Of a DNA stretch of 64,000 nt, positions 1 through 64,000 are shown one piece after another. The stretch spans positions 168,515 through 232,514 of the IMG/VR virus record IMGVR_UViG_3300028416_000004; one strand, given 5' to 3'. Position 1 is the stretch's first letter. Each line of letters opens with the position of its first letter. Below the pieces are notes generated by a model that worked only from the letters and a program-made list of their open reading frames with translations, did not search any database and had not been told where the DNA came from. Both the position numbers and the translations under genes were made by a program.

Positions 1-1089
1 GGAGTTATAGAATCAGATATTCAAATTGATGAAAATTTATTATTAACAAGCTTAAGTTCTGTAACTGAGGATTTTAGGAATCAAATAATAAACACATTTT
101 CATTTAGAGTAAATCCAGATGATATAGGATTAACAAATGAACAATATCTAACAAAATACTTAAGACCTTCATTATCAATGGGTAAAAGAGCTTTAGTTGC
201 TCAAATTATAAAAATGATTTTTGGACCTAAAGAAAAAATAAACCCAGACTCAGAAGTTCAAGAAAAACTATTAAATGCTGCTGCTTGTGGAGAAAAGATG
301 TATTCTATTTCTAATAATCCAGGAGTAACTGAACAAGAATTAGAATATAATAGAGTTGAACTAAAAAGACAGTTAGAGGCTGGAAAAATTGAATTAATAG
401 TTTCTTGTCAAAAAGTTGAAATAAGCTTACCAGAAAATTTTGAAGATGAATTTGATTTAGTTTCTTCTGAAGACTTAGGAATATCTGAAAGCCAAAGACC
501 TAATCCAGCAGAATCTTTTACATTATTAAATAATTATGTAAAATCAGAAATGCAAAGACAAAGAAATGAAGAAGATTCTACACAAGTAAAACAAAGTTTT
601 TTTCAAATAGTTATTGAAAAAATAATGCAATATATAAGTGTTTCTTTATCTGTTAGTCCTGAAATGAATCAAGTATTTGGTGTTATAAATGCTGAGTTAA
701 TAAAAACTGGACAAGAACCTTTGAGCTCTAAAGAAATTTTATCAAGTCCTTGTGAAATTTGTGAATCTTGTAAAAGTGGAAATGAAAAAGATTTTGAGCA
801 AAAATCAGCATTTTCTAAGAGTATAATAAATTCTTTATATTCTATCGTTTTATCTATGCTTATAAGAAGGTTAGTTTCTGAAGCTAAATCAAAAATAGCA
901 AAATTAATACAAGAAAAAGCAAAAGAGAAAATCTTAAAATTAATAAAGAGACAAAAAGAACAATTTGACTTTTTAAAGAAAATTCAAAACGCTTCTGAAA
1001 AAGTTAGTAAAGCAACAGAATATAAAGAAAGGTTAAATTCTAGTGGATTAAAAGATGTTTTTAATTTTAGAAAAGAAGATAATCAATAA
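1..1089 (+). CDS. Hypothetical protein, 5'-truncated by the window edge (probable virion/baseplate-region protein)
   Basis: The frame of the 178..1089 ORF stays open back to position 1 (GVIESDIQIDENLLL...), so the true start lies upstream of the window. No recognisable domain. Confidence 0.75.
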   Translation, partial: GVIESDIQIDENLLLTSLSSVTEDFRNQIINTFSFRVNPDDIGLTNEQYLTKYLRPSLSMGKRALVAQIIKMIFGPKEKINPDSEVQEKLLNAAACGEKMYSISNNPGVTEQELEYNRVELKRQLEAGKIELIVSCQKVEISLPENFEDEFDLVSSEDLGISESQRPNPAESFTLLNNYVKSEMQRQRNEEDSTQVKQSFFQIVIEKIMQYISVSLSVSPEMNQVFGVINAELIKTGQEPLSSKEILSSPCEICESCKSGNEKDFEQKSAFSKSIINSLYSIVLSMLIRRLVSEAKSKIAKLIQEKAKEKILKLIKRQKEQFDFLKKIQNASEKVSKATEYKERLNSSGLKDVFNFRKEDNQ

Positions 1090-1104
1090 TTTATTTAAAT
1101 TTAA

Positions 1105-1112
1105 TATTTATA
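1105..1112 (+). promoter_or_regulatory. TATTTATA motif (candidate phage late-promoter element)
   Basis: Exact TATTTATA on the coding strand 3 nt before the ATG at 1116; the same motif precedes many other genes. Confidence 0.45.
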
Positions 1113-1115
1113 AAT

Positions 1116-1532
1116 ATGGGTTGTATAAAAGTTGATGATAAATTACAAAAATCTGAAGAGCTTTCTAAGTTTTTACTTTTTTTGTTTAAAGAGAATAGAG
1201 TAAAAATACCTAAGTTTAGTTTGTTTCAAATATTACTATCTAAATTTAGACCAGGCTTAGATAGTGATTCTATAAGTTCTGAAATTATATCAAAATTTGA
1301 AAAAATAGGAATTCCAACTGGACCTTTAGAGAATGGAACTCCAAATGTAATGGAAGAATATACTAAGCTTGTAACTAATGAAATAGTTGATGCTATTCAA
1401 AATGATATGAGAGTTGATATTGCGGTAGATTCAGGTATGAATGTTATATCTAGTGGAGCGAATGGAGGGGGTCCTCTTGTTGCAACTGGTGCTAATGTTG
1501 CACCTCATAGTGGAAGTGGATTAGCTACATAA
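1116..1532 (+). CDS. Hypothetical baseplate-region protein with Gly-rich C-terminus
   Basis: 138-aa ORF next to the gp5-like gene; C-terminus GANGGGPLVATG...GSG. Confidence 0.6.
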   Translation: MGCIKVDDKLQKSEELSKFLLFLFKENRVKIPKFSLFQILLSKFRPGLDSDSISSEIISKFEKIGIPTGPLENGTPNVMEEYTKLVTNEIVDAIQNDMRVDIAVDSGMNVISSGANGGGPLVATGANVAPHSGSGLAT

Positions 1533-1537
1533 ATATT

Positions 1538-1699
1538 ATGGAAGAGGTAACAAAAAGAAGTAAAACTCAAATTTTAAGAGAAATTCAAGAAACTGTAGAT
1601 GAATTTTTACAAAAAAAACAATTAGTTGAAAGTTTACTTGAAGAAATTGATAATTTAGAGTTAAAATATTATGAACTTCAAAAAGAAATAAAAAAATAA
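1538..1699 (+). CDS. Small coiled-coil hypothetical protein (53 aa, not in the ORF track)
   Basis: ATG at 1538 to TAA ending at 1699 (MEEVTKRSKTQILREIQETVDEFLQKKQLVESLLEEIDNLELKYYELQKEIKK); it fills the gap between 1532 and 1704. Confidence 0.7.
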   Translation: MEEVTKRSKTQILREIQETVDEFLQKKQLVESLLEEIDNLELKYYELQKEIKK

Positions 1700-1703
1700 T
1701 AAA

Positions 1704-2729
1704 ATGAGTTTAGATGGATTATCTGAAAATTTGAATATTATGGGAGGTCAATCTTCTGTGTTTGGAGATGCAACTCAAGGCAATAGGATAATATATTTGG
1801 GTAAAGTAATAAGTAATGAAGATGCTTCTAATATGGGAAGGCTTTTAGTTACTATAATAGATTTTGCTTCTGAAACTGGTATAGAACAACCAGGTAAAGA
1901 TAAAAATGATAATACTCCAAAAATGGCTTATCCATTAATACCTCAATTTGTAAATGTAATACCTAGAGTTGATGAATTAGTTTATGTATTTTTGGAAAAC
2001 CCTAAAGACCAAAGTTCTAGAAGGTTTTATGCAGGACCAATTAGAAGTGTAAAAAAAGCTCAAACAGAATTTGAAAGTACTTCTTCTTCTAATGAATTAT
2101 TTACTGTAAATACATTTTCTAGAGAAAATAAAAGTGTAGATGTACAAAATTTTATAATAAAAGATAATATTAGATTAGATGGTAAAAATAATGCTAATAT
2201 TGCTCTAAAGCCTAGAGAAGTTTTAATTACTGCTGGAGGTTTAAAAGATAATAGTTTTGAAAAAAATGAAAAAACAGAATGTTATATTCAAATAAAAGAT
2301 AATTTAGAACAAACTCGTGAAAAAATAGCTCGTTCTTCTTTGGATATAAATCAAAATATAATTACTAGAGACTCTTTTTCTCAAGCTAACATTGTAGCAT
2401 CCAATATAAATTTAATATCCTCAAATAAGTCTTCTAGAAAAAATAGAGCACTAGATGAAAATGGAAATCTAAAAGATTTATCTAATGTTGAGATAAATAC
2501 GAATCCAGATTTAGAAACTTATGGAGATTTAGCAAAAGAATTACATCCTTTAGTTTTAGGTGATGAATTGGTGAAACTTTTAAAGATTATAATTAGATTT
2601 TGTTTAAATCATAAACATACACCACAAGAAAAACCTTATGCTACAGTAGAAGAAATAAATCTTTTAAATGAATATTTATCTGATGAAAAAATACAAGAAA
2701 TTCTTTCAAAATCTGTAAGAACAAATTAA
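1704..2729 (+). CDS. Baseplate hub/central spike protein, gp5/VgrG-like OB-fold
   Basis: N-terminal YLGKVISNEDASNMGRLLVTI...AYPLIP...IPRVDELVYVFLEN matches the gp5 OB-fold pattern; C-terminal LVLGDEL...NHKHTP has the spike-tip HxH motif. Confidence 0.75.
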   Translation: MSLDGLSENLNIMGGQSSVFGDATQGNRIIYLGKVISNEDASNMGRLLVTIIDFASETGIEQPGKDKNDNTPKMAYPLIPQFVNVIPRVDELVYVFLENPKDQSSRRFYAGPIRSVKKAQTEFESTSSSNELFTVNTFSRENKSVDVQNFIIKDNIRLDGKNNANIALKPREVLITAGGLKDNSFEKNEKTECYIQIKDNLEQTREKIARSSLDINQNIITRDSFSQANIVASNINLISSNKSSRKNRALDENGNLKDLSNVEINTNPDLETYGDLAKELHPLVLGDELVKLLKIIIRFCLNHKHTPQEKPYATVEEINLLNEYLSDEKIQEILSKSVRTN

Positions 2730-4585
2730 GTTGTTCTTATTTTTAAATCTGCATCAGGATATCTAACTTCAAACATTGATAAAGGCGTTGAATATATAGT
2801 GTTATCAATTAAATTTATTAAAGTCTTTCTTATGTTATTAGAAGCACTAGAAGGTAATAGAGTTGTAGGTCCACTAGCTTGAGAAATTAAATTAGAAGAA
2901 TATAATCCTCCATCTAAATTGTAAACTCTTATTCCAGAAACATTTATTACACCTGGAACTTCTCTTAGGATATCTGTTAATTGAGAAATATAAACATGTT
3001 GTCCCATATCCCAATTGTCAATATTAAAATAATCTTTTAATTGTTGCAAACAAGTTACTTTAACTTCATTACTATTAAAACTTTTATCTGTAAGTAAATC
3101 TATTTCAAAAGATAAATTAACAACTTTTGCATCATTTATTTCTATAAAGTCATTGATAGCTCTATATTTAGAAAGATAGTTTACAAGATTATTTTTTAGT
3201 AAACTTAAAGAAGTTTCTGAAAGTTTTCCATTAGAATCTTTAGATAAAACATAAAGTTGAATTTTATTATCATTAACTCTTCCATTAATTCTAAAAGGAG
3301 CACCAAATTTGCCAGGTATCTGTTTTGCTCTTGCAATATAATCTTCAAGCGTTATACATCTTTCTTGAGCTGCAAAATTACTAGATGCAGCATATCTAAT
3401 TTCTTGAACATTAGGCAAACCTCGACCTCCTAATGCTGGAATAATATTAGTCCCTTTTGTTGAAGATAAGACAGAATCGTTAACTGTAGCATTAACTCCT
3501 TGTATTACAGCATTTATGTTTCCTATTTTATTTAAAACGTTTGTACCAACATTAGATTCTTCCCCGCCTCCTATTCTATATTTTATAAATAGAGTAGAGT
3601 CAGCAGGTAATTTTTCACCTAAAGAAGTATTATTTAATATTCTTTCATAACTAACTTGATTAGCACTATTTAATGCTAGACTATTTAAGTATTCAGCATA
3701 TGCATTAACATTTGGTGTACCACCTCCAAAAGTTAATTTACAAGAACCATCTGATAAAAATTCTTTTGTAAATCTTCTATTTACTTCAACCCATCTCCCA
3801 TAAGAAAAAGAACCAGTAGAAACCCCAGTATCTTCTAAGAAGATTTCATCTTCAGCTAAGTGGTCTACTTCGTAATATTTGTAATCAAAATTTTTATAAT
3901 CAGTATATGTTGGAGGAATGTTTATGTTAGTTCCTGGAAGAACTATAACATCTAAAATTTCTAAAATATTAGTTTGTGATAAAAACACCTCTAAAAATTC
4001 TGTTTCAGAATCTTCATCTGTGATAATTTTTTGTAAAGTTGTAGTTATACCAGCAACTGCAAATTCTCTTTTTGTGATATTATATCCTAATATATTTTGT
4101 GAAGCATCAAAAATTGGATTTATAATTCTATTAGTAACACCAGTTTCAGAAAAATCACTTGAAAAATCAACTTGATTAACAGTTTCAAAAGATTGGCCAT
4201 TCCCATCAAATCTAACTCCAGGTCTATAAATAGGCAAATATTGTTCGTCTGGTCCTGTAGAAATAGCTGGAACTCTAATAGTTATATCGACAAGAGTGGA
4301 GCTACCTCTAACTCCAGGTACTTTGTATCCTAAAGTTTTAGCTAATCTATAAGCTGAAGAAATTTCACTAACTCCATCTAAAAATAATTCATTAAATCTT
4401 TTATCTGTATAATAAGATAATAAATCAGAAACATAAGCAAGTAAGTCTACTAAAGCCATACCAGCACTTGTCACATTGAAATCTTGCCATTGTTTTGGAA
4501 AATAAACTTTTAAAACTTTTTCTATATCTTCTCTTATAGTGTTAAAATCTCTTTTAAGATAATCCTGCTTTTTTAATACTGGCAT
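2726..4585 (-). CDS. Baseplate wedge protein (T4 gp6 / baseplate J-like)
   Basis: Motifs RDFNTIREDI...WQDFNVTSAGMALVDLLAYVSDLLSYYTD, LAKTLGYK, YRIGGGEESNV and RCITLEDY are typical of gp6/J wedge proteins. Confidence 0.9.
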   Translation of the reverse strand: MPVLKKQDYLKRDFNTIREDIEKVLKVYFPKQWQDFNVTSAGMALVDLLAYVSDLLSYYTDKRFNELFLDGVSEISSAYRLAKTLGYKVPGVRGSSTLVDITIRVPAISTGPDEQYLPIYRPGVRFDGNGQSFETVNQVDFSSDFSETGVTNRIINPIFDASQNILGYNITKREFAVAGITTTLQKIITDEDSETEFLEVFLSQTNILEILDVIVLPGTNINIPPTYTDYKNFDYKYYEVDHLAEDEIFLEDTGVSTGSFSYGRWVEVNRRFTKEFLSDGSCKLTFGGGTPNVNAYAEYLNSLALNSANQVSYERILNNTSLGEKLPADSTLFIKYRIGGGEESNVGTNVLNKIGNINAVIQGVNATVNDSVLSSTKGTNIIPALGGRGLPNVQEIRYAASSNFAAQERCITLEDYIARAKQIPGKFGAPFRINGRVNDNKIQLYVLSKDSNGKLSETSLSLLKNNLVNYLSKYRAINDFIEINDAKVVNLSFEIDLLTDKSFNSNEVKVTCLQQLKDYFNIDNWDMGQHVYISQLTDILREVPGVINVSGIRVYNLDGGLYSSNLISQASGPTTLLPSSASNNIRKTLINLIDNTIYSTPLSMFEVRYPDADLKIRTT

Positions 4586-4603
4586 ATTGTGTTTGTTTAA
4601 TTA

Positions 4604-4990
4604 TTAAAATTCTCTTGGTATATTTAGTGTTACAGAATCTGTAACTCCAAAGAAAGTGTTTATTTTAAATACTATTTCTATTGTTAATAAATTAGTTTCT
4701 TCTTGTTCTGTGAAAAAAATTTTTACTATTGTTATTTGAGGAATAAATTCAGCAACCTTTTCTTCAATATCTTTTTGTAGTTCAGATTTTGTAAAATCAT
4801 CCAATGGCTCCATAATATAGTCGTATATTGGTGAAAAAAGAGTACTTCTCATAGGTCTTTGCCCTCTTCTTGTTGTCAATAAAGAAATTAAATCAGCCTT
4901 TAAAGCTTGTTCAGTTGTTTGGTTAGTATCAAATATACCACCTGTTGTTGTTTCTTTAAAAGGAAATTTAATATTTATACTATTAGCCAT
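4604..4990 (-). CDS. Baseplate wedge protein, gp25/GPW-like
   Basis: 128 aa; INIKFPF...LKADLISLLTTRRGQRPM...IYDYIMEPLD fits the gp25 family; adjacent to the gp6-like gene. Confidence 0.9.
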   Translation of the reverse strand: MANSINIKFPFKETTTGGIFDTNQTTEQALKADLISLLTTRRGQRPMRSTLFSPIYDYIMEPLDDFTKSELQKDIEEKVAEFIPQITIVKIFFTEQEETNLLTIEIVFKINTFFGVTDSVTLNIPREF

Positions 4991-5114
4991 TATGTTTTTT
5001 TATTATAAATAGTAAAGTCAAAAAAATTAAAGACTTTTTTAATGCACTATTTATGTTATATATAATAAATACTAATTAATATATATAATTTAAAATAAAA
5101 ATAAACTATAAAAT

Positions 5115-6521
5115 ATGGGAAGACTTAGAATTTATCCTGACAAAAATAACACAATAGCTTCTGGTTATTTCGAAAACTTTAACTCTGCCTATAATCCAGG
5201 TACTATATTGTGGTATGGGGGGTCTGGATTAAGAAATAGTATATCTAAATTTTTGATTCACTTTGATTTAGAAGAATTAAAAAATAAATTAAATTCTAAG
5301 GAGATAAATTCTGATTACATCTCTTCTTATAGACTTAAGATGACAAATGTAGTTCCAGACGGAAAATTGTTAGAAAGTGATTTTGAATTTGCTAGATTGG
5401 ACAAAAAAATAGCTTCTTCTTTTGATTTAATCGCTTTTCCTGTCAATAAAGAATGGGATGCTGGTAGAGGTTATGATTTAATGGGTCAAGAATATATAAA
5501 AACTACAAAAGGCGATACAAATTTAACTGGCTATTCAAATTGGAATCAAGCAACATCTATTACTTCTTGGGATGAGCCAGGAATTTTTATAAATCCTACA
5601 GCTTCAACAACTAATTATTCTATTCAACATTTTGATGTTGGAGACGAAGATTTAGATTTAGATATAACTAATATCGTAAAAGATTGGCTTAGTGGAGGTT
5701 CTGAAAATTATGGTTTAGCAATTTCTTATACAAGAGATTATGAATTAATTTCAGGATACACTAGGTATATGTCTAGATTTTATACTAAGCACACTAATAC
5801 AGCTTTTAAACCTTATATGGAAATTGTGTATGACAATCAAATAATAAGAGATGATAGATTAAGAGTAGCAAATAATAGAACTTCTAGGTTATTCTTAAAT
5901 TTATTTAGTGGAAATACATCGGCTAATTATTTTTCTGCTGGAACTGTTTCTATAAAAAACTCTGCTAATCAAGATGTTATAACTGGATTAACGCCAAACC
6001 AATTAACAAAAGGTGTGTATTATGTAGATGTTTTAATGACAGGTGCAACAAAAAATCAAATTTATAAAGATGTGTGGAATGATATAACATTTTCCCCAGG
6101 CATTGACAAACAATCTTTTGAACAAAAATTTCATATTTTAGGTAATTATTATACTAATTTTCCAAAAGAAATTAATCAATATGTAGTTGAGTTATATGGA
6201 ATATCTAATAATCAAATTCTTAAAAAAGGAGAATTGATAAGAATATATGCAGAAACTAGAGTTGAATATAGTACAAAAACTCCTAATGAATATTATGGTT
6301 TAGAATATAGATTAATCCATAATGAAATTACAGAAGTTATACCTTGGTCTTCTTTCAATTCAATAGTAATAGATGGTTGCACTAAAGAATTTATTGATTT
6401 AGACACTTCTTGGCTTTTATCTAATCAAAATTATAAGATTGAATTAAGAGTAAATGAACTAGGAACTAAAAGAGTATTGGATGAAACGGTTTATTTTAAG
6501 ATTTTCAATGAAAGAAATTAA
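5115..6521 (+). CDS. Virion structural protein with DNRLRE/CBM96-like domain
   Basis: FLIHFDL...LKM...W..G..YD...W...G...DLDITNIVKDWLSGGSENYGLAI...FKPYMEIVYD resembles the DNRLRE domain. Confidence 0.6.
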   Translation: MGRLRIYPDKNNTIASGYFENFNSAYNPGTILWYGGSGLRNSISKFLIHFDLEELKNKLNSKEINSDYISSYRLKMTNVVPDGKLLESDFEFARLDKKIASSFDLIAFPVNKEWDAGRGYDLMGQEYIKTTKGDTNLTGYSNWNQATSITSWDEPGIFINPTASTTNYSIQHFDVGDEDLDLDITNIVKDWLSGGSENYGLAISYTRDYELISGYTRYMSRFYTKHTNTAFKPYMEIVYDNQIIRDDRLRVANNRTSRLFLNLFSGNTSANYFSAGTVSIKNSANQDVITGLTPNQLTKGVYYVDVLMTGATKNQIYKDVWNDITFSPGIDKQSFEQKFHILGNYYTNFPKEINQYVVELYGISNNQILKKGELIRIYAETRVEYSTKTPNEYYGLEYRLIHNEITEVIPWSSFNSIVIDGCTKEFIDLDTSWLLSNQNYKIELRVNELGTKRVLDETVYFKIFNERN

Positions 6522-6575
6522 AATTCATTGACTTTTTTATTAAATTCCTTAAAATAACAATTATAAATATTCCAA

Positions 6576-9539
6576 ATGGCAGATATTATAAAAAAAATAA
6601 AAACCAATAAAGATGTAAATGTAATAACTTACTTTACGACAGTTGATGCGAGTTCAAAAGAAATTTTTGAAAAACTCAAAAATATTTCCAGTTTACCAAC
6701 TATAAATAGACAACTTAGAATTTGGGATACTATACAACAACAAGGAAAAGAAGCTTATGCAATAAAAGGAGCAAATAATAAAGTTGTTGAATTGTTAGAA
6801 ATGGTAGATGGTTCTTATTGTAAAAGAATACCTTTAACTAATGAATTTAAATTTTTATCTGAAGATGAAGAAAAGAATGTAGTTAAAGGTAAAGTTTTTT
6901 ATGCAAAACAAGATTATGTAAGACCATTAAAGAATGAAACTGTTGAAGAATTTATAGAACAAGCAATAGCTTACTCTGGAAATTCAGCATATTCAAATGT
7001 TTTTAATACAATTCAAAAAAAAACAGATTACTATGCTGACATAACTTTAAAAAGGAGTATAGATACACTCGATACTTTAAATGTCAAAAATAATCTTTTA
7101 TCTGAAGTACCAACTCAAGAGTCAGACACTGGTGTTGTATGTGGAACTTTAGTAGCTAGACAAAAAGTTTTAGATGAAAATGGAGAAAGAGCTTTAATTC
7201 CTTTGGCAAATGTTCCAATAGTTATTTTTAATCCTTCAGAAGAATTTCCTACATATACTTCTCAGGATGAAAATGGCAATAGAATAACTTTGAATGTCAT
7301 ACAAAATTCAGAACCAGAAGATTATTCAGATTTAAACTCTTATGTTTTAGATGTAGGTGTAGATAAGGCAAGAGAAGCTTTAGGGAGTAATGATGTTGGA
7401 GAGGAGTTTGATGGATTGAAACCTTTGTTAAAATCTGTTGAAAGTTTAAATTTACCTGAACATTATAAATATTCAACTATTACAAATGAAAAAGGAGAAT
7501 TTGTAATTCATGATGTACCTACTGGAAATCAAGTTTTATTATTTGAAGTAGATTTATTAAAACAAGGGATGAATAAAAGTGAAGTCGCCTTAAATTTCTT
7601 CCCATACACTAATGAAGAATTACCTAACATAGATAATGTACCTCATTTTTATTATAGGCAAATTCCAATCTCTGTAGTTTCTTCTTGGGGCGAATTTCAA
7701 ACTGGATTTACTGAAGTGAATATAACTTCTAATTTAGATATGAGAAAATGGTCTACTTTTTATGTATCTCCCATTTCTGTTGAAGATAATAATTTAGAAG
7801 AACTTTTTGCTTTAGGTAATTTTAGTAGATTAAATATTTTAGCTAAAGATATGACTAAAGAAGGATATCCTTTAACTACAGAAATAGTAGAAGTGGATGA
7901 TATTTTTTCTAGAGTTGAAAATCAAAGATTAGAGTGGTTTAATGAAAATAAATTTACTAAGTCACAGATTAATTTTAGTAAAAATAATTTTCAAACTTTT
8001 AAACTACCTGCTAATCTTTATGACCCAAATGGAATATCATCTAAAGATGGTGGAAGAACTAAATTAAATTCTAAAAAAGGTGTTTGGTTATGTTCTTATC
8101 AAATGAAAATGTATTACGAAGGAAATCCAGATGTTTATCGAACAACTGGATTTTTAAGAGATAAATTAGAAGAAAATGCTGTTCATTCAAGTCATTTTGA
8201 TGCTAATAGAGGTGTAGACTCTAATCCTTCTTCTGCTACTGGCAACGGATACAATACTTCTATCAACACTTTTCCATATGAAAGAACTTGGACAATAAAT
8301 TACCCAGAACCTTATAAAATACCTTCACTACCTATAGAATATAATGAAAAAGACTTCAATAATCAAGTTGAGCCTAGATATTTAGATGGTGATTTAGCTG
8401 GGTTTTATTATGGTCAAGAAGAATCAACAGGGTATGGACTTATGACTCCCTTAGAAGGAGGTGATGCTATATATAATAAATTTTCACAGACGATTACTAA
8501 AAGTAGAATATATAAATATGAAACAGATGTTTCTTGGCATGAAGAATATTCAAATGGATTTAGAAAATCACAACACTCTAATCTTTTTCAAGGTAAACAT
8601 TTTACTGTAAAAAGTGGAGAAAAGTATCAAAGAATAGAATGTGGATTTGCTTATTGGTTAAAACCAGAAGGTTGGGGTAGAATTAATAATCAAGGTTGGG
8701 GTGATATTATGTTAAATTCAGATATTAATTCAAATTATTCATCTTCAGACAATAAACTTATACCTCAATCTTATATAGGTGCAAATTATAGACAGAGTGA
8801 AAATTTATTATTAAAAATGGATAGCTCAATTTCTCCTTCATGGTTAAGACAAGGTGCTATTGATTTTTATAGAATTGTAGATGATTCTCCTCAATTTTTA
8901 GAAGAAAAAATACCATCACCAATTAAAAAGTATGGCAAAGTTGTAATTGAAAATATCTACACCAATAGAGAAAAGGCTATCTCTAGGCTTGAATTACGAA
9001 TAAGTAATAAAAAAAACTATAGAATGAGAATTTCACAAAATTCTGTTATTGAAATAACAAATAATGGTGCCATAAAATCTGAAATAACAGTTAATGGTGA
9101 TAAGAGACAAGTTGAACCAAAAAAATCTATCTCTTTTAATGTTGCATCTTATACTGAAATTACATTTACTTCAAATTTAGATTATGATATTCAAAAAAAT
9201 TCTTATGATACTTGTAATTATACATTTAAGTTTAAAAATAGTGAAATTAAGAAAGTAGACACTATAATTTATGATTATTATAACTTTACCTTAACAGCTG
9301 GTGAACAAACTCAAATACCAACTAGATATTTAGTTACGACAGTATATAGTGCTGAAGGTAATGTAAAAATCAAGAAAAAAGGAGTTAAGAAGTGTAAAAA
9401 AACATTCAATCAAGCAGGCACATATCAGATTAATGGTTTGATTTTTGAAAAAACTAAATCTTCATCAGCATTAAGCTTCACTTCATCACGAGTAGGTCAT
9501 GATTGTGCTGATGGTGGTATTAAAATTTTGAGAGTTTAA
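6576..9539 (+). CDS. Large virion structural protein with prealbumin/carboxypeptidase-regulatory-like domain
   Basis: 987 aa; YSTITNEKGEFVIHDVPTGNQVLLFEVD beta-sandwich motif; lies in the structural operon. Confidence 0.55.
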   Translation: MADIIKKIKTNKDVNVITYFTTVDASSKEIFEKLKNISSLPTINRQLRIWDTIQQQGKEAYAIKGANNKVVELLEMVDGSYCKRIPLTNEFKFLSEDEEKNVVKGKVFYAKQDYVRPLKNETVEEFIEQAIAYSGNSAYSNVFNTIQKKTDYYADITLKRSIDTLDTLNVKNNLLSEVPTQESDTGVVCGTLVARQKVLDENGERALIPLANVPIVIFNPSEEFPTYTSQDENGNRITLNVIQNSEPEDYSDLNSYVLDVGVDKAREALGSNDVGEEFDGLKPLLKSVESLNLPEHYKYSTITNEKGEFVIHDVPTGNQVLLFEVDLLKQGMNKSEVALNFFPYTNEELPNIDNVPHFYYRQIPISVVSSWGEFQTGFTEVNITSNLDMRKWSTFYVSPISVEDNNLEELFALGNFSRLNILAKDMTKEGYPLTTEIVEVDDIFSRVENQRLEWFNENKFTKSQINFSKNNFQTFKLPANLYDPNGISSKDGGRTKLNSKKGVWLCSYQMKMYYEGNPDVYRTTGFLRDKLEENAVHSSHFDANRGVDSNPSSATGNGYNTSINTFPYERTWTINYPEPYKIPSLPIEYNEKDFNNQVEPRYLDGDLAGFYYGQEESTGYGLMTPLEGGDAIYNKFSQTITKSRIYKYETDVSWHEEYSNGFRKSQHSNLFQGKHFTVKSGEKYQRIECGFAYWLKPEGWGRINNQGWGDIMLNSDINSNYSSSDNKLIPQSYIGANYRQSENLLLKMDSSISPSWLRQGAIDFYRIVDDSPQFLEEKIPSPIKKYGKVVIENIYTNREKAISRLELRISNKKNYRMRISQNSVIEITNNGAIKSEITVNGDKRQVEPKKSISFNVASYTEITFTSNLDYDIQKNSYDTCNYTFKFKNSEIKKVDTIIYDYYNFTLTAGEQTQIPTRYLVTTVYSAEGNVKIKKKGVKKCKKTFNQAGTYQINGLIFEKTKSSSALSFTSSRVGHDCADGGIKILRV

Positions 9540-9554
9540 TTTTAAAAAAAACTA

Positions 9555-11882
9555 ATGAAAGATAAAATAAAAATATTATTAGGTGAAAAAGATGTTTTTC
9601 CTCAAGTAAATAAAGATGTTTATATAAATTTAGAAATTTATAATTCACCTAATGAAATTAAAAAAGAGTTAGTTAATAATGACTTTAATGTAAGAGAACA
9701 ATTTAACAAAGAAAGAAGAGAATCTTTGAGATTTTGTATATATGGAACCTTAAATTCAATCTTTTCTGATACCAACAATTTATCGATAGAAATAAAAACT
9801 AATCATGAAGATTTGTTGTTTAGCCCAAGAATAGAACCTAATGCTAAATCTTCTGTTACACATAAAGTGTTATCAGCACCTTTATCAAAAAATAATAATT
9901 TATCTAAAAATATATTTAAAAAAAATAAAAGTTGTTTTAATTTTTTGTTTGAAATTAGCCCTGATATAAATAATTATGGAGAAACTAAAGTTTTAGAAGT
10001 TAAAATTATTGATGAGGAAAAAAATATTTTTGCCAATTTTGAGATACCATTTTTATTTTTCGATTCTGAAGGTAATTTTATTGATTTTGGTACAGAAACA
10101 GTTGATATAGATATAGACGGTAATGAACAAGTTGTAGAAAATGATTTTCCTTTTTTTTATGGAACTCATTGGATAAAACAAGAATTTAGTCTATCTAAAC
10201 CCCTCAAAATATCCCTAGTTAAATCTGAATTTGATAATTTAAATAATTTAACTGTAAACGAAAGAACGGGTGAAGTAAAGTTTTATGCTAAATTAGAAAC
10301 GCCTAGTTTATATGGGGTTGAAGAGGCTGAAATTTATATAGAAAGAGATGAGACTTTAAAAGACCCAAATGAAGATTTTGTTTTTGAAAATCAAATTTTA
10401 AAATGGGAAAAAGGAGAACAATTTAAAGAAGTTAATCTACAAGTTTTAGATGATTTATTTACGGAGGAAGATGAAAGAATTATTTTTGGTATTAAAAATC
10501 TAAAATATTCAGAAAAAGATATTAATTCTAATTTTGAATTAATCATAAAAAATGATGATTTACCATCTCCTATAGGGTTTGAAAGTAAGCAATTTGAAAT
10601 TACTTCTGGAGATAAATTGAATATATCATTAGAAGCAGACACTCCAATAAAAGGTATTAATCAAACTATAGATTTAATTTTAGATGATGTTAATAGTACA
10701 ATAATAATAGGAGAGGACATAGAGAATACTGGTACTATTGAAGACCCAGAATTTAGAAAGACCATACTTTTAAAAGAAGGTTTAGATTTATTTGAAATAG
10801 AAATAGATATAAAAGAATATTTTAATTATGGATTAGATAAAAAAGCTATTTTTAAATTAGAAAATCCTACTCAAAATATTAAAGTAAAAGATAATTTAAA
10901 ACAACTTAATTTAACTGTAAAAGATAAATCAGTAAAAAGATATACTACATACAAAATAGATAATGACCCTTTAAGAGGTCAAGGTATATTTAGATTGTCA
11001 TACCCTAGTCCTAAATTAGTGGGGGCTCCAATATCTTTTGCTAATACGAATCTGTATTCTCAATATAATGTAACTAACAACTTTACTTATAAAATTAATA
11101 TTATAAACGAAGGAGAAATTGTTTTATATGATAATAAATTAATTAATCCTGGGGAGGTTGTTACAAGTATAAGTTCAAGTGATGGATTTCAAAACTTTGA
11201 GTTTACATTACCTTCTAATTATTCTTTTGATAAACAAAATGTTTTTTATGAAAAATCAAAATATAAGTTTGTAATAACAGATATAGAAGATTCTTCTAAA
11301 ATACAAGTTATAAAAAATGATTACATAACTTTCGCAGATGTTAATATAGATTCTCAAGCATTAGATTCTTCACTTGATTTTTCTGGTAAAACTTATTATT
11401 TAACTTCAGAAATTTTAAAAATAAAAACTAGATTAGATTTAAATGGTGATTTAAAAAGTGAAAAGGCAATTTATGATATAATCAATAACGCTAAGATTAA
11501 CACAAGTGATAATTTAACTGTAATTAAGCAAAAATTAAGAGATGCAGGTTATTATAAAAAAAATACGTTTACATTTTTGAATAATAAATTTGATGAAAAT
11601 AAAATAACTTCCACAGCAAATAGTATATTGAATTTTATTAGTAAATATCCAACCTTTGAAATACCTAACTTTTTTACTCCTTCAGATGAAATTAGTAGTT
11701 TCTCTATAGATTGCAAAATAAATGGTTTATTAATATTAAGTAAATTATTTAGCAAAACATCAGCAGTTACTAAAGTTAATAATATTAAATTTGAAGAAAA
11801 TCCTATAAAATATACTTATTTTAAAGAAGTAGATGGTAGTAATTATACATTAATGCCAGTAGAACCATTAAATAATTATTAG
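9555..11882 (+). CDS. Virion structural protein with Calx-beta-like domain
   Basis: EDFVFENQILKWEKGEQFKEVNLQVLDDLFTEEDERIIFGIKN matches the Calx-beta pattern. Confidence 0.6.
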   Translation: MKDKIKILLGEKDVFPQVNKDVYINLEIYNSPNEIKKELVNNDFNVREQFNKERRESLRFCIYGTLNSIFSDTNNLSIEIKTNHEDLLFSPRIEPNAKSSVTHKVLSAPLSKNNNLSKNIFKKNKSCFNFLFEISPDINNYGETKVLEVKIIDEEKNIFANFEIPFLFFDSEGNFIDFGTETVDIDIDGNEQVVENDFPFFYGTHWIKQEFSLSKPLKISLVKSEFDNLNNLTVNERTGEVKFYAKLETPSLYGVEEAEIYIERDETLKDPNEDFVFENQILKWEKGEQFKEVNLQVLDDLFTEEDERIIFGIKNLKYSEKDINSNFELIIKNDDLPSPIGFESKQFEITSGDKLNISLEADTPIKGINQTIDLILDDVNSTIIIGEDIENTGTIEDPEFRKTILLKEGLDLFEIEIDIKEYFNYGLDKKAIFKLENPTQNIKVKDNLKQLNLTVKDKSVKRYTTYKIDNDPLRGQGIFRLSYPSPKLVGAPISFANTNLYSQYNVTNNFTYKINIINEGEIVLYDNKLINPGEVVTSISSSDGFQNFEFTLPSNYSFDKQNVFYEKSKYKFVITDIEDSSKIQVIKNDYITFADVNIDSQALDSSLDFSGKTYYLTSEILKIKTRLDLNGDLKSEKAIYDIINNAKINTSDNLTVIKQKLRDAGYYKKNTFTFLNNKFDENKITSTANSILNFISKYPTFEIPNFFTPSDEISSFSIDCKINGLLILSKLFSKTSAVTKVNNIKFEENPIKYTYFKEVDGSNYTLMPVEPLNNY

Positions 11883-11900
11883 TGAGATATATTTATATAT

Positions 11901-12221
11901 ATGAAAGAGACTTATCAATATAAAATAAGATTAAATGTCACTCCTTTTGGGGGAATAAAAACTAGTACTGGTTTAATTTCAGATGCTTATGATAAAGACT
12001 TTTATATAAATATCCCAGTATACAAGACACATAATTTAGAGGGATATGTAAATGTTGACATTGACCCGTCAAGAGCTACTATGGAAAGACAATTTATAAA
12101 TCCTTTTTTTATAGAATTAGGTTTTTTTGAAAATGTAGAATCAGTATTGAGTTCAAATACAAGTTCCGACAATTCCATACAAATTAAAGCTCAAAATTAC
12201 GGAATAGATATTAATAAATAA
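11901..12221 (+). CDS. Hypothetical protein (structural operon)
   Basis: 106-aa ORF with TATTTATA at 11890-11897. Confidence 0.6.
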   Translation: MKETYQYKIRLNVTPFGGIKTSTGLISDAYDKDFYINIPVYKTHNLEGYVNVDIDPSRATMERQFINPFFIELGFFENVESVLSSNTSSDNSIQIKAQNYGIDINK

Positions 12222-12223
12222 AA

Positions 12224-13054
12224 ATGTTAAAGTATAAAATAGTAATAAAACCAGTAAATCTATCAGATGCTACAATAGAAAATAACTTTAGCGTTACAAA
12301 TGGTTATTTAGTTTATGATAATTCTAAAGTTGAACAAGGAGTTTTGGTTGATGAGTTTAATGTTCAACAATTTTTAGAAGACCCCAACAATTCTGTTGTT
12401 GTCGAAAAATTCAAAAAATACCTTAGAGAATATACTAATGAATTAGAATTTAATGAAATATTTTATAAACCAAAAAAAGTAGCTCCAATACTTAATGATT
12501 TTTATAATGAAGAAATTAGATTTAACTCTGAAGCAAATCCAGCATTAATAACTGATGCAATAAAAGATACAGAGGTTATATATTATCAAAATAATAATTA
12601 CGACTTTTTAAGTAATCAAAGAATGTCTTTTGAAAATAAATCTTTATTATTTGAGTCTTTAAGTGCTAATACAGAATATAAAGATTACTATATTGATTTT
12701 AAAGTTGATTTAAATAAAAGCCTTATAGGCAATAATGATTATTCAAATTATATCAAAGATTATAAGGAAGATGATATTGTCTATAAAAATTCTTTTGTAA
12801 ATTTAAATGATAAAGTTAATCCATTTGAGTTTTGGACAAATGAAAAAAATACAAAAAAATGGATTACAAGTCCAGAAAATACTGAAGAAATAAGAGTTCA
12901 AGATTTTGAAAATATAGCTTTAAAATTCGAACAACAAGCAGAAGCTGTAAAAGACAAGAATAGCATCGAATTTGCAACTCTAAATAACAAAGCAATACAA
13001 GCTAGAAAAGTTGCTGATTTAGAAAGAGCTAAATTGAATAGAAAAACAAATTAA
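12224..13054 (+). CDS. Hypothetical protein (structural operon)
   Basis: 276-aa ORF starting 2 nt after the previous stop. Confidence 0.65.
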   Translation: MLKYKIVIKPVNLSDATIENNFSVTNGYLVYDNSKVEQGVLVDEFNVQQFLEDPNNSVVVEKFKKYLREYTNELEFNEIFYKPKKVAPILNDFYNEEIRFNSEANPALITDAIKDTEVIYYQNNNYDFLSNQRMSFENKSLLFESLSANTEYKDYYIDFKVDLNKSLIGNNDYSNYIKDYKEDDIVYKNSFVNLNDKVNPFEFWTNEKNTKKWITSPENTEEIRVQDFENIALKFEQQAEAVKDKNSIEFATLNNKAIQARKVADLERAKLNRKTN

Positions 13055-13114
13055 CAATTTAATAAAACTTTAAAAATATTTTTAATTTATTATATTTATA
13101 TTAAACGATAATTT

Positions 13115-13993
13115 ATGAGTGTAGGTATATACGGTACGAAAAAGTTGGCAGACATAACATCAGATGATGTAGATGTTTTATATGCATATAGTCCTAGTAG
13201 AGAAGATTTAGGAGAAGTTACTTTTAAACCTTTATATAATGCTATTAATGAAAGTGATTTACTTAAAATGATTGGAGTTGATGGTATGTATAAGTTAAGA
13301 TTGCCTGCCGATATTTTTAATAAAATAGGTTTTTACTCCTTAATGATAAAACCTAAAACTTTTCAAGTTACAATAAGAGATTGTTCATATGTAGTTACAG
13401 AAGATGAGACTGGTGTGCAATTATCCAAAAAAGGTGTAGTTATACCTGCGGCACAATTTAGAAAAACTAATGGACTAGTTGGTTGGTCTGTTGAATATAT
13501 AGGTGCTGATGGGAGAAAGATAAAAAATTTAAATAGAATAATAACAAGTAGCGATTTAGTAAGTCCTTCTGTAAATACAACAACTGTTAATAGGGGTGCT
13601 ACAACTTATAATTTAGATAGCACTGGAAGTAATTTATTTTTAACCTTAACGCCTGATGAAGGAAGTATAGTTTCTGGGGGTGGTGCAGCTAATTTAGGAG
13701 ATGCTGGACAGGTTATTTTATTGTCTAACACTTATTTTGACCCTATTTCAATAGAAGTTGAAATGGTAGAACATGATGTTCAAACTTTATCTTATGCTCT
13801 TTATGGTAATACCACTAGAGATAATGAAACTGGTACATTAACATATTATGATGAAAATAATAATATTTATAGACAATATAATTTATTTACACAGAAAAAA
13901 CAGTTCTCTCAAGGTAGTATAGATATTCGTCAAATAAGAGACAATATAAATTTCAATCAAGATTTTCAAACAATAACTCAAGGTTTAAAATAA
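13115..13993 (+). CDS. Hypothetical protein, probably structural
   Basis: 292-aa beta-rich ORF with TATTTATA at 13093-13100. Confidence 0.65.
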   Translation: MSVGIYGTKKLADITSDDVDVLYAYSPSREDLGEVTFKPLYNAINESDLLKMIGVDGMYKLRLPADIFNKIGFYSLMIKPKTFQVTIRDCSYVVTEDETGVQLSKKGVVIPAAQFRKTNGLVGWSVEYIGADGRKIKNLNRIITSSDLVSPSVNTTTVNRGATTYNLDSTGSNLFLTLTPDEGSIVSGGGAANLGDAGQVILLSNTYFDPISIEVEMVEHDVQTLSYALYGNTTRDNETGTLTYYDENNNIYRQYNLFTQKKQFSQGSIDIRQIRDNINFNQDFQTITQGLK

Positions 13994-14037
13994 AATATTT
14001 TTTTTCTTTTTAAGAATATATTTTAATATTTATATAT

Positions 14038-14673
14038 ATGAAAAAGAAAGTTAAAAAGTTAGAATTAAAAAAATTGATTCAAGAGTATAATTATTTGTTG
14101 ACAGATGAAACTTATAAACAAGAAGTTGTTTCTGAAACTAAATCTGATTTCCTTAAAGAAGTTCATAATAAAAGAGTTGATTTAGGTTTAATAAAAGATG
14201 AACCGTACACTCCAGAAAATGATAACAATAACAATAAAAAGGAAGAAGGAAGTAAAGGTGAAGAAGGGAATGAAGCAGAAGATAATAAACAAAACTCTAA
14301 TAGTGAAGACGAAATAACAAATGATTCAAACAAAAAAGAAAAATCACCTAAAGTTAAAAAAATATACAGAGAAATTGTAAAAAAAACCCACCCAGACAAA
14401 GACAAAACAGAAAAGTATATAGATTTATATAAAGAAGCAACTTCTGCATATGAAAAAAACGATATAGTAGCCCTAATATTTATTTGTTCTAAATTAGATA
14501 TTGAAATTGATTTAGAAGAAGATGATATAGGAAGTATAACTTTAGCAATTAAAGAAAAGAAAAAAGAACTACAAAATATAGAAATGTCTTATTTGTGGTT
14601 ATGGTATAATTCTAAAACACAAGAACAAAGAGATAAAGTGGTAGAATTGTTTATAAGTAAAAATGTCAAATAA
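14038..14673 (+). CDS. J-domain (DnaJ-like co-chaperone) protein
   Basis: KVKKIYREIVKKTHPDK...LYKEATSAYEK is helix II, the HPD loop and helix III of a J-domain. Confidence 0.8.
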   Translation: MKKKVKKLELKKLIQEYNYLLTDETYKQEVVSETKSDFLKEVHNKRVDLGLIKDEPYTPENDNNNNKKEEGSKGEEGNEAEDNKQNSNSEDEITNDSNKKEKSPKVKKIYREIVKKTHPDKDKTEKYIDLYKEATSAYEKNDIVALIFICSKLDIEIDLEEDDIGSITLAIKEKKKELQNIEMSYLWLWYNSKTQEQRDKVVELFISKNVK

Positions 14674-14730
14674 AAAATTGCATCATACTTTATTATAAAT
14701 AAATCATAATATTTATAATAAAAAATTATT

Positions 14731-15468
14731 ATGGCTTTATTAAATTTTATTATGGTGGTATTACCACCTGTTGTTTATAGTGGAATAATCTATTTAACAT
14801 CACCATACAAATCTATCAGCTTGACTAAATCATTACAATATCTAATTGGAGGTATTTTATCTATACCTTTAGTGATGTTATTTAATTTACTATTACCTTA
14901 TAAATCAGACTTATTAACCAGTCCATTTGTTTTCTGCTTTTTCGAAGTTGCACCACATGAAGAAATATCTAAATTATTAGTTTATTTTATTATATATAAA
15001 ATAATGGATAAACAAAAATCAAAACACCCAATAGGTACAATGTTTTATATGGGAATGGTTGGTCTAGGCTTTGCTATGATTGAAAATGTACAATACTTAT
15101 GTAGGTTTGGCGAAAAAATATTATTTATAAGAAACTTTACATCAACATTTGCTCATATGATATTCGGTATGTTTACAGGTTATTGGATATCTTTAAGTAA
15201 AATTAAAATAAATAAATATAGCACTAGGTCTGTATTTGATATTGTTATGTCTAGTAAACAAAAAATTAGGTTTTTTGTGTATGTGATGATTGGTTTAATG
15301 TGTGGTATTGGTTATCATGGGTTATGGAATTATAATTTAACTGTTTCAGGCAAATCAGCACCATCAATAATGATTTTAATGTTGTTTATAGGTTTAATTA
15401 GTTCAAAGTTTGCTTCAAACAATCTTAGAAACAAAAAAAATATAAATCAAGAAAATGAATATAATTAA
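14731..15468 (+). CDS. prsW: PrsW-family intramembrane glutamic/metalloprotease
   Basis: Multiple transmembrane segments and all family motifs: EEISK, GLGFAMIEN, AHMIF and YHGLWN. Confidence 0.9.
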   Translation: MALLNFIMVVLPPVVYSGIIYLTSPYKSISLTKSLQYLIGGILSIPLVMLFNLLLPYKSDLLTSPFVFCFFEVAPHEEISKLLVYFIIYKIMDKQKSKHPIGTMFYMGMVGLGFAMIENVQYLCRFGEKILFIRNFTSTFAHMIFGMFTGYWISLSKIKINKYSTRSVFDIVMSSKQKIRFFVYVMIGLMCGIGYHGLWNYNLTVSGKSAPSIMILMLFIGLISSKFASNNLRNKKNINQENEYN

Positions 15469-15494
15469 ATAACTATAAAGCCAAAAAATAAATT

Positions 15495-16055
15495 ATGGAA
15501 AATTTAGAACAAATTTTAAATGAAATATATAACCAAACACCATATTTAGAGTATCAAAATAAAACAGAATTTAAAAAAGAATACCCAGCAACATATGGTG
15601 AAGTAACAAAACAATCCACAAATGCTATTGTAAACCAATTCAAAAAACACTTCAATCAAGATACAATATTTTATGACTTAGGTTGTGGGTTAGGAAAAAT
15701 GGTAATACATGTTGCTTTACAATATAACCCTAAAAAATCTTGTGGTATTGAGTTATCAAAAGAAAGAATAAAGGGAGCAAATGATTTAAAAGAAAAACAT
15801 TGTAAAGACAATAAAATTATTTCTTTTATTGAGGGTGATTTCTTTGATAATAATTTTAGTGATGCTACCGTTATTTATGTAGATAACACCGCTATGTCAC
15901 ATGATATTACAAAAAAGATTATTGATAACTTATCGAAAGGTTGTTTATTTATTTGTAGAAAAAAACCACATTTTATTGAAACTGAGGAACTTAGTGCAGA
16001 TAGATTTAAAACTGGGTATAAAAAACCAGATATACATTTTTTAATAAAAGAATAA
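15495..16055 (+). CDS. DOT1-like class I SAM-dependent methyltransferase
   Basis: YGEV, FYDLGCGLGK, CGIELS, FIEGDF and ATVIYVDN follow the DOT1 motif order. Confidence 0.75.
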   Translation: MENLEQILNEIYNQTPYLEYQNKTEFKKEYPATYGEVTKQSTNAIVNQFKKHFNQDTIFYDLGCGLGKMVIHVALQYNPKKSCGIELSKERIKGANDLKEKHCKDNKIISFIEGDFFDNNFSDATVIYVDNTAMSHDITKKIIDNLSKGCLFICRKKPHFIETEELSADRFKTGYKKPDIHFLIKE

Positions 16056-16061
16056 AAAAAT

Positions 16062-16907
16062 ATGAAAGATTTAATAAAACTTTATGAAAACTTTTGTTTT
16101 TTAAAGGAAATCCCTTTTAAATTAGATGATAGTGTTAATAGTTATGATGACACAACTCTTTTTTGTCCAGCTGGTATGCAACAATTTAAAGACAAATTTA
16201 AAAATCCTGATAACACCACAATAGCAAATATACAATCTTGTATTAGGTTAAATGATTTAGAAGAAATCGGTGATGGTACCCATATGTTACACTTTAGAAT
16301 GATTGGTTTGTTTTCTTTCGGTAAAATGACACTTAATGAGGCTGTTGATTTTTGGGTGGATTTTATTAAAGACTTCTTAGGTATAAAGATTGATTATGTT
16401 ACTATTCACCCAGATAAATTTGATACTTGGAAATGGTTATATGAACGTCATAAAATACCAATTAAATTAGATAGTGAATGTATTTGGTCAGATGGTGAAA
16501 TGGGTGGTTATTGCACCGAGTTTTATCATGATGATGTTGAAATTGGTAATATCGTAAATACAATGGATAAGTTTATTGATGTTGGTTTTGGATTCTCTAG
16601 AATTAATGATATTATTAATGGTAAGAACGAATTAACAAAAAATGATATATTGAGTGATGCTATCAATAAGATTATTGAAGCTGGTTTTAAACCTGGTCCA
16701 CAAAAACAAGGATACGTGCTTAGGAGACTTTTAAGGCAACTTTATAAGGGTGGTGGTAGTATTGAACATCCATTCTTCACAAAAGAGGTTGAGAGACAAG
16801 AAAAGGCTAAAGTAAGATATGAAAGGCTTAAAATTAAACATCGTGACAAACCAAAAGAATGGTGGTTTGATACACATGGAATTGATTTAGATGAAATGGA
16901 GGATTAA
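16062..16907 (+). CDS. Truncated alanyl-tRNA synthetase-like protein (catalytic core only)
   Basis: TLFCPAGMQQFK, QSCIR.NDLEEIG, FRMIGLFSFG, EIGNIV, IDVGFGFSRI and GYVLRRLLR match the AlaRS N-terminal domain; only 281 aa, with no editing or C-Ala domain. Confidence 0.85.
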   Translation: MKDLIKLYENFCFLKEIPFKLDDSVNSYDDTTLFCPAGMQQFKDKFKNPDNTTIANIQSCIRLNDLEEIGDGTHMLHFRMIGLFSFGKMTLNEAVDFWVDFIKDFLGIKIDYVTIHPDKFDTWKWLYERHKIPIKLDSECIWSDGEMGGYCTEFYHDDVEIGNIVNTMDKFIDVGFGFSRINDIINGKNELTKNDILSDAINKIIEAGFKPGPQKQGYVLRRLLRQLYKGGGSIEHPFFTKEVERQEKAKVRYERLKIKHRDKPKEWWFDTHGIDLDEMED

Positions 16908-16925
16908 AAACCCTCCATTTTTTTT
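16894..16925 (+). terminator. Intrinsic terminator between convergent genes
   Basis: AAATGGAGG (16894-16902) pairs with CCTCCATTT (16912-16920), followed by a T-run. Confidence 0.75.
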
Positions 16926-16926
16926 A

Positions 16927-18147
16927 TTATAACAAATTAAAATAGTTGTTTGTAGTAGGGTCGTATTTTAATTCAGAACTATTTCCACCATTAAATAAAT
17001 TATGGATTAATTTATCGTATGTTTTTGATATTAATGGGTTTGATACATGATATCTCCATAAAGATTGTTTATTACGTTCCTTATAGTATTCCAGATTTTT
17101 ATCGTGGTTTTCCAATATCCAGTTTAACATTTCACCACCTTTTCTTGAATCTGAGTTTTCATAATAATAACCTATATCTTTACACATTGGTGCGTTATGT
17201 AATACAGGATAACCCATATACGCAACATCCAAATAAAGATAGTTTAATGGGTTCATAATTTGATGAGAAACAACAATATCCAAAAACTGAGATACAACAT
17301 AAGAAGTTTGATATCTATGTTCCATTGTTACTTTTTTGTCCTTATATAAGTCCAAACTTTTAATAATTGATATGAATGGTGGATTTTTATCCAAACCACC
17401 TTTTTCGTGTTTTCCGTTTGTTATCATCAACTTATCAATCTTATTTTTACCAATTTCTGTACGATAAGATTCTTCTGCAATTAAAGTTGGTATAACAGCG
17501 GTTTTAACCATATTTAAGTTTGGTTCCATAATACCAATAACCTTCTTTTCTTTTGTTGGGTCGTATCTATGGTCTTTTTTATATTTTCCTTCTTTGCTTA
17601 ATTTATTGATTGAGTTTAGGGATGAATCCAAGAAACTATTATCCCATAAGAAAGGTACACTTATTGCGTTTGTTCTATAAAGTGTTTTAAAGTAACCACT
17701 ATTATTATAATCTTGTTGTGGCACATACCAAACTTCATCAACACCTTCATCAACAATATGTGGCTTTCCTTCTTTAAATAACATCTCTTCAATGAATAAA
17801 ACATAATTGTTACCACACTTATAATTAATAACTTTATTGGTTGGTTTTTGTTTCTTAAAATCTTTAATTGTTTCGTTTGATATTTGTGCTCCCATGGATA
17901 TAATTAAATCCATTTCTCTGTATTTATCTTTTAATAACGAAACATTAATTCCATCGAAGTGTTTTGGTGGGTTATTTAAATCAATATCCAACGTATTCAA
18001 TAAATAAATTTGATAATTCTTTTTTGATTTTTTTAATAGGTTAATCATCATAAGGATGTTTAGTTTCATCCCATTTGTCCACATTGATTCTTTTATATCG
18101 TTTAATGCTATGGTAATACCTATTTTTATATTTTCTGTATCCATCAT
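16927..18147 (-). CDS. DUF2827-like putative glycosyltransferase-fold protein
   Basis: IGITI...WTNGMKLN, IGIMEPNLNMVKT and NPLNYLYLDVAYMGYPVLHNAPMCKDIGYYYE match DUF2827 as recalled (no search run). Confidence 0.7.
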   Translation of the reverse strand: MMDTENIKIGITIALNDIKESMWTNGMKLNILMMINLLKKSKKNYQIYLLNTLDIDLNNPPKHFDGINVSLLKDKYREMDLIISMGAQISNETIKDFKKQKPTNKVINYKCGNNYVLFIEEMLFKEGKPHIVDEGVDEVWYVPQQDYNNSGYFKTLYRTNAISVPFLWDNSFLDSSLNSINKLSKEGKYKKDHRYDPTKEKKVIGIMEPNLNMVKTAVIPTLIAEESYRTEIGKNKIDKLMITNGKHEKGGLDKNPPFISIIKSLDLYKDKKVTMEHRYQTSYVVSQFLDIVVSHQIMNPLNYLYLDVAYMGYPVLHNAPMCKDIGYYYENSDSRKGGEMLNWILENHDKNLEYYKERNKQSLWRYHVSNPLISKTYDKLIHNLFNGGNSSELKYDPTTNNYFNLL

Positions 18148-18380
18148 ACTATTCTTGGTTTTTTTGTGTTTTTATAGATATCAGAGTTAAATTTCTTCAA
18201 GTCATCTAATGAAATATTTAGTTTTTTTCTCCACTTTGTTATAACGTGTTCGTAACCATTATTATATAACTCACATTCTTCTAAAACTGGGTTATCAACA
18301 CCTACTTCATCTATATCATAAGATGGGTCCGAAATTAAATATAAATCTCTTGTTATCTTATAATAAATATCTTTTTCCAT
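18144..18380 (-). CDS. Small hypothetical protein
   Basis: 78-aa ORF whose stop overlaps the DUF2827 start by 4 nt. Confidence 0.6.
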   Translation of the reverse strand: MEKDIYYKITRDLYLISDPSYDIDEVGVDNPVLEECELYNNGYEHVITKWRKKLNISLDDLKKFNSDIYKNTKKPRIV

Positions 18381-18418
18381 AACTTTTAAACCTTTAAAAA
18401 TAAATATAAGGGAATAAA

Positions 18419-18446
18419 AAAAGGTCTAAATAATTTTAGACCTTTT
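18419..18446 (-). terminator. Intrinsic terminator closing the adhesin cassette array
   Basis: AAAGGTCTAAA-TAAT-TTTAGACCTTT hairpin with an A-run on the + strand (U-tract on the minus transcript), just after the 18466 stop. Confidence 0.75.
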
Positions 18447-18465
18447 ATATTGTTTTTTTTATTTA

Positions 18466-19152
18466 TTATAATCCAAATCTTCCTTTGGTTGTGTTATAAT
18501 TTTGTAATACTTCACTATCTGTTAACGCTCTATTGTAAATTAAAGTATTACCAATTTTTTTATCACTAGCAACATAACTACCACCTGGATAACTATTAAT
18601 AGATATACCTTGTGTTGTTTGTGCTTGACTACTAGAATTAGAAGACCCAAACAAAACTCCATTATGATATAGTGATACTGTAGATGTACCATTATAAGTA
18701 CCAACTATATTGTGCCAATTACCATCTTCTAAATCTGTTTTTAATATTTTAGGGGTTGCAGTACCATAAAAAAACTGTATACCACTATTCTCATAAAACC
18801 AGTATGTTCTAGAGTTAATACCTAAACCCTTACTTAATAAAACTTTATTATTAGATAATAAATTGAATTTAACCCACATAGAAACTGAAACAGAGATGGT
18901 ATTTAAAGAATCTGAATTTGATATTGAAACATAATCATTCACACCATCAAATGACACAATTCCTCCATTATCAGTTAAGTATGTTACACCATTGGTTAAT
19001 GTACCATCATTATTATTTGATGTTAAATCATTCCAAATAGTACCTGTACCTGGATATGATAATGTATTTCCTGCATCTAAATGTAACACTAACCCATCTG
19101 TTATTATATTTGATGTTTGTCTTGGTCTCACCCCTACTCTTGTTTGTGCCAT
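18466..19152 (-). CDS. LamG/concanavalin A-like lectin-domain protein (putative receptor-binding or decoration protein)
   Basis: GLVLHLDAG...SYPGTGTIWNDL, FDGVNDYV, SVSMWVK, WHNIVGTY and IYNRALTDSEV. Confidence 0.85.
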   Translation of the reverse strand: MAQTRVGVRPRQTSNIITDGLVLHLDAGNTLSYPGTGTIWNDLTSNNNDGTLTNGVTYLTDNGGIVSFDGVNDYVSISNSDSLNTISVSVSMWVKFNLLSNNKVLLSKGLGINSRTYWFYENSGIQFFYGTATPKILKTDLEDGNWHNIVGTYNGTSTVSLYHNGVLFGSSNSSSQAQTTQGISINSYPGGSYVASDKKIGNTLIYNRALTDSEVLQNYNTTKGRFGL

Positions 19153-19175
19153 AATATTTTGTTTTTTAATTTATA

Positions 19176-19835
19176 TTATTTTTGTTTTCCGTTTCCTGAA
19201 TTGTATAGTTGTGATACTTCTGTTGGTGTTAGTTCTCTGTTCCAAATACCTATTTCATCCATATTACCATTTAAGAATTGACTAGATGTTCTCCTACTTA
19301 ATATAAAACCATTTACAAAACCCAAAGATGTACAATCAGTGAATGTTGTTGTACCAGCAGAAATTAAATTACCATCCATATACATATTTAATAATTTAGT
19401 TGACTCATTCCAAGCGAAAGCAACATGTCTCCAAACATTATTACCTATAGTTAAACTTTGTGATAAATAACCCCCATTTGTTTTGAATGCGTATAAAATT
19501 ATTGATGTAAATTGGAAAGTAAAACCCATAGACCCATTTGAACCGAAATTAGGTGTTTGAAAAAAACAGGCCGTACCTGTATTATTTTTATACACCCATC
19601 CACTTACCGTAAAATCTCCAGTAATACCAACATCACCTGTGTATTGTACATAATCATTAACACCATCAAACTTAAATCCTTGATTAATTTTACCTGTGTC
19701 ATATGTTGTTCCATTAATTAATGTTAAATCGTGTCCATTCCCTGTTTGGTCTATTGGTGTTCCATCAGCTCTATAATAAGCCAATAATCCATCCCATATA
19801 CCAGGTCTTCTAACCCCCACTCTTGTTTGTGCCAT
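19176..19835 (-). CDS. LamG/concanavalin A-like lectin-domain protein
   Basis: FDGVNDYV, FTVSGWVY, WRHVAF, LYMDG-like MYMDG and GNMDEIGIWNRELT. Confidence 0.85.
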   Translation of the reverse strand: MAQTRVGVRRPGIWDGLLAYYRADGTPIDQTGNGHDLTLINGTTYDTGKINQGFKFDGVNDYVQYTGDVGITGDFTVSGWVYKNNTGTACFFQTPNFGSNGSMGFTFQFTSIILYAFKTNGGYLSQSLTIGNNVWRHVAFAWNESTKLLNMYMDGNLISAGTTTFTDCTSLGFVNGFILSRRTSSQFLNGNMDEIGIWNRELTPTEVSQLYNSGNGKQK

Positions 19836-19879
19836 TTTTTATATTGTTTTAATTTTATTTGTTATTTTTAAAGAAAAAA

Positions 19880-19905
19880 AAAGGGTTTAAATAAATAAAC
19901 CCTTT
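19880..19905 (-). terminator. Intrinsic terminator-like hairpin
   Basis: AAAGGGTTTA-N6-TAAACCCTTT 10-bp stem with an A-run on the + side. Confidence 0.65.
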
Positions 19906-19922
19906 GTTTAATCTTTTAATTT

Positions 19923-20129
19923 TTAGATTACCTCTTCAGTTGATGTCCATTCAGGTCCTTCACAAATTGTAATCATTTCTTCTTTTGTGTAATCTGTGAA
20001 TGAATCACCTTCAACGATGAATTTTGTTCCATCGATTGACTTTCTTACTGTATCAGCTGTTGAATAACCTGTACATAATGAAAAGTCGAATGTTGTAATC
20101 TCTGCGATGTCTTTAATTGCGTATCCCAT
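19923..20129 (-). CDS. Small acidic protein (putative fibre partner/chaperone)
   Basis: 68 aa; RKSIDGTKF...EW pattern; lies between adhesin genes. Confidence 0.65.
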   Translation of the reverse strand: MGYAIKDIAEITTFDFSLCTGYSTADTVRKSIDGTKFIVEGDSFTDYTKEEMITICEGPEWTSTEEVI

Positions 20130-20222
20130 TTTTTTTGTTTTTAATTAATTATTTGTTATTTTATTCAATTATAAATATCTACCAATTTTTAATAATAGAG
20201 ATATTTATATTTTTTTTTTTTT

Positions 20223-21656
20223 TTAAATTCCACCACCATCGGTGATTGTCCATAAATCACTTAAAATTAAGTTTGATTTTGCTGCTTCAGCTGGACTTCC
20301 TATTGTGTATTTGGACGTACCAAAGTTAACAGACAAACCACTTACGGGGTTAAGTGCGTTCCATGCAACTAATAACTTATCATATTCAGTTGTTGTTATA
20401 GTTGAACCTCTTAGGAAATCTTTCATATTAGAAACAGTAGATATATCCCAAGTGTCTAATCCAACAACATCACACACACCTAAACCATAAAATGGTTCAT
20501 ACATAATAACTGGTCCAGATGTTCTTATTGTAATACCTGTAACATCAATATAATCAGCACCACACCCATTAAACATACCAGCGTATCTATTACCAAATGT
20601 TGTACAATTACTTAAATCCCAACCACTTACATTTAATGATGTTAAATTAACTGTGGGTGAGAAGGTATTAGATGTTGAAGTGACTTGAGAAACATCCCAT
20701 CCTGTTAAATCTAAATCGCCTGATATACCACAACCACGGAACATACCAATAATATTAGTGAATGGTACTGTTATATCTTCAATACCAGTTATTGTGGTTA
20801 AATTAGGTGTAGCTTGGAAGGTACTTGAGAAATTAACACCTAGTGTTCTAAAAGTAACTCCACTTACATCAACAGAAGTCAATGATATGTTATAGTAGAA
20901 CATTTGTCTGAAATCACTACAATTAGATAAATCCATTCCTGACATATCTAAAGATGTTAATGATGTACAACCTCTAAAAGTTTGGTACATAGTATATACT
21001 TTAGAAGTGTTAAGTGTGTTAAACCCTGTTACTGTAGTTAATGAGGTACAATTATAAAATACCTCTCTAAATTGAACATTTGAAGTTGTGTTTAATTTAC
21101 ATCCAGTAAAATCTATTGAAGTTAATGATGTACAAGATTGGAAACCACCAGTATAACCCCAACCAAAAGAAGTACAAGAAGTTAAATCCCAACCAGCTAA
21201 AGACATTGTGGTTAATGATGTACAACCATTAAAAGCATTTGCTAATGTATTAACTAATGATGTATTTGGAATATCTGTGGCATAAATTTCTAAATTACTA
21301 CACCCTTGGAAAGAAGTACCCATACTTCTCCATTCATTATAACCCCACTGATTAACTGACATCAATTTTTCTCTATCAGTACCATTAAATTTAGGCCAAG
21401 GTAAATTACCTAAGACTTTAATTGTATAAATTCCTGGTGTTGAATAGACGTGAGTTAAATCAGTATCATTATATGATGTAATTGTTGATGTTGTACCATC
21501 ACCCCACTCAATCGTTGCATTATAAACACCTAAATTTCCAGCACCTAAAATAAATGTATCACTCGCACTACCAGCATTTTCAGTGTTTATTGTAAATATA
21601 AATTTTCTTTTTTCCAAGGAACCATCTTTGATTCCAACTCTTATCTGTGCTGCCAT
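20223..21656 (-). CDS. DUF285/BspA-like leucine-rich-repeat surface protein with N-terminal PKD-like domain
   Basis: IEWGDG...THVYSTPGIYTIKV (PKD-like), VNQWG, and repeated ~25-aa units (F..CTSLT.LD.SGWD.S.V). Confidence 0.8.
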   Translation of the reverse strand: MAAQIRVGIKDGSLEKRKFIFTINTENAGSASDTFILGAGNLGVYNATIEWGDGTTSTITSYNDTDLTHVYSTPGIYTIKVLGNLPWPKFNGTDREKLMSVNQWGYNEWRSMGTSFQGCSNLEIYATDIPNTSLVNTLANAFNGCTSLTTMSLAGWDLTSCTSFGWGYTGGFQSCTSLTSIDFTGCKLNTTSNVQFREVFYNCTSLTTVTGFNTLNTSKVYTMYQTFRGCTSLTSLDMSGMDLSNCSDFRQMFYYNISLTSVDVSGVTFRTLGVNFSSTFQATPNLTTITGIEDITVPFTNIIGMFRGCGISGDLDLTGWDVSQVTSTSNTFSPTVNLTSLNVSGWDLSNCTTFGNRYAGMFNGCGADYIDVTGITIRTSGPVIMYEPFYGLGVCDVVGLDTWDISTVSNMKDFLRGSTITTTEYDKLLVAWNALNPVSGLSVNFGTSKYTIGSPAEAAKSNLILSDLWTITDGGGI

Positions 21657-21658
21657 AA

Positions 21659-21880
21659 TTATTCTGTTATTTCTTCTTCTTCATTGTTATCAACATCAAT
21701 TCCATAAACATTTAATAACTCTGTTTTCCAAGATGTTTCATCATCGAATATTGTGTGATTCGGTAAACCTGTTTCGGTTTGTTGTGGTGGGTCAGTTTTT
21801 CCGTAGTGAACAATTGAATTATCTTCATTTGTTGCAATCCACCATTTTTCATTCATTTCTGTTTTTGTTACTATTATCAT
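21659..21880 (-). CDS. Small acidic protein, translationally coupled to the DUF285 gene
   Basis: 73 aa with an acidic tail; its stop is 2 nt before the 21656 start. Confidence 0.65.
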   Translation of the reverse strand: MIIVTKTEMNEKWWIATNEDNSIVHYGKTDPPQQTETGLPNHTIFDDETSWKTELLNVYGIDVDNNEEEEITE

Positions 21881-21908
21881 AATTTATTTTTTTATATAAA
21901 TATCATAT

Positions 21909-21933
21909 AAAAAGGGAGATATTCACCTCCCTT
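21909..21933 (-). terminator. Intrinsic terminator after BspA-like gene 2
   Basis: AAGGGAG-N8-CTCCCTT hairpin; the + strand A-run is a U-tract on the minus transcript. Confidence 0.75.
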
Positions 21934-21942
21934 CATTTTTTT

Positions 21943-22056
21943 TTATTAAACCGTTACAGTCCATCCTTTTGATGTTGCTATAGCAATATCTTCAGGAGTT
22001 AAATCAGCTGTACCAGGGTTATACCTAACATCTATTGTTTGAGATGTTGCGTTACC
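21943..22056. repeat. 114-bp perfect direct repeat, copy 1 (3' end of BspA-like gene 2)
   Basis: Identical by eye to 24501-24614 (offset 2558). Confidence 0.9.
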
Positions 22057-24144
22057 TAGGTTGTTAAATATGTTTATTAAAGCCAATCTAGACAATTTGT
22101 TTGTATTATAACTATGTGATTTAGTTAAACCAAAAATATTAGATTCAGATAATTCAAAATTACTTCTTAACATAAGGTTAGCACTTGTTACGTTAGACAT
22201 ATCTAAACTACCAATTTTTCTTAGTTCTATACACCTGTCAAAAGTATAAGTCACATTTGTCGTTAAAGAAAAATCCAAATCAGGAATAATTTCAATTTTA
22301 CTAGAATTAAATAAATAATGTAAATTTGATTGTGAATTACTTGTATTGATTTGTGGTATAGTTTTTAAACCTGTACCTATAAACATTGCGTATATATTTG
22401 CACTATCTGTGTTAAAGTCTGATGGTAATTCTCTTAATGATGAACAACTATGGAACATATAACTCATATTTGAAACACCTGAAGTATTAATTAAACCATT
22501 TGGAAATCCTTCTAATGAACTACAATATATAAACATATAGAATGTTGTAGTACAATTTTGTAAATCTAATAATGGTAAGTTTTTTAAATTACTACATCCT
22601 TGGAAAACATTACTTAAAACTGTTGCAGATGAAGTATCTAAACCAGTAACAGTTTCTAAACTACTACAATTTAAAAACATTTTATTCATAGTAGTCACAT
22701 TACCAGTGTTTTGTAAATTAACTTCTTTTATCTTATTACTACCATCAAACATTTGTATTGTACTTGTACAAGAAGTTAAATCCAATGATATTTTTTCTAA
22801 TGAAGAACAATCTTTAAACATATAATCACATTTCGTTGAGTTTGAAGTATCAAACCCTTCAGGTAATTCTAATATACCTGAATTAAAAAACATATATTGC
22901 ATATTTGTAACACTGTCTGTGTTTAATAAATGTATTTTTCTTAAAGATGAACAATAACCAAACATACCATACATATTTGTACAACCACTAGTATCAAAAT
23001 CTTTAGGTATTTCTAATAACGAATTACAACTATGAAACATATAACCCATATTTGAAACACCAGATGTGTTAATTAAACCATTTTCAAATCTAACAATAGA
23101 AGAACAACGAACAAACATATAGTATGCTGTAGTACAAGAAGTAAAATCTATTTGTGGTACATCAATTAAACTAGAGCAACTTTCAAATAAATTACTTAAA
23201 TTTGTTGCAGATGAAGTATCTAAACCTGTTACAGTTTCTAAACTACTACAACCTTTAAACATTTTATTCATGTTTGTCACATTACCAGTATTTTGTAAAT
23301 TAGCTTCTTTTATCTTATTACTACCCTCAAAAATTTGTACTGTATTTGTACAAGAAGTTAAATCTAACGATATTTTTTCTAATGAAGAACAATTTTTAAA
23401 CATACTACCACATTCCGTTAGGTTTGAAGTGTCAAAATCAGATGGTAACTCTATTAAATTAGAACACCCATTAAACATACTAGTACCATTTGTAATGTTT
23501 GTCATATCAAATGATACCAATTTTTTAATTTTTGAATTAACAAAAAGACTAGTCGCATTAGTTATACTATGTGAACCAATAAATTCGATTTGTTCCATTT
23601 TTTTATGGTACGCACTCCCAGGTCTAAAAATACTTATATTTTGACCAGCTATTTTAACATCCAAAATATTAGAATAAGTAGCTACGTTTAATTCAGATTG
23701 ATAAGCGTAAGCTAAATCAAATTTAGTTAATGCACCTGGTACTTGTGGTGTTATTTTAACAATTACTTGTCTATATCCTTCAGATGTTAATGTTGACTCA
23801 TCAAGGTCTTCCCAATTCAATACATGATTTACTCTGTGAGTCGCACTTGTTTTTGATATACCATCATAATTAATAATGTTTCCATCACCCCAATCAACAG
23901 TAAAATCATCATTAACTGCAAAACCAACATAACTTGGTGTGTTTTCATATACACTAACCAACATGTAAACAACTTCATCACCATTATTAACTTCAGGCAA
24001 CGTTAACCAATCACTTGGTCTCACATAAGTATCATTAAATGTTGTTGTTTTTTCATATGTATAATTTAATTTATTATATCTTACCGTAGCATTCGGTAAG
24101 TACATATATTTTGGGGCTTGAACCCCTCCTACTACTTGTGCCAT
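21946..24144 (-). CDS. BspA/DUF285-like leucine-rich-repeat adhesin, paralog 2
   Basis: 732 aa; DWGDG beta-domain followed by ~23-aa MF..CSSL..L..LDTS..TNM repeats; paralog of 24504..26726. Confidence 0.85.
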   Translation of the reverse strand: MAQVVGGVQAPKYMYLPNATVRYNKLNYTYEKTTTFNDTYVRPSDWLTLPEVNNGDEVVYMLVSVYENTPSYVGFAVNDDFTVDWGDGNIINYDGISKTSATHRVNHVLNWEDLDESTLTSEGYRQVIVKITPQVPGALTKFDLAYAYQSELNVATYSNILDVKIAGQNISIFRPGSAYHKKMEQIEFIGSHSITNATSLFVNSKIKKLVSFDMTNITNGTSMFNGCSNLIELPSDFDTSNLTECGSMFKNCSSLEKISLDLTSCTNTVQIFEGSNKIKEANLQNTGNVTNMNKMFKGCSSLETVTGLDTSSATNLSNLFESCSSLIDVPQIDFTSCTTAYYMFVRCSSIVRFENGLINTSGVSNMGYMFHSCNSLLEIPKDFDTSGCTNMYGMFGYCSSLRKIHLLNTDSVTNMQYMFFNSGILELPEGFDTSNSTKCDYMFKDCSSLEKISLDLTSCTSTIQMFDGSNKIKEVNLQNTGNVTTMNKMFLNCSSLETVTGLDTSSATVLSNVFQGCSNLKNLPLLDLQNCTTTFYMFIYCSSLEGFPNGLINTSGVSNMSYMFHSCSSLRELPSDFNTDSANIYAMFIGTGLKTIPQINTSNSQSNLHYLFNSSKIEIIPDLDFSLTTNVTYTFDRCIELRKIGSLDMSNVTSANLMLRSNFELSESNIFGLTKSHSYNTNKLSRLALINIFNNLGNATSQTIDVRYNPGTADLTPEDIAIATSKGWTVTV

Positions 24145-24184
24145 AATTTTTTATTTTTTTAATTAATTTGTTATTGTTTTTTTA

Positions 24185-24415
24185 TTATAATGTAGTTTCT
24201 TCTTCTGAAATATTATCTTCTTCTTCCTCTTCAGGTTTATTGAATATATCAATAAATCCTTCAGGTTCATCATCATACCATTTCCATCCATCAACTGGAT
24301 AGTTGTATGTATCTTTTTGTTCTTTTAATAAAGAATAATCACCATTATACACCGCATTCGGTGCATAATACCAACCTTCTTCGGTTTCTTTGTAAAATCC
24401 TAGTTTTAATTCCAT
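24185..24415 (-). CDS. Small acidic aromatic-rich partner protein, copy 2
   Basis: 76 aa; near-identical to 26756..26980 (FYKETEEGWYYAPNAVYNGDYSLLKEQKDTY). Confidence 0.75.
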   Translation of the reverse strand: MELKLGFYKETEEGWYYAPNAVYNGDYSLLKEQKDTYNYPVDGWKWYDDEPEGFIDIFNKPEEEEEDNISEEETTL

Positions 24416-24461
24416 TTTTCTTTTTTTTATTTTTTAATTTGTTATTTTTTTTATAAATATG

Positions 24462-24490
24462 AAAAAAGAGAGGGAGAATACCCCCTCTTT
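24462..24490 (-). terminator. Intrinsic terminator after BspA-like gene 1
   Basis: AGAGGG (24469-74) pairs with CCCTCT (24483-88); the A6 on + is a U-tract on the minus transcript. Confidence 0.75.
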
Positions 24491-24500
24491 AATTATTAAA

Positions 24501-24614
24501 TTATTAAACCGTTACAGTCCATCCTTTTGATGTTGCTATAGCAATATCTTCAGGAGTTAAATCAGCTGTACCAGGGTTATACCTAACATCTATTGTTTGA
24601 GATGTTGCGTTACC
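24501..24614. repeat. 114-bp perfect direct repeat, copy 2 (3' end of BspA-like gene 1)
   Basis: Identical by eye to 21943-22056. Confidence 0.9.
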
Positions 24615-26726
24615 CAAGTTGTTGAAAATGTTAACTAATTCAGTTCTAGATAACTTACCATGAAGATAAGTATGTGATTTAGTTAAACCATATATATCAG
24701 ACTTACCAATACCATAGTTATTTCTGAACATATTTGTTGCGTTAGTTACAGATGAAAAATCCAAACTACCTATTTTTCTAAGTCTTGAACAATAACCAAA
24801 CATTTCTCTACTATCTGTAATATTGGAAGTATCCAAATCAGGAATTTCTTCAATACCTGATTGTCTAAACATATAATAACCACTAGTTATATTTGAAGTA
24901 TTAATAGATGGTATTGTTTTTAAATTAGATGTTGTTTGAAACATATAAAGCATATTTGTTGCACTATCTGTATTAAAATCAGATGGTATTTCTATTAAAT
25001 TTGAACAATAACCAAACATACTTTGCATATTCGTTACACCTGATGTATTAATTATATCATTATCAAATCTTATGATTGAATTACACCCATAAAACATACT
25101 TGAAGTCCTTGTACAACTTTGTAAGTTAATTTTAGGTAAATCCATTAATTTATTACAACCATAAAACATTTGATGTGTTATTGTCATTGAACTTGTATCT
25201 AAACCAGTTATTTTAACTAAGTTTGAACAGCCGTAAAAAGCATCTTGTCCACTTGTTACATTGGATGTATTTATTAAATTAATTTCTCTTATCTGAGAAG
25301 AATTTTTAAACATATTGTGCATACTTGTACAACTAGATAAGTCTAATGTTGGTAACGTTTTTAATTTATAACAATGCGAAAACATCTCTCCAGCGTGTGT
25401 TATATTAGAGAAATCTAAATCAGGAATTTCTTCAATATCTGCTTGTCTAAACATATAATAACCACTAGTTATATTTGAAGTATTTAATAAAGGTATTCTT
25501 CTTAAAGAACTACATTTATTAAACATATAAGTCATATTTGTTGCACTAGATGTATCAAAATCTTTAGGTATTTCTATTAAATTTGAACAATGACCAAACA
25601 TACCTTGCATATTCGTTACACCTGATGTATTAATTATATCATTATCAAATCTTATGATTGAATTACACGCATAAAACATACTTGAAGTCCTTGTACAACT
25701 TTGTAAGTTAATTTCAGGTAAATCCATTAATTTATTACAACCATAAAACATTTGATGTGTTATTGTCATTGAACTTGTATCTAAACCAGTTATTTTAACT
25801 AAGTTTGAACAGCCGTAAAAAGCATCTTGTCCATTTGTTACATTGGATGTATTTATTAAATTAATTTCTCTTATCTGAGAAGAATGTTTAAACATATTTT
25901 GCATACTTGTACAACTTGTCAAATCTAATGTTGGTAATTTTTCTAATGAACTACAATACGCAAACATGTCATATACATTTGTTAAACTTGTTAAATCCAT
26001 ATCTTCTGGTAACTCTATTAATTTAGTACATTGTCTAAACATATAATAACCATTAGTGATATTAGACATATCTAAAGAAACTATTTTTTTAATAGTTGAA
26101 CCATTAAACATACTGTTACTAGCCACAATACTATTTGAACCAACAAACTCAAATTGTTCGAATTTTGGGTTATTACCACCACCAACTTTTAAATAATTGA
26201 TGTTTTGTCCAGCCATTTTCATATCCAAAAGACCTGAAAGACCTACACCACCATATACACCATTAAGCATTGATTGATAGAATGATTGATTATTGAAATG
26301 AGTTAAACCACCAGGAACTTGTGGTGTGATTTTAACAATTGCTTGTCTATATCCTTCTGATGTTAATGTTGATGGGTCAATGTCATCCCAATTTATTGAA
26401 TAACCTGTTTTACCATCAACAGCATTCACACTTGTACTATTTTGGTCATAATTAATAATATTTCCATCACCCCAATCAACAGTATAATCACCTCTAACTG
26501 AGAATACGATACTATTTGGGTTATTTTCATAAATTGCAACCAACATGTAAATTACTTCATCACCTTCATTTACCGCTGGTAAATCCAACCAATCCGCTGG
26601 TCTTGTATAAGTTTTGTATGGTGTTGTATCGATTGGATAATTATAATTTAATTTATTATATCTTACCGTAGCGTTAGGTAAGTAAATATATTTAGGTGCT
26701 TGTACACCTCCTACTACTTGTGCCAT
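24504..26726 (-). CDS. BspA/DUF285-like leucine-rich-repeat adhesin, paralog 1
   Basis: 740 aa; same N-terminus (MAQVVGGVQAPKY) and C-terminus as 21946..24144; LRR-like repeats. Confidence 0.85.
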   Translation of the reverse strand: MAQVVGGVQAPKYIYLPNATVRYNKLNYNYPIDTTPYKTYTRPADWLDLPAVNEGDEVIYMLVAIYENNPNSIVFSVRGDYTVDWGDGNIINYDQNSTSVNAVDGKTGYSINWDDIDPSTLTSEGYRQAIVKITPQVPGGLTHFNNQSFYQSMLNGVYGGVGLSGLLDMKMAGQNINYLKVGGGNNPKFEQFEFVGSNSIVASNSMFNGSTIKKIVSLDMSNITNGYYMFRQCTKLIELPEDMDLTSLTNVYDMFAYCSSLEKLPTLDLTSCTSMQNMFKHSSQIREINLINTSNVTNGQDAFYGCSNLVKITGLDTSSMTITHQMFYGCNKLMDLPEINLQSCTRTSSMFYACNSIIRFDNDIINTSGVTNMQGMFGHCSNLIEIPKDFDTSSATNMTYMFNKCSSLRRIPLLNTSNITSGYYMFRQADIEEIPDLDFSNITHAGEMFSHCYKLKTLPTLDLSSCTSMHNMFKNSSQIREINLINTSNVTSGQDAFYGCSNLVKITGLDTSSMTITHQMFYGCNKLMDLPKINLQSCTRTSSMFYGCNSIIRFDNDIINTSGVTNMQSMFGYCSNLIEIPSDFNTDSATNMLYMFQTTSNLKTIPSINTSNITSGYYMFRQSGIEEIPDLDTSNITDSREMFGYCSRLRKIGSLDFSSVTNATNMFRNNYGIGKSDIYGLTKSHTYLHGKLSRTELVNIFNNLGNATSQTIDVRYNPGTADLTPEDIAIATSKGWTVTV
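24830..25940. repeat. Intragenic tandem duplication with 582-nt (194-aa) period
   Basis: For example 25025 aligns to 25607 and 24841 to 25423; a ~330-bp core differs at only about 5 positions. Confidence 0.85.
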
Positions 26727-26755
26727 AATTTTCTATTTTTTTAATTAATTTGTTA

Positions 26756-26980
26756 TTATAATTCACCTTCAGGTGTTTCTTCAGTTATTTCTTCTTCAGG
26801 TTTATTGAATATATCAATAAATCCTTCAGGTTCATCATCATACCATGACCACCCATCCGTTGGATAAGTGTAGGTATCTTTTTGTTCTTTTAATAAAGAA
26901 TAATCACCATTATACACTGCATTTGGTGCATAATACCAACCTTCTTCGGTTTCTTTGTAAAATCCTGGTTTTGTTTCCAT
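26756..26980 (-). CDS. Small acidic aromatic-rich partner protein, copy 1
   Basis: 74 aa; paralog of 24185..24415 (offset about 2565). Confidence 0.75.
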   Translation of the reverse strand: METKPGFYKETEEGWYYAPNAVYNGDYSLLKEQKDTYTYPTDGWSWYDDEPEGFIDIFNKPEEEITEETPEGEL

Positions 26981-27012
26981 TTTTCTTTTTTTTTATTTTT
27001 TAATTTGTTATT

Positions 27013-27591
27013 TTATAGTTTTATTAACACATCATGAGTAATTAATCGAATTAATTTTGTTGTTTCAGGGTTATTTTTATGTGTTTTTCTTATAGAAGAA
27101 TAAAACCCCATTCCAGACCAAGCATATTCAACCAATATTCCGTTTGGTTTTAACTCATCAACAATTTTTTGATACATACCCATCAATTCATTTTCATTCT
27201 TAAATGGTGTGTAACAATAAACAATATCATATTTACCATAATTATGATTCATAATATCATCAACATACAAATCGATATTATTATCCCAATAACCTTTTAG
27301 GTTTTTATTAAAAAAATCAACATACTCTTTATACTTCTCAACACCAAAAAAATTAAAAGTTTTGTCCTCAAATTTTTTGGATTCAATATAAAAGTTATAC
27401 ATCATTGTACCCAAACCAAATCCAGCATCACATACGTTAAATGTTGTTTTTGATGGTGTTAAATTTATCATTCTGGGAAAAATATTTTCGAATTGGGTTG
27501 TTGTTGGTTCGATATAATACCACTCATTGGTGTTATCAACAAAATCATTATTGTTTAATTCTTGTGATTTTATTTTATATTCTTTTTTCAT
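27013..27591 (-). CDS. Class I SAM-dependent methyltransferase
   Basis: VCDAGFGLG (motif I), FFGVEK, YVDDI and YDIVYCY. Start placed at Met 27591 because the listed ATG at 27627 lies inside a terminator hairpin. Confidence 0.75.
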   Translation of the reverse strand: MKKEYKIKSQELNNNDFVDNTNEWYYIEPTTTQFENIFPRMINLTPSKTTFNVCDAGFGLGTMMYNFYIESKKFEDKTFNFFGVEKYKEYVDFFNKNLKGYWDNNIDLYVDDIMNHNYGKYDIVYCYTPFKNENELMGMYQKIVDELKPNGILVEYAWSGMGFYSSIRKTHKNNPETTKLIRLITHDVLIKL

Positions 27592-27604
27592 AAGTGTTAA
27601 AAAT

Positions 27605-27640
27605 AAAAAGAGGGAGGAGTATTTCATCCTCCCCTTTTTT
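27605..27640 (-). terminator. Intrinsic terminator after the long fibre gene
   Basis: GGGAGGA (27612-18) pairs with TCCTCCC (27627-33), flanked by A- and T-runs. Confidence 0.8.
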
Positions 27641-27694
27641 GTTTATGTATTAAATTAATAATACATTGGTTTTAGTTTAATCTAGGGTTGTAGA

Positions 27695-30445
27695 TTATGC
27701 TAATGGAGTAAAGTTACCATAATAATCAGGGTTTACAGCAATTGCTTCTTGTCCGTAAATCACAACTGATGCTCCAGTTTCAGGTGCTACATTGAACGTG
27801 AAGGTACCTTGAGTGTTACCTTTAGCATCTACTACTGAACTGAAAGTATAATCAACATCTCTTTCTTGTAATAAACCATTTAAGTAGATTGCTCCACTTC
27901 CATTAATTAATACACTGAAATCTACAGTTACACCATCTCCGACTGCACTATTTAAAATCACAAACTTCCCGACATTAACAGCGTTTAAAATCATAGATTT
28001 GATTTCAACTAATGCTCCGTTAACACCATCTTTGATAGCTTGGTCGATTGAGTTTTGAACTGAAATCTCAGCAGATAACACAACTTCTAATGAAGCGTCA
28101 GCAGCAAGTCTTGCAGCTTTCTCTACAGAGTCAGCAGCTTCGAATGCAGCTGTTACAGCAGCGTCACCAGCAATTCTTGCGTTTTGTTCAGCTAAGTCAG
28201 CAGATTCTCTAGCAGCAACTTCAGTTGAGATATCAGCGTTTACTTTAGCTTCTAATGAAGCGTCAGCAGCTTCTCTAGCAGCAACTTCAGTTGAGATATC
28301 AGCGTTTACTTTACCTTCTAGTGAAGCGTCAGCAGATTCTCTAGCAGCAACTTCAGTTGATAAAGCAGCGTCATTACTCAATACGTAAGAAGCAAATGCT
28401 TGGTCGTTTTCAGTATCAACAGAGTTGATTAGTGTTACGATTTCAGCAAATGAATCTTTATCAGCATCAGAAGCCTCTAAGATAGCATCAATTCTACTTT
28501 TTTCAGTAGATACTTTAGCCTCTAATGAAGCGTCTCCTGAAACTCTCGCTGATTCTTCAGCAGATACGTCAGCATCGATTTTAGCTTCTAATGAACCATC
28601 AGCAGCAACTCTTGAACTAGCTTCAGAACTGATTGCAGCTTCTCTAGCAGCAACTTCAGTAGAGTATTCAATAGCGTGAGTTGATTCCTCAGTAGACAAT
28701 CTTAATTCTAATGAAGCATCAGCAGCAGCTCTAATACTAGCTTCAGCAGATACGTCACCTGTTACAGTAGCATCAAAGTTATCTAAAATTCCTTTAGTAA
28801 TGAATGATAAAGCATCATATCCAGCTAAACTATCTGGTTGAACACCAGCTTTGTTTAAACCTTCGAATGTTCTTTCTCCAGCTGTACCTTCAGCAATAAC
28901 ATCTTTCATTCTAATGTTGTTATCACCATCAACTTCGATTGTTACATCATCAGTTAAAGGTAATGCATCGATTTCAGCTTCCAATGAAGTATCACTAGCT
29001 AAACGAGTTGATTCTTCAGCATCTAATTCACTAACAACTTCTGCGAATGAATCGATTGAGTTTAAGTCAGTGTTAGCGATGATTGAAGAAACCTCACTTG
29101 ATAATACTGTAGCGATTGAATCTTCAGCTTCAGTAGCTCTTGAAATCTCAGCAGCTAATGCAACATCTAATGAACCATCAGCAGCAATTCTTGCAGCTTC
29201 TTCACTAGCTATAGATTCATTTAAATCCTTAGACTCAAGTTCGATTTTTTCATTTAATGAAGCATCAGCAGATACTCTTGAACTTACTTCAGATTCGATA
29301 GCTGTATCATGCTGAGCATCTTTAGCTGTAGCTCTAGCTATCTCAGCGTTTAATTCATTTTGAAGGTCAGTATCTGTATTTATCGCTCTAGTTATTTCGT
29401 CATCGATTTTAGCTTCTAATGAACCATCAGTAGCAATTCTTGCAGATTCTTCAGCTGACATGTCAGCATCGATTTTAGCTTCTAATGAACCATCAGCAGC
29501 AATTCTTGCAGATTCTTCAGCTGACATGTCAGCATCGATTTTAGCTTCTAATGAAGCGTCAGCAGCTTCTCTAGTAGCTTTCTCTACAGAGTCAGCAGCT
29601 TCGAATGCAGCCGTTACAGCAGCATCACCAGCAATTCTTGCGTTTTGTTCAGCTAAGTCAGCAGATTCTCTAGCAGAAACCTCAGTTGAGATATCAGCGT
29701 TTACTTTACCTTCTAATGAAGCGTCACCTGAAATTCTTGAAGATACTTCAGTTGATAAAGCAGCATCATTAGATAATACATAAGATGCAAATGCTTGGTC
29801 ATTTTCAGTATCAACAGAGTTGATTAATGTTACGATTTCAGCGAATGAATCTTTATCAGCATCAGAAGCCTCTAAAATAGCATCAATTCTACTTTTTTCA
29901 GTAGATACTTTAGCCTCTAATGAAGCGTCTCCTGAAACTCTCGCTGATTCTTCAGCAGATACGTCAGCATCGATTTTAGCCTCTAATGAAGCGTCTCCTG
30001 AAACTCTCGCTGATTCTTCAGCAGATACGTCAGCATCGATTTTAACTTCTAATGAACCTTCAGCATCTTTAGCTCTAGTAGTTTCATCACTGATTGATGT
30101 CTCTAATGAACCTTCAGCATCTTTAGCTCTAGCAACTTCAGCATCGATAGCTGCATCATGTTCAGCATCTTTTGCTTCAGCTCTAGCAACTTCAGCAGCG
30201 ATTTCAGCATCATGTTCAGCATCTTTTGCTTCAGCTCTACTCTTCTCGTTGGTAATTGCTTGTTCTAAATTTTGTAAGTCGTCAACTAACCCAGGTAAAT
30301 CTGATTTCTCAATACCAATTGGTCTTAAAATTTCAGCATCAGTCAATTTACCGTCTGATTGTTTATTTAAGATAATCCTAGTTCCACCTGTAAAATTGTT
30401 TGTTGGCTCTACTGGTGCTTCTAATAAAAATAATCTATTTTCCAT
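27695..30445 (-). CDS. Long repetitive coiled-coil tail fibre/whisker-like protein
   Basis: 916 aa Ala/Glu/Ser-rich 18/21/22-aa repeats (EESAR.AAD.SLEAKID), DSFAEIV motifs, and a C-terminal IYLNGLLQ..DY..F..AP..G domain also seen twice in 31808..32521. Confidence 0.7.
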   Translation of the reverse strand: MENRLFLLEAPVEPTNNFTGGTRIILNKQSDGKLTDAEILRPIGIEKSDLPGLVDDLQNLEQAITNEKSRAEAKDAEHDAEIAAEVARAEAKDAEHDAAIDAEVARAKDAEGSLETSISDETTRAKDAEGSLEVKIDADVSAEESARVSGDASLEAKIDADVSAEESARVSGDASLEAKVSTEKSRIDAILEASDADKDSFAEIVTLINSVDTENDQAFASYVLSNDAALSTEVSSRISGDASLEGKVNADISTEVSARESADLAEQNARIAGDAAVTAAFEAADSVEKATREAADASLEAKIDADMSAEESARIAADGSLEAKIDADMSAEESARIATDGSLEAKIDDEITRAINTDTDLQNELNAEIARATAKDAQHDTAIESEVSSRVSADASLNEKIELESKDLNESIASEEAARIAADGSLDVALAAEISRATEAEDSIATVLSSEVSSIIANTDLNSIDSFAEVVSELDAEESTRLASDTSLEAEIDALPLTDDVTIEVDGDNNIRMKDVIAEGTAGERTFEGLNKAGVQPDSLAGYDALSFITKGILDNFDATVTGDVSAEASIRAAADASLELRLSTEESTHAIEYSTEVAAREAAISSEASSRVAADGSLEAKIDADVSAEESARVSGDASLEAKVSTEKSRIDAILEASDADKDSFAEIVTLINSVDTENDQAFASYVLSNDAALSTEVAARESADASLEGKVNADISTEVAAREAADASLEAKVNADISTEVAARESADLAEQNARIAGDAAVTAAFEAADSVEKAARLAADASLEVVLSAEISVQNSIDQAIKDGVNGALVEIKSMILNAVNVGKFVILNSAVGDGVTVDFSVLINGSGAIYLNGLLQERDVDYTFSSVVDAKGNTQGTFTFNVAPETGASVVIYGQEAIAVNPDYYGNFTPLA
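28110..29995. repeat. Nested intragenic repeats (63/66-nt units; ~450-bp block duplicated at 1395/1461-nt offset)
   Basis: 28411 aligns to 29806 (offset 1395) and 28116 to 29577 (offset 1461); 63-nt tandem units at ~29403-29540 and ~29900-30050. Confidence 0.85.
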
Positions 30446-30726
30446 TTGTTTTTTTAATTATTATGTTTTATTCTACACTCTTTCGTGTCGTTTTTGGCAT
30501 ATACATAATTAATTTAAATATAAAATAGGATTATAAATATAAATGATTAAAAACTATTAAAATATTTTTATACAAAAAAATATTTATTAAAAGTTTTTTT
30601 TAATATAAATGTGAAATAAATCTTCAAATTTTGTTTGAGAGATTTCTTGATATAATATATAAATTTAAATATTTGAGCCTTGGAAGCTCATTGCAATTAA
30701 TAAATATAAAGAAAAAAAAATAAAAA

Positions 30727-31464
30727 CTATTTTTTAACATTTTTTAACAAATAATCTACCTTGTTTATTTTCTTTAAAATATATAAACCTCTAATTTTAA
30801 AAAACTTATTACAATATTCTAAAAAACTTTCATATGTTTTAAATTTGTTAAATTTAGGAATGTTATATGATTGTAAAATATTAAATTCTTTTTTACATTT
30901 TTTATTTTTAAAATTTTCAACTTTGAAATCTAACATTTTTTTTATTTCATTTTTATAATAAAAATTATTGTCAAAAAAATGATTTTCTAAAAAAGAAGGT
31001 ATTTCTAATTTTGTTGAATAATAAAAAAAGCGAATAACTTTTATTAAGTTAGGTATTTTACTTTTGTCTGTTGTTAATAATTTTTGAAAATCTTCAGTAT
31101 ACAACTCTTTAACTTCTTTACTTTCTTTAATTGGTTTACCTCCATTTTTATAAATGCACCAATCAACATAAATATGTTTTAACTCATGTAACAAAGAATC
31201 AACTGTTAAATTATTTACATTCAAAGTAAGATAAGATATATATTCATTTTTGTCTTTATGGAATCCAGATTTATCATGTAAATACTCATTCAATTGACCT
31301 AACTCAATAATAATTTTATCTACACCAAAATTTTCATATATACCTTTTAAGGATTTAATGTCTATGATTAGTTTTTCATTAATATTATCTTCAGAATAAT
31401 AGTTTGATATTTCTTCTACAATAAAATCTGTTAAATTTTTAACTACTAAAGATATTCCTAACAT
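30727..31464 (-). CDS. Hypothetical protein with HExxH zincin-like motif
   Basis: LLHELKHIY preceded by a beta-strand; 245 aa. Confidence 0.55.
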   Translation of the reverse strand: MLGISLVVKNLTDFIVEEISNYYSEDNINEKLIIDIKSLKGIYENFGVDKIIIELGQLNEYLHDKSGFHKDKNEYISYLTLNVNNLTVDSLLHELKHIYVDWCIYKNGGKPIKESKEVKELYTEDFQKLLTTDKSKIPNLIKVIRFFYYSTKLEIPSFLENHFFDNNFYYKNEIKKMLDFKVENFKNKKCKKEFNILQSYNIPKFNKFKTYESFLEYCNKFFKIRGLYILKKINKVDYLLKNVKK

Positions 31465-31496
31465 AATAACAAAAAATTAATATGTTATAATCTTAA

Positions 31497-31721
31497 TTAA
31501 AGGTTATAAATAAGATTTTTTAAATTTTTGATTGAATTTGTATAAGACAAAGGTTTACAGTTTCCTTCTTCAGTTAAATAAAGATTAACTAAATTTAATA
31601 ATTCTTCAGTTTCATCAAAAATAAAAGAAACTTTATTCTTATTTTTTTCAACCGAAATTTTTTGGTTGTTCAACTTTAAGAAAGCTGCTAAATATAAATC
31701 GTTTGTTTTGTACTTATTCAT
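31497..31721 (-). CDS. DUF5659-like small protein
   Basis: YKTNDLYLAAFLKL...KVSFIF pattern as recalled for DUF5659. Confidence 0.6.
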   Translation of the reverse strand: MNKYKTNDLYLAAFLKLNNQKISVEKNKNKVSFIFDETEELLNLVNLYLTEEGNCKPLSYTNSIKNLKNLIYNL

Positions 31722-31807
31722 GTTTCAATTATTTTATAGTTCTCATTTTTGCGTTATTAATAAATATGATTTTTTTTTTTATTTTATGATTTATATTAAT
31801 TTTATTT

Positions 31808-32521
31808 TTAAAAAAATCTATAAGTACATTTTATTCTAGAATCTTTTAAAGGTGGGTATTTGAATATAATTTGATTATCAACAATTTCATAATCATAATC
31901 TTGACTATCATCTTGTAGTAATCCATTTACATAAACATGTTCAGAGTTTATTTCAGGTAGATTTTGTAATAAAAATATATTATTAAATCCATCAGCAACC
32001 CCTTCTGGTATTTCTTTGTCTGAAATTTGAAGTTCTGGGGAGATTTTTTCTATTAGTCTATAAGTACATCTAACTTTTGAACCTAAATAAGGTGCTTTTC
32101 TAAATGTTATAACATTTCCGAATATAGTATAATCATTTTCTTCTCCTGGGTCTTGTAAAGCTCCATTTAGATAAACATGCTCAGAGTTTTCTTGTGGTAT
32201 TTGAGATAATATAAATTCTCTATTTATACCATTAACTATCCCAGTAGGTATCTCTTTATCTAAAAAGCTTTTTTCGTCTTTATTGTCTATTGATAGGGGT
32301 TGCCAATCAGTAGTGGTAAAGTTCCAATCAACATCTTTTAGAATATAAAAAGAATTACTTTCTAAAATATACACCATCATCCCAGACTTTCGTCTCTCTG
32401 CTGGTAAACTATTTAATTGAAATGCACTATTAAGAACAGCATAAGAACCAACATCCATAGGTGTAGCATATATGTTGTTGTTTAAAATGTTCCTACTATT
32501 ATATGTAATTAAAGATGGCAT
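31808..32521 (-). CDS. Tail fibre-associated protein with two repeated beta domains
   Basis: N-terminal LPAERRKSGMMVY; two copies of G..NG.N..F.L...P...SEHVY.NG.LQ...DY.I..N.I.F...P...S...CTY. Confidence 0.65.
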   Translation of the reverse strand: MPSLITYNSRNILNNNIYATPMDVGSYAVLNSAFQLNSLPAERRKSGMMVYILESNSFYILKDVDWNFTTTDWQPLSIDNKDEKSFLDKEIPTGIVNGINREFILSQIPQENSEHVYLNGALQDPGEENDYTIFGNVITFRKAPYLGSKVRCTYRLIEKISPELQISDKEIPEGVADGFNNIFLLQNLPEINSEHVYVNGLLQDDSQDYDYEIVDNQIIFKYPPLKDSRIKCTYRFF

Positions 32522-32548
32522 ACTAATAAATAGTAAATTTTTAATTTA

Positions 32549-33592
32549 TTAACCTCTAATTAACCGAATCCATACATTATCTGCAACTGCTGTAAACCAA
32601 TAATTCGCATTAAAGTAAGCTTGACCTTGATATGTATCTAATATTGTAGGACCTACATATACACCATTAATATCCCAATTTGTAGAATTATCTAATAAAG
32701 ATATGTTATAAGCTGACAATATATAAGCATCTAAAATTGGAATCTCTTCAACTGTACCTCCAGTTGGTGTTGAAGTACCTACGACTGATTTCCCTGTTAA
32801 ATTTTGAAACTTTTCAAATGTAACACTTTGAGGTTGTATAGTTGTACGACCTGAATAATTAATAAAAACATCACCAATAACATCTACAGCTTGAGGATTG
32901 TTAGTTTGGTCTCCAATAAATATTTGCGCTTGATTTATGGAAGGTAAAGGTGTTAAAGCTCCTATTGGAGCAAATAAATTAGATAAATCAGTAGAACCTG
33001 AAGAAATTACCCCAGAAACTTCAAAATCACCATTAATAGTTAATCCTGTAAATTCATCTATAACAACTTCTAAAATGGAAGAATCACTCTTAGATAAAGT
33101 TAATTTATTCGCATTATCATATGTTAAACCATTAGTAAATACATCAGAACCAATTGTAGAAAAAATATTATACAAATCAGTTCCTGCAGAGTAAATTACT
33201 CCACCATTTTCAGCTAACCTAGCATTTTCCGTGTATAAAGAATTACTCTTATTAGCATTTATGTTAACACCTCCAGCAATTACCGTATTATAAATATTAT
33301 CGTCAATAGTATTACTTAACCCTCCTAATATTGCTGAATAATCAGAATTAGAACCTATAGCATTAGTTAAACCTCCTAATACTGCTGAATAATCACCTCC
33401 AGCATCACTATTGGAATTTTTTAAAACAACTGAATTGTTACCACTACCAACTTCAAATAAGCTTAATGTACTTCCACTACCTAATACAACACTATCAATC
33501 TCACGCTTCAATGTACGCAAATTAACAGCATCCTTATCATACTTGGGGTCTGATAAATTTAATCCTCTTCCGTTTTTAAAATCGTTTGACAT
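32549..33592 (-). CDS. Tail fibre-like protein with YadA-head-like repeats
   Basis: NLSDPKYDKDAVN neck-like motif; GDYSAVLGGLTN / SDYSAILGGLSN repeats. Confidence 0.65.
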   Translation of the reverse strand: MSNDFKNGRGLNLSDPKYDKDAVNLRTLKREIDSVVLGSGSTLSLFEVGSGNNSVVLKNSNSDAGGDYSAVLGGLTNAIGSNSDYSAILGGLSNTIDDNIYNTVIAGGVNINANKSNSLYTENARLAENGGVIYSAGTDLYNIFSTIGSDVFTNGLTYDNANKLTLSKSDSSILEVVIDEFTGLTINGDFEVSGVISSGSTDLSNLFAPIGALTPLPSINQAQIFIGDQTNNPQAVDVIGDVFINYSGRTTIQPQSVTFEKFQNLTGKSVVGTSTPTGGTVEEIPILDAYILSAYNISLLDNSTNWDINGVYVGPTILDTYQGQAYFNANYWFTAVADNVWIRLIRG

Positions 33593-33608
33593 ACTATTAA
33601 ATATTTAT

Positions 33609-34742
33609 TTAACTAATGTATTCCGTATCACAATCAGTTGACCCATAATCATCTAAACTGGTAATAAATTTACCTATTGTATCATGTTTAGTTACAACCC
33701 AACAATCTAATCCAACATCTGAACCAAAATATGTAAATTCAATTACAGTTCCTCTTTTTAAATTAAAATCATCACTAGAAGCATTTGCATTTGTCAATTC
33801 AATTCCAGTACTATCTCCAATACCATAAAAAATAGAAGTATTATATGTTATATTTACTGATATATATTCTTTAAATGTATTTGAATTCCGCATATTAGCA
33901 ATAATTATAACATCTCCTGTATTTCCTGTTGTAGGTAAAAAGTTTTTATTTGTAGGATTTGATTGAAATAATGAATAAAATTTATTTACTTCTAAAACTA
34001 TTGAGTTACTTAAATTTTCTCCTGTTAAGTTTATGAAATTAGTATCGTATTCTTTTTGGTTTACATCACCATTAGACTCTAAAGTTAAAACATTTGTTAG
34101 GTTATTATCATTAGATATATTATTAATATTTAACTTTGAAACATATACCATATCATCATCATAAAGATTAGTCATTGAAGAACCTCCTAAAATCGCACTT
34201 TTATTACCAAGACATTTTAAATCATACAATGTACTTGTAGAAGAATTTATAAATGAATAATCTCCATCTATTTGAACATATTGACCAGATGCAAAAGAGT
34301 AATCTCCATAAGTTAAAGTTCTATTATTTATACTAGTCGAACAAGCTCCAGAAGAAATACTTAAATTATTTAATGACAAAGAATAATTTCCATAAGATTT
34401 ACACTCATCATTAGATGTAAAAGAATAATCTCCAAATGATGTAGTTTTATTTCCTTGTGCAAAAGAATAATTACCAATAGCAGTTGTTTGATGTCCAGAA
34501 GCAAAAGAATAATCACCACCAGCAACATTTTTATATCCATTAGAAAAAGAAGTATTTCCAGATGAAAAATTATCATTACCAGCAGCAAATGAATAATTAG
34601 CAGATGCTAAATTTCCAGTTGAATTATCGGCTATTATTGAATAATTTCCAGTACTAGCACTCCACAAAGAGGTCAAACCAGATAGACTATTAATTTTAAT
34701 TCTACCTTCATTTATATTATCTCCACTTAATATTAAATCCAT
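33609..34742 (-). CDS. Tail fibre-like trimeric protein (gp9/gp10-like N-terminus, YadA-head-like 14-aa repeats)
   Basis: SGDNINEGRIKIN; repeated G.YSFA.G..T.A. Confidence 0.7.
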   Translation of the reverse strand: MDLILSGDNINEGRIKINSLSGLTSLWSASTGNYSIIADNSTGNLASANYSFAAGNDNFSSGNTSFSNGYKNVAGGDYSFASGHQTTAIGNYSFAQGNKTTSFGDYSFTSNDECKSYGNYSLSLNNLSISSGACSTSINNRTLTYGDYSFASGQYVQIDGDYSFINSSTSTLYDLKCLGNKSAILGGSSMTNLYDDDMVYVSKLNINNISNDNNLTNVLTLESNGDVNQKEYDTNFINLTGENLSNSIVLEVNKFYSLFQSNPTNKNFLPTTGNTGDVIIIANMRNSNTFKEYISVNITYNTSIFYGIGDSTGIELTNANASSDDFNLKRGTVIEFTYFGSDVGLDCWVVTKHDTIGKFITSLDDYGSTDCDTEYIS

Positions 34743-34757
34743 ATTTTTTTATTTTGT

Positions 34758-35852
34758 TTATTGAATTCTAGATTTAAAAAAATCATAATGCTCAGTTCTT
34801 AAATTACTAACAAAATTATTTATAACCCAGAAATAATTTGATGAATTATAATAAAAGAAAGTTAATTCGATATATTCATATTCATATAAATATAAAGATT
34901 TATTATCAATTTTTTTTGGAACATCATTAAAATAAGATAAATATACATTAGGAGGAAAATATAAACGAGTAACACTACTTTCATCACTAACTAATTTTAT
35001 TTTTTTTCCAAAATCTGAAGAATTAGAAGTAGGCATTGTAAAAGTATTATAATTACCAACTTGATAAGTTCCATTTGTCTTGCTAACATATCCATTATTT
35101 AAGGTTATATTAATATTTTGTCCTGTTATGTGATTCCAAACAAAAAAAGATGAAGGAATTACCAAATCTTTCGTTATGACATTTCCATTTAAATCTATAG
35201 ATAAAACTTTTGTTGGAGGAGAAGAAATGTCTTCTACTGTATCTATTTTAACAGAAGGAACATATACAGTATCATCACTCCCCCCAGTTATATTTTCACC
35301 TCCAATAATAGCACTTCTATCACCTGTTATTAATGAATTTTTTGAATAAACAAAAGAATAATCGCCAATAGCAGATGAATTATAACCACTTGCAAAAGAA
35401 TAATTTCCAGAAGCAATTGTCTGATATCCAGAAGCAAAAGAATAATCACCAATAGCAGTTGTTTGATATCCAGAAGCAAAAGAATAATCACCAATAGCAG
35501 TTGTTTGATATCCAGAAGCAAAAGAATAGTTTCCTATGGCAGTTGTTTGTAATCCAGAAGTAAAAGAAAAATCTCCAATTGAACTACCACTCTCTCCTGT
35601 TGCAAAAGAATAATCTCCATCAGCACTTACATTTTTACCATAAGCAAAAGAATATAATCCATTAGATTTGCTTTTTAGACCTCCAGCAAAACTATAGTCA
35701 TTTGAAGATATATTATTTGTATCATTTATAGATATAATTGAATTGTTACCAGTAGTAGAACTCCAAATATTAGAATCCCCAGAAAAATTTTCATTTATTT
35801 TATCTACAGCTTCAAAAGTTGTATCGCTTGTTAATATGTAATTAAAACTCAT
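34758..35852 (-). CDS. Tail fibre-like trimeric protein (gp9/gp10-like N-terminus, YadA-head-like 14-aa repeats)
   Basis: SDTTFEAVDKINENF; tandem GDYSFASGYQTTAI. Confidence 0.7.
   Translation of the reverse strand: MSFNYILTSDTTFEAVDKINENFSGDSNIWSSTTGNNSIISINDTNNISSNDYSFAGGLKSKSNGLYSFAYGKNVSADGDYSFATGESGSSIGDFSFTSGLQTTAIGNYSFASGYQTTAIGDYSFASGYQTTAIGDYSFASGYQTIASGNYSFASGYNSSAIGDYSFVYSKNSLITGDRSAIIGGENITGGSDDTVYVPSVKIDTVEDISSPPTKVLSIDLNGNVITKDLVIPSSFFVWNHITGQNINITLNNGYVSKTNGTYQVGNYNTFTMPTSNSSDFGKKIKLVSDESSVTRLYFPPNVYLSYFNDVPKKIDNKSLYLYEYEYIELTFFYYNSSNYFWVINNFVSNLRTEHYDFFKSRIQ
35350..35570. repeat. 42-bp coding tandem repeat (about 5 units)
   Basis: GCAAAAGAATA recurs at 35392, 35434, 35476 and 35518; the same unit occurs at 34459-34517 in the neighbouring paralog. 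Confidence 0.85.
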
Positions 35853-35869
35853 AATTTTTATATCTTTTT

Positions 35870-37054
35870 TTAAATAAATCTATCACTCAATAAAGCATCA
35901 AAACCCGTTGTTGAATTATATTTTTGAAAATTTTGCAATGTTGTTATATTTGAAATTACCCATTTTATTCCTGAACTAATATTAATACAAGTAAATTCAA
36001 CAGTTTCATAAATAAATAATTGAAAATTCTTAGTATTACCATATGTATATGTATTACTTGTTATTAATGTATCATTCAATTCATCTTTTCCTCCACCTAA
36101 AACTATTAAATCTAAAGCTCCTATAACTTTTATTTTAACACCACTTGTATTTGGCATAAAAGACAAAATTCTTACAGAATCTCCAATTGAAGCAGTAGTA
36201 GGTAATCTTAAGGTGTAAGCAACTGATGGAGATGATAATTCATTAATTATATAAGAAGAGTTTATATTAAGATTTCTAGTAATAGGTTGACCATTTATTT
36301 GTTGCCAATTTTTATAGTTATCAATACCATCGCCAGGTAAACTTGTTTTTTCTACATTTTTAGTAGTTGTATTATAAACTAAAACATCACTACTAGAAGA
36401 ATTACCAGTAACTGTTTGAATGTTTAAGTATGGTACATATACAGTTTTTGGAGAATTTGCACTTATATTTTGTCCACCTAAAATTACACTATAACTAGCA
36501 GACGAACTTAAGGATGAGTATGGAGAACAAAAAATAGATGAATATAATCCATCATTTACATTATTTAATCCACCAAATATATTAGAACCTCTTGAATTTG
36601 AAGTAGAGTTATAACCTTGTAAATAAATGACACCACCTGAAGAAGTTATAACATTATTTGCTCCTATACAAAAATTTTCAGAATAATTAACTGTATCTCC
36701 TAAACCAACTGTATTTCCTGAACCATAAATTACACTCAACTTACTAGTTGAAATATTATTTTGTCCATATAAAGAATTATAGTCTTTTACTGAATTGTTA
36801 TTTTTACCAATCAAAAAACTTGAATTGTTACCAGTTAAATTTTGACCATAAATAAATGAATAATCACCATTAGATAATGAGTTTTCGCCACCAACAACAC
36901 TATATTCTCCTAATGATTCATTATTAGTGGAATTATTTGCTACTATAGAATAAGAACCAGTACCAGCAGTCCATAAAGACAAATTATTATATATATTATT
37001 AATTTTTTGTCTTCCTTCTTCTAATGTATCTCCTGTGTTTATTATATTTGACAT
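35870..37054 (-). CDS. Tail fibre-like trimeric protein (gp9/gp10-like N-terminus, beta-helix repeats)
   Basis: TGDTLEEGRQKINNIY; LWTAGTGSYSIV shared with its paralogs; G.N/S repeats. Confidence 0.7.
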   Translation of the reverse strand: MSNIINTGDTLEEGRQKINNIYNNLSLWTAGTGSYSIVANNSTNNESLGEYSVVGGENSLSNGDYSFIYGQNLTGNNSSFLIGKNNNSVKDYNSLYGQNNISTSKLSVIYGSGNTVGLGDTVNYSENFCIGANNVITSSGGVIYLQGYNSTSNSRGSNIFGGLNNVNDGLYSSIFCSPYSSLSSSASYSVILGGQNISANSPKTVYVPYLNIQTVTGNSSSSDVLVYNTTTKNVEKTSLPGDGIDNYKNWQQINGQPITRNLNINSSYIINELSSPSVAYTLRLPTTASIGDSVRILSFMPNTSGVKIKVIGALDLIVLGGGKDELNDTLITSNTYTYGNTKNFQLFIYETVEFTCINISSGIKWVISNITTLQNFQKYNSTTGFDALLSDRFI

Positions 37055-37064
37055 ATTTTAAATT

Positions 37065-38594
37065 TTAAATAAATATTTGACTACCAACATTTCCAAATGT
37101 AGTACCCGTATTACCCCAATATAAATTCAATGCATAATCTACCCCTGATGCAGTAGCTTTATTCATATAAGTTCCAGTATATGTTTGATAATAAGGATGA
37201 GTTATTACTACTGCTAAATTACCACCTTGTACATTATTAATTGTATAAGAGCCATTCACATCTGTTGTTGCTGAAAATAAAGTACCAGCACCACCACCAA
37301 GAGCTTGATTAATTTCATCTGCAATTACATTTTCATAAGGTGCATCAACTCCTAATTCTACATCTGCGTTAGCACTAACTACAATAAAAATAACAGTAGC
37401 ACCAGTAATCGGACTTCCAACTAATCCTGAAGGGTCACCAGGAGCATAATCTTGATAAATTCCACCAGAAATATTAAATATTCCAGCTGAAGCAGTAAGA
37501 GCTTGTTCACTTCTTCCCCAAGTGGTAACATTTTGTTTTACTCCAAAAATGTTAGTAATTTCTTTAGTATTACCTATTCTGTATAAGAAGAAAGTATCTG
37601 GAGAAAGTGGTGTAGAATAAGTTCTAATAAAATCAGGTACTCCTTCTTGTTTTGGAATTCTAAAAATTGTCCCACCAGTAAATGCTGTATCATTAACATC
37701 ATAAGTTACTTGTAACCTATAATAATCTCCATCAGAAACGTTATTAAAACTGAATATTGGAGAAAATGTATCTAAAGTACCTACAACACTAGGTTGGTCG
37801 CTTATAACATCTATATTAGGTTTTTGAGGAGCAACAAAATAAGTAAAAAGAGCACCATGTGAAGTTATTCCAGAAAATTTTCCTTTATTTATTGTTTCTG
37901 CGTTCCTACTTGTTTCTACTAAAAAGTCTCCACTGTCACTTAAACCTGATAAGGTTATATTTGTTGCAACTCCACCACTTAAAATTTGATATCCTCCCAA
38001 ACTCTTATCTCTTTCTAAAGGAAATTCATATCTTGTATCTATGAAATATTGAGCTTTATCTTCTAAGAGTGGTTGTGCAAATTGATTTTCTGGTTTTATT
38101 ATAAACGGTAAATCTAACGTATAATTTGGTAAAGTTACAGTTGAACCAGTATCATATAGTGTAATTAAAGGGTTTTCTAATATTTCAGAAATAGTATCTG
38201 TTGTTATTGTTTCTGCGGTTGCTCCTATTGTAGTTGCAGAATCTGGTAAAATCTCATCTCCTTCTATATCAAAGTTGTTAAAAACTGTATTGTATGTAGG
38301 GAAATCTAACTTATAAATATCATATATAGTTTTCGTAATAGCACTAAATGATGATGTGTTTGCAGTATAAGTATAAAATATTTGTTTTTGATTGTTTATA
38401 TTAACTGAAATCCCATCTATGACTTGATTGTAAAAATCAAATGTTGCACCCTGTAAACTAAAAAGTGGTACTGGGAAAGTTTTTGGCTCTAAGATAGGTT
38501 CATAAATATAAGGTATATGATTTTGAATAAAAACTTGAGAAATACCATCATTTTCACCAATTGTTCTAGATACTATTTGTTTATTTAATGACAT
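37065..38594 (-). CDS. Virion structural protein with C-terminal carboxypeptidase-regulatory-like domain
   Basis: ATTDVNGSYTINNVQGGNLAVVITHPYY; located in the tail module. Confidence 0.55.
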   Translation of the reverse strand: MSLNKQIVSRTIGENDGISQVFIQNHIPYIYEPILEPKTFPVPLFSLQGATFDFYNQVIDGISVNINNQKQIFYTYTANTSSFSAITKTIYDIYKLDFPTYNTVFNNFDIEGDEILPDSATTIGATAETITTDTISEILENPLITLYDTGSTVTLPNYTLDLPFIIKPENQFAQPLLEDKAQYFIDTRYEFPLERDKSLGGYQILSGGVATNITLSGLSDSGDFLVETSRNAETINKGKFSGITSHGALFTYFVAPQKPNIDVISDQPSVVGTLDTFSPIFSFNNVSDGDYYRLQVTYDVNDTAFTGGTIFRIPKQEGVPDFIRTYSTPLSPDTFFLYRIGNTKEITNIFGVKQNVTTWGRSEQALTASAGIFNISGGIYQDYAPGDPSGLVGSPITGATVIFIVVSANADVELGVDAPYENVIADEINQALGGGAGTLFSATTDVNGSYTINNVQGGNLAVVITHPYYQTYTGTYMNKATASGVDYALNLYWGNTGTTFGNVGSQIFI

Positions 38595-38595
38595 A

Positions 38596-41160
38596 TTAAT
38601 CTGGATAAATTATTGGAGTTAAATTTCTAACAACTTGTTGATATTGCACTTGTTTAATTTCTTCTTCATATACTTTTGTGTTTGAATTAATTAAGTTTGT
38701 ACTTGGATTAACCTTCTCAGACAATGTAACTCTAAAATCAGAAATGTCAATATTTACCTCTGGTTTATTTGAAATATTTGCTGTAAAATTGTTTGAATTT
38801 ATAGAAGGGTCAAAATTATTAGAAATACTAACAGTAAAATCAGAAGTCTGCACTGTAGGCTCAAGAACTAAAGGTAAATCAACTTTAAACTCTGAACCAT
38901 CATTTATACCTGGTTTATAAATAAATCTATGTCTATTAAATTCAGTATTTCCATATGTTGTTCCATATGTCGATATTATGCTAGTGGAAGGAACTAAAAA
39001 AGGTACTAAATCTTGAAAGTTTCTTTCTAATAAACTTAAAAATTTATCTAACTTCTTAAATGTTAACCTATTTGAATTTTGATTATTAGTCCATAACATA
39101 TAAGTTATGTATATTTTTTTCAAATCTTTATAGGTACCTGTGGTTCCATTTTGCCAATCTTTTGTTTTTCTATTTCTTGGGTCTACATTGTTTTTGTAAA
39201 TATAATCTAACCATTCATATATGGTTATTCCTGACATATTATTTGGAACAATAGTATTTACATCTTCAACTTGCCAATCAAAAGGTACAGTTAATCCTGA
39301 GAAATAATAAGAAGTTGAACCCCAATTCCACCAACCATACCCTAACTCATACCAATCCATAACATCACACTCGATAGCTCTAGATGGTCTTAAGTCTACA
39401 TTTATTTCTTTGGAATTTACAATACTTCTAGTATTTCCTGTTTTAGTCTTTAAGTTATCAACTCTTTTTAAAGGGTCATACTCTGTACCTAACCCATCTA
39501 TAAAGCTTTGACCATTACCTCTACCTAGACCTCCAATTTGAAAAATTTGAGAATTTACATCTGGATAACCATCATTATTTATGATATTACCATTTTCATC
39601 AAATGCAAGAGCATCATTTAAATCTCTTGAACTAATTTCATCAAAAAGGTTAGCTGGTATAAAAGATTCTGGTTCATTACTATTTTCTATAGTAAAAGTA
39701 TTTGGGTCAAATACATCAGTTTCTCCTATATTTAAATCAAGACTTCTTGTTACCTTTTTAACATCATAAACAAATTCTTCTAAATTAAAAAGACATTTAG
39801 GCGCACCTATTAATTTAAAAATAAAACTTATAGCATCTCTAGTACCTCTTTTTTTATAGAGCCAAACTATGTTTACCATAATTCTTCTCCACAATTCTAA
39901 GTTATATTCTTCGAATGATTTATTAGATGAATCAAATTCTCCTGCTAGATAATCTATTACATTTTCTGAATTAAAGGCATTCGGCAATTTAGCCCCTAAC
40001 ATATTAGCTAGTCGTACTAAAAATTTATTTGGTACACTTTCAGAACCATCATAGCTAACAGAATGAGCATAAGCAATACCGTCTATATATTGTTTAATTG
40101 AATCAAATTGCTCAGCATATACAGTTGTTAATTTTCTATAGGCTTTATCTTGAGAATCTAAATCTATAAAATTCTCAGGAAGCATAGTTCTTAGCATTAT
40201 GTTAGTTTTCTCTTCATCTATATATCTTGCAACTTCTAATATATTTTCTACATAAGAATCAAAAGAGTTTCCATAACTATCAGGAGCAAAACCATCAATC
40301 GTCTTTGGCCATTCAAATATTTTTCTTTCATAAGTGCCTATTTCGCTATTCGGAACTAAAAAAGTACCATCATAAATAATTTGCCTCTCCAGATTTGGTA
40401 AAGTTCTTTTAAATTGACCCACTCTTTCTCTAGTAGGTCTTATATATAAAGGATAATTAAAACTACTTAAACTAACAGACTCTTGAGGTAATAAAATACC
40501 ATCTATTGTAAATTGCAAATATTGATTCAAAGAATAACTATAAGAAGTTATTTTATGAATTTCGTTCATAAATGTATTACCAGTACCAAGATTTTGAGAA
40601 TCTCCACTTAACTGTATAGCAAAAGAACTAGTTTCATTAAATAAATCTATTTGTGATTCTGATTGTTCAGACCTACCAGAAACATATAAAATGTCACCTT
40701 GATTAGTTATTGATGAAAAAGCTATTTTAAATGTTGAAGTATTTTGTATAACATCATGAGAATAATCATAAATAGTCACTCCACTATTAATAGATTTTGA
40801 AAGAAAAGCATAAGGGAACGTGTCTATTATATTATTTATTGCATTAGCTACTTTAGTATAAAAAGAACCGAAATAAGCATAACTTGTAGCGTCCTCTGGC
40901 TTTAAATTTAATTCATTTGATTTTGTTGTTATTACTTTAATAATATCAAAATCAGCTGTTTTTGTATTTTCTAAAGTTGCATAAGAACCATAAGAAAGAG
41001 TAGACCCACTAATATTATCTATAAAAGGATTTACTGTATTATTTTCTAATCTAAAAGTACCAAAAGTAAAAGTAGATTCAGAGCCTGTTGCTGCAAATCT
41101 CGTATCTCTACCTGGCGTAGGTCTGATGTCTAAAGTTGTTCCGCTATCTATTGATGTCAT
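38596..41160 (-). CDS. Baseplate wedge/tail protein (P2 gpI / T4 gp7-like motif)
   Basis: LVRLANMLG...WRRIMVNIVWLYKKRGTRDAISFIFKLIG matches the tail protein I-like Y..KGT..AI motif. Confidence 0.65.
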   Translation of the reverse strand: MTSIDSGTTLDIRPTPGRDTRFAATGSESTFTFGTFRLENNTVNPFIDNISGSTLSYGSYATLENTKTADFDIIKVITTKSNELNLKPEDATSYAYFGSFYTKVANAINNIIDTFPYAFLSKSINSGVTIYDYSHDVIQNTSTFKIAFSSITNQGDILYVSGRSEQSESQIDLFNETSSFAIQLSGDSQNLGTGNTFMNEIHKITSYSYSLNQYLQFTIDGILLPQESVSLSSFNYPLYIRPTRERVGQFKRTLPNLERQIIYDGTFLVPNSEIGTYERKIFEWPKTIDGFAPDSYGNSFDSYVENILEVARYIDEEKTNIMLRTMLPENFIDLDSQDKAYRKLTTVYAEQFDSIKQYIDGIAYAHSVSYDGSESVPNKFLVRLANMLGAKLPNAFNSENVIDYLAGEFDSSNKSFEEYNLELWRRIMVNIVWLYKKRGTRDAISFIFKLIGAPKCLFNLEEFVYDVKKVTRSLDLNIGETDVFDPNTFTIENSNEPESFIPANLFDEISSRDLNDALAFDENGNIINNDGYPDVNSQIFQIGGLGRGNGQSFIDGLGTEYDPLKRVDNLKTKTGNTRSIVNSKEINVDLRPSRAIECDVMDWYELGYGWWNWGSTSYYFSGLTVPFDWQVEDVNTIVPNNMSGITIYEWLDYIYKNNVDPRNRKTKDWQNGTTGTYKDLKKIYITYMLWTNNQNSNRLTFKKLDKFLSLLERNFQDLVPFLVPSTSIISTYGTTYGNTEFNRHRFIYKPGINDGSEFKVDLPLVLEPTVQTSDFTVSISNNFDPSINSNNFTANISNKPEVNIDISDFRVTLSEKVNPSTNLINSNTKVYEEEIKQVQYQQVVRNLTPIIYPD

Positions 41161-41343
41161 TTAAAATACTTTAATGATAAATATTTAGTTATAAAAAAAC
41201 TTATATAAATAAATTTTATTTTTTTTTAATACTATATTTATTTCTATAGGAAAGAAATATTTTTTTAAAGTAAACAAATAAAAGTTTACTTTAAAACTTT
41301 TAAAGTTATATTATAAAAAATTCCTAAAAAGAGTAAATAGAAA

Positions 41344-43404
41344 ATGGGATATATTTTAAATGAACCTAAAACTTTTATAAACGTCAAATTAACTGATGTT
41401 GGGAGAAGACAATTGTCTTTGGGTAACTTAACTTTTGTTAGTGCTGTTTTATCTGATAGAGAAGTTGATTATTCTATTGATAGAGGAAATCCTATGAGAT
41501 ATGACATTTCTAATAATAGAATCTTATCTCCTTTAGATGATAATCCTATTATTTCAACTAATTTTGATGGTTCACAGCCTATAACTTTAGAGGGAAATCA
41601 ATTAGTTTCATCTAAACAATTTTCAACAGGAGCTACTGAAAGTTATGGTTTTTTTACTGGAACGACAAGTTTAACTGCAACTACAGCTGTAGACACTTCT
41701 AAGTTGTTGGGGTCAAACACTATAACTTATGCAACCTCTCCAATTGATGGAGGTTATACAGTTACTTTAGATAATCTGTCACCTAGTGATTATTATCCGA
41801 ATGCAGGAGATTTGGTTTATATTCCTTGGGAGCCAATACAAAATAGTGGTAAAACATATTCTGGTAATATAATAGATACAGTTAATCCAACAGTTGGTTT
41901 ATGGTATAGAGTGACTAGTACAAATGGAAGTACTGACATTAGTTTAGATAGACCAATACCAGATTTTGGGGGGGTGGTTTCTACTTCACAAATAATTAAT
42001 GCATACTTTTATCCATTTAATGGAGGAGAAAATTATTACGGAACTGGAACAACTGTAAACCCTTCTTTATGGAATATGAATATAGTAAGGACTCAATCAG
42101 TTGTTGGTAGACCTTTAAATGTTGTTAGCGGTTATACTTCTTATGGTTCTATAGAATATAATGGAACTAAACAATATCTTGGTTTTACAGGAGATACTCA
42201 AGCTGTTGGTATTTTACATTACACAAATGAATTTACAGGTAATACTTATGCTGAACAACTTTTAGAGAAAACAGTTAGAATTGATTTGCCTAATGTTATG
42301 TGGCATAATATATCAGGAGATAATGGAAAAACTCTTTCTTATGGTCTTACTTTATATGATATAGATGGAGATACTGAAATTGATGATTTTAGCAATACAA
42401 CTTATAGAAATTTAAAGGATGGAGTAACTAGTTCATCTAATGTGGTTGGTAGAGTTTATCACAAATTAAAAATAGCAGTCATAACAGACCCAGAGTTACT
42501 TAATTCATTAACTTATAAGTCTAATAGAAATTACACAATACCTCCATTGAATATTTCAACTATAGGAGTTCCTAAATATCCCTTAACTACTTCTCAAGCT
42601 ACTGGTTTAGTTAAATCTGGAAAAACTTATTTTGTAACTTATTTAACGGAGAGTGAATCAACATTTTCAGCAACTTCCCCAGACACTACTTTTGGATATC
42701 CAAAATCATTACATTGTGGATATATTCAAAAATTAAATGGACAAGTTGATGATTCAGGTAATTATCAATATTTATCTGCTACTTTTCCAACAAACACTTT
42801 TCCTTATCTTAGAAATAGTCAAGATATGTTATCTTCTTCTTCTTATTCAGGTACTGGATGGAATGCTAATAAAGTACAACTTTTAGTGGCAGAAGTAGAT
42901 GACCCAAATGCGGTAGCAACTATTGAAGATGTGAATTCGAATAGTTGGAAACTTATTTCAAATGGAGTTGGTAATGGTATTTATACAGGTAGCACTTCTG
43001 ATAATACAATAGATGCTAGAGATTTAAACGCATTTCAATTTATTATTTCTCAAGAAGATTATGATAGTGGTACAACTTATGTTTTAGATAATATTTTCAC
43101 TGATAATTCTGACCACTCTACAACTGGTCTCACATTTGGAGATGAATCCTTTTTGTTTGGTAATTTAAAATCAGACATAATGGCAACTACTTACAAAACA
43201 GTTATTACTACTTTTGCAAAAAACGATTCTTTCAATAGTTCTATAAATGGTTCTTTTGATGATACTTTAGATAGTGATACATACATAACAGAAGTTGGAA
43301 TATTAGATGGAGAAGGTAATTTAGTAGCTGTAGGAAAACCTACATATCCAATCAAAAAAAATGAAGGAAGATTTTTAACATTTCAATTACAAATAGACTT
43401 TTAA
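41344..43404 (+). CDS. Baseplate/tail-collar-fibre-like protein (DUF3751-like ends)
   Basis: N-terminal KLTDVGRRQL and C-terminal YITEVGILDGEGNLVAVGK..PI.K. Confidence 0.6.
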   Translation: MGYILNEPKTFINVKLTDVGRRQLSLGNLTFVSAVLSDREVDYSIDRGNPMRYDISNNRILSPLDDNPIISTNFDGSQPITLEGNQLVSSKQFSTGATESYGFFTGTTSLTATTAVDTSKLLGSNTITYATSPIDGGYTVTLDNLSPSDYYPNAGDLVYIPWEPIQNSGKTYSGNIIDTVNPTVGLWYRVTSTNGSTDISLDRPIPDFGGVVSTSQIINAYFYPFNGGENYYGTGTTVNPSLWNMNIVRTQSVVGRPLNVVSGYTSYGSIEYNGTKQYLGFTGDTQAVGILHYTNEFTGNTYAEQLLEKTVRIDLPNVMWHNISGDNGKTLSYGLTLYDIDGDTEIDDFSNTTYRNLKDGVTSSSNVVGRVYHKLKIAVITDPELLNSLTYKSNRNYTIPPLNISTIGVPKYPLTTSQATGLVKSGKTYFVTYLTESESTFSATSPDTTFGYPKSLHCGYIQKLNGQVDDSGNYQYLSATFPTNTFPYLRNSQDMLSSSSYSGTGWNANKVQLLVAEVDDPNAVATIEDVNSNSWKLISNGVGNGIYTGSTSDNTIDARDLNAFQFIISQEDYDSGTTYVLDNIFTDNSDHSTTGLTFGDESFLFGNLKSDIMATTYKTVITTFAKNDSFNSSINGSFDDTLDSDTYITEVGILDGEGNLVAVGKPTYPIKKNEGRFLTFQLQIDF

Positions 43405-43424
43405 AAAAAATAAAATAAAAATAT

Positions 43425-44114
43425 ATGGGAGCAATAGCATCAGCAGATACAGTTTACGCCACAGCTTATTTAACAGAGATAGGAAGGCAATATTTATTTC
43501 AAGATAACAATCATCCTAGGTTTGTCGAACTTTCAGATGGTACAAAAATAGATAGATTAAAAATAGAAAGATTCTCTTTGGGAGATGCTGACGTAAATTA
43601 TAAAATTCCTTATAATTTAGAATCAGGACAAGTGCCAGATTTATCAGGAGAAAATGAAGGAAATATAACTGGAGCAAAAGGAAGAGCTTTAAAATATTTA
43701 ATTTCTCCAAATGAATCTGTTTTAGGAGATGGAGATGAAAGTTTAGAATATACAACTAGTCAAGGAGATATTACAGTTGATTTAAATAAAGATTTAAGTA
43801 AGATACCAACAGTATTCACTCAAGAATTATTAACTCTTTTAGATGAAGAGCCTACTCTAGAATCTACTTATGAATTACTTCCAAAGAATTTTGGAGAAAA
43901 TCAAGTTAAAGACAATGAATTGATTATTAATTTGAAAGAAGCTACAGAAACTACACCAGGTTATAGAATAAGAATACTATATCCTACAATAGAAGATGAC
44001 AATAATGTTTGTACAATTCAATTTGAAAAATCAAACATCCTTAAAACAACTAAAAAAGCTTTTCAAAAAGCTTCTTCTATCAAAACTCCTCAAAGTTTTG
44101 GAACAAAATTATAA
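43425..44114 (+). CDS. Baseplate protein with tail-collar-fibre-like N-terminal motif
   Basis: AYLTEIGRQYL...ERFSLGDADVNY resembles the N-terminus of 41344..43404. Confidence 0.55.
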   Translation: MGAIASADTVYATAYLTEIGRQYLFQDNNHPRFVELSDGTKIDRLKIERFSLGDADVNYKIPYNLESGQVPDLSGENEGNITGAKGRALKYLISPNESVLGDGDESLEYTTSQGDITVDLNKDLSKIPTVFTQELLTLLDEEPTLESTYELLPKNFGENQVKDNELIINLKEATETTPGYRIRILYPTIEDDNNVCTIQFEKSNILKTTKKAFQKASSIKTPQSFGTKL

Positions 44115-44124
44115 ATAATAAATT

Positions 44125-44550
44125 ATGAACAAAAATAATATAAGCCCAGCAAGAAAAACCGCAACAGACTTTGTTAAAACACCTTTAACTAGAAGGTTAG
44201 GTCCACAAGTTGCAACAACTTCAACACAAAGCAAAACTCCTTTACAAGATGTTATTGATGAAGGAAATATGGAAATTTCTTATAATGATTGGCAAGTAAT
44301 GGACCAATTTGATGAAGGGTTAAGGCAAGCACTTATAAAGTGGGTAGATACAACTAAAGAAGGCAGACAAGTATTGAGTCCTACTGGTTCAACAAGAAGT
44401 AAAACAATAGATTTTCAGTTTTACGGAAATCCATCTAATGATTTAGTAGGTGCTGGTGATATTGGTGAATTTAAATTAGAATTTAAATATACAAGAAAAA
44501 TAATAGCACCTCAATCTATTGGTGCTGCTGATAATATTTTAACTAGATAA
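44125..44550 (+). CDS. Hypothetical protein
   Basis: 141-aa ORF in the structural operon. Confidence 0.6.
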   Translation: MNKNNISPARKTATDFVKTPLTRRLGPQVATTSTQSKTPLQDVIDEGNMEISYNDWQVMDQFDEGLRQALIKWVDTTKEGRQVLSPTGSTRSKTIDFQFYGNPSNDLVGAGDIGEFKLEFKYTRKIIAPQSIGAADNILTR

Positions 44551-44575
44551 ACAAACAAATAAATAAAAAAATAAA

Positions 44576-45727
44576 ATGATTGCAGATTCAAGATTTACAA
44601 AAAAGGTAGATTCATATGTGGCTTTACAAAGAGAAAGTTCAAGAATCAAAAGTGTCTTTGAAGAAAATTTAAAATTTACTCTTTGCGATAGAACAAGCTT
44701 AACAAATAATAAAGGTAATTATTTTACATCATTCAATTTGCCTTATAAAGAAAGTAAGTTTCCTACAACAAGTAGAGTTTCAGAAGTATTTCCTGAATTA
44801 CAGCAATTAAATGTAGACCAAGCAGTAATTGTTCCTATACCTGCAGATAGTTATAGTGAATTTATAGATGGTAGAACAATTGAAATGACAGTTCCAGTTA
44901 CAGGTAGTACTACTCCTGGTGAGCTTTCTGGTGTCACTTTGTATTCAAGTACATACACAGCTACAAAACCTTTAAAGAGAGAATCTAATGTTTTATTAGG
45001 GGATAATATTGTATTTTTATTTTCAGATGATATAAATAAACCTTATTCAGGTAAAACTAGAAATGAATTGGGAGATGCTATAGATAATTCTTCTTCTACT
45101 TCTTGGAATCCAACTGGAGAATATAAAGATAGACCAGGTGCAACTTCTTATTCAGAAGTAAAAGATTTTTATAATACTGACCAAAGAACAAATGGTAATT
45201 ATGCAGTTTCAGTTACTGCTGGTTATCCAGATGGTAGAGATGGTTATAATTACGATGTACCATGTGGGTTTGCAGTATTAGATAAAGGTTACGTTGTTAT
45301 AACTCATCCTCAAATTGTAAACAACATTCCTTGGAGTTCAGGTTTTACAGAAAGTGGTTCACCTTATACTGGTATTGATGTTGATGATAAAACAAATATT
45401 TATTTCACTGGTAATAGTCTTTCTAATAATTCTTTAGAAGGAGCTATACTTTCTTATCAAGATGTAGACACTTCTTTTAAGATGACTTCTGTTTGTATAG
45501 CTATGCCTCAAGAGTTTTTTATATCAAATAACCCAACTTGGGATAAAGAAAAAGCTATATCTCAATTAAATAGTGCAACTCCAATAGTTAATTATGATGA
45601 TATATATATAACTGAAGTCGGTTTATATAATGCATTTGGAGAATTAATTGCAGTAGCGAAAATGAGTGAACCTGTTTTGAAAACTTATGTAAATGCAGTT
45701 ACTTTTGAGATTAATTTAGAAATGTAG
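44576..45727 (+). CDS. Baseplate protein with tail-collar-fibre-like C-terminal motif
   Basis: SNNPTW...IYITEVGLYNAFGELIAVAKMSEPVLK resembles the C-terminus of 41344..43404. Confidence 0.6.
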   Translation: MIADSRFTKKVDSYVALQRESSRIKSVFEENLKFTLCDRTSLTNNKGNYFTSFNLPYKESKFPTTSRVSEVFPELQQLNVDQAVIVPIPADSYSEFIDGRTIEMTVPVTGSTTPGELSGVTLYSSTYTATKPLKRESNVLLGDNIVFLFSDDINKPYSGKTRNELGDAIDNSSSTSWNPTGEYKDRPGATSYSEVKDFYNTDQRTNGNYAVSVTAGYPDGRDGYNYDVPCGFAVLDKGYVVITHPQIVNNIPWSSGFTESGSPYTGIDVDDKTNIYFTGNSLSNNSLEGAILSYQDVDTSFKMTSVCIAMPQEFFISNNPTWDKEKAISQLNSATPIVNYDDIYITEVGLYNAFGELIAVAKMSEPVLKTYVNAVTFEINLEM

Positions 45728-45748
45728 AATAATAACAAAAAAATATAC

Positions 45749-45779
45749 AAGCCTTCTTTATAGAAGGCTTTTTTTTTTT
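45749..45779 (+). terminator. Intrinsic terminator ending the structural operon
   Basis: AAGCCTTCT-TTAT-AGAAGGCTT followed by a T-run. Confidence 0.85.
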
Positions 45780-45823
45780 GAAATTACTATTTATTTTTTA
45801 ATTAAAAAACATATATTATACTT

Positions 45824-45846
45824 TGAGTTTATATTTGCAAAACTCA
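45824..45846 (+). promoter_or_regulatory. Bacteroidota-type -7 element (TATATTTG) inside a 7-bp inverted repeat
   Basis: TATATTTG at 45830-45837; TGAGTTT (45824-30) and AAACTCA (45840-46) arms; no clear -33 TTTG at the expected spacing. Confidence 0.45.
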
Positions 45847-45864
45847 TATTAAAAATACGAAAAA

Positions 45865-46449
45865 ATGACTTTAGGACTAGATATATCTACAACTGTAATT
45901 GGCATAGCTTTATTTGATAAAAATGATAAACTTTGTAATTTAGAATATATAAAATTCAAACCTAAAACAAATCTGTTTCAAAGGTTAGATGATTTTGTTG
46001 AACATTTTGAACAATTAAGTTTAGCTATAAATTTAGAAAATGGAGAAAATAAATTAGAACACATATCAATAGAAGAACCTTTAAAAGCTTTTAAAGGAAA
46101 GTTTTCAAATGCAGAAACTATACAAAAACTTACTACTATGAATGCATTTATTAGTTCTTATTTGTATAGAAAATTTAAAATAGAACCTAGATATTATAAT
46201 GTTAACACTGCTAGAAAAACTGCATTTCCTAGTTTAGTTATTCCAAAAAGTGCTACCAATAAAAAATATTTAATTTGGGAAAAAGTTGTAGAAAAAGAAC
46301 CTCAAATAAATTGGAAATACTCAAAAAAAACTCACAAGCTTATGGATGAAAATTTTGATATGTCTGATGCTTATGTTGTGGGTTATGCTGATATTGTAAC
46401 TAGAAATATAACTAATAAAAATCTCAATAAAGAAAAAGAAATAAAATAA
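45865..46449 (+). CDS. RuvC-like Holliday junction resolvase
   Basis: LGLDISTT..G, SIEEP and DMSDAY acidic RNase H-fold catalytic motifs. Confidence 0.8.
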   Translation: MTLGLDISTTVIGIALFDKNDKLCNLEYIKFKPKTNLFQRLDDFVEHFEQLSLAINLENGENKLEHISIEEPLKAFKGKFSNAETIQKLTTMNAFISSYLYRKFKIEPRYYNVNTARKTAFPSLVIPKSATNKKYLIWEKVVEKEPQINWKYSKKTHKLMDENFDMSDAYVVGYADIVTRNITNKNLNKEKEIK

Positions 46450-46450
46450 A

Positions 46451-46482
46451 ATTGTTTTAAAAATAATTTTACACTATATTTG
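46451..46482 (+). promoter_or_regulatory. Bacteroidota primary-sigma promoter upstream of primase
   Basis: ATTG (46451-54)-N20-TATATTTG (46475-82) versus consensus TTTG-N19-21-TAnnTTTG. Confidence 0.6.
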
Positions 46483-46499
46483 TTTCCACAAACATATCT

Positions 46500-47543
46500 A
46501 TGGAAAACAATAAGCAAGTTGTACTGAATATTTTAGAAAGAATTTTAGGTTCTCCTAAAAGAGATGGAGAACTTAAAGAATATGAATTTAATTGCAAGAC
46601 TAAAGTTTGTATAAATGATGAAGATAAATACAATCTTGCTTATAACTCCAAGAGTAATATATTTCACTGTTGGAAATGTAGATATAAAGGTCATGTCTCT
46701 AAGTTGATTTCAGATTATGGCAATCAGGAAGATTTAAGAAGATTAAATTTAGTTTTACCAACAACAAAATCTTTCCAGAAAAAACAAAAACCAGAAGAGT
46801 ATAGCGATTTAGTAACTTGTTCTTTACCAGAAGGTTTTAAATATTTGTCCAAAAAGAGTAATTCTAAATATTATAAGTCAGCAGTTAAATATATGCTTTC
46901 TGAAAGAGGTTGGACTTGGGATAAGATTAAAAAATACAATATAGGATATACTGAAAATTTAGGAGATAGAAAATATAGAATTATATTCCCCTCTTATAAT
47001 GAACGTGGTCAAGTTAATTATTATGTAGGAAGGTCTTATTATGGTTTAGTTAAACCAAATTATATGGGACCACCAAAAGAAGAAGTGGCAAGAGTTGATA
47101 TTATTTTTAATTCTAAAAATATTAATTTTGATATACCTGTTTTTTTAGTCGAAGGAGTTTTTGATATGGCTTCAATTTATAATGCACTTCCTATGTTAGG
47201 TAAGGAACCTGCAAATGTAATAATTAAAAAATTTGTAGAACACAACACTAGAGTTGTTCTATGTTTAGATGAAGACGCATTAGTTGATAGTATTCAAATT
47301 TATAATAAACTAACTTCATATGGATTAAAAGTATATTTTGTTGAAATTCCAGATGACATTGATAATTATCTTAAAAAATATGGTAAAAATGCTACAATAA
47401 ATTTATTGAAAATGTCTAGAGATGAAAATTTTCAAAAAATATTCCATGAATTTTCTATTAATTTTAATAAACAAGATAATGAAATAGTTGATGTAAATAA
47501 AGTAAGACAAGAATGGCAAATATTAAAAAAAACAAATCTTTAA
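46500..47543 (+). CDS. DNA primase (Zn-binding domain plus TOPRIM)
   Basis: C..C / FHCWKC zinc-binding domain, RIIFP...GR, VEGVFD and LDEDA TOPRIM motifs. Confidence 0.9.
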   Translation: MENNKQVVLNILERILGSPKRDGELKEYEFNCKTKVCINDEDKYNLAYNSKSNIFHCWKCRYKGHVSKLISDYGNQEDLRRLNLVLPTTKSFQKKQKPEEYSDLVTCSLPEGFKYLSKKSNSKYYKSAVKYMLSERGWTWDKIKKYNIGYTENLGDRKYRIIFPSYNERGQVNYYVGRSYYGLVKPNYMGPPKEEVARVDIIFNSKNINFDIPVFLVEGVFDMASIYNALPMLGKEPANVIIKKFVEHNTRVVLCLDEDALVDSIQIYNKLTSYGLKVYFVEIPDDIDNYLKKYGKNATINLLKMSRDENFQKIFHEFSINFNKQDNEIVDVNKVRQEWQILKKTNL

Positions 47544-47555
47544 ATAATTAATATA

Positions 47556-50500
47556 ATGAGTAAAGTTACAATTAAAAATTCAATAGCACATTTATCTGAT
47601 ATTCATATTAGATACGGAAGTAGGCATCAAGAATATAGAGAAGTTTTTGAAGAAACTATAAAAGATTTAAAAAAACAAAAGCCTAGAAGGATAGCTTTAA
47701 CTGGAGATTTATTTCATATTAAAATAACTCTTTCTCCAAAAGCTGTACAGTTAGCTGGTTGGTTTTTAAAAGAATTGTCTAAAATAGCACCAGTTGATTT
47801 AATTTTAGGTAATCATGATTTAAATCTACAATCTTTAGACCAAGGTAATGCAATTGAACCAATAATTGATTTAGTTAATGGCGGTTATATTGTAGAAAAA
47901 GATGCAAAAGACTTACCTATACACGTAGGTGAAGGAAATGGTATTTTCTTTTTTTTACATAGTGGTTTTTACAATATTGAAGATGATATTGTTTACGGTA
48001 TTTATTCTTGTCTGGATGATGAAATATTAACTCTAAGTAAGAAGGATAAAAACAAAACTTATATTGCTATGTATCATGGGCCCATTTATGGCTCTAGAGG
48101 AAATAATGGTTATGAGTTACATTCTAATGAATATATGATGAAGTTAAGTAGCTTTAATAACTTCGATATAGTCATGTTAGGAGATATTCATGAACACCAA
48201 GCTTTTTCTTTAAAAGATTCTTCTATTGAAAATGTAGCTTATCCTGGGTCTTTAATACAGCAAGATTATGGTGAAAGTATTGATAAAGGTTATATTATTT
48301 GGAATTTAGAAACTAAAAAGTTTGAAAGAAAATTTATACCTAATAACTATGGATTTTCTAGTTTACACATTTCAAAAGGAGAATTGTTTGAAGAAAGGTT
48401 AGAAGATTTAAAATTATCTAATAATCCTAAAAAAACAAAAGTTTCTATTGTATGGGAGGAATATGAAGAAAATTATTCTGTTGAAAAAGAAAAGCAAATA
48501 GAAAAGTTTATTAAAAACAAATATGGTTGTGAAATTATCAATATTGATTGTAAATATATAAGTAAAGAAGATGAGATTGACGAATTATCTATTGATGATG
48601 ACATTGATTATTCGAATACAGATGAATTTGAAGATTTATTAAAAGAATTTGTTGAAAATAGTGAATATGATAATGAAGAAGAAGTTTTAGAGTTATCAAG
48701 AAAAATAGATGAAGAATTAAATTATTTAATAACTAAAGGTAAAAAATGGTTTTTAGATAGTTTAGAAGTATGGAATTTATTTGGTTTCCCTTCAGAGAAA
48801 ACTACATTTGATTTCAATAAAATGACTAGTGTAACTGGTATTTTCGGTAAAAACTTTAGTGGTAAAACAAACATCATTAGAGCTTTAGTTTGGATTGCTT
48901 ACAGAAAAATATTAGGCGGTGGAGAACCATATAGATTAACTAATATGTACACCAAAGATGATAAAGCTGGTGGTAGAATTTATTTAACTATAGATTCTCA
49001 AAAGTACTATATTGAAAGAACTGTAAAAGTTAAAACTAAAAAAGATGGCACTTATGATGTTTCATATGGGGTTGAATATAAAGTTTTAAAAACTGATGAG
49101 GAAGGTAAAGAGAAGTGGGTTTCTATAGATTCCGAAAAAGCTGCAACAGAAAAAAAAGAAAGAAATAATATTATAATTGATTCTATAGGTACATTTGATG
49201 ACTTCACTAAAATTGTTTTACAAGCTCAAGGGGGTGAGGGTAACTTTTTAGATATGAGTCAACAACCTAAAAATGATTTAATCAACAAATATTTAGGGCT
49301 TGAAATTTTTAGGGATAGGTACGAATTTGCTAAAAAGACTTTTAACGACATAAAAGCAAAGCAGAAATTTTTAGGAAGCTCTAAAGAACATCAAGAATCT
49401 ATAGAAAAAGAAAAAGAATCAATTAAAAGTAACAAAACTTCACTAAAACAATATCAAGATGAAAAGTTAGATACTGAAAAATTAGTTGAAAATCAAGAAG
49501 GTGAAATATTAGAGTTAACAAAAACTTTAATAAAAGTAGAAGAAACAAAATATAAAGATGTAGATTCAGCAAATAAAATTATAGAAAAAACAAAAGAAAA
49601 AATAGATAACAATAATAGTTCTCAAAAGGATTTGACAGATTGGTTGTCTATTAATTATAAGAAAGAAATCCCTCAAGATAATGTTCTTACGGTTAGTGAA
49701 ATTGAAAGAAAATTAAAAGAAGAAAGGTCATTTTTTGAAACAGAAAAAAAAGAATATAATTCTATAATGAGTTGGGTTGAAGAGAATCCTAAACAAAAAG
49801 AGATAGATGTAAAACCTTTAAATTCTAAAATATTAGAAATAGAATCTGCCTTGTCTAAATTAAGAGATAAGTTAGAAATATCTAAAGGTAAAAAATGTCC
49901 TACTTGTGGAAATGTAGAACAAAAAGCTGATTTAGAATTAGAAAAAAAATGCACTTCAGATATTGAAAGAGGGGAAATCTCTTTAAAAAACAAGAATATT
50001 GAATTAAAAAATGCTGAAGATATAGTTTCTCACAATATAACTTTTGATAAAAAACAAAATAAATTAGGTTCAATAAAAAACTCACTAAAAGAAAGGAAAA
50101 TAAAAATTGATAACCTTAAAGAATCTTTGGAAACTTCTATGAAAATAGATGATATAAAGAAGCATAATAATTTAGTTGAATCGAAAAGTAAGGAATTAGA
50201 AAATTTAAAAAATGAAAACTTATCATTAAATAAAGAATTAGAAAGTGTAGAAAAAGATATTTCCATTTTAGAGACAAATAAAAATTCAATTGAAAGTAAT
50301 AAAGATATAAATTTAAAAATAAAACTTTATGAAGATGAAAAGAAGTCTTTAAAATTAATAATTAATCAATTGAACGATAAATTAACTTCTATTAAATCAG
50401 AAATTAGAATATCAGAAAATAATATAGAAAATTTAGAAGAAAAGTTAGAAGTTATCAAAAAAGCTGAATCTTCATTTAGTAAATACGCTATATATTTACA

Positions 50501-51056
50501 AGCAGTACATAGAGATGGTATACCTGCTAGAATTATTAAGAAAAAACTTCCTGTTATAAATTATAAAATAAATTCTATTTTGAAAAATTTAGTAGATTTT
50601 AAAGTAGAATTAACTATAAAGAGTAATGGAGACATTAAAGAATTTTTCTATTTCAACTCTTTGGAAAGAGATGGTCTTCCAATGTCTATGGCTTCTGGTG
50701 CACAAAAGTTTATTGGTAGTGTTGCTATAAGGGATTCATTGCATTTTGTAAGTTCTTTAACTAAACCATCTTTATGTATTATTGATGAAGGTTTTGGTTC
50801 TTTAGATGATGATTTAACTATTGCTATGCAATCTGTTTTTTATTACTTAAAAGATAAATATAAAAACATATGGATTATTACTCACAAAAATGAAATTAAA
50901 GATTTCGTTGATAATATAATACAAGTTTCAAAGGATAGAAGAATGTTAACTGATGAACAAATGAAAGATAATCCGAAAGCTGGTATTTCAGTTTTTGATT
51001 TAAGTCATTCAAGTAATAAAGGTGAAGTTAATAAAGTAAAAGAATTAGTCCATTAA
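47556..51056 (+). CDS. Mre11-Rad50 (SbcD-SbcC; T4 gp47-gp46-like) nuclease-ATPase fusion
   Basis: Phosphoesterase motifs HLSDIH, GDLFH, GNHD and LGDIH; Walker A GKNFSGKT; zinc hook CPTC; signature MASGAQ; Walker B IIDEGFGSLD; H-loop ITH; all in one 1166-aa frame. Confidence 0.92.
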   Translation: MSKVTIKNSIAHLSDIHIRYGSRHQEYREVFEETIKDLKKQKPRRIALTGDLFHIKITLSPKAVQLAGWFLKELSKIAPVDLILGNHDLNLQSLDQGNAIEPIIDLVNGGYIVEKDAKDLPIHVGEGNGIFFFLHSGFYNIEDDIVYGIYSCLDDEILTLSKKDKNKTYIAMYHGPIYGSRGNNGYELHSNEYMMKLSSFNNFDIVMLGDIHEHQAFSLKDSSIENVAYPGSLIQQDYGESIDKGYIIWNLETKKFERKFIPNNYGFSSLHISKGELFEERLEDLKLSNNPKKTKVSIVWEEYEENYSVEKEKQIEKFIKNKYGCEIINIDCKYISKEDEIDELSIDDDIDYSNTDEFEDLLKEFVENSEYDNEEEVLELSRKIDEELNYLITKGKKWFLDSLEVWNLFGFPSEKTTFDFNKMTSVTGIFGKNFSGKTNIIRALVWIAYRKILGGGEPYRLTNMYTKDDKAGGRIYLTIDSQKYYIERTVKVKTKKDGTYDVSYGVEYKVLKTDEEGKEKWVSIDSEKAATEKKERNNIIIDSIGTFDDFTKIVLQAQGGEGNFLDMSQQPKNDLINKYLGLEIFRDRYEFAKKTFNDIKAKQKFLGSSKEHQESIEKEKESIKSNKTSLKQYQDEKLDTEKLVENQEGEILELTKTLIKVEETKYKDVDSANKIIEKTKEKIDNNNSSQKDLTDWLSINYKKEIPQDNVLTVSEIERKLKEERSFFETEKKEYNSIMSWVEENPKQKEIDVKPLNSKILEIESALSKLRDKLEISKGKKCPTCGNVEQKADLELEKKCTSDIERGEISLKNKNIELKNAEDIVSHNITFDKKQNKLGSIKNSLKERKIKIDNLKESLETSMKIDDIKKHNNLVESKSKELENLKNENLSLNKELESVEKDISILETNKNSIESNKDINLKIKLYEDEKKSLKLIINQLNDKLTSIKSEIRISENNIENLEEKLEVIKKAESSFSKYAIYLQAVHRDGIPARIIKKKLPVINYKINSILKNLVDFKVELTIKSNGDIKEFFYFNSLERDGLPMSMASGAQKFIGSVAIRDSLHFVSSLTKPSLCIIDEGFGSLDDDLTIAMQSVFYYLKDKYKNIWIITHKNEIKDFVDNIIQVSKDRRMLTDEQMKDNPKAGISVFDLSHSSNKGEVNKVKELVH

Positions 51057-53563
51057 TCGTTTGTTTCTGGATTATCATAAGGTTGTTCTAAGTCTCTAGC
51101 ACCAGATTCTCTAAATCTTCTGACTTTAGATTTAAAATCACCTTCTTCTTTTTGTTTTTGAATTAATTCATCTTGGTATTTTTTTGCTTTTGACAAGTCA
51201 AAATTTACTTCTACTGTATTCATTCCTTTATCATTAGGGTTGTATTTATCTGGATTAAAATTGAAGAAATTTCCAGTAAACCACATTCCTCTAATGTTAT
51301 CAGCTTTAAAAAGTCGCCAAACATTCTTAGCTTCTGCGCTACGAATGTTGGTGCTTTTAGCTTCAGATTCTGATTGACCTATTGTGTGTACAGCTCTTAT
51401 GACACGATTACCAGCTCTTGAAATTCCCATAGCTACAGGATAAATCAATCTATATTTACCTGAAGGAGCTTTCATTTCATCACCTTTGTATAAAATTCCA
51501 ACTTCTCTACCTTGTGTTATTGCTTGAGTCATTAAATCTAAATTAAATGGAACTCTTGTGTTACTAGCTGAAAAAGGGTTAGAAGATTCTGTTAAAATTT
51601 TTTCATTATTAGAAAGTACACTTTGTAATTCTCCCCTTATTAATTTTCTAATTTCTGATAATTGATTTTTTTTAATATCTTCAATTTCTCTTAATTCTAT
51701 TACGTTAGGGTTGTATATTATAATATGTTTAGAGTTTTCTCTATTTACAATGACTCCATCAATTCCCAATTTAACACAATTTCTTACAAATTCAACACTA
51801 TCATACCTATAAGCTTCAATCCATATTTGAAGTAACACATCTTTTTCATTGTCATTATATTCATAAGCTGAATCAACCATCATTTCAATTCCAGTTTCAA
51901 TATTTGGAGACCAGTTACTAGTAGTTATTTCTAGTCTTGGTGACATTTTAACTAATTGAATTAATAAATCTCTATTAATATCTTTTTCCTCAGATTCATC
52001 AAATAAAATTTTTGGTGAAACCCTAACTTCATAAACATAACCTCCATCAGCATAACCTAAAGCTTCTTCGTATGAAGTTGTAAAATAAACCCCAGGACCT
52101 TCTTGGTCTGTTGCTTCTTCTGCACCAACAAATTCATCTGTAAATTTTTTAATTTTATGTGGAGAACCATGATAAACAATAAAACTTTCGTTTTCAGTAA
52201 CCTCTTTCATTAAATCATTTTCATTTATAGATTTATCATCAATATCAAATGCTTTAATTTTCCCTTCACTATCAACCCCTAAATTATCAGGTTTTATATC
52301 GCTTGCTTCAATGCCTAAATATCTATATGCTCTATTTATGTCATCAATATCATCAATAAATTTAATCATTTCTTCATCTAAATCTAATTCAGAAGTATCC
52401 AAATTATCTAAATATTGAATAGGTAAACCTTGTTCGCTTAATAAGTCTTCAAGTTGGTAAAACATATCTTCTATACTATAATCCTCCTCCAGTCTTTCCA
52501 TTATAATATAACACTTACCATCTATTACATCCGCAAAATAAAAATCAACAAATCCTTTTAGGGCTGGTATGTTTTTGTTAACTAATTTTTTTGCTAACTC
52601 AAACTCGCTTTTAGATGATGTTATTTTTAAAACTCTACTTTCATCTATTATATAAGCATTTCCAAAGTCACCAGAACCAACAAAAGATAAATCATCTGGG
52701 TTTATGTTTTGCTCTTTATAAAAACTTTCTAAATTAGATTCTTTTAAAGTGCTTTCATTTGTATAACTAGTATCAACCTTAGTATAATAACCTTTATATT
52801 TTTCTATATCTTCTTTAACTAAATTTACACATACCTTTTCTTCACCAGCAGCTATTGCAGACATAATTCTATGGTGACCATCTCTAAGTTGAACTGTAAA
52901 TGAACCTAAATCTCCATCTTGATTTTCGATAGCTTTTTTAATTTTGGTTTCAATATCTATAAATTCATTAAATGTATTATAATCTTCCTCCTCTTTAAAA
53001 TCTTCACCATCAGAATCTCTTTCTAAATCATAAAACTCTTTTTTTAATTGTTCTAAAGATTTAATATTTTCTATTAAGCTAAATTTGTTTTCAATAAAAA
53101 AATCATCTACTTCAGTTAAACTTGTGTAATTTTCATCTGGGATATATGTTTCATTCCCTATATATTCATCTAAGTCACTATCCCCTACACTATAAGGCTC
53201 TTTAACACCATCATAATCTACCTCAAATCTATTATTAAAACTAGCTATTTGATGTTCTTTTATTTCTTGAAAGTTTACTACATTCCCATAAGCATAAGAA
53301 CATTCTATTTCTACATTTTCTTCACTGTTCTTAATTAAGTTAGTTAAAAAATCCATTTTATCAGAATCATATATATTCCCCCACATTCCTTCAACTTGAT
53401 TTTTATTTACAACAATCATTTGATAAGAATCTCCATACCAAGTAACTTGTCTTCCTATGTATTCCGCAGAATTTTCTTTTATATCATCTGAAAGTTTATT
53501 TGAAAAATATTCTTCTTCAAATAAAACACTAAAAGTCTCTCTAATTATATTTCTTATATTCAT
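51053..53563 (-). CDS. Polyvalent multidomain protein: ParB-like, protein-kinase-like, ADP-ribosyltransferase-like and WYL-like domains
   Basis: DGHHR (aa 228-232); GSGDFG/VLK/DIKPDN/FD (aa ~294-441); VYHGSP...GPGVYFT..YEEALGYA...DGVIV (aa ~463 onward); C-terminal R.IYP...IRAV...WRLFKADNI. Confidence 0.75.
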   Translation of the reverse strand: MNIRNIIRETFSVLFEEEYFSNKLSDDIKENSAEYIGRQVTWYGDSYQMIVVNKNQVEGMWGNIYDSDKMDFLTNLIKNSEENVEIECSYAYGNVVNFQEIKEHQIASFNNRFEVDYDGVKEPYSVGDSDLDEYIGNETYIPDENYTSLTEVDDFFIENKFSLIENIKSLEQLKKEFYDLERDSDGEDFKEEEDYNTFNEFIDIETKIKKAIENQDGDLGSFTVQLRDGHHRIMSAIAAGEEKVCVNLVKEDIEKYKGYYTKVDTSYTNESTLKESNLESFYKEQNINPDDLSFVGSGDFGNAYIIDESRVLKITSSKSEFELAKKLVNKNIPALKGFVDFYFADVIDGKCYIIMERLEEDYSIEDMFYQLEDLLSEQGLPIQYLDNLDTSELDLDEEMIKFIDDIDDINRAYRYLGIEASDIKPDNLGVDSEGKIKAFDIDDKSINENDLMKEVTENESFIVYHGSPHKIKKFTDEFVGAEEATDQEGPGVYFTTSYEEALGYADGGYVYEVRVSPKILFDESEEKDINRDLLIQLVKMSPRLEITTSNWSPNIETGIEMMVDSAYEYNDNEKDVLLQIWIEAYRYDSVEFVRNCVKLGIDGVIVNRENSKHIIIYNPNVIELREIEDIKKNQLSEIRKLIRGELQSVLSNNEKILTESSNPFSASNTRVPFNLDLMTQAITQGREVGILYKGDEMKAPSGKYRLIYPVAMGISRAGNRVIRAVHTIGQSESEAKSTNIRSAEAKNVWRLFKADNIRGMWFTGNFFNFNPDKYNPNDKGMNTVEVNFDLSKAKKYQDELIQKQKEEGDFKSKVRRFRESGARDLEQPYDNPETND

Positions 53564-53578
53564 AATAATTAAATAGGT

Positions 53579-54730
53579 TTACTTCTTTTTTTTCTTTTTA
53601 TTTAGTGATTCTTGAGCTTTTTTCCACAAACTCTCATCAGATTGTCTAGCTTTTCCTTTACCTGTTATAAAGCTATTAACTCTTCCCATAGCCCATTGGT
53701 TTTGAGAAACTCCAGACCTATGACCAGTTCTCCAAGCAGCCATACCTTTATCATGAACTTGTTTTAAAATATAATATGGTATACCTGTTTTTTCTGATTT
53801 GTTTTCTAAAGCTTTTTTTGTGTTACTTGAAACACTCTTAGATTCATCAATTTTATTATGACTACTAGGCATTATTGAAATTCCGTATTTTTTATTTAAT
53901 ATTTTTTCTAAAGTTATAGGTATTAACATAGATATTGAACCCATAGCCATAATTGCAACTATTTTTGCTATATCTTTTGCTTGTTCTTTTAGAAATTTTA
54001 TTTCCTTTTCAGAAACTTCTTGTTTTGATAATATTTTTTTACAAATTTTAAAAGCTTCTTTAGTTTCATCTTTTTCTCTTAATGCTATTTCTTTAAATTT
54101 GTTAAAAGATTGTTTTAGTCTTTCTTTTATTTTATCTTTTTTATCATTTAAAATTTCAACATTTTCACCATACATTTTATGGTATGCTTTAGTTGATGAA
54201 CTTGTTTTGGTTTTTTCTCCTTTATCTGCCTCCCATTGTTTTGTATATGCTTTTGGGTTTGAATGATGTTTTTTTGCAAACTTGTCAATTTCTTTTTTCA
54301 TTTGAGCTCTTTTTTTAGAAGATTTAGAAGTTAGATATTTACCTGGTACTTTTATTCCCTTTTTTGTTCTGGAATCTTTTCCTCTTTCTTCTAAAGAAAT
54401 CTGTAAACTATCAGATATGATTTCTTTTAAATTATCAACTTTATTTAAGTTCAATTTATAAATTTTAATTTCTAAATTCCCATCACCCTTAATTAGTCTA
54501 TGAAATTGTTCTGACTCAATTAATATAGGTTCATTAATATTTAAATTCTTAGGAAGTTCATCATCTAATTGTATTTTCCAATCACTTTCATGTAAAGGTA
54601 TTATTATTCTATCTTCAGCATCTCTATGCCAAACTAATTCTTCATTTTTTAATTCTTTTGAGAATGTTCTAATTACAAACTTTCCATCTTTTTGTTCTTT
54701 AAAAGGAAATTTATTTTCTTCTGAATTCAT
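53579..54730 (-). CDS. Multidomain protein: N-terminal cupin-like domain, C-terminal DUF5824-like domain
   Basis: LVWHRD.EDR...WKIQLDDELP...FHRLIKG (cupin-like); TKTSSSTK and GMAAWRTGHRSG..Q.QWAMGRVNSF (DUF5824-like as recalled). Confidence 0.6.
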   Translation of the reverse strand: MNSEENKFPFKEQKDGKFVIRTFSKELKNEELVWHRDAEDRIIIPLHESDWKIQLDDELPKNLNINEPILIESEQFHRLIKGDGNLEIKIYKLNLNKVDNLKEIISDSLQISLEERGKDSRTKKGIKVPGKYLTSKSSKKRAQMKKEIDKFAKKHHSNPKAYTKQWEADKGEKTKTSSSTKAYHKMYGENVEILNDKKDKIKERLKQSFNKFKEIALREKDETKEAFKICKKILSKQEVSEKEIKFLKEQAKDIAKIVAIMAMGSISMLIPITLEKILNKKYGISIMPSSHNKIDESKSVSSNTKKALENKSEKTGIPYYILKQVHDKGMAAWRTGHRSGVSQNQWAMGRVNSFITGKGKARQSDESLWKKAQESLNKKKKKK

Positions 54731-54749
54731 AATTTTTTTTAATTATTTT

Positions 54750-55370
54750 TTACCACCATTTTCCACTTCCACTTAAACCTAACATTTTTGCATATCTAGG
54801 CAATCTACAAGACCAATATCCTGGTGTAGTTTTGTCATTTTTTTGTTCACAATTATGTCTATCAGCAAATCTTTTTCTTGCTTCTGGGTCTCGAAGTTTT
54901 ACTGCTAGTTTGCCTCCACCTTCTTTTGCACCAAATGAAACTTTTTGAATCTTTTTAGTTTTAGGATTTCTAACATAAACATAAAATTTTTTTGAACCAC
55001 CTCTTTTTGGTTTGTTTAACTTTATGTTTTTATTATTTTTTTTACCCTCTTCTAAATTTTCTTCATATTCTTCAAATGGTAAATCTAACACCACTTTTTC
55101 CCCCTCAAATATGCCAAAGTAACCTGCGTCACTTTTTATTAACTCTTCATCTTTTTCGCACAATAAAACTGAATTAGAATTATAAAGTTCTCTGACTTCA
55201 TTTATTAATTTCAAATGTTTGTTAGATGCGTATCTATAAATTGAATTCGATATGCCTAATTTGTTTTCTAGGTGATAATTTAAACTTTCACTTATAACAT
55301 TTTTAGACTCTTTAAGAATTATATTTTCCTTAAATTCAACCTCTAATATTTCTGAAATAAACTTTTTCAT
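54750..55370 (-). CDS. Phage-type hypothetical protein with basic Cys/His C-terminal domain
   Basis: KKFYVYV.NPKT..I.KVSFG...RKRFADRHNC...KTTPGYWSC. Confidence 0.65.
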   Translation of the reverse strand: MKKFISEILEVEFKENIILKESKNVISESLNYHLENKLGISNSIYRYASNKHLKLINEVRELYNSNSVLLCEKDEELIKSDAGYFGIFEGEKVVLDLPFEEYEENLEEGKKNNKNIKLNKPKRGGSKKFYVYVRNPKTKKIQKVSFGAKEGGGKLAVKLRDPEARKRFADRHNCEQKNDKTTPGYWSCRLPRYAKMLGLSGSGKWW

Positions 55371-55420
55371 TTATGCTTTTAATAACTATTAAATAAATAG
55401 TTATAAATTTATAAACATAG

Positions 55421-56032
55421 TTAAAATGAATTGTTTTTTAGGTTTGGAAAATTTTTCCAATTATAATCTCTTTTTGATTTATTGAATTTTTTACTTAAAT
55501 ACTTAACTTCACTTTTATTTAAGTCATTTTCATCTGCAGTTTCATCTGCTTTGTCGGAAAAAGTTTTTTGAGTTTTAACATCATAGTTTGAATCAAACCA
55601 AAATCTATCTTCTTCTGGGTTATATTCTTTTTTAAAATCTTCAGAATTAAAAATTTGATTAAAAATATCCATATATATATTAGATACTGAATAATTATCT
55701 GTAGATTTAGGGCCTACATTTTCTTTTACTGATTTTTTGTTTTTTTTTGATGCACAATGAGCTTTTTGGCTAAACCCTTTAGGGTTATTACAATTTATTG
55801 AATTTTTATATTTTTGACTCCAAGCTTCATCAAGACTTCCATACTTGTCAATCATCCATTTTTTTAACTCTTCAATATTAAACTTTTTATTTTCAGAATC
55901 ATACCCACAAGTATGGCAAAGGTATGGATTTTTATCTTCTTTCTCTTTTTCCCAACTATGAAAACAATTATCACAAACAATCATCCCAGAAAGTTCTTTT
56001 AATCTTTTTTTATATTCTTCATTTAAAATCAT
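55421..56032 (-). CDS. Hypothetical protein with Zn-ribbon and WSQKYK..INCNNPKGFSQKAHC module
   Basis: CDNC...CHTC ribbon; second Cys/His module; N-terminal RLKELSG motif. Confidence 0.65.
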   Translation of the reverse strand: MILNEEYKKRLKELSGMIVCDNCFHSWEKEKEDKNPYLCHTCGYDSENKKFNIEELKKWMIDKYGSLDEAWSQKYKNSINCNNPKGFSQKAHCASKKNKKSVKENVGPKSTDNYSVSNIYMDIFNQIFNSEDFKKEYNPEEDRFWFDSNYDVKTQKTFSDKADETADENDLNKSEVKYLSKKFNKSKRDYNWKNFPNLKNNSF

Positions 56033-56035
56033 AGC

Positions 56036-56401
56036 TTATTTTTTTGTAATTTTAATAAAGTCATCTACAATTTCAACTTTAAAGTCAGAAGGAGAAATGT
56101 TTTCAAAATAAATCTTATAAAATTCTAATGGATTTTTGTTATAATCTAAACTTTTTACTTCTTTTGTTTTATTTTTTTTAGAATCTTTATCTTCCCATGT
56201 TATCAAATTCTTTTTTGTGGAATTTTTATAGAATTCTACTTCATCTATAAATTGCCATTTCTTATCTCCTTTTTTCCTTTTATAAAAAACATCACCACCA
56301 ATGTTACGAACTTGATAATCATAGTTGTTAAGGTTATCATTTTCTAACATTATCCCAGATAAAAATTTAATTCTATTTGTATATGATTCAGATAATTTCA
56401 T
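56036..56401 (-). CDS. Hypothetical protein (RIKFLSG motif)
   Basis: 121-aa ORF with the upstream late-type motif at 56423-56430. Confidence 0.6.
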   Translation of the reverse strand: MKLSESYTNRIKFLSGIMLENDNLNNYDYQVRNIGGDVFYKRKKGDKKWQFIDEVEFYKNSTKKNLITWEDKDSKKNKTKEVKSLDYNKNPLEFYKIYFENISPSDFKVEIVDDFIKITKK

Positions 56402-56476
56402 ACTATTTAATCTAAAGTTTATTATAAATATTAATAAACTTTACTTTTGTGATTGTTTTATTAAATTGTTTTCATA

Positions 56477-56767
56477 ATGCACACTAGGAGACAAATAATT
56501 AAGAATCAAAAAGACTTTTTATATGAAATTAAAAAATCTTTAAATAAAGAATTTAATAATTCAAAACAAGAATTGTTAAATATAGAAACAGATGATAAGG
56601 AAATAATAGATGCTAAAAATATTTTAGAATCTAAATTTAAAAATGTCAAAATCGAAAAAGAAATAAATAAGTTTTTTATAAATGAAAATAACATTTATCC
56701 CAAATATTATGTTTGGTGGGATGAGATTAATGAAAAAGTAGAAATATTTTTATATGAAATCAAATAG
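56477..56767 (+). CDS. Hypothetical protein
   Basis: 96-aa ORF with a TACTTTTG -7-like element at 56442-56449. Confidence 0.55.
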   Translation: MHTRRQIIKNQKDFLYEIKKSLNKEFNNSKQELLNIETDDKEIIDAKNILESKFKNVKIEKEINKFFINENNIYPKYYVWWDEINEKVEIFLYEIK

Positions 56768-57092
56768 AAAGAATACAGAAAATGTTTTAATAGACCTATC
56801 ATATATGGGTTCTATGAATCAATTTGAAGAATTTTATGGTTTTTCAGTTACATACCAAGAATTAGAACAACAAAGTTATGTTGAATTTAAAGATATAATG
56901 TTTGAAAATATTAATCCTAAAATAAAATTTAGAAAATATGGAAGATTTGGTAACATATTGACTGTTAGAGCTGAAATGTATCAAGAAGAAATACAAAAAT
57001 TTGAAGAATTAATACAAAATAATAAGATTAAAACTATTTATGACTGGATAGTGAAAGATGTTACAATTTTAAAAGAAGAAGATTATGAGTGA
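56754..57092 (+). CDS. Hypothetical protein
   Basis: 112-aa ORF overlapping both neighbours by a few bases. Confidence 0.6.
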   Translation: MKSNRKNTENVLIDLSYMGSMNQFEEFYGFSVTYQELEQQSYVEFKDIMFENINPKIKFRKYGRFGNILTVRAEMYQEEIQKFEELIQNNKIKTIYDWIVKDVTILKEEDYE

Positions 57093-57789
57093 AAAAGGAG
57101 ATGCTAAAAAAGAAATGATGGATAGGTTTACTTCAATGGGCATACCTAAACCAGTAAAGCCGATTTCAAACCCCACTGTTACGCCTAAAAATACAGAAAT
57201 GGCCTCTAAAATGGAACAGATTAGGAATGGAGGTTTAAAAAATAACTTTAAACAGTTTATAGATAAATCTGAAAAAGTTTCACATTCACCATCGGCTATA
57301 CCAGTTCCTAAAGTTGGAAAAAATCCAAATGAAAAAGCTAAAAATGTACCTAATTTAAAAAGTTACTCTTCATCTTCAAGTTCTGAAGCTTCTATGTTAG
57401 AGAATATGATGTATGGAGATAGTAATGTAGCTGTAAGTACACAAAATGGTGAAATAGGTAATTATGGTCCTACAAGTACAAACACTAGACAATTGTTACA
57501 ACAGAGATTGTCAGAGAAGAAAAGTCAAGTAAATGAAAATAGCTATCAATCTGAAGAATTTTTACATTACAATTCTGATAGTAATATAACTGATGCAGAG
57601 TTAACTGAAAAAATTACAGAAATTGCTAAAAAAGTCTCAAGAGAAATGATTAAAAAAGTCATTTTGGAATTATCTGATTCTAAAGGTGGATTAGTTATTG
57701 AAAGTAAAAATGTTAAAAAAGCAGAAGTTATCGCAAAAAATAAAGTTAAAATAGACGGTAAAGTTTATAAATTAAGTTTAGATAAGTAA
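57085..57789 (+). CDS. Hypothetical protein
   Basis: 234-aa ORF. Confidence 0.65.
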   Translation: MSEKGDAKKEMMDRFTSMGIPKPVKPISNPTVTPKNTEMASKMEQIRNGGLKNNFKQFIDKSEKVSHSPSAIPVPKVGKNPNEKAKNVPNLKSYSSSSSSEASMLENMMYGDSNVAVSTQNGEIGNYGPTSTNTRQLLQQRLSEKKSQVNENSYQSEEFLHYNSDSNITDAELTEKITEIAKKVSREMIKKVILELSDSKGGLVIESKNVKKAEVIAKNKVKIDGKVYKLSLDK

Positions 57790-58211
57790 TGATGAAAACT
57801 AATTATGATATAAATTCTGAATTAATAAAAAATAAATTTTTTATTTCTGTTGAATTAAAATATAAAGATAGCTTTTTTGATGATAAATATAATTTAAAAG
57901 GATTTGTAAGTGAAAATAAAATAACCTTTTCTGTATACAAAAATAAAAAACAAATGGAAAAGGCATCTTTTGTTTTAGAAGAGAGTTTAGATAACAATAC
58001 TTTTTTGAAAGAGTTAAGTGATAGTATAAAAGATTATGATTTAATGGAAGATTTCAAAAAGAATCATTTCAATGATTTTTCTAAAGAATTATCCGAATAT
58101 ATTAAGAAAGATAATTCATCTATTATTTTGAATAACAAGCTAGTAGAAGGTTATAAAACAAAAATGCAATCAGTAGCTGGAATAAGGGGTGTCAATCAAA
58201 GTTTAAGATAA
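57789..58211 (+). CDS. Hypothetical protein (C-terminal KMQSVAGI motif)
   Basis: 140-aa ORF coupled to the previous stop (TAATG). Confidence 0.6.
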   Translation: MMKTNYDINSELIKNKFFISVELKYKDSFFDDKYNLKGFVSENKITFSVYKNKKQMEKASFVLEESLDNNTFLKELSDSIKDYDLMEDFKKNHFNDFSKELSEYIKKDNSSIILNNKLVEGYKTKMQSVAGIRGVNQSLR

Positions 58212-58212
58212 T

Positions 58213-59163
58213 ATGTTGATAAAAAAAGGTGACAAAGGAAAAAAAGTAAAAGAAATACAAAAGGCATTAGGTTTAAAAGATGATGGTATTTTCGGTTCAA
58301 ATACCGAAAGAGCTGTTAAAAAATTTCAAAAAGAAAATAGCCTTAAAGATGATGGTATTGTAGGTAAAAAAACATATCAAAAACTCCTAAAGTTAGATAC
58401 AGACAGACAAGGTTTTGATGATTCTAATGATACAGATAATAAATTAAATTATTTAGGCTCTTATGAAACGAGTTTAGGGTTAAAAATAGATAAGGCATAT
58501 TTGGACTCTGATGAATATGTTAAAGATTATGGTAAAATAGAACCAGAAAGTTTCTTTATACATCATACAGCTGGGTGGAATAACCCTTATAGTACAATTA
58601 ATAGTTGGAATATAGATGCTAGAGGGAGGATTGCTACACAATTTTGTATAGGTGGAACTAGCATAAAAAATGGAGATGATACATATAACGGAAAAGTTGT
58701 AGAGTGTTTTCCAAATAACTATATAGGTTGGCATTTAGGTAAAGTTGGAAATTTTAGTGTTTCTAAAAAATCAGCAGGAGTTGAAATTAATAATTTTGGA
58801 TACGTAACAAAGAAAGGTAATAAATTTTATAATTATGTAAATATTGAAGTACCTGAAGAAATGGTTTGTGATTTAGGTTATAAATTTAGAGGTCATCAAT
58901 ATTGGCATGCTTACACTAAAGAACAGATAGATTCTTTAAGGTTGTTAATAAATCATGTTTCAGAAATATACCCTAAAATAGATGTTAAATCAGGTTTAAC
59001 TAAATTATTAAAAGATGGTGTAGAACCTAAAGAAGCATTTGATTTTAATGAAGAAGCTTATAATGGTAGGATAAAAGGTTTATGGTCTCATACAAATGTG
59101 AGAAAAGATAAATTTGATATGTACCCTTGCCCTATGTTAGTTGAAATGTTGAGAAACTTATAA
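58213..59163 (+). CDS. Endolysin: peptidoglycan-binding domain plus N-acetylmuramoyl-L-alanine amidase (Amidase_2)
   Basis: IKKGDKG..VKEIQKALG...DGIFG..TERAVKKFQ...DGIVG..T (PG_binding_1); FIHHTAG, GVEINN and SHTNVRKDKFD zinc-amidase motifs. Confidence 0.9.
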   Translation: MLIKKGDKGKKVKEIQKALGLKDDGIFGSNTERAVKKFQKENSLKDDGIVGKKTYQKLLKLDTDRQGFDDSNDTDNKLNYLGSYETSLGLKIDKAYLDSDEYVKDYGKIEPESFFIHHTAGWNNPYSTINSWNIDARGRIATQFCIGGTSIKNGDDTYNGKVVECFPNNYIGWHLGKVGNFSVSKKSAGVEINNFGYVTKKGNKFYNYVNIEVPEEMVCDLGYKFRGHQYWHAYTKEQIDSLRLLINHVSEIYPKIDVKSGLTKLLKDGVEPKEAFDFNEEAYNGRIKGLWSHTNVRKDKFDMYPCPMLVEMLRNL

Positions 59164-59196
59164 TCAATAGTTAATTTTTAATTCATATTTATTAAT

Positions 59197-59406
59197 ATGG
59201 AAAATATATATGTTATATCAGAATCTAACAATAAACCTTTATCTAAAACTGAGATTAAAAAAATTATACAATCTGAATTAGAAAAGGCTTTTAAAAAGTC
59301 TAACATTTTAAATAAAGAAGATGTTAGAAAAATTGTTAAAGATATGATGATTAAGCAGTATAAGTTTTTCTGGGAAAAGAAAAGTTTTTGGGCAAATAGC
59401 ATTTAG
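59197..59406 (+). CDS. Small hypothetical protein
   Basis: 69 aa with TATTTAT at 59186-59192. Confidence 0.6.
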   Translation: MENIYVISESNNKPLSKTEIKKIIQSELEKAFKKSNILNKEDVRKIVKDMMIKQYKFFWEKKSFWANSI

Positions 59407-59407
59407 T

Positions 59408-59620
59408 ATGAATAAAAAAGAATTAAAAGATTTAATAGATTTAGAAGTTTCTAAAGTTTTTGCTGATATGGTTTATAAAGAACCTAAAGAAGAACCTAAA
59501 GAAGAACCTAAAGAGGAAAATAGTAACAACAATATGATTCAAACTAAAAAAGTAGGTTTAACTGAAGAAGAGTTAGATGAAATATTGTTTTACGGAGGAA
59601 AAAAAGAAAAAGAAGATTAA
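59408..59620 (+). CDS. Small acidic hypothetical protein with KEEP repeat
   Basis: 70 aa; 12-bp repeat AAGAACCTAAAG x3 at ~59478-59513. Confidence 0.55.
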   Translation: MNKKELKDLIDLEVSKVFADMVYKEPKEEPKEEPKEENSNNNMIQTKKVGLTEEELDEILFYGGKKEKED

Positions 59621-59621
59621 G

Positions 59622-60122
59622 ATGGCAACAAACATTACAACAGCAGAAGTGAAAGAATTGCAAAAACAATTTATTGAAAAAATTGGAGATTATGCAGTTA
59701 AATTTGATGATATTTCTCTTTATAAAGGATATAGTGGACAAGATGCAGTTTTTTCTGGTAAAATATTATTAGAGAAAGATTATAGTATATCTTGGTCTTT
59801 TTCTCTTGTGGATGGAATAAAAATATTAGAAGCTAATTTTGTTATTAACGATAAAAATAGAAATATATTACAAAATCTACAAGATATTTATCAAATATTT
59901 TATGAAAAATTTAATCAATTAATAAGAGATATTGAGATAGATTCAGATGTGGAAGGTTTAAGTGATGAAAGGATTAATATGACACAATCTTCAGAGGAGG
60001 AAAGTTCTCAAGAAGAAGAGGAAGAAAATATGTCAATAACAGAATCTAGATTAGTAAAAAATAGAGCTAAGTTAATTAATTCTAGTTATGAAAGAATGAA
60101 AAAATTATCAGGAATTAAATAA
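59622..60122 (+). CDS. Hypothetical protein (C-terminal RMKKLSGI motif)
   Basis: Start moved from 59577 to Met 59622 (MATNIT) to avoid overlapping the upstream gene. Confidence 0.65.
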   Translation: MATNITTAEVKELQKQFIEKIGDYAVKFDDISLYKGYSGQDAVFSGKILLEKDYSISWSFSLVDGIKILEANFVINDKNRNILQNLQDIYQIFYEKFNQLIRDIEIDSDVEGLSDERINMTQSSEEESSQEEEEENMSITESRLVKNRAKLINSSYERMKKLSGIK

Positions 60123-60142
60123 AAAAACAAAAATTATAAAAC

Positions 60143-60178
60143 AAAAAAAAACGCTCACTTAAATGGGCGTTTTTTTTT
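60143..60178. terminator. Bidirectional intrinsic terminator
   Basis: A-run, ACGCTCA-N6-TGGGCGT, T-run between convergent genes. Confidence 0.8.
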
Positions 60179-60193
60179 GTTTTATATAGATAA

Positions 60194-60547
60194 TTAGTTT
60201 TTAATTATCTTCCAACTTTCTAGAGGGTTAGTTTCATATTTTAAAGGTGTCTCTCTATAAATTATAAATTTAAAACTCCTTCCAGGATTAAGAGTATCAT
60301 TACCTTGAATTTTTATGTAATCTCCATCTTTTAACTTTTCGCTTTCAGCAGCGTCAACTATTTTAAATAAATCATCTAATTGTCTTTCCATTTTAATAGT
60401 CACACCTTCAAAATTTAAAATGACAGTTTCACCTGGCTTACTATCAAAAATACTTTCTGAAGAAGTAGGATTTTCTTTTACATGAGAAGTCATTTCTTCG
60501 TATGATTCTCTTATTAATTGTCTTATTAGTTCTTTAGTAATTTTCAT
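60194..60547 (-). CDS. Hypothetical protein (ELIRQLIRES motif)
   Basis: 117 aa with the late-type motif at 60577-60584. Confidence 0.6.
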   Translation of the reverse strand: MKITKELIRQLIRESYEEMTSHVKENPTSSESIFDSKPGETVILNFEGVTIKMERQLDDLFKIVDAAESEKLKDGDYIKIQGNDTLNPGRSFKFIIYRETPLKYETNPLESWKIIKN

Positions 60548-60622
60548 TTTTATTTATTTTATAAAAAAATCTTTATTATAAATATTAGGTTTTTTTGTTT
60601 TTTATTTATAAATTGCATAATT

Positions 60623-62521
60623 ATGACTTCAAATACAATTATTATTACAAAACTCAAAACAAATTATAAAATAGAATATAATTTTAGAAAAAATTTGAGT
60701 GACTTCATAAAAAGTTTTCCAGAAGACCAAAGGAAAATACAAGTAGAATATATACAAAATTCAGACGGTAGTACGTATGAAAATTGGTATAGAATAGTTT
60801 CTTCTGGATATATAGGTAAAGTTGTATCTTTTATAAAAGATAATGGTTTTCCATTTAAGTTTACTAATTTAACAAATGAAGAAGTTGAAGAATTAAGAAA
60901 AGAGTTTGAAAAGAGACAAGAATCTTTACTTAAAGCTTTATCTATGAAAACTGAAAATATAGATACTTCTCATATTGATTTTTCTTTTATGAATATAGAG
61001 CCATATGAATACCAAAAGAAAGCTGCTGTTTTTTTTGACACTTGTAATGGAAAAGCCTTACTTGGAGACCAACCAGGGGTAGGAAAAACTGCCTCTGCTA
61101 TGACTTACGCTGCTTGGAAAAAAAAGAAGACTCTAATAGTTTGTCCAGCAAACTTAAGACTTAATTGGAGGAGTGAAATACTTAAGTTTACTAAAGAGAA
61201 GGCGTTTGTTTATAAGTGGAAACCAACAAAAAAGTCAAAGAAAATAAATCACTCAAAAGATGAATCTATGTTCCACATAATAAGTTATAGTTCATTAGAC
61301 ACTTATATAACTATAGAGATGTCTCACAAATGTAAAAATGTATTTTGTGGCTGGAGTGAAAGAAATAGTAAAAAAAGATACAAAGATAAAGTTTGTCCAA
61401 GTTGTGGTGTTAGGAATATGGTAAATTCAAGAGCTACAAAAAATATATCCTTCACCCCAGACAAAGAAGGTCATCAATTGAATCCAAAAGATTATGAAAT
61501 ATTAATAATGGATGAAGCTCACTACATTAAAAACGACTCTGCAGATAGAACTAAATTAGCAAAGAAAACTTTAAAAGAAATACCTCAAAGATTATTATTG
61601 ACAGGCACAGCAATAAAAAGTAGACCATATGAATTTTATTCTTTGTTGAATTTTTTATATCCAGAAGAATGGAGTAATGCTCATTCATTTGGAATGAGGT
61701 ATTGTGCTGCAGAAAAGAATAATTTTGGATGGGATTATTCAGGTGCTTCTAATTTGGATGAATTATTTGAAAAGATTTCACCTTTCTTCTTGAGAAGATT
61801 AAAAAAAGATATATTAAAACATTTACCCCCAAAAACATATACAGTAATACCTATAGAGCTTAGTTCTTCTGAAATGTCTGAATATAACAAAATAAAAAAA
61901 GGAATTAAAGAAGAAATGAGTCAAGATGATAAAAATGCAGACAATAGAATGAATCACTTGACTAGGATTCAAAAGTTAAAAATGTTTACATCTGAAATAA
62001 AAATGAAAAAAGCTTTTGAGTTTATTCAAGATATCATAGATGGAGATGAAAAAGTTGTAGTATTTACTCAATATAAAAGTATTTCATATGAGGTAGTAAG
62101 CAAATTTGGAGACAAAGCAGTTGTTTTTAATGGAGATATAAATGCTAACAAAAAAGAAGAAGCAGTAGAAGCTTTTATGGATGATAAAAATATAAAGGTT
62201 TTTTCTGGTACAATTGGAGCGGCAGGTGTAGGAATAACTTTAACCTCTGCTAGTATTTCAATTTTTATAGACCAACCTTGGACTAGTGCTGATAGAGAAC
62301 AAGCAGAAGATAGAATACATAGAGCTTCTTCAAAAGCGGATAAAATACAAATAATTAGATTGGTCTGTCAAGATACTATAGATGAAGATATCGAAAAGTT
62401 GTTAAATCAAAAATCTTCAATTTTATCTAAAGTGTTAGATGGAAAAGAATTTGAGGAAACAGTAGAAGTTAAAGATGGTAGTATTTTTAATGATTTAGTA
62501 AGTTTGTTATATAATTCTTAA
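60623..62521 (+). CDS. SNF2/SWI2-family (SF2) helicase/annealing ATPase with Zn-finger insert
   Basis: LGDQPGVGKT, DEAH, LLTGT, LRRLKKDI, AAGVGITL and QAEDRIHR motifs; C.{4}C...C..C insert. Confidence 0.9.
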   Translation: MTSNTIIITKLKTNYKIEYNFRKNLSDFIKSFPEDQRKIQVEYIQNSDGSTYENWYRIVSSGYIGKVVSFIKDNGFPFKFTNLTNEEVEELRKEFEKRQESLLKALSMKTENIDTSHIDFSFMNIEPYEYQKKAAVFFDTCNGKALLGDQPGVGKTASAMTYAAWKKKKTLIVCPANLRLNWRSEILKFTKEKAFVYKWKPTKKSKKINHSKDESMFHIISYSSLDTYITIEMSHKCKNVFCGWSERNSKKRYKDKVCPSCGVRNMVNSRATKNISFTPDKEGHQLNPKDYEILIMDEAHYIKNDSADRTKLAKKTLKEIPQRLLLTGTAIKSRPYEFYSLLNFLYPEEWSNAHSFGMRYCAAEKNNFGWDYSGASNLDELFEKISPFFLRRLKKDILKHLPPKTYTVIPIELSSSEMSEYNKIKKGIKEEMSQDDKNADNRMNHLTRIQKLKMFTSEIKMKKAFEFIQDIIDGDEKVVVFTQYKSISYEVVSKFGDKAVVFNGDINANKKEEAVEAFMDDKNIKVFSGTIGAAGVGITLTSASISIFIDQPWTSADREQAEDRIHRASSKADKIQIIRLVCQDTIDEDIEKLLNQKSSILSKVLDGKEFEETVEVKDGSIFNDLVSLLYNS

Positions 62522-62550
62522 AAAAAATAAAAAAAAAAAATAAAAAAATA

Positions 62551-62581
62551 TTTGTTTTTTTGTAATGAACAATTAAATTTG
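62551..62581 (+). promoter_or_regulatory. Bacteroidota primary-sigma promoter driving the tRNA cluster
   Basis: TTTG (62551-54)-N19-TAAATTTG (62574-81), a full consensus match. Confidence 0.75.
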
Positions 62582-62627
62582 TCGTTATATAATAAAAAGC
62601 TCTTTGAAATAATGGAGATAATTAAAA

Positions 62628-62702
62628 GCTCCCATCGTCTATCGGTTAGGACATCAGGTTTTCATCCTGAAAAGCGGGGTTCGATTCCCCGTGGGAGTAC
62701 CA
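62628..62702 (+). tRNA. tRNA-Glu (TTC), CCA encoded
   Basis: Acceptor GCTCCCA/TGGGAGT; anticodon arm TCAGG-TTTTCAT-CCTGA; T-arm GCGGG-TTCGATT-CCCGT-like; ends ACCA. Confidence 0.92.
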
Positions 62703-62749
62703 CTTGTTTTTAATTTCATTATCACAAATAAGTGAAATATATAATATAT

Positions 62750-62821
62750 TGCGTGAAAGTGTAAAAGGTTGCATGGGACGCTCATAACATCTACGGGGTG
62801 GTTCGAATCCACAACACGCTA
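62750..62821 (+). tRNA. Degenerate tRNA with CAT anticodon (Met-like; possibly a pseudo-tRNA)
   Basis: Cloverleaf with CTCATAA loop and GGTTCGAATCC T-arm, but mismatches at 1:72, 7:66, 30:40 and 49:65, A at position 8, and no CCA. Confidence 0.55.
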
Positions 62822-62870
62822 CAAAGATTTAGAGTAATTAACTAAATCTTGTCTAGTTCGAAATAGACGA

Positions 62871-62944
62871 TTGAATATAGTGTAAGAGGCACGGAAAAAG
62901 GTAATACGGACTCAAGATTAAGGTTCGATTCATTATTATTCAAC
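62871..62944 (+). ncRNA. tRNA-like element lacking a foldable anticodon arm
   Basis: TTGAATA/TATTCAA acceptor-like stem, TA-GTGT..GCAC D-arm, GGTTCGATTC T-loop; the 25-nt middle has no stem. Confidence 0.45.
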
Positions 62945-63160
62945 TAGTGAGTAAGAGGTGCTCATAGAGTTTGTAGGTAACTCCACAACAAAACCTTCCC
63001 CCAAAGTCTCATGTAGGGTTATGAGTGAGGTATGTGGAATCAGGGCGGAAAGTCCTCCTACCCCCACATTAAGGACTGACGTTTTCAGTGGGTAAGACCA
63101 ACAGGTTTTAGAAAAAGGAAAAAACCGATATATCTAGCATATGTAATCTCAATATGTGAC
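62945..63160 (+). ncRNA. Unassigned structured RNA candidate A
   Basis: GC-richer intergenic stretch with several stems and a loop-bulge pairing GTAGG/CCTAC (see findings). Confidence 0.5.
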
Positions 63161-63164
63161 ATTT

Positions 63165-63238
63165 GCACCCATAGCTCAGCTGAATAGAGCAATTCACTTC
63201 TAATGAATAGGTCCCAGGTTTGAATCCTGGTGGGTGTA
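63165..63238 (+). tRNA. tRNA-Arg (TCT)
   Basis: GCACCCA/TGGGTGT acceptor; ATTCA-CTTCTAA-TGAAT anticodon arm; CCAGG-TTTGAAT-CCTGG T-arm. Confidence 0.9.
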
Positions 63239-63424
63239 CTAAAAAAAGTGATAAGTTCCAAACAAATAATTAGCTCTACCAGGGCACAAATCCGTGTGAG
63301 GTTATCTAATGTGAGGAATTTCTTTTAATATCACACCTATACATAGGTCGAAAAGATATATAAAAAATGGATTTATTTAATACTAGTCAAAATAAATTGT
63401 TTATATTAAAAGATAGCTTTTTAA

Positions 63425-63498
63425 GGTCCTTTAACTCAGTTGGTTAGAGTAACTGACTCATAATCAGTAGGTCGATGGTTCGAGTCCATCAAGGACCA
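63425..63498 (+). tRNA. tRNA with CAT anticodon, most likely Ile2 (lysidine-modified)
   Basis: GGTCCTT/AAGGACC acceptor with C4-G69 and C5-G68 (TilS determinants in E. coli); ACTGA-CTCATAA-TCAGT arm. Confidence 0.85.
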
Positions 63499-63512
63499 CA
63501 TATTAAACTAGT

Positions 63513-63785
63513 CTCCAGAAACTTCTTTTATGTAAAGCCTAAGTTGCTAAGGTAAGAATGATAGCAGTTTCTCACAATCGATTAAGCACTACATGACAAT
63601 TGTGAGGATGTAGTAATAAACTTGCATAATAAGAAGTTTCAAATGGAGTATTTCACATTGTCGGTTTGGTGGATGTGATACACGACCCTTAGACGTAAGG
63701 GCTACTCTTAATAATAAGTTGTAATCGCCCAGGGTAACGGGGACAACCAATATAGAGAAAAGCAGTTAAAATCTGTAGGCCGACA
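63513..63785 (+). ncRNA. Unassigned structured RNA candidate B (pseudoknotted domain plus multibranch domain)
   Basis: Long-range stems 63513-35/63622-48 and 63659-68/63776-85; H-type pseudoknot at 63571-63614. Confidence 0.65.
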
Positions 63786-63799
63786 CATTATTTATAAAC

Positions 63800-63873
63800 T
63801 CCTCCTTAGTTCAGTTGGTTAGAACATTTGACTGTTAATCAAAGGGTCCTTGGTTCGAGTCCAAGAGGGGGAG
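63800..63873 (+). tRNA. tRNA-Asn (GTT)
   Basis: TCCTCCT/AGGGGGA acceptor with G73; TTTGA-CTGTTAA-TCAAA arm; CTTGG-TTCGAGT-CCAAG T-arm. Confidence 0.92.
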
Positions 63874-64000
63874 CTTTTTTTTTTTAAAAAAATGTTAAAT
63901 ATATTTATTCTTTTTTTTACGATTATTTCTTTTAATAAACTTTATACCTCTAGAATATTTTTCTCTATGCCTAATCATAGCGTTTTTCATTCTTAAATCT

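What the first reader, a model, noticed from the sequence alone, without database searches (positions are those of the whole stretch)
19126..26726. Five adhesins with three different folds share a ~9-residue N-terminal tag, MAQxx(V/G)G(V/I)
Seen: MAQTRVGVR (19152), MAQTRVGVR (19835), MAAQIRVGIK (21656) and MAQVVGGVQ (24144, 26726). Similarity stops right after the tag between fold types. The two LamG genes also share about 25 nt around the start (CTCTTGTTTGTGCCAT on +). The tag has no hydrophobic core, so it is not a Sec or lipoprotein signal. Inference: a universal beta-strand docking peptide (strand addition to a fibre or capsid socket) or an assembly-targeting signal.
Basis: partly seen in the sequence, partly recalled or inferred. 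Interest (0 to 1): 0.7.

Follow-up and report, generated by a model that had tools for sequence, protein, structure and literature searches.

The report
Shared N-terminal tag on phage adhesins
Five neighbouring adhesin genes of an uncultured 232-kb marine tailed phage start with a short peptide that stays fixed while the proteins behind it are swapped. It most likely plugs interchangeable lectin-like and leucine-rich-repeat adhesins onto the virion, much like the docking peptides known in Klebsiella and E. coli phages.

Summary
Five minus-strand ORFs begin MAQTRVGVR (19152, 19835), MAAQIRVGIK (21656) and MAQVVGGVQ (24144, 26726), and no other ORF in the 232.5-kb genome does.

- There are two fold classes, not three: LamG/ConA-like jelly roll and DUF285 leucine-rich repeat.
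- MAQVVGGVQ heads a conserved leader of about 35 residues. Its likeness to MAQTRVGVR is no better than the best chance pairs in this genome.

The RVG[VI]R tag is clearly selected as a peptide:
- Its codons vary synonymously over 33 distinct gene starts.
- It is identical on cargos only about 31-39% identical.
- It recurs on LamG-A, LamG-B, double-LamG, AbfB-like and DUF285 cargos.
- A second lineage (GC 42%) puts its own variant, MAIINGRG[KR]VGIRR, on both LamG and AbfB-like proteins.
- A cargo 87% identical to the window's LamG-A sits in another fibre locus with a different N-terminus. The break lies exactly at the tag/cargo border.

AlphaFold models leave both tags unstructured. In other phages the same cargo domains are fused inside large virion or fibre proteins.

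Best reading (about 0.5): a docking peptide that attaches exchangeable adhesins to a virion scaffold. The socket is unknown and nothing here shows binding. I rate it a new variant of a known kind, of moderate interest.

The parts
19126..19152 (-). Tag A, MAQTRVGVR, on LamG-A
   Evidence: Codons ATG GCA CAA ACA AGA GTA GGG GTG AGA.
18466..19152 (-). LamG-A adhesin, 228 aa (lectin-like jelly roll, ends ...RFGL)
   Evidence: Pfam Laminin_G_3 E=1.8e-16. In the AF2 model residues 1-15 have pLDDT about 35 and no secondary structure; confident strands begin about residue 50. Foldseek matches lectin-like jelly-roll domains at E about 1e-9.
19809..19835 (-). Tag A, MAQTRVGVR, on LamG-B
   Evidence: Synonymous differences from the LamG-A tag: GTG/GTA and GTT/GTG.
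19176..19835 (-). LamG-B adhesin, 219 aa (ends ...GKQK)
   Evidence: Pfam Laminin_G_3 E=2.3e-19. 31% identical to LamG-A, but 9 of 9 in the tag.
21627..21656 (-). Tag A variant, MAAQIRVGIK
   Evidence: One extra Ala, Ile for Val, Lys for Arg.
20223..21656 (-). 477-aa adhesin: tag, PKD-like segment, DUF285 LRR
   Evidence: Pfam DUF285 E=2.3e-22, weak PKD. Shares only its LRR part with the 740-aa protein.
24040..24144 (-). Tag B (MAQVVGGVQ) with its leader, about 35 residues, on the 732-aa protein
   Evidence: By homology with the modelled 740-aa leader.
21946..24144 (-). 732-aa DUF285 LRR adhesin
   Evidence: Pfam DUF285 E=2.4e-47. 58% identical to the 740-aa paralogue.
26622..26726 (-). Tag B with its leader, about 35 residues, on the 740-aa protein
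   Evidence: In the AF2 model residues 1-35 have pLDDT below 50. High-confidence (pLDDT above 90) residues start about residue 40, at YTRPxDWLxLP.
24504..26726 (-). 740-aa DUF285 LRR adhesin
   Evidence: Pfam DUF285 E=2.6e-58.
26756..26980 (-). 74-aa acidic small ORF ahead of the 740-aa gene (GFYKETEEGWYY family)
   Evidence: Its paralogue lies at 24185-24415. The same small-ORF-plus-adhesin unit is duplicated in relative L014. No Pfam or PHROG hit.
24185..24415 (-). 76-aa acidic small ORF ahead of the 732-aa gene
   Evidence: 26.4-bit N-terminal match to the 74-aa ORF.
21659..21880 (-). 73-aa acidic small ORF ahead of the 477-aa gene
   Evidence: No family hit.
19923..20129 (-). 68-aa small ORF ahead of the LamG pair (DGTK family)
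   Evidence: 40% identical to the 85-aa ORF of LamG clusters L052/L058. Conserved in L013 and L014.
27695..30445 (-). 916-aa Ala/Glu/Ser-rich coiled-coil fibre at the head of the cluster; candidate scaffold, unproven
   Evidence: GC 39% against 27%. Homologue heads the same cluster in L014. In L056 it is followed directly by DUF2827 with no cassette.
27013..27627 (-). 204-aa methyltransferase-like ORF between the fibre and the adhesins
   Evidence: Weak Methyltransf_31 hit, E=0.004. Conserved position in L014.
16927..18147 (-). DUF2827 gene at the far border of the cassette
   Evidence: Pfam E=4.3e-94. Same border in L014 and L056.
18419..18446 (-). Terminator-like hairpin after LamG-A
   Evidence: Others lie at 19880-19905, 21912-21933, 24465-24490 and 27611-27634. 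Twenty were found against 2.9 expected.

Best explanation
The tag is a docking (anchor) peptide. It is a flexible N-terminal extension of about 9-20 residues with core [KR]-V-G-[VI]-[RK]. It lets separately encoded adhesin modules attach non-covalently to a scaffold on the tail, fibre or baseplate of this large marine myovirus. The modules are LamG lectin-like jelly rolls, an AbfB-like jelly roll and DUF285 leucine-rich repeats.

Because only the tag has to fit the scaffold, cargo genes can be duplicated, swapped or lost as cassettes.

Shown: peptide-level conservation, modular exchange at the tag/cargo border, sharing across cargo families, lineage-specific tag variants, and absence of predicted structure.

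Inferred: that the proteins are in the virion, that the tag binds a socket, and which protein carries the socket.
For: 1. Peptide-level selection. Over 33 distinct tagged gene starts, Val6 is GTA/GTG/GTT, Gly7 is GGA/GGG/GGT and Arg5 is AGA/AGG, while the residues stay fixed.

2. The tag is conserved far beyond its cargo.
- LamG-A and LamG-B are 31% identical overall but 9 of 9 in the tag.
- The LamG-B of a distant relative, whose other shared proteins are 25-45% identical, is 39% identical in cargo and 9 of 9 in the tag.
- Between-cargo pairs average 87% identity at residues 1-9 and 15% at residues 10-20. That set was picked by a tag pattern, so the figure is illustrative only.

3. It is found by homology alone. 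Of the 120 best LamG-A homologues, 25 carry M[AG][QK]xRVG[VI][RK]. It is an extension of about 9 residues ahead of the conserved xDGLVL core.

4. Several cargos carry it.
- Relative L013 has eight tagged genes in 6.8 kb, including a 280-aa AbfB-like protein starting MTKTRVGVRNGALV.
- P0195 and the 1091-aa P0306 (..TKVGVRQR..) repeat this.

5. An independent lineage does the same. L068 (GC 42%) puts MAI[IV]NGRG[KR]VGIRR on one AbfB-like and two LamG proteins at two separate loci. So tags group by genome and cargos group by family.

6. A natural tag swap.
- P0001 is 87% identical to the window's LamG-A from residue 16 onward, but begins MSVVGGPRLGIV.
- It lies behind a beta-fibre 93% identical at its C-terminus to the genome's 1459-aa fibre.
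- The same locus has a LamG-B cargo behind MSGVVGPRF instead of MAQTRVGVRPR.

7. Both tag regions are unstructured in AF2 models.

8. Fused against split forms.
- LamG-A modules form the C-terminal part of the 1058-aa S-PM2 'virion structural protein' p176.
- Flavobacterium phage immuto has LamG 'structural proteins' directly behind a fibre-like gene.
- The cargos match internal or C-terminal parts of 850-1850-aa PHROG virion proteins.
- The AbfB-like module sits inside 500-6000-aa proteins in nearly all of the 150 best hits. Homology starts only after the tag.

9. In L070 a KVGVRR-tagged LamG lies between gp25-like and gp6/J-like baseplate genes.

10. Precedent. N-terminal peptides of 7-29 residues dock secondary receptor-binding proteins in K1-5/K1E/SP6, KP34 (MALxxLV) and KP32. 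In KP32, deleting the peptide abolishes incorporation (PMC6872550; PMC13352976).
Against: - No direct evidence shows that any of the five proteins is in the virion. The phage is uncultured.
- No socket was found. PF07880 (T4 gp9/10 N-terminal domain) is absent by sequence. The fibre-plus-LamG-A complex prediction gave no answer.
- L056 keeps the coiled-coil fibre but has no adhesin cassette at this locus. The fibre therefore does not need the adhesins, and its role as scaffold is a guess.
- L021 places a MSVVGGPR-type LamG next to a MAKTRVGVR-type LamG. Tag and locus are not strictly linked.
- Low pLDDT at an N-terminus can also come from a ragged alignment.
- The MAQVVGGVQ proteins may carry an unrelated leader.
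Confidence: 0.5

Rival explanations
1. The tag is a recognition signal for an assembly factor or modifying enzyme rather than a virion socket. Candidates are the small acidic proteins encoded ahead of each cassette, acting as chaperones. Others are the neighbouring methyltransferase-like or DUF2827 proteins, or a protease that removes the tag.
For: - Each cassette is preceded by a 68-76-aa acidic ORF, and the unit of small ORF plus adhesin is duplicated as one.
- Tag A is basic (two or three Arg), and three of the four small ORFs have acidic tails.
- A methyltransferase-like gene and DUF2827 flank the cassette in G000 and L014.
- The peptide-level conservation fits any protein partner equally well.
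Against: - The small-ORF family follows the cargo type, not the tag. The GFYKE family goes with the 730-aa DUF285 proteins. The DGTK family goes with LamG, including untagged LamG clusters.
- DUF2827 stays beside the fibre in L056, where the cassette is missing.
- No cleavage motif is evident.
Confidence: 0.17
2. The conserved start is mainly a DNA-level feature: a short homology patch at cassette borders. It would promote recombination, duplication and exchange of adhesin genes, and the peptide would be a passenger.
For: - The region is built of cassettes with terminator-like hairpins between them (20 found against 2.9 expected).
- The whole cassette is absent in L056.
- The natural swap breaks exactly at the tag/cargo border.
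- Metagenome contigs hint at variants lacking one or two cassettes.
- The two LamG starts share 17 exact nucleotides.
Against: - Third codon positions vary freely while the residues are fixed. This is the opposite of what DNA-level selection predicts.
- The possible deletion joints lie in intergenic DNA (19174, 20150, 21909, 21938), not in the tags.
- The exact identity is too short (at most 17 nt) and the upstream leaders differ.
Confidence: 0.1
3. The tag belongs to the adhesin itself. It could be an oligomerisation strand or hairpin, or an edge strand that packs on the cargo in the mature protein. In that case it is not an address.
For: - Sequences such as RVGVR-NG-ALV look like a strand-turn-strand.
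- Many unrelated N-terminal leaders of DUF285 and AbfB-like proteins have alternating hydrophobic/Gly patterns: MANIIVSSGRMLG, MPFVGIGVTIGG, MRFGLGLGF.
Against: - The same tag sits on unrelated folds (jelly roll, LRR).
- Cargos work with other N-termini or with none. About 70% of LamG-A homologues have only about 10 residues ahead of the core.
- Models do not pack the tag on the domain.
Confidence: 0.1
4. The conservation reflects translation initiation or mRNA features of highly expressed late genes, such as an A-rich, unstructured start.
For: - MA[QK] starts use GCA CAA/AAA.
- The leaders are A-rich without a Shine-Dalgarno sequence.
Against: - This explains at most codons 2-4.
- The invariant part, R-V-G-[VI]-R, is G-rich and varies at synonymous sites.
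- Only these 5 of 245 ORFs carry it.
Confidence: 0.03

Closest known systems
Conserved N-terminal docking peptides of secondary receptor-binding proteins in branched RBP systems (K1-5/K1E/SP6 hepta- and undecapeptides; KP34-group MALxxLV; KP32 RBP2 first 29 residues; Menlow and PhiK64-1 groups)
   Same: - A very short N-terminal peptide is conserved within a phage group and differs between groups.
- It is followed by unrelated or rapidly exchanged receptor-binding modules.
- Several tagged genes lie side by side in the tail-fibre region (PMC6872550; PMC13352976).
   Different: - The cargos here are small lectin-like jelly rolls and LRR proteins, not trimeric beta-helix depolymerase tailspikes.
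- The host phage is a 232-kb marine myovirus.
- Up to eight tagged paralogues occur in a row.
- The tag is basic, whereas the Klebsiella peptides are reported to lack positive charge.
- No T4gp10-like branching domain or adaptor was detected.
- Binding is untested.
Detachable tip adhesins of T-even phages (gp38 of T2/T6/S16 bound to the gp37 fibre tip)
   Same: - A separately encoded small adhesin is carried non-covalently at a fibre end.
- The equivalent domain is fused to the fibre in other phages. Here, compare S-PM2 p176 with stand-alone LamG genes just behind fibre genes.
   Different: - gp38 uses a folded N-terminal attachment domain, not a 9-residue peptide (my own knowledge, not tested here).
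- There is no sequence or fold relation to LamG or DUF285.
T4 capsid-targeting sequence of internal proteins (IPI-III, Alt)
   Same: An N-terminal tag of about 10 residues is shared by otherwise unrelated proteins of one phage and directs them into the particle (my own knowledge).
   Different: - The T4 sequence is removed by the prohead protease at an L/I-x-E site. No such site follows the tags here.
- The cargos here are adhesin folds that are parts of fibre or virion proteins elsewhere, not internal head proteins.
Stand-alone and fused LamG 'structural proteins' of cultured marine phages (Synechococcus phage S-PM2 p176; Flavobacterium phage immuto gp049-051)
   Same: - Homologous LamG-A domain, 33-37% identity.
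- Position next to or inside fibre genes.
- Accompanied by the DGTK-type small ORF (immuto gp048).
   Different: They start MAEIHGPKVV or MPTAGGPNTV, or are internal modules. None carries the RVG[VI]R tag.

Membership tests
Branched-RBP 'conserved docking peptide' systems | Short N-terminal peptide conserved among receptor-binding proteins whose remaining sequence diverges | tested here: met
Branched-RBP 'conserved docking peptide' systems | Peptide is specific to a phage group and differs between groups | tested here: met
   MA[QK]TRVG[VI]R in the G000, L013 and L014 lineage. MAIINGRG[KR]VGIRR in L068. MPLQITNGVGKVGVRR in L070.
Branched-RBP 'conserved docking peptide' systems | A partner carrying a T4gp10-like branching domain or an adaptor protein | tested here: inconclusive
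   PF07880 was not found in the 232-kb record. That model covers only the gp9/10 N-terminal domain, and the record is 88% complete. No structural screen was possible.
Branched-RBP 'conserved docking peptide' systems | Peptide needed for incorporation of the protein into the virion | not testable with these tools
   The phage is uncultured. The one complex prediction allowed gave no answer.
Branched-RBP 'conserved docking peptide' systems | Tagged proteins are virion components | tested here: inconclusive
   Indirect only. Homologous domains are annotated as virion or structural proteins in S-PM2 and immuto and in PHROGs 8510 and 10356.
Sec / lipoprotein / Tat signal peptides | Hydrophobic h-region of 10 or more residues after a charged n-region; lipobox Cys; Tat RRxFLK plus h-region | tested here: not met
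   Direct reading of the sequences. The folded domain follows within 6-12 residues, with no h-region and no Cys.
T4-type capsid targeting sequence | N-terminal tag followed by an L/I-x-E prohead-protease site; cargo packaged inside the head | tested here: not met
   No such motif follows the tags. The cargos are adhesin folds linked to fibre or baseplate genes.
Laminin_G_3 (PF13385) ConA-like lectin domain | Profile match above the gathering score, and a jelly-roll fold | tested here: met
   61.1 and 70.5 bits against a cut-off of 27.6. AF2 model pTM 0.76, and Foldseek E about 1e-9 to lectin-like jelly rolls.
DUF285 (PF03382) BspA-type leucine-rich repeat | Profile match above the gathering score | tested here: met
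   79.4, 160 and 195.4 bits against a cut-off of 25 for the 477-, 732- and 740-aa proteins.
DNA-level recombination linker (conserved boundary sequence) | Nucleotide conservation beyond what the encoded peptide requires | tested here: not met
   Four-fold degenerate sites of the tag vary freely among 33 gene starts.

The most novel reading that the evidence does not exclude
These marine phages may use a small code of N-terminal address peptides. MA[QK]TRVG[VI]R-type tags are seen behind the coiled-coil fibre. MSGVVGPR- and MSVVGGPR-type tags are seen behind the beta-fibre. MSVI..LTV-type tags are seen beside beta-fibre genes, and a LamG with such a tag follows one directly.

Each address would direct interchangeable, probably monomeric, lectin or LRR modules to a particular fibre or baseplate site. 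One virion could then display a mixed and quickly re-assortable set of adhesins. Moving a cargo between sites would need only a change of 10-15 codons, as in the natural swap seen for P0001.
Probability: 0.25. Interest if true: 0.7.

Novelty: new variant of a known kind. Interest (0 to 1): 0.45.

Why it matters
If the tag is a docking peptide, it marks the exchangeable host-recognition modules of a widespread group of uncultured marine phages. That would allow these modules to be catalogued from metagenomes by their first ten codons.

It would also extend the 'conserved peptide plus scaffold' design from enterobacterial podophages with enzymatic tailspikes to large myoviruses with lectin-like and leucine-rich-repeat adhesins.

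Finally, it gives a simple handle for experiments: fuse the tag to a reporter and find what it binds. Very few of these phages are in culture.

Tried and rejected
- Complex prediction: three copies of the coiled-coil fibre C-terminus (160 aa) with LamG-A gave no answer. It is not evidence either way.
- T4 gp9/10 N-terminal domain (PF07880) in the genome: no match.
- Foldseek of the DUF285 N-terminal domain model against the PDB: nothing below E=0.13.
- Relatives of the fibre C-terminus:
  - In viral contigs, only the same phage turned up.
  - In the protein collection, only two homologues turned up.
  - The two fragments holding a distant tagged LamG-B are 7-8% complete and had no fibre match.
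- Viral-contig scans:
  - For MAQVVGGVQ, only the same phage was returned.
  - For MSGVVGPRF, three records were returned, one of them the same phage as the window. The other two (L065, L067) were not examined.
- Pattern hits L006-L008 (MAQTRVGVK followed by a stop) lie in another frame inside a 294-296-aa ORF that I read as QueE-like. The high-GC hits L023, L026, L027, L038 and L049 are not in the adhesin context. I treat all of these as chance.
- Sec, lipoprotein, Tat and prepilin signals were considered and rejected on sequence. One bacterial LamG homologue, P0037, does have a prepilin-type N-terminus, but the phage tags do not resemble it.
- A sigma-70-type promoter scan gave fewer sites than shuffles, so it says nothing.
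- Literature searches for DUF285 in phages and for LamG in cyanophages found nothing on such a tag.
- Nearest cultured relatives, by baseplate wedge protein, are only 28-30% identical: Flavobacterium phage immuto and Microcystis phage Mel-JY01. The host remains unknown.

Full report
**Setting.** The window is bases 168,515-232,514 of a 232,514-bp IMG/VR virus record estimated 88% complete. GC is about 27%. It encodes a T4 gp6-like baseplate wedge protein. The nearest cultured relatives of that protein are only 28-30% identical: Flavobacterium phage immuto and Microcystis phage Mel-JY01. The same DNA occurs in many seawater metagenomes and in metatranscriptome libraries. This is therefore an uncultured large marine myovirus of unknown host.

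**The observation.**
- 228 aa at 18466-19152, MAQTRVGVRPR
- 219 aa at 19176-19835, MAQTRVGVRRP
- 477 aa at 20223-21656, MAAQIRVGIK
- 732 aa at 21946-24144, MAQVVGGVQAPKY
- 740 aa at 24504-26726, MAQVVGGVQAPKY

A six-frame scan of the whole genome finds the motif nowhere else. Only 4 of 245 non-overlapping ORFs start with MAQ. The two LamG genes share 17 exact nucleotides at the start.

In a composition-weighted comparison of residues 2-10 of all ORF pairs, the two LamG starts score 37.6 bits. The best unrelated pairs score 19.9 bits.

Two parts of the observation need correction:
- Pfam gives two fold classes, not three. The two small proteins are Laminin_G_3, and all three large ones are DUF285 BspA-type LRR.
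- MAQTRVGVR against MAQVVGGVQ scores 19.3 bits, level with four unrelated pairs. The claim that all five share one tag rests mainly on adjacency.
- In relatives, the MAQVVGGVQ proteins conserve a much longer leader (MAQVVGGVQAPKY[IM]Y[LI]PNAT[IV]RYNKL...), ahead of the YTRPxDWLxLP core shared by the wider family.

**The tag is selected as a peptide and is modular.**
- Among the 120 best homologues of LamG-A, found by homology alone, 25 begin M[AG][QK]xRVG[VI][RK]. The tag is an extension of about 9 residues ahead of the conserved xDGLVL core. Most other homologues have only about 10 residues there.
- Pattern scans of viral and metagenomic contigs, plus contexts of homologues, gave 33 distinct tagged gene starts. 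Four-fold degenerate positions vary (GTA/GTG/GTT, GGA/GGG/GGT, AGA/AGG) while the residues do not.
- The tag is identical on LamG-A and LamG-B, which are 31% identical overall.
- It is also identical on the LamG-B of a distant relative whose other shared proteins are 25-45% identical.
- In relative L013, eight consecutive genes carry it. These are LamG-A, LamG-B, a 450-aa double-LamG protein and a 280-aa AbfB-like protein.
- The AbfB-like case recurs in P0195 and, with a longer prefix, in the 1091-aa P0306.
- A different lineage, L068 at GC 42%, has its own variant, MAI[IV]NGRG[KR]VGIRR. It sits on one AbfB-like and two LamG proteins at two separate loci.
- L070 has MPLQITNGVGKVGVRR on a LamG gene lying between gp25-like and gp6/J-like baseplate genes.

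Tags therefore group by genome and cargos group by family. This is what is described for docking peptides of Klebsiella phage receptor-binding proteins (PMC6872550).

**A natural swap.** The genome has a second adhesin cluster, at G000 106,000-125,000. It holds beta-rich fibres of 669, 1459 and 698 aa and a 722-aa DUF285 protein starting MSVILVNNNRLTV. Its three LamG proteins start MSFHYSPKIV, MSGVVGPRFGIV and MATKGGLNIV.
- Metagenomic locus L058 is of this second type. Its fibre C-terminus is 93% identical to that of the 1459-aa fibre.
- Its third LamG, P0001, is 87% identical to the window's LamG-A from residue 16 to the end, but begins MSVVGGPRLGIV.
- Its LamG-B cargo follows MSGVVGPRF rather than MAQTRVGVRPR.

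So the cargo has moved between loci and the N-terminus was exchanged exactly at the tag border.

In the few contexts where an upstream fibre is visible, the tag types sort as follows:
- RVG[VI]R and MAQVVGGVQ tags follow the coiled-coil fibre.
- MSGVVGPR- and MSVVGGPR-type tags, and the MSVIVQGG-tagged LamG of L016, follow a beta-fibre.
- The 722-aa DUF285 protein (MSVILVNN...) lies directly downstream of the 669-aa fibre. That fibre ends differently, so the scan flagged no fibre context for it.

The sample is small. L021 is a counter-example, with both tag types on adjacent genes.

**Structure.**
- The AlphaFold2 model of LamG-A (72-sequence alignment, pTM 0.76) leaves residues 1-15 at pLDDT about 35 with no secondary structure.
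- The model of the first 215 residues of the 740-aa protein leaves residues 1-35 below pLDDT 50. High-confidence residues begin about residue 40.
- LamG-A matches lectin-like jelly-roll domains of trans-sialidases and of clostridial neurotoxin binding regions at E about 1e-9. This is a generic carbohydrate-binding fold and says nothing about toxicity.
- The DUF285 N-terminal domain has no clear PDB match.

**Link to the virion.** This evidence is indirect.
- LamG-A modules are fused in tandem at the C-terminal end of the 1058-aa S-PM2 protein p176, annotated 'virion structural protein'. A review states that S-PM2 structural proteins were identified by proteomics (PMC2984593). I could not check p176 itself.
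- In Flavobacterium phage immuto, three LamG proteins lie directly behind a tail-fibre-like gene. Two of them are annotated 'structural protein'.
- LamG-A, the AbfB-like cargo and the DUF285 cargos match internal or C-terminal stretches of PHROG families of 850-1850 residues. Two of these are annotated as virion structural proteins.
- In the 150 best representatives, the AbfB-like module almost always lies inside proteins of 500-6000 residues. Homology starts only after the tag.

This split-against-fused pattern is what one expects if the stand-alone modules rejoin a scaffold non-covalently.

**Anatomy of the locus.** Read on the minus strand, the order is:
1. 916-aa Ala/Glu/Ser-rich coiled-coil fibre (GC 39%)
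2. Terminator-like hairpin
3. Methyltransferase-like ORF
4. 74-aa ORF, then the 740-aa gene
5. 76-aa ORF, then the 732-aa gene
6. 73-aa ORF, then the 477-aa gene
7. 68-aa ORF, then the 219- and 228-aa genes
8. 78-aa ORF, then DUF2827

Relative L014 has the same plan with different cargos. In L056 the fibre is followed directly by DUF2827. The cassette block is therefore an accessory insertion.

Contigs from two DNA runs hint at population variants lacking one or two cassettes, with joints in intergenic DNA. The matching sides are only 20-26 nt, so this is weak.

**Interpretation.** The best explanation is a docking peptide that fixes exchangeable adhesin modules to a scaffold on the tail, fibre or baseplate (confidence about 0.5).

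This matches a known principle:
- The 7- and 11-residue peptides of K1-5/K1E/SP6.
- MALxxLV of KP34-group phages.
- The first 29 residues of KP32 RBP2, whose deletion prevents incorporation.

It differs in several ways:
- The cargos are lectin-like and LRR modules rather than trimeric depolymerases.
- The virus is a large marine myovirus.
- Up to eight tagged genes occur in a row.
- The tag is basic.
- The partner is unknown. No gp10-like domain was detectable, and the one complex prediction allowed gave no answer.

Rivals:
- A signal for a chaperone or modifying enzyme (0.17). It is weakened because the small-ORF families follow cargo type, not tag.
- A DNA-level recombination patch (0.10). 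It is contradicted by the synonymous variation.
- An intrinsic oligomerisation or edge strand (0.10).
- A translation feature (0.03).

**Verdict.** This is a real, non-random and biologically meaningful feature. The claims of three folds, one universal tag and a length of 9 residues are overstated. I rate it a new variant of a known kind, with moderate interest.

Noticed in passing
G000:C1:106000-125000 (locus L052), outside the window: A second adhesin cluster in the same genome. It holds beta-rich fibres of 669, 1459 and 698 aa and a 722-aa DUF285 protein. It also holds three LamG proteins with other N-termini (MSFHYSPKIV, MSGVVGPRFGIV, MATKGGLNIV) and an 85-aa DGTK-family ORF. It is syntenic with L016 and L058.
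   Followed up: yes
window 27695-30445 (-): A 916-aa Ala/Glu/Ser-rich, highly repetitive coiled-coil protein forms a 39% GC island in a 27% GC genome. Its C-terminal beta domain resembles the two repeats of the 237-aa protein at 31808-32521, which has weak DUF2460/DUF7583 hits. Whether it is a whisker, a head fibre or a tail fibre is unknown.
   Followed up: partly
window 19923-20129, 21659-21880, 24185-24415, 26756-26980 (-): A small ORF of 68-76 aa precedes each adhesin cassette; three of the four have an acidic tail. The GFYKETEEGWYY family pairs with the 730-aa DUF285 genes. The DGTK family pairs with LamG genes here, in L052, L058, L068 and L070, and weakly in immuto gp048. None has a Pfam or PHROG match. 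They may be chaperones or adaptors.
   Followed up: partly
window 33609-37054 (-): Three paralogues of 377, 364 and 394 aa share an N-terminal module of about 45 residues (..KIN..SLW.A.TG.YSI..). YadA-head repeats are detected in the 364-aa protein (E=8e-13) and weakly in the 377-aa protein; the 394-aa protein has no Pfam hit. This looks like an ordinary anchor domain and is a useful contrast to the 9-residue tags.
   Followed up: no
window 18000-31000: Terminator-like hairpins are strongly enriched (20 against 2.9 expected). They sit between cassettes at 18419-18446, 19880-19905, 21912-21933, 24465-24490 and 27611-27634.
   Followed up: partly
window 19174/21938 and 20150/21909: Contigs of two seawater DNA runs join these intergenic points. 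That suggests population variants lacking either the 73-aa ORF, the 477-aa gene, the 68-aa ORF and LamG-B, or just the 73-aa ORF and the 477-aa gene. The matching sides are only 20-26 nt, so this may be cross-mapping from relatives. RNA-library contigs cover 18472-24089 without mismatches, but DNA carry-over is not excluded.
   Followed up: partly
upstream of all tagged starts, e.g. window 19153-19190: The leaders are A-rich (...AAAACAAAATATT ATG) with no Shine-Dalgarno sequence. Some contain TATAAAT-like elements resembling T4-type late promoters. The lack of a Shine-Dalgarno sequence may point to a Bacteroidota-like or similar host.
   Followed up: no
L021 (1384-bp metagenome contig): A LamG-A starting MSVVGGPRLGIP lies directly upstream of a LamG-B starting MAKTRVGVRPR. 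The two tag types can therefore occur in one locus.
   Followed up: no
L056 (8709-bp metagenome contig): A relative in which the coiled-coil fibre (48% identical at its C-terminus) is followed at once by DUF2827 and a DOT1-like methyltransferase, with no adhesin cassette. This marks the cassette block as an insertion hot spot.
   Followed up: yes
whole genome G000, e.g. 60493-61266, 150915-151484, window 60194-60547: Several small ORFs share an MKITK.EL.. start, at 18-20 bits. This may be a paralogous family or a composition effect.
   Followed up: no
window 27013-27627 and 16927-18147 (-): A methyltransferase-like ORF lies inside the cluster, and a DUF2827 gene (E=4e-94) lies at its border. 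Both are conserved in L014. They might modify the fibre or the adhesins.
   Followed up: no

What the first reader, a model, noticed from the sequence alone, without database searches (positions are those of the whole stretch)
18466..27012. Modular array of small-partner plus adhesin cassettes: a plug-in receptor-binding or decoration system
Seen, reading the minus strand: small A, BspA-like 1, terminator, TATTTATA, small A', BspA-like 2, terminator, TATTTATA, small B, DUF285/PKD protein, TATTTATA, small C, hairpin, LamG1, LamG2, terminator. Four unrelated or duplicated 68-76-aa acidic genes each sit upstream of a large ligand-binding-fold gene. Cassettes are insulated by their own promoter motif and terminator. 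Two cassettes form a ~2.56-kb tandem duplication with conserved ends and a diverged middle. Inference: an expandable, swappable repertoire of surface-binding proteins that attach to one virion site, tuning host range or adhesion without DGR or invertase machinery.
Basis: partly seen in the sequence, partly recalled or inferred. Interest (0 to 1): 0.78.

Follow-up and report, generated by a model that had tools for sequence, protein, structure and literature searches.

The report
Swappable adhesin-plus-partner gene cassettes in phage
An uncultured marine jumbo phage carries a fast-changing row of gene cassettes, each pairing a sugar- or surface-binding protein with its own tiny acidic partner; it probably serves as a changeable toolkit for sticking to hosts, and the two partner families turn out to be widespread and undescribed.

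Summary
On the minus strand of 18,419-27,012 lie nine genes: five large ones (two DUF285-type LRR proteins, one PKD-like/DUF285 protein, two LamG proteins) and four acidic 68-76-aa ones. They are punctuated by four intrinsic terminators and by TATTTATA motifs. The first two cassettes are a ~2.56-kb tandem duplication.

New evidence:
- Five close relatives keep the flanks but differ in cassette number and type. One indel breakpoint lies inside the shared GATATTTAT motif.
- Small A belongs to an unannotated family of at least 604 clusters. In 56 of 56 other phage loci it sits directly downstream of the same LRR family.
- Small C sits next to LamG genes in 25 of 29 other loci.
- All five large proteins, and no other ORF in the window, start with MA(A)Q-xx-[VG]G[VI].
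- An island-specific leader, ATAACAAAT, precedes six of the nine genes.

Best reading: a hyperplastic island next to tail-fibre-like genes, encoding putative adhesins with cognate assembly partners, reshuffled by recombination at conserved regulatory borders (PeSL-like). Virion attachment, a single docking site and the role of the small proteins remain inferences.

Verdict: new variant of a known kind, moderately interesting.

The parts
27013..27591 (-). Conserved left flank: a methyltransferase-like gene, 192 aa from the likely true start. It is present upstream of the first small A in all relatives.
   Evidence: Weak Methyltransf_31 hit. The 192-aa form is seen in L064 and L066, and the ATG listed for the window lies inside the hairpin at 27611-27634.
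26756..26980 (-). Small A: 74 aa, pI 4.05. It has a roughly 50-aa beta-rich domain and a disordered acidic tail. The leader box ATAACAAAT lies at 27003-27011.
   Evidence: AF2 model pLDDT 83. Family of at least 604 clusters.
24504..26726 (-). LRR protein 1 (740 aa). Order of parts: N-terminal MAQVVGGV peptide, conserved N-domain (RPxDW...DWGDG...GYRQ), DUF285 leucine-rich repeats with an internal 582-nt duplication, and a conserved C-terminal KGWTVTV module. Leader box at 26748-26756.
24465..24490 (-). Intrinsic terminator after LRR protein 1. It is followed by TATTTATA (24452-24459) and the leader box ATAACAAAT (24437-24445).
24185..24415 (-). Small A' (76 aa), 84% identical to A, with a different acidic tail type.
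21946..24144 (-). LRR protein 2 (732 aa), a paralogue of protein 1: 58.5% identical overall, with near-identical ends. Leader box at 24166-24174.
21912..21933 (-). Intrinsic terminator after LRR protein 2, followed by GATATTTATA (21895-21904). This junction is the crossover point seen in relative L066.
21659..21880 (-). Small B (73 aa, pI 4.12). It lies 2 nt upstream of the next gene and is found only in close relatives, always directly upstream of the PKD-like/DUF285 gene.
20223..21656 (-). PKD-like/DUF285 LRR protein (477 aa; 315-316 aa in relatives). It starts MAAQIRVGI.
19923..20129 (-). Small C (68 aa, pI 4.05), with an invariant DTVRKS motif. TATTTATA lies at 20170-20177 and the leader box at 20151-20159. 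Its own terminator follows at 19880-19905.
   Evidence: AF2 model pLDDT 81.
19176..19835 (-). LamG protein 1 (219 aa), starting MAQTRVGV. Leader box at 19857-19865.
18466..19152 (-). LamG protein 2 (228 aa), starting MAQTRVGV. It is 34% identical to LamG1.
18419..18446 (-). Intrinsic terminator that closes the island.
18144..18380 (-). Conserved right flank: a 78-aa ORF, followed by the DUF2827 gene at 16927-18147. Both are present in all relatives, whatever the island holds.

Best explanation
This is a hyperplastic gene island beside tail-fibre-like genes of an uncultured marine jumbo phage (232-kb IMG/VR contig).

Content. It encodes a changeable set of lectin-like proteins, putatively virion-borne and adhesive: DUF285 leucine-rich-repeat proteins, a PKD-like/DUF285 protein and LamG proteins. 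Each type comes with a cognate small acidic protein.

The small proteins. Small A is the obligate genomic partner of this LRR family, and small C of free-standing LamG proteins, across hundreds of uncultured phages. They most likely act as dedicated assembly partners: a chaperone, or a subunit that stays bound to a conserved end of the large protein. This is analogous by position to tail-fibre assembly proteins. They are unlikely to determine specificity.

How the island changes. Genes are framed by conserved regulatory borders: an intrinsic terminator, the genome-wide TATTTATA upstream motif, the island-specific AATAACAAAT leader, and a shared ATG-GCA-CAA... start. Homologous recombination at these borders and at the conserved gene ends duplicates, deletes and exchanges cassettes. 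Meanwhile the repeat-bearing middles diverge.

Status of each step:
- Shown: the anatomy, the pairings, the variation between relatives, and one breakpoint inside the motif.
- Inferred: virion location, adhesion or host-range role, chaperone role, promoter function of the motifs, and a docking role for the N-terminal peptide.
For: Anatomy and domains.

Island plasticity with conserved flanks:
- Window: 2x A-LRR, B-DUF285 (477 aa), C, LamG, LamG.
- L010: 3x A-LRR, B-DUF285 (316 aa), C, fused LamG-LamG of 485 aa.
- L066: A-LRR, C, LamG449, C, LamG224.
- L064/L065: A-LRR and C only.
- L020: B-DUF285, then the flank directly.
- The L066 crossover lies inside GATATTTAT.
- Paralogue ends are mosaic. 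The first 40 aa of L010's extra copy are 100% identical to LRR1, while its middle is 28-55% identical.

Pairing:
- The A family has at least 604 clusters and 244 IMG/VR relatives.
- In 56 of 56 evaluable other loci an LRR-family gene ends -19 to +23 nt upstream of the A-family gene. Seven further independent metagenome contexts agree; the six with DNA carry a DUF285/LRR-family gene.
- The C family has a LamG gene directly upstream in 24 of 29 loci and directly downstream in 10 of 29.

Tail context:
- The window neighbours are a 916-aa coiled-coil fibre-like protein and genes hitting PHROG 'tail fiber' and 'virion structural' families.
- In other phages the LRR/A pair lies next to sheath and T4 baseplate genes or just before lysis genes.
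- LamG homologues are annotated 'virion structural protein' in S-PM2 (C-terminus of p176). In Flavobacterium phage immuto they are annotated 'structural protein' directly after a tail-fibre-like gene.

Chaperone analogy:
- A 162-aa A-family member (P0053) carries an extra C-terminal domain. That domain is homologous (E 8e-14) to ORFs sitting directly after the P2-type tail fibre gene of Achromobacter phage Mano, and after the last baseplate-adjacent 'structural protein' gene (gp28) of Pseudomonas phage KLEP17-4.
- A-family distances track the LRR C-terminal 60 aa (Spearman 0.65; partial 0.51) better than the N-domain (0.47; partial 0.10) across 55 pairs.
- The two A tail variants do not co-vary with the LRR orthologue between the window and L010. 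A therefore probably recognises a conserved part of the LRR protein.

Expression:
- In two seawater metatranscriptome runs the contig carrying the methyltransferase-like gene and small A has k-mer depth 157 and 106. The LRR2 body has 33 and 24. In a DNA run the figures are 17 and 14.
- RNA contigs covering only small C are deeper than their neighbours.
Against: - No proteomic or structural evidence places any of these proteins in a virion. 'Structural' labels on distant homologues are database annotations.
- Neither small protein matches a known chaperone family or fold. Pfam, PHROGs, PDB sequence and Foldseek searches found only uncharacterised phage proteins.
- LRR solenoids and LamG domains are usually monomeric and may not need a trimerisation chaperone.
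- In this lineage the small gene lies upstream of the large one, separated from the preceding large gene by a terminator. This is the reverse of the canonical order.
- Small C has its own terminator, and in L064 it occurs with no LamG gene at all.
- The stronger A-to-C-terminus correlation could simply reflect physical linkage, because the gene for A abuts the C-terminal coding end in those loci.
- The depth differences come from assembled contigs, not reads, and RNA libraries can contain DNA.
Confidence: 0.6

Rival explanations
1. All five large proteins dock interchangeably, or in competition, on one virion site through the shared N-terminal MA(A)Q-xx-[VG]G[VI] peptide. The small acidic proteins are adaptors that link each adhesin to that site.
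For: - The peptide is found on all five large proteins, which belong to three unrelated families, and on no other ORF in the window.
- It is conserved in relatives.
- Its codons differ between genes while the residues are kept. That points to selection at the protein level.
- The peptide is specific to this lineage. Free-standing LamG proteins and LRR proteins of other phages have other N-termini.
Against: - Eight residues are too few to demonstrate a docking module.
- The same stretch overlaps a conserved translation start (ATT-ATG-GCA-CAA), so it may be an RNA-level or recombination-joint feature.
- The small proteins are family-specific partners: A with LRR and C with LamG, in phages that lack this peptide. 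That fits a role tied to the large protein's own fold rather than to a common site.
- No virion data were obtained.
Confidence: 0.25
2. The proteins are non-essential decorations of the capsid or tail, in the manner of Hoc. They would mediate weak adherence to particles, mucus or cell-surface glycans rather than define host range.
For: - Ig/PKD-like, LamG and LRR folds are typical of accessory adhesins.
- The cassettes are dispensable: relatives lack LamG, or B-DUF285, altogether.
- LRR and LamG domains are usually monomeric.
Against: - In other phages the same gene pairs sit inside baseplate, fibre and sheath modules, not next to capsid genes.
- Nothing here distinguishes the primary receptor-binding protein from an accessory adhesin.
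Confidence: 0.2
3. The genes are not structural. The large proteins act in or on the infected cell, for example in surface remodelling or superinfection exclusion. The small acidic proteins are regulators or inhibitors, for example masking partners or transcription factors.
For: - Small C is a separately terminated, apparently abundant transcript with an invariant DTVRKS motif.
- Small C can occur without LamG.
- Small-gene contigs are deeper than large-gene contigs in RNA runs.
Against: - No signal peptides or transmembrane segments are evident by eye in the N-termini; no predictor was run.
- Linkage to fibre, baseplate and sheath genes is consistent across unrelated phages.
- LamG homologues are annotated as virion proteins.
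Confidence: 0.1

Closest known systems
PeSL (promoter-early stem-loop) mobile regulatory cassettes in hyperplastic regions of T4-type phages (Arbiol et al. 2010, PMC2839356; Comeau et al. 2014, PMC4122927)
   Same: - Composite terminator-plus-promoter-like motifs frame variable genes.
- Close relatives differ by insertion, deletion or replacement of whole units.
- A breakpoint lies inside the short shared motif.
   Different: - The motif here is TATTTATA plus an AATAACAAAT leader, not the PeSL motif, which pairs an early promoter with a stem-loop.
- The cargo is large putative adhesins with partner genes, not small ORFans.
- Conserved coding ends also serve as recombination substrates.
- The phage is not a demonstrated member of the T4 group.
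Tail fibre plus assembly protein gene pairs (lambda/P2/Mu Tfa; T4-superfamily gp38, PMC3157838)
   Same: - A small gene is tightly linked to a receptor-binding gene, normally directly downstream. The A family is so placed in 56 of 56 loci.
- The partner tracks the distal, C-terminal end of the large protein.
- A 162-aa A-family member (P0053) carries a domain found in the Tfa slot of a P2-like phage.
   Different: - There is no sequence or fold similarity to Caudo_TAP, DUF4376 or gp38.
- The large proteins are LRR or LamG, not trimeric beta-helical fibres.
- In this lineage the small gene lies upstream.
Multi-receptor-binding-protein phages with tandem tailspike genes and shared N-terminal anchor modules (for example CBA120-type phages and Klebsiella jumbo phages; from my own knowledge, not tested here)
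   Same: - Several binding proteins are encoded in a row.
- N-termini are conserved while the binding parts are divergent.
- Copy number varies among relatives.
   Different: - Those systems use enzymatic tailspikes with N-terminal anchor domains of tens to hundreds of residues and a proven branched assembly.
- Here the common element is an 8-residue peptide, the binders are lectin-like, and assembly is unproven.
BspA-type / DUF285 leucine-rich repeat surface proteins of bacteria, jumbo phages and giant viruses
   Same: - Pfam DUF285 and LRR_5 hits.
- Homologues occur in jumbo phages PAU, LAh10, D3 and pir03 (PMC7765460).
   Different: This subfamily has its own N-domain (RPxDW...DWGDG...GYRQ) and a C-terminal KGWTVTV module, and it always travels with a small A-family gene.

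Membership tests
DUF285 / BspA-type LRR proteins (Pfam PF03382, PF13306) | Match to the family profile above Pfam's gathering score. | tested here: met
   PF03382 scores 195, 160 and 79 bits against a cut-off of 25. PF13306 scores 28.5 bits against 27.7, for the 477-aa protein only.
Laminin_G_3 / concanavalin-A-like lectin (PF13385) | Match to the profile above the gathering score. | tested here: met
   70.5 and 61.1 bits against a cut-off of 27.6.
PKD domain (PF00801 / PF18911) in the 477-aa protein | Match to the profile above the gathering score. | tested here: inconclusive
   16.9 and 17.4 bits, below the cut-offs of 23.5 and 27. A DWGDG motif is present.
PeSL mobile regulatory cassettes | A composite stem-loop terminator followed by a promoter motif, flanking variable genes. 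| tested here: met
   The window has two junctions of hairpin followed by TATTTATA (24465-24490 with 24452-24459; 21912-21933 with 21895-21902), plus TATTTATA before small C. All are conserved in relatives.
PeSL mobile regulatory cassettes | Indels between close relatives have their breakpoints in the motif. | tested here: met
   One junction was resolved. L066 follows the window's LRR2 terminator up to GATATTTA, then continues with the small C leader. The other junctions were not resolved at base level.
PeSL mobile regulatory cassettes | The promoter part is a T4-type early (sigma-70-like) promoter, and the host genome is a T4-type phage. | tested here: not met
   No sigma-70-like excess was found: 76 sites against 89.5 expected. 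The recurring motif is TATTTATA. A relative carries a T4 gp13-like gene, but membership of the T4 group was not established.
Tail fibre assembly proteins (Caudo_TAP PF02413; DUF4376) | Sequence or fold match to the family. | tested here: not met
   No Pfam hit, even at E = 10 for longer A-family members. Foldseek against the PDB gave no hit at E <= 0.001. Only a weak shape match, TM 0.37, to a DUF4376 cluster.
Tail fibre assembly proteins (Caudo_TAP PF02413; DUF4376) | Encoded directly downstream of the fibre or receptor-binding gene it serves. | tested here: met
   This holds in other phages: 56 of 56 loci for the A family, and 24 of 29 for the C family after LamG. It does not hold in the window's own lineage, where A lies upstream of the LRR gene.
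Multi-RBP branched tailspike systems | The proteins are present in the virion and attached through N-terminal anchor domains. | not testable with these tools
   Only a shared 8-residue N-terminal peptide was seen. No proteomic or structural data are available.
Diversity-generating retroelement or invertase-driven switching | A reverse transcriptase with a template/variable repeat pair, or an invertase with inverted repeats flanking the variable part. | not tested
   No such domain appeared among the window proteins scanned with Pfam, but not every ORF was scanned. The inverted repeats found in the region are short and AT-rich.

The most novel reading that the evidence does not exclude
The island is a natural plug-and-play display system. 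Any binding domain that acquires three things can be expressed, folded with its own small acidic partner, and docked on one common tail site. The three are the lineage-specific leader, the MA(A)Q-xx-[VG]G[VI] N-terminal tag, and the terminator/promoter borders. The phage population would then shuffle host-adhesion modules of unrelated folds (LRR, PKD-LRR, LamG) through a single interface. The two small-protein families would be previously unrecognised, widespread classes of fold-specific partner for non-fibrous receptor-binding proteins.
Probability: 0.25. Interest if true: 0.75.

Novelty: new variant of a known kind. Interest (0 to 1): 0.55.

Why it matters
Receptor-binding proteins of uncultured marine and freshwater phages are largely unannotated.

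- **New markers.** Two small-protein families (A-like, at least 604 clusters; C-like, dozens of IMG/VR loci) are near-obligate neighbours of DUF285-LRR and LamG genes. They give a simple genomic marker for candidate adhesin genes in metagenomes. They also define two testable protein-protein pairs.
- **A case of motif-mediated shuffling.** Five configurations in close relatives, with a breakpoint resolved to a 9-nt regulatory motif, show this process acting on large putative host-interaction genes in a jumbo phage, not only on small ORFans.
- **A possible docking tag.** If the shared N-terminal peptide proves to be a docking tag, it would be a compact handle for engineering or predicting adhesin display in laboratory phage-host systems.

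Tried and rejected
**Searches that gave nothing useful**
- Megablast of the neighbouring structural block against GenBank phages: no match.
- tblastn of small A and small C from the window against isolated phages: no match. Only more typical family members hit (S-SKS1, Mano and others).
- Pfam and PHROGs for all four small proteins and for longer A-family members: nothing.
- PDB sequence-profile search for the A family: chance hits only.
- Foldseek of the confident AF2 models of A and C against the PDB: no hit at E <= 0.001. BFVD and ESM Atlas returned only uncharacterised phage proteins.
- Source names for A-family clusters: 'hypothetical protein' or none.
- Language-model look-alike search: uninformative.
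- The search for related loci with the 142-sequence A alignment failed because no stretch was conserved enough. It was repeated with the 15-sequence alignment.

**Ideas tested and rejected**
- Small B or small C as divergent copies of A: rejected (hhalign E 0.065 and 0.23).
- TATTTATA as a T4-type late promoter: rejected as stated. In gene orientation the motif reads TATTTATA, not TATAAATA.
- DUF4376 kinship of the longer A-family members, an idea from memory: not supported by Pfam.
- Read or contig evidence for copy-number variants within a sample. The apparent 'joints' are explained by copy-1 sequences (small A and the end of the methyltransferase-like gene; the A'/LRR1 junction) lying outside the 6-kb stretch and being laid on their paralogues. 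No real variant junction could be claimed.
- Co-variation of the A tail type with the flanking LRR orthologue: none, in either direction.

Full report
**Source and setting**

The window is part of IMG/VR contig IMGVR_UViG_3300028416_000004 (232.5 kb). Two further IMG/VR contigs carry the same sequence. Across this locus they are 99.9-100% identical to the window. Public runs that hold it are seawater metagenomes and metatranscriptomes.

The DNA is 24-33% G+C, apart from one repeat-rich gene at 39%. Window genes include a peptidoglycan amidase, PrsW, a fused Mre11/Rad50-like protein and an SNF2 helicase. A relative encodes a T4 gp13-like neck protein and a family-B DNA polymerase. It is therefore a large tailed phage. 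It has no close cultured relative.

**Checking the observation**

- Pfam assigns DUF285 to the 740-, 732- and 477-aa proteins (E 2.6e-58, 2.4e-47, 2.3e-22). The 477-aa protein also passes LRR_5 (BspA type) and has sub-threshold PKD hits.
- The 219- and 228-aa proteins are Laminin_G_3.
- The four small proteins are strongly acidic, pI 4.05-4.12.
- A and A' are 84% identical. B and C are not detectably related to A.
- Terminator-like hairpins follow LRR1, LRR2, small C and LamG2. The region holds 21 such sites against 3.0 expected.
- Direct repeats with 2558-2582-nt spacing confirm the tandem duplication.
- The paralogues are 80% identical over the first 40 residues, 100% over the last 28, and 42-65% between.

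So the description is correct. I add four corrections.

1. TATTTATA is a genome-wide upstream signal, not a mark of the island. There are 40 hits against 24 expected. Half lie in the 8% of non-coding DNA, and 15 of those lie 3-86 nt upstream of a start codon in gene orientation.
2. Small C has its own terminator in the window and in all relatives.
3. Six of the nine genes carry an island-specific leader box, ATAACAAAT, about 25-33 nt before the ATG. All six minus-strand occurrences in 64 kb are here.
4. All five large proteins, and no other ORF of 40 aa or more in the window that starts with ATG-GC (Met-Ala), begin with MA(A)Q-xx-[VG]G[VI].

**Relatives: the island is hypervariable between conserved flanks**

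The left flank is a 192-aa methyltransferase-like gene preceded by a coiled-coil fibre-like gene. The right flank is a 78-aa ORF, a DUF2827 gene and an alanyl-tRNA-synthetase-like gene. These flanks are conserved, while the content between them differs.

| Genome | Island content |
|---|---|
| Window | A-LRR, A-LRR, B-DUF285 (477 aa), C, LamG, LamG |
| L010 | A-LRR three times, B-DUF285 (316 aa), C, fused LamG-LamG (485 aa) |
| L066 | A-LRR, C, LamG449, C, LamG224 |
| L064/L065 | A-LRR and C only |
| L020 | B-DUF285 (315 aa), then straight to the flank |

- The extra LRR copy in L010 is a mosaic. Its first 40 residues are identical to LRR1 and its last 28 are 92% identical, but its middle is only 28-55% identical.
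- The L066 junction follows the window's LRR2 terminator up to GATATTTA. It then continues with the small C leader, so the crossover lies inside the shared motif.

This behaviour matches what has been described for PeSL promoter/terminator cassettes in the hyperplastic regions of T4-type phages (PMC2839356, PMC4122927). The motif here is different, and the cargo is large.

**The small partners are real, ancient and family-specific**

*Small A*
- A profile of small A finds 604 clusters at 50% identity among 1.8 billion representatives, and 244 relatives in IMG/VR.
- In 56 of 56 evaluable, non-redundant IMG/VR loci, the gene directly upstream (-19 to +23 nt) belongs to the same LRR family. None has an LRR gene downstream.
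- Seven other metagenome contexts show the same order; in the six with DNA the upstream gene hits the LRR profile or Pfam DUF285, or shows the N-domain motifs. They include a myovirus where the pair lies next to sheath and baseplate genes, and a phage where it precedes the lysis genes.
- That LRR family shares an N-domain (RPxDW...DWGDG...GY[KR]Q) and a C-terminal KGWT[VI]T module.

*Small C*
- It has 41 IMG/VR relatives.
- In 29 non-redundant loci, 24 have a LamG gene directly upstream and 10 have one directly downstream. These usually sit within arrays of 1-8 LamG paralogues of about 230 aa, next to fibre and sheath genes.

*Small B*
- It is confined to close relatives and always lies 2-4 nt upstream of the PKD-like/DUF285 gene.

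The usual order elsewhere, however, is large gene then small gene. The small-upstream order, with terminators in between, is particular to this lineage.

**What the small proteins might do**

- AF2 gives confident models. A (pLDDT 83) is a roughly 50-residue beta-rich domain with a disordered acidic tail. C (pLDDT 81) is a small alpha/beta domain.
- Neither matches any solved structure or named family. The function therefore rests on context.
- The slot directly after a fibre gene is where tail-fibre assembly proteins are encoded.
- A 162-aa A-family member (P0053) carries an extra C-terminal domain. That domain is homologous (E 8e-14) to ORFs in two cultured phages. In the P2-like Achromobacter phage Mano the ORF follows the tail fibre gene directly. 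In Pseudomonas phage KLEP17-4 it follows the 'structural protein' gene gp28 that ends the baseplate block.
- Across 55 LRR/A pairs, A distances follow the LRR C-terminal 60 residues (Spearman 0.65; partial 0.51 given the N-domain) rather than the N-domain (0.47; partial 0.10). Physical linkage of the two coding segments could produce the same pattern.
- Between the window and L010, the two A tail variants are distributed without regard to the neighbouring LRR orthologue. A therefore probably recognises a conserved part of the LRR protein, not its variable repeats.

I conclude, as an inference, that A and C are dedicated assembly partners, either a chaperone or a bound accessory subunit.

**Are the large proteins virion adhesins?**

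The evidence is indirect.
- The window neighbours are a 916-aa coiled-coil fibre-like protein and genes hitting PHROG 'tail fiber' and 'virion structural' families.
- LamG homologues form the C-terminus of S-PM2 p176, annotated 'virion structural protein'. Two tandem 'structural protein' genes follow a tail-fibre-like gene in Flavobacterium phage immuto.
- The LRR/A pair lies in tail modules elsewhere.
- No proteomic data for this phage were obtained.

**Expression**

Only assembled contigs of older runs could be laid on the sequence.
- In two metatranscriptome runs, the contig carrying the methyltransferase-like gene and small A has depth 157 and 106. The LRR2 body has 33 and 24. In a DNA run the values are 17 and 14.
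- Two RNA runs yield short contigs covering just small C (about 19920-20182). These are deeper than their neighbours, and in one RNA run (X12) the LamG genes are almost uncovered.
- This fits real transcription, with the small genes more abundant and termination after small C. It is weak evidence.
- The apparent joints in that output come from paralogous sequences outside the stretch I laid. They are not variants.

**The shared N-terminal peptide**

- It is conserved in relatives.
- It is encoded by different codons in different genes.
- It is absent from LamG and LRR proteins of other phages.

This is compatible with a lineage-specific docking or processing tag. It is the best argument for the 'one site' idea. 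It also overlaps a conserved translation start region, so an RNA-level or recombination-joint role cannot be excluded.

**Verdict**

Modularity, pairing and gain/loss are shown. Virion attachment, a single docking site and an adaptor role are not.
- The closest known concepts are PeSL-type regulatory cassettes, tail-fibre/assembly-protein gene pairs, and multi-RBP phages.
- The locus works like a combination of these. It fails the sequence-level membership tests for PeSL promoters and for known Tfa families.
- I rate it a new variant of a known kind, with moderate interest. The most useful novelty is the two widespread, unannotated partner families.

Noticed in passing
window 27695-30445 (-): A 916-aa coiled-coil, fibre-like protein made of near-perfect internal repeats (DASLEAKIDADVSAEESARVSG-type). 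Its G+C is 39% against about 27% for the genome. Its length varies among relatives (916, 854, 770 aa; a 543-aa ORF in L066 looks N-terminally incomplete).
   Followed up: partly
window 24970-25269 vs 25552-25851: An internal 582-nt (194-aa) tandem duplication inside LRR protein 1, at about 84-88% identity. The repeat region is itself expanding.
   Followed up: partly
window 16062-16907 (+): A 281-aa gene matching only the N-terminal catalytic part of class II alanyl-tRNA synthetase (PF01411, E 6.8e-21). It is conserved in relative L066 (280 aa), so it appears to be a truncated AlaRS-like phage gene.
   Followed up: no
window, whole (e.g. 1105-1112, 11890-11897, 14027-14034, 60603-60610): TATTTATA is a genome-wide motif lying 3-86 nt upstream of start codons. 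The leaders in and beside this island are A/T-rich with no obvious Shine-Dalgarno sequence. This suggests an unusual promoter or translation-initiation signal, or a host that does not use Shine-Dalgarno pairing.
   Followed up: partly
window 27611-27634 / 27591-27627: The ATG listed for the 204-aa methyltransferase-like ORF lies inside a terminator hairpin. Relatives start 12 codons later (192 aa).
   Followed up: yes
protein P0013 (from; no locus fetched): A 1779-aa protein contains about 15 tandem copies of the small-A domain. It also has Big_9 and Imm50-like stretches and a C-terminal DUF6383. The A domain therefore also exists as a repeat module in a giant protein.
   Followed up: no
protein P0208: A 984-aa compost-metagenome protein combines the LRR family's N-domain, DUF285 repeats and a Laminin_G_3 domain in one chain. 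The two binder types of this island can therefore be fused.
   Followed up: no
L035/L036 978-4157: Another phage has LamG, small C and LamG, then a 490-aa LRR-family protein followed by an unrelated 68-aa ORF. LamG and LRR modules are therefore neighbours in other lineages too.
   Followed up: no
window 47556-51056 (+) and 51053-53563 (-): A fused Mre11-like phosphoesterase and Rad50-like ATPase gene (1166 aa), lying next to an 836-aa protein with an ART-PolyVal ADP-ribosyltransferase domain.
   Followed up: no
window 26694-26709 (-): Codons 6-11 of LRR protein 1 form a G+C-rich hairpin (AGGTGTACAAGCACCT). An internal GGAGG lies just after the start codon. These could be an RNA-level feature of the conserved 5' end.
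   Followed up: no

What the first reader, a model, noticed from the sequence alone, without database searches (positions are those of the whole stretch)
19855..27012. 12-mer AATAACAAAT(T/A)A placed 19-20 nt before six start codons of the cassette array
Seen on + as TAATTTGTTATT at 24164, 24435, 26746 and 27001, and as TTATTTGTTATT at 19855 and 20149. The gaps to the start codons are 19, 19, 19, 20, 19 and 19 nt. I did not see it at this spacing before genes outside the array. Known: Bacteroidota mostly lack Shine-Dalgarno sites and use A-rich leaders. Inference: a dedicated translational enhancer or repressor site, an RNA processing site, or a shared recombination core at cassette junctions.
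Basis: partly seen in the sequence, partly recalled or inferred. Interest (0 to 1): 0.6.

Follow-up and report, generated by a model that had tools for sequence, protein, structure and literature searches.

The report
Repeated leader motif joining phage fibre cassettes
A 12-base motif sits just upstream of six genes in a variable fibre/adhesin gene array of a marine jumbo phage, where it forms the core of a short repeated leader, and wild variants of the phage have gained or lost whole gene cassettes by recombining inside that repeat.

Summary
AATAACAAAT(T/A)A (gene strand = window minus strand) occurs seven times in the window and seven times in the whole 232.5-kb phage genome. Six copies lie 19 or 20 nt before ATGs in a 7.2-kb array; about 0.5 copies are expected by chance. 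Two pairs of copies are tandem paralogs, so there are about four independent contexts.

The array encodes small proteins (68-76 aa), DUF285/BspA-type leucine-rich-repeat proteins and Laminin-G proteins. It lies in a T4-like jumbo phage of a probable Flavobacteriia host.

The motif is not a host promoter, a Shine-Dalgarno site, a known RNA family or a recombinase site. It is the conserved core of a roughly 30-nt junction module: the 12-mer plus an A-rich leader.

Natural variants from metagenomes have the cassettes in other orders. One Laminin-G cassette is flanked by two exact 29-nt copies of motif plus leader. Another variant lacks exactly that cassette and keeps one copy.

It therefore works like the PeSL "mobile regulatory cassettes" of T4-type phages: an expression signal that also serves as a homologous-recombination joint.

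The parts
19836..19866 (-). Junction module 1: 12-mer (19855-19866) plus 19-nt A-rich leader, before the 219-aa Laminin_G_3 gene. It follows a terminator with no other promoter-like motif in between.
20130..20160 (-). Junction module 2: 12-mer (20149-20160) plus 19-nt leader, before the 68-aa gene. The P1 motif lies 9 nt upstream.
24145..24175 (-). Junction module 3: 12-mer (24164-24175) plus 19-nt leader, before the 732-aa DUF285 gene. It starts 9 nt after the stop codon of the 76-aa gene.
24416..24446 (-). Junction module 4: 12-mer (24435-24446) plus 19-nt leader, before the 76-aa gene.
26727..26757 (-). Junction module 5: 12-mer (26746-26757) plus 19-nt leader, before the 740-aa DUF285 gene. 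It overlaps the stop codon of the 74-aa gene by 2 nt. Paralog of module 3 (1 mismatch in 31 nt).
26981..27012 (-). Junction module 6: 12-mer (27001-27012) plus 20-nt leader, before the 74-aa gene. It abuts the stop codon of the upstream ORF (204 aa here, called as 192 aa in metagenome records). Paralog of module 4.
19153..19186 (-). Degenerate relative of the module before the 228-aa Laminin_G_3 gene. The same degenerate form is found before the 229-aa gene of variant L205.
   Evidence: (family D15)
20170..20177 (-). P1 motif TATTTATA, the genome's commonest upstream motif and its probable late promoter, 9 nt upstream of module 2.
24452..24459 (-). P1 motif, 5 nt upstream of module 4 and just after the terminator.
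21895..21902 (-). P1 motif before the 73-aa gene. In this genome that gene has no 12-mer; in variants L204, L235 and L240 it has the 12-mer instead.
24465..24490 (-). Intrinsic terminator after the 740-aa gene.
21912..21933 (-). Terminator-like hairpin after the 732-aa gene. The scan lists this palindrome on the + strand; on the gene strand it is followed by a run of five T.
19880..19905 (-). Intrinsic terminator after the 68-aa gene, 13 nt (19867-19879) upstream of the 12-mer of module 1.
18419..18446 (-). Intrinsic terminator after the 228-aa gene, followed by P1 (18399-18406) and the 78-aa gene.
26756..26980 (-). 74-aa small gene. Tandem paralog of the 76-aa gene at 24185-24415.
24504..26726 (-). 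740-aa DUF285/BspA-type leucine-rich-repeat protein; N-terminus MAQVVGG.
21946..24144 (-). 732-aa DUF285 protein. Its first 200 residues are 62% identical to those of the 740-aa protein.
20223..21880 (-). Cassette of the 73-aa gene (21659-21880) and the 477-aa DUF285 gene (20223-21656). It sits at a different place in the array in variant L204.
19923..20129 (-). 68-aa small gene.
18466..19835 (-). Laminin_G_3 cassette slot: 219-aa plus 228-aa genes here; 449 aa, 299+131 aa, 225 aa or empty in variants.

Best explanation
The 12-mer is the conserved core of a portable intergenic junction module of about 30 nt: the 12-mer plus an A-rich leader without a Shine-Dalgarno site. The module precedes each separately initiated gene of a hypervariable fibre/adhesin cassette array in a T4-like jumbo phage of a probable Flavobacteriia host.

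Shown: the module is a short direct repeat at cassette boundaries, and natural variants have gained, lost or reshuffled cassettes with the crossover inside the module. With no site-specific recombinase found in the (88% complete) genome record, this points to general homologous recombination, as with the PeSL elements of T4-type phages.

Inferred: the module's everyday job is expression of the gene behind it. I commit to an action on the mRNA. In this reading it is an unstructured upstream platform at -31 to -20 that helps ribosomes of a host without Shine-Dalgarno sites load onto each cistron, both inside operons and at the 5' end of transcripts started at the P1 late promoter. Repeated recombination at the module would also keep its copies identical.
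For: Real and non-random: 7 copies observed against 0.5 expected, six of them 19-20 nt before ATGs, and none elsewhere in 232.5 kb except one inside a coding region.

Cassette junction: in L204 and its relatives the 449-aa Laminin-G cassette is flanked by two exact 29-nt copies of 12-mer plus leader. L240 has the same flanks, one copy and no cassette. Its two alignments to L204 overlap exactly on the 29-mer, and identity steps from 98.2% to 88.8% there. Other alleles occupy the same slot: 219+228, 299+131 and 225 aa. Cassette order differs between the window and L204, and two of five homology breakpoints abut the 12-mer. No serine or tyrosine recombinase is found in the genome.

The 12-mer is the best-kept part of the junctions. 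Between variants the leader behind it changes (12 versus 19 nt for the same small gene) and the sequence in front of it is a stop codon, a terminator or P1, while the 12-mer stays.

Lies in the transcript: in four contexts it follows the P1 motif (by 4-9 nt in three, about 31 nt in L015). Those are modules 2 and 4, L207, and the scaffold-like gene of L015, where a hairpin lies in between. In modules 3, 5 and 6 and in L204 it sits directly on or after the upstream stop codon inside operons.

Host context: the genome-wide upstream profile has A peaks at -13 to -11, -6 and -3 and no Shine-Dalgarno site. This is the Flavobacterium johnsoniae initiation signature (PMC6847099).

The motif is predicted to be single-stranded, with unpaired probability 0.72-0.92.

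Leaders holding the AACAAA core mark the most highly expressed virion genes of the clade: 40 of 74 capsid/scaffold leaders against 69 of 797 other genes. The exact 12-mer stands 19 and 21 nt before the scaffold-like and capsid genes of L015.
Against: The known Bacteroidia initiation determinants end at -14, so a role at -31 to -20 has no precedent.

Before the Laminin-G gene the module follows a strong terminator with no P1 in every variant. At the 73-aa gene, P1 and the module replace each other between variants. Both facts are more simply explained if the module holds a promoter.

The spacing is 12 nt in some variants.

The closest capsid relative (G001, 82% identical capsid protein) has no leader copy at all. 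Orthologous leaders in other relatives carry only loose versions, so the exact sequence is not needed over long evolutionary distances.

The capsid/scaffold enrichment is not phylogenetically independent.

A 12-nt identity is too short for efficient homologous recombination. The documented crossover used a 29-nt repeat.
Confidence: 0.45

Rival explanations
1. The 12-mer is a promoter element. It would be a -10-only or -7-like box (its TAACAAAT part ends 21 nt before the ATG) read by host RNA polymerase carrying one of the phage's own sigma factors, giving the array genes their own, perhaps very late, transcription starts. The junction and recombination role would be the same as in the best explanation.
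For: The phage encodes three sigma-70-family proteins and no RNA polymerase subunit, so several phage-specific promoter classes are expected. A relative shows how sharply such classes can be defined. The module is the only conserved element between a strong terminator and the Laminin-G gene in all variants. At the 73-aa gene the module and terminator+P1 substitute for each other. The distance from TAACAAAT to the ATG equals the modal distance of the host-type -7 box. From general knowledge, repeated upstream motifs in phage genomes are most often promoters.
Against: There is no conserved -35 or -33 partner upstream of the six copies. Three copies lie only 4-9 nt downstream of P1, which would put two polymerase sites on top of each other. 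In the scaffold-like gene of L015 the motif lies about 31 nt downstream of P1, inside the leader. It does not match the Bacteroidota -7 consensus on either strand. It matches the T4 late box in at most 6 of 8 positions.
Confidence: 0.3
2. The exact 12-mer has no sequence-specific function. Any A-rich unstructured leader would do, and the copies are identical only because the junctions descend from one another by duplication and are homogenised by recombination or gene conversion.
For: Two pairs of copies are tandem paralogs. The three large-gene copies share a 61-nt family at 67-75% identity that includes the conserved N-terminal codons (D15). Natural point and deletion variants of the 12-mer exist: C to T before the 68-aa gene in L212, and one A lost before the 733-aa gene in L204/L207. 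G001 lacks the motif altogether. With A-rich leaders, about 1.5 exact hits would be expected by my rough estimate across all leaders fetched, so the L015 match is only moderately surprising.
Against: The 12-mer is invariant across at least four non-paralogous contexts while both flanks differ. It is kept where the leader behind it was replaced (12 versus 19 nt). Paralog leaders are 97% identical where the adjoining coding DNA is 78% identical. Two exact copies at matching distance stand before adjacent capsid-module genes in L015.
Confidence: 0.12
3. The 12-mer is an RNA processing site. A host or phage endoribonuclease would cut the polycistronic late transcripts there, releasing single-gene mRNAs with a uniform 5' end.
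For: The motif is always on the sense strand, single-stranded and AU-rich, and sits between cistrons. The region is present in nine metatranscriptome runs.
Against: There is no evidence for cleavage. No RegB-like or other nuclease was looked for or found, and the copies at the very 5' end of P1 transcripts would need no processing.
Confidence: 0.06
4. The 12-mer is the target of a site-specific recombinase, of the shufflon, invertase or integron type, that rearranges the array in a programmed way.
For: The copies sit at cassette boundaries, and cassette order varies in nature.
Against: All copies are direct repeats, not inverted ones. The motif has no internal dyad symmetry. The genome holds no serine or tyrosine recombinase, and the controls for both searches rang. 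The documented event used a 29-nt homology, and identity to the reference changes across it, which marks homologous exchange between diverged genomes.
Confidence: 0.02

Closest known systems
PeSL elements (promoter-early stem-loop), the 'mobile regulatory cassettes' of T4-type phages (PMC2839356, PMC4122927)
   Same: Both are short conserved regulatory sequences repeated between variable ORFs of a T4-like genome. Indels and replacements between close relatives have their breakpoints in the repeat. No dedicated recombinase is involved. The effect is modular shuffling that may change host adaptation.
   Different: PeSLs are composites of an early sigma-70 promoter and a terminator stem-loop of roughly 50-60 bp (size from memory), lying in regions of genes without known relatives. 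Here the core is a 12-mer plus an A-rich leader of about 30 nt. It has no recognisable promoter hexamers, only half the copies adjoin a stem-loop, the genes are late virion fibre/adhesin genes, and the host lineage lacks Shine-Dalgarno sites.
Bacteroidia translation-initiation region: A at -3, -6 and -11 to -14, no Shine-Dalgarno site (PMC6847099)
   Same: The leaders behind the 12-mer, and the phage's genome-wide upstream profile, show this signature. The proposed role of the 12-mer extends the same logic of unstructured A-rich mRNA.
   Different: The described determinants end at -14 and are single-base preferences. The 12-mer is a defined sequence at -31 to -20 that contains an invariant C.
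T4 late promoter TATAAATA (from my own knowledge)
   Same: It is a short AT-rich box without a -35 partner, found before most late genes, including genes inside operons. The genome's P1 motif TATTTATA matches it in 6 of 8 positions.
   Different: The 12-mer matches in at most 6 of 8 positions (5 of 8 in the T variant) and often lies just downstream of P1.
A/C-rich unstructured translational enhancers: TMV omega leader, CA multimers in E. coli, S1-dependent standby sites (from my own knowledge)
   Same: These are A-rich leaders with CA that lack secondary structure, act upstream of the ribosome's core binding site and are independent of a Shine-Dalgarno site.
   Different: They are loosely defined by composition. 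None is known as an exact 12-mer repeated before a gene set, and none has been described for Bacteroidota or their phages.
Conserved N-terminus / variable C-terminus exchange of phage receptor-binding proteins
   Same: The large array proteins share the N-terminal peptide MAQ-x-(R/V)-VG and then diverge. One L204-versus-window breakpoint lies about 60 codons into the Laminin-G gene.
   Different: That mechanism uses coding homology. The finding concerns the non-coding joint in front of the gene.

Membership tests
PeSL-type mobile regulatory cassette (T4-type phages) | Repeated between variable ORFs in a plastic region of a T4-like genome | tested here: met
   T4-like baseplate, portal, capsid and terminase relatives are present. 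Array content and order vary among metagenomic variants.
PeSL-type mobile regulatory cassette (T4-type phages) | Breakpoints of indels or replacements between close relatives fall inside the element | tested here: met
   L240 against L204: a precise 1,380-bp cassette presence/absence between two exact 29-nt copies of 12-mer plus leader, with identity stepping from 98.2% to 88.8%. Two of five window-versus-L204 breakpoints abut the 12-mer.
PeSL-type mobile regulatory cassette (T4-type phages) | Composite of an early sigma-70-type promoter and a terminator stem-loop | tested here: not met
   The 12-mer contains no host-type promoter on either strand. Stem-loops precede modules 1 and 4; modules 2, 3, 5 and 6 have none in this genome, though the copy equivalent to module 2 follows one in variants. 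The adjoining promoter-like motif P1 is of the late type.
PeSL-type mobile regulatory cassette (T4-type phages) | Excised circular products of recombination between copies | not testable with these tools
   This needs PCR or long reads on infected cells.
Bacteroidota sigma-A promoter | -7 box TAnnTTTG (TAHHTTTG) with an upstream TTG | tested here: not met
   There is no TAHHTTTG at any of the six sites on the antisense strand, and the sense strand has none either. The motif's reverse complement is one base short of the box.
T4-type late promoter | TATAAATA box 6-7 nt upstream of the transcript start | tested here: inconclusive
   The best register matches 6 of 8 positions in the A variant and 5 of 8 in the T variant. 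No transcript starts are available.
Shine-Dalgarno ribosome-binding site | Purine-rich GGAGG-like core 5-10 nt before the start codon | tested here: not met
   The leaders are A/T with 0-2 other bases. G is 3-6% at -14 to -5 genome-wide.
Known Bacteroidia initiation determinants | Adenines at -3, -6 and -11 to -14 | tested here: not met
   These are met by the leaders and by the genome as a whole, but the 12-mer itself lies at -31 to -20, outside the described region.
Site-specific recombination site (shufflon, Gin/Cin invertase, integron attC) | Cognate serine or tyrosine recombinase, and inverted or dyad-symmetric sites | tested here: not met
   No Resolvase or Phage_integrase domain is found in the genome, and the controls rang. 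All copies are direct repeats.
Any Rfam RNA family | Match to a curated covariance model | tested here: not met
   Window 16000-24400, E up to 1: only a sub-threshold microRNA chance hit outside the array.

The most novel reading that the evidence does not exclude
The 12-mer is a sequence-specific ribosome-recruiting or factor-binding element that needs no Shine-Dalgarno site. It would act at -31 to -20 on mRNAs translated by Bacteroidia ribosomes, and phages would use it for their most needed virion proteins. It would be the first defined upstream translational enhancer for a phylum whose start-site selection is still only described by single adenines. Its reuse as a plug-and-play joint would make the adhesin array a natural cassette-exchange system.
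Probability: 0.15. Interest if true: 0.7.

Novelty: new variant of a known kind. Interest (0 to 1): 0.5.

Why it matters
Receptor-binding and adhesin genes decide which hosts a phage can infect. Here a marine jumbo phage keeps several such genes as cassettes separated by one short repeated leader. Wild populations show cassettes being swapped, moved and dropped at exactly that repeat. This extends the PeSL idea of a regulatory sequence that doubles as a recombination joint: from early genes of enterobacterial and vibrio T4-type phages to late virion genes of a Bacteroidota phage. It also gives a concrete short sequence to test as an expression signal in a host lineage that lacks Shine-Dalgarno sites.

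Tried and rejected
**Close relatives in the annotated phage collection.** Megablast of the array found nothing. tblastn with the 740-aa and baseplate proteins found only relatives at about 30% identity or less.

**IMG/VR searches.** The N-terminal domain of the 740-aa protein and the 74-aa protein returned only the same phage, plus two small unrelated contigs without the motif.

**Contig end.** The end of contig L007 looked like a breakpoint but is a poly-A assembly artefact.

**Whole-genome scan of the closest capsid relative (G001, 518.8 kb).** There are 18 copies of the 10-nt core, none followed by an A-rich leader and start codon (judged by eye from the printed contexts); none is a leader copy.

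**Antisense host promoter.** The reverse complement resembles the Bacteroidota -7 box but is one base short. No TAHHTTTG is present at any site. Rejected.

**RNA pairing partner or structure.** The motif is predicted to be unpaired, and no conserved complementary segment was found.

**Rfam.** Nothing.

**RegA-type translational repressor (PF01818).** No hit, but the control genomes did not ring either, so the result is uninformative.

**Read evidence.** The look-up of sequencing runs listed 24 runs, 9 of them RNA. No depth or 5'-end data exist. Later references stop at 24400 or use the paralog at 26700-27080. Only local scripts on the session's own files touched those places.

**Contigs that begin at the motif (L239, L242).** I read these as assembly breaks at a repeat, not as transcript starts.

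**Costly protein searches.** The search for homologous proteins and the search of protein representatives were not needed and were not run. No alternative genetic code was used.

Full report
**1. The observation**

The genes lie on the minus strand, where the motif reads AATAACAAAT(T/A)A. The distances to the ATGs at 19835, 20129, 24144, 24415, 26726 and 26980 are 19, 19, 19, 19, 19 and 20 nt.

Shuffles of the window give 0.51 +/- 0.72 matches, and none of 100 reaches seven. The window is the last 64 kb of a 232,514-bp virus record with 27% G+C. The whole record has only these six copies plus one inside a coding region at 9053-9064. One 1-mismatch copy elsewhere has the same 19-nt spacing, before a 113-aa ORF of unknown function.

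The copies are not six independent events. Window 27015-24405 and 24448-21846 form a tandem duplication of about 2.6 kb at 70% identity. The three copies before large genes also belong to a 61-nt repeat family that runs into the conserved N-terminal codons (family D15). About four independent contexts remain.

**2. The surroundings**

The genome is a T4-like jumbo myovirus. It has baseplate wedge, SbcC-like nuclease and helicase genes in the window. Its portal, terminase and major capsid genes are related to those of L015.

A Bacteroidota, probably Flavobacteriia, host is inferred from three facts:
- The host-type -7 box TAnnTTTG stands before 26 genes.
- The upstream base profile has A peaks at -13 to -11, -6 and -3 and no Shine-Dalgarno site, as described for Flavobacterium johnsoniae (PMC6847099).
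- The nearest annotated baseplate relatives include Flavobacterium phages.

All runs that hold the array are seawater samples or an unspecified metagenome.

The phage has three sigma-70-family genes and no RNA polymerase subunit. Its commonest upstream motif, which I call P1, is TATTTAT(A/T). P1 stands before 64 genes, regularly follows terminators and precedes virion genes, so it is probably the late promoter.

The array, read in the direction of transcription, is:
- 916 aa and 204 aa
- [12-mer] 74 aa, [12-mer] 740 aa, terminator
- P1, [12-mer] 76 aa, [12-mer] 732 aa, terminator
- P1, 73 aa and 477 aa
- P1, [12-mer] 68 aa, terminator
- [12-mer] 219 aa, then 228 aa, terminator
- P1, 78 aa and 406 aa

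.

The 740-, 732- and 477-aa proteins are DUF285/BspA-type leucine-rich-repeat proteins. The 219- and 228-aa proteins are Laminin_G_3 lectin folds. All five begin with MAQ (or MAAQ), one residue, then (R/V)-VG. A tail-fibre-like gene lies just upstream at 31808-32521.

**3. What the motif is not**

- It is not a host promoter on either strand. Its reverse complement is one base short of TAHHTTTG.
- It is not a Shine-Dalgarno site.
- It matches no Rfam family.
- It is not the site of a dedicated recombinase. The genome has no serine or tyrosine recombinase while the control genomes rang, and all copies are direct repeats.
- It has no conserved partner about 17-20 nt upstream.
- It is predicted to be single-stranded in the mRNA, with unpaired probability 0.72-0.92.

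**4. Relatives**

The closest capsid relative is G001, a 518.8-kb complete record whose capsid protein is 82% identical. It has 18 copies of the 10-nt core, none in a leader. It uses quite different upstream motif classes.

A more distant phage, L015/L016, has a capsid protein 44-49% identical and a Laminin-G protein 39% identical with the same N-terminal peptide. It carries the identical 12-mer 19 nt before its scaffold-like gene and 21 nt before its major capsid gene.

Looser versions (AATAACAA plus A/T) stand before the capsid or scaffold genes of L106, L122 and L158. In the capsid-relative loci, the AACAAA core occurs in the 45 nt upstream of 40 of 74 capsid/scaffold genes but only 69 of 797 other genes (Fisher 4e-20). 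AATAACAA occurs in 7 of 74 against 12 of 797 (5e-4). These counts share ancestry and overstate independence.

In several small phage contigs, ACAAA-rich leaders start right after a canonical -7 box and so lie in the 5' untranslated region (L014, L018, L021, L022). The element is therefore not a cassette-only device. As a kind, it goes with leaders of strongly expressed virion genes.

**5. Natural variants of the same phage**

This is the most informative result. Exact-protein look-ups of the small array proteins returned metagenome contigs with other cassette arrangements.

L204 reads: DUF285 gene end, 75 aa, 733 aa, terminator, 68 aa, terminator, 449-aa Laminin-G, 73 aa + 478 aa, terminator, 78 aa + 406 aa. 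Compared with the window, the 73+477 cassette sits elsewhere, and the 219+228 pair is replaced by one 449-aa gene. The slot behind the 68-aa gene holds 219+228, 449, 299+131, 225 or 229 aa in different contigs.

In L204, L234, L235, L236 and L237 the 12-mer also precedes the 73-aa gene, with an 18-nt gap and overlapping the upstream stop codon. In the window that gene has terminator + P1 and no 12-mer.

In L204 the Laminin-G cassette is flanked by two exact 29-nt direct repeats, each the 12-mer plus 17 nt of leader, at L204:3071-3099 and 4451-4479. Contig L240 has the 68-aa gene, the terminator, one copy of the 29-mer and then the 73-aa gene. L240 1-335 aligns to L204 2766-3099 at 98.2%, and L240 307-958 aligns to L204 4451-5099 at 88.8%. 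The two alignments overlap exactly on the 29-mer.

That is the footprint of homologous exchange within the repeat between diverged genomes. A 29-nt repeat is too short to be collapsed by an assembler using 31-letter words (k = 31 is my recollection of how Logan contigs are built; no tool output gives it), so I take L240 as real, although it is a single contig.

Of the five homology breakpoints between L204 and the window:
- two abut the 12-mer (21938|27012 at its 5' edge, and 21893, which is 5 nt behind it);
- one follows a terminator;
- one lies at a stop codon;
- one lies about 60 codons into the Laminin-G gene.

Across variants the 12-mer is the best-kept part of the junctions. The leader behind it can differ: 12 nt in L204/L207 against 19-20 nt in the window for the same small gene. 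The sequence in front of it is a stop codon, a terminator or P1. Variants of the 12-mer itself exist. L212 has C to T, the copy before the 733-aa gene has lost one A, and a degenerate form stands before the 228/229-aa genes.

**6. Mechanism**

Shown: the 12-mer is the core of a repeated junction module of about 30 nt at cassette boundaries, and cassette presence/absence and mosaicism have their crossover in it. With no recombinase found, this is general homologous recombination. That is how PeSL elements act in T4-type phages (PMC2839356; PMC4122927).

Inferred: the module is there because each gene needs an expression signal. I prefer an action on the mRNA, for four reasons:
- In four contexts the motif follows P1 and so lies in the transcript.
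- In the others it lies on or directly behind the upstream stop codon inside an operon.
- It stays within 12-21 nt of the ATG.
- Its AACAAA core marks the leaders of the clade's most expressed genes.

The main rival is a promoter read by a phage sigma. Two facts favour that reading. The Laminin-G gene sits behind a strong terminator with only the module in front of it in every variant. And P1 and the module replace each other before the 73-aa gene. I put the mRNA-leader reading at 0.45 and the promoter reading at 0.30. The data in hand cannot separate them.

**7. Comparison and novelty**

The element works like a PeSL, but it fails the defining composite of an early promoter plus a stem-loop. 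It is shorter, it belongs to late virion genes, and it comes from a phage of a host lineage without Shine-Dalgarno sites. I file it as a new variant of a known kind. It is not part of the known Bacteroidia initiation determinants, which end at -14.

**8. Limits**

For that reason no collection-wide scan for the motif was made. The key deletion variant rests on one short contig. Gene calls are my own longest-ORF calls.

Noticed in passing
G001 (IMG/VR record behind L092, 518,809 bp), mainly its first 50 kb; loci L173-L175: About 30 genes carry a sharply conserved bipartite upstream motif, AGTGTAAC-N17-CGTATAGTAC. In 28 of 58 copies of the second box the ATG starts 5 nt after CGTATAGT, which suggests near-leaderless early mRNAs and a phage-specific sigma or polymerase.
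   Followed up: partly
window 26726, 24144, 21656, 19835 and 19152 (gene starts, minus strand); L015:8903: All five large array proteins (DUF285 and Laminin-G folds alike), and the Laminin-G protein of the distant phage L015, begin with the same peptide: MAQ/MAAQ, one residue, then (R/V)-VG. This is probably a shared anchor to the virion. In L015 the gene lies in the head module, so these may be head or whisker fibres rather than tail fibres.
   Followed up: partly
G000 57223-58089 (-), 58184-59047 (-) and 165718-166602 (+); loci L200-L202: There are three phage-encoded sigma-70-family proteins. Two have regions 1.2, 2, 3 and 4; one is diverged and matches only region 2. No RNA polymerase subunit is present.
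   Followed up: partly
whole genome; in the window for example 4990-5010, 18399-18406, 21895-21902: The motif TATTTAT(A/T) stands before 64 genes, typically 12-24 nt from the ATG and directly after terminators. It matches the T4 late box TATAAATA in 6 of 8 positions.
   Followed up: partly
window 27695-30445 (-): The 916-aa ORF is built almost wholly of 66-nt (22-aa) repeats. Alleles of 610 and 729 aa exist in other samples. The 740-aa DUF285 gene has a 546-aa allele that lacks internal repeats.
   Followed up: no
L015:15728-15869; upstream of the scaffold-like gene in L106, L122, L146 and L161: Leaders of the scaffold-like (g22-like) gene in capsid relatives share one layout: P1, a small GC-containing hairpin (often with a T run), then the A-rich leader. 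This may be a conserved attenuator or operator.
   Followed up: no
L005:5943-6095; L006:8001-8126: The 74/76-aa small array protein has relatives at 53-57% identity at the end of the structural module in small, otherwise unrelated phage contigs, without the motif. Its function is unknown; it has no Pfam or PHROG hit.
   Followed up: no
window 16062-16907 (+) and 16927-18147 (-): Next to the array lie a 281-aa gene with an alanyl-tRNA-synthetase-type domain (tRNA-synt_2c) and a 406-aa DUF2827 gene, according to the Pfam marks on metagenome gene calls.
   Followed up: no
L052:1386-3860: An unrelated 36% G+C phage contig repeats a 24-nt block four times before early-looking genes. The block is a host-type -7-like box followed by a stretch that contains 9 of the 10 core bases of the motif, placing that stretch at the transcript start.
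   Followed up: no
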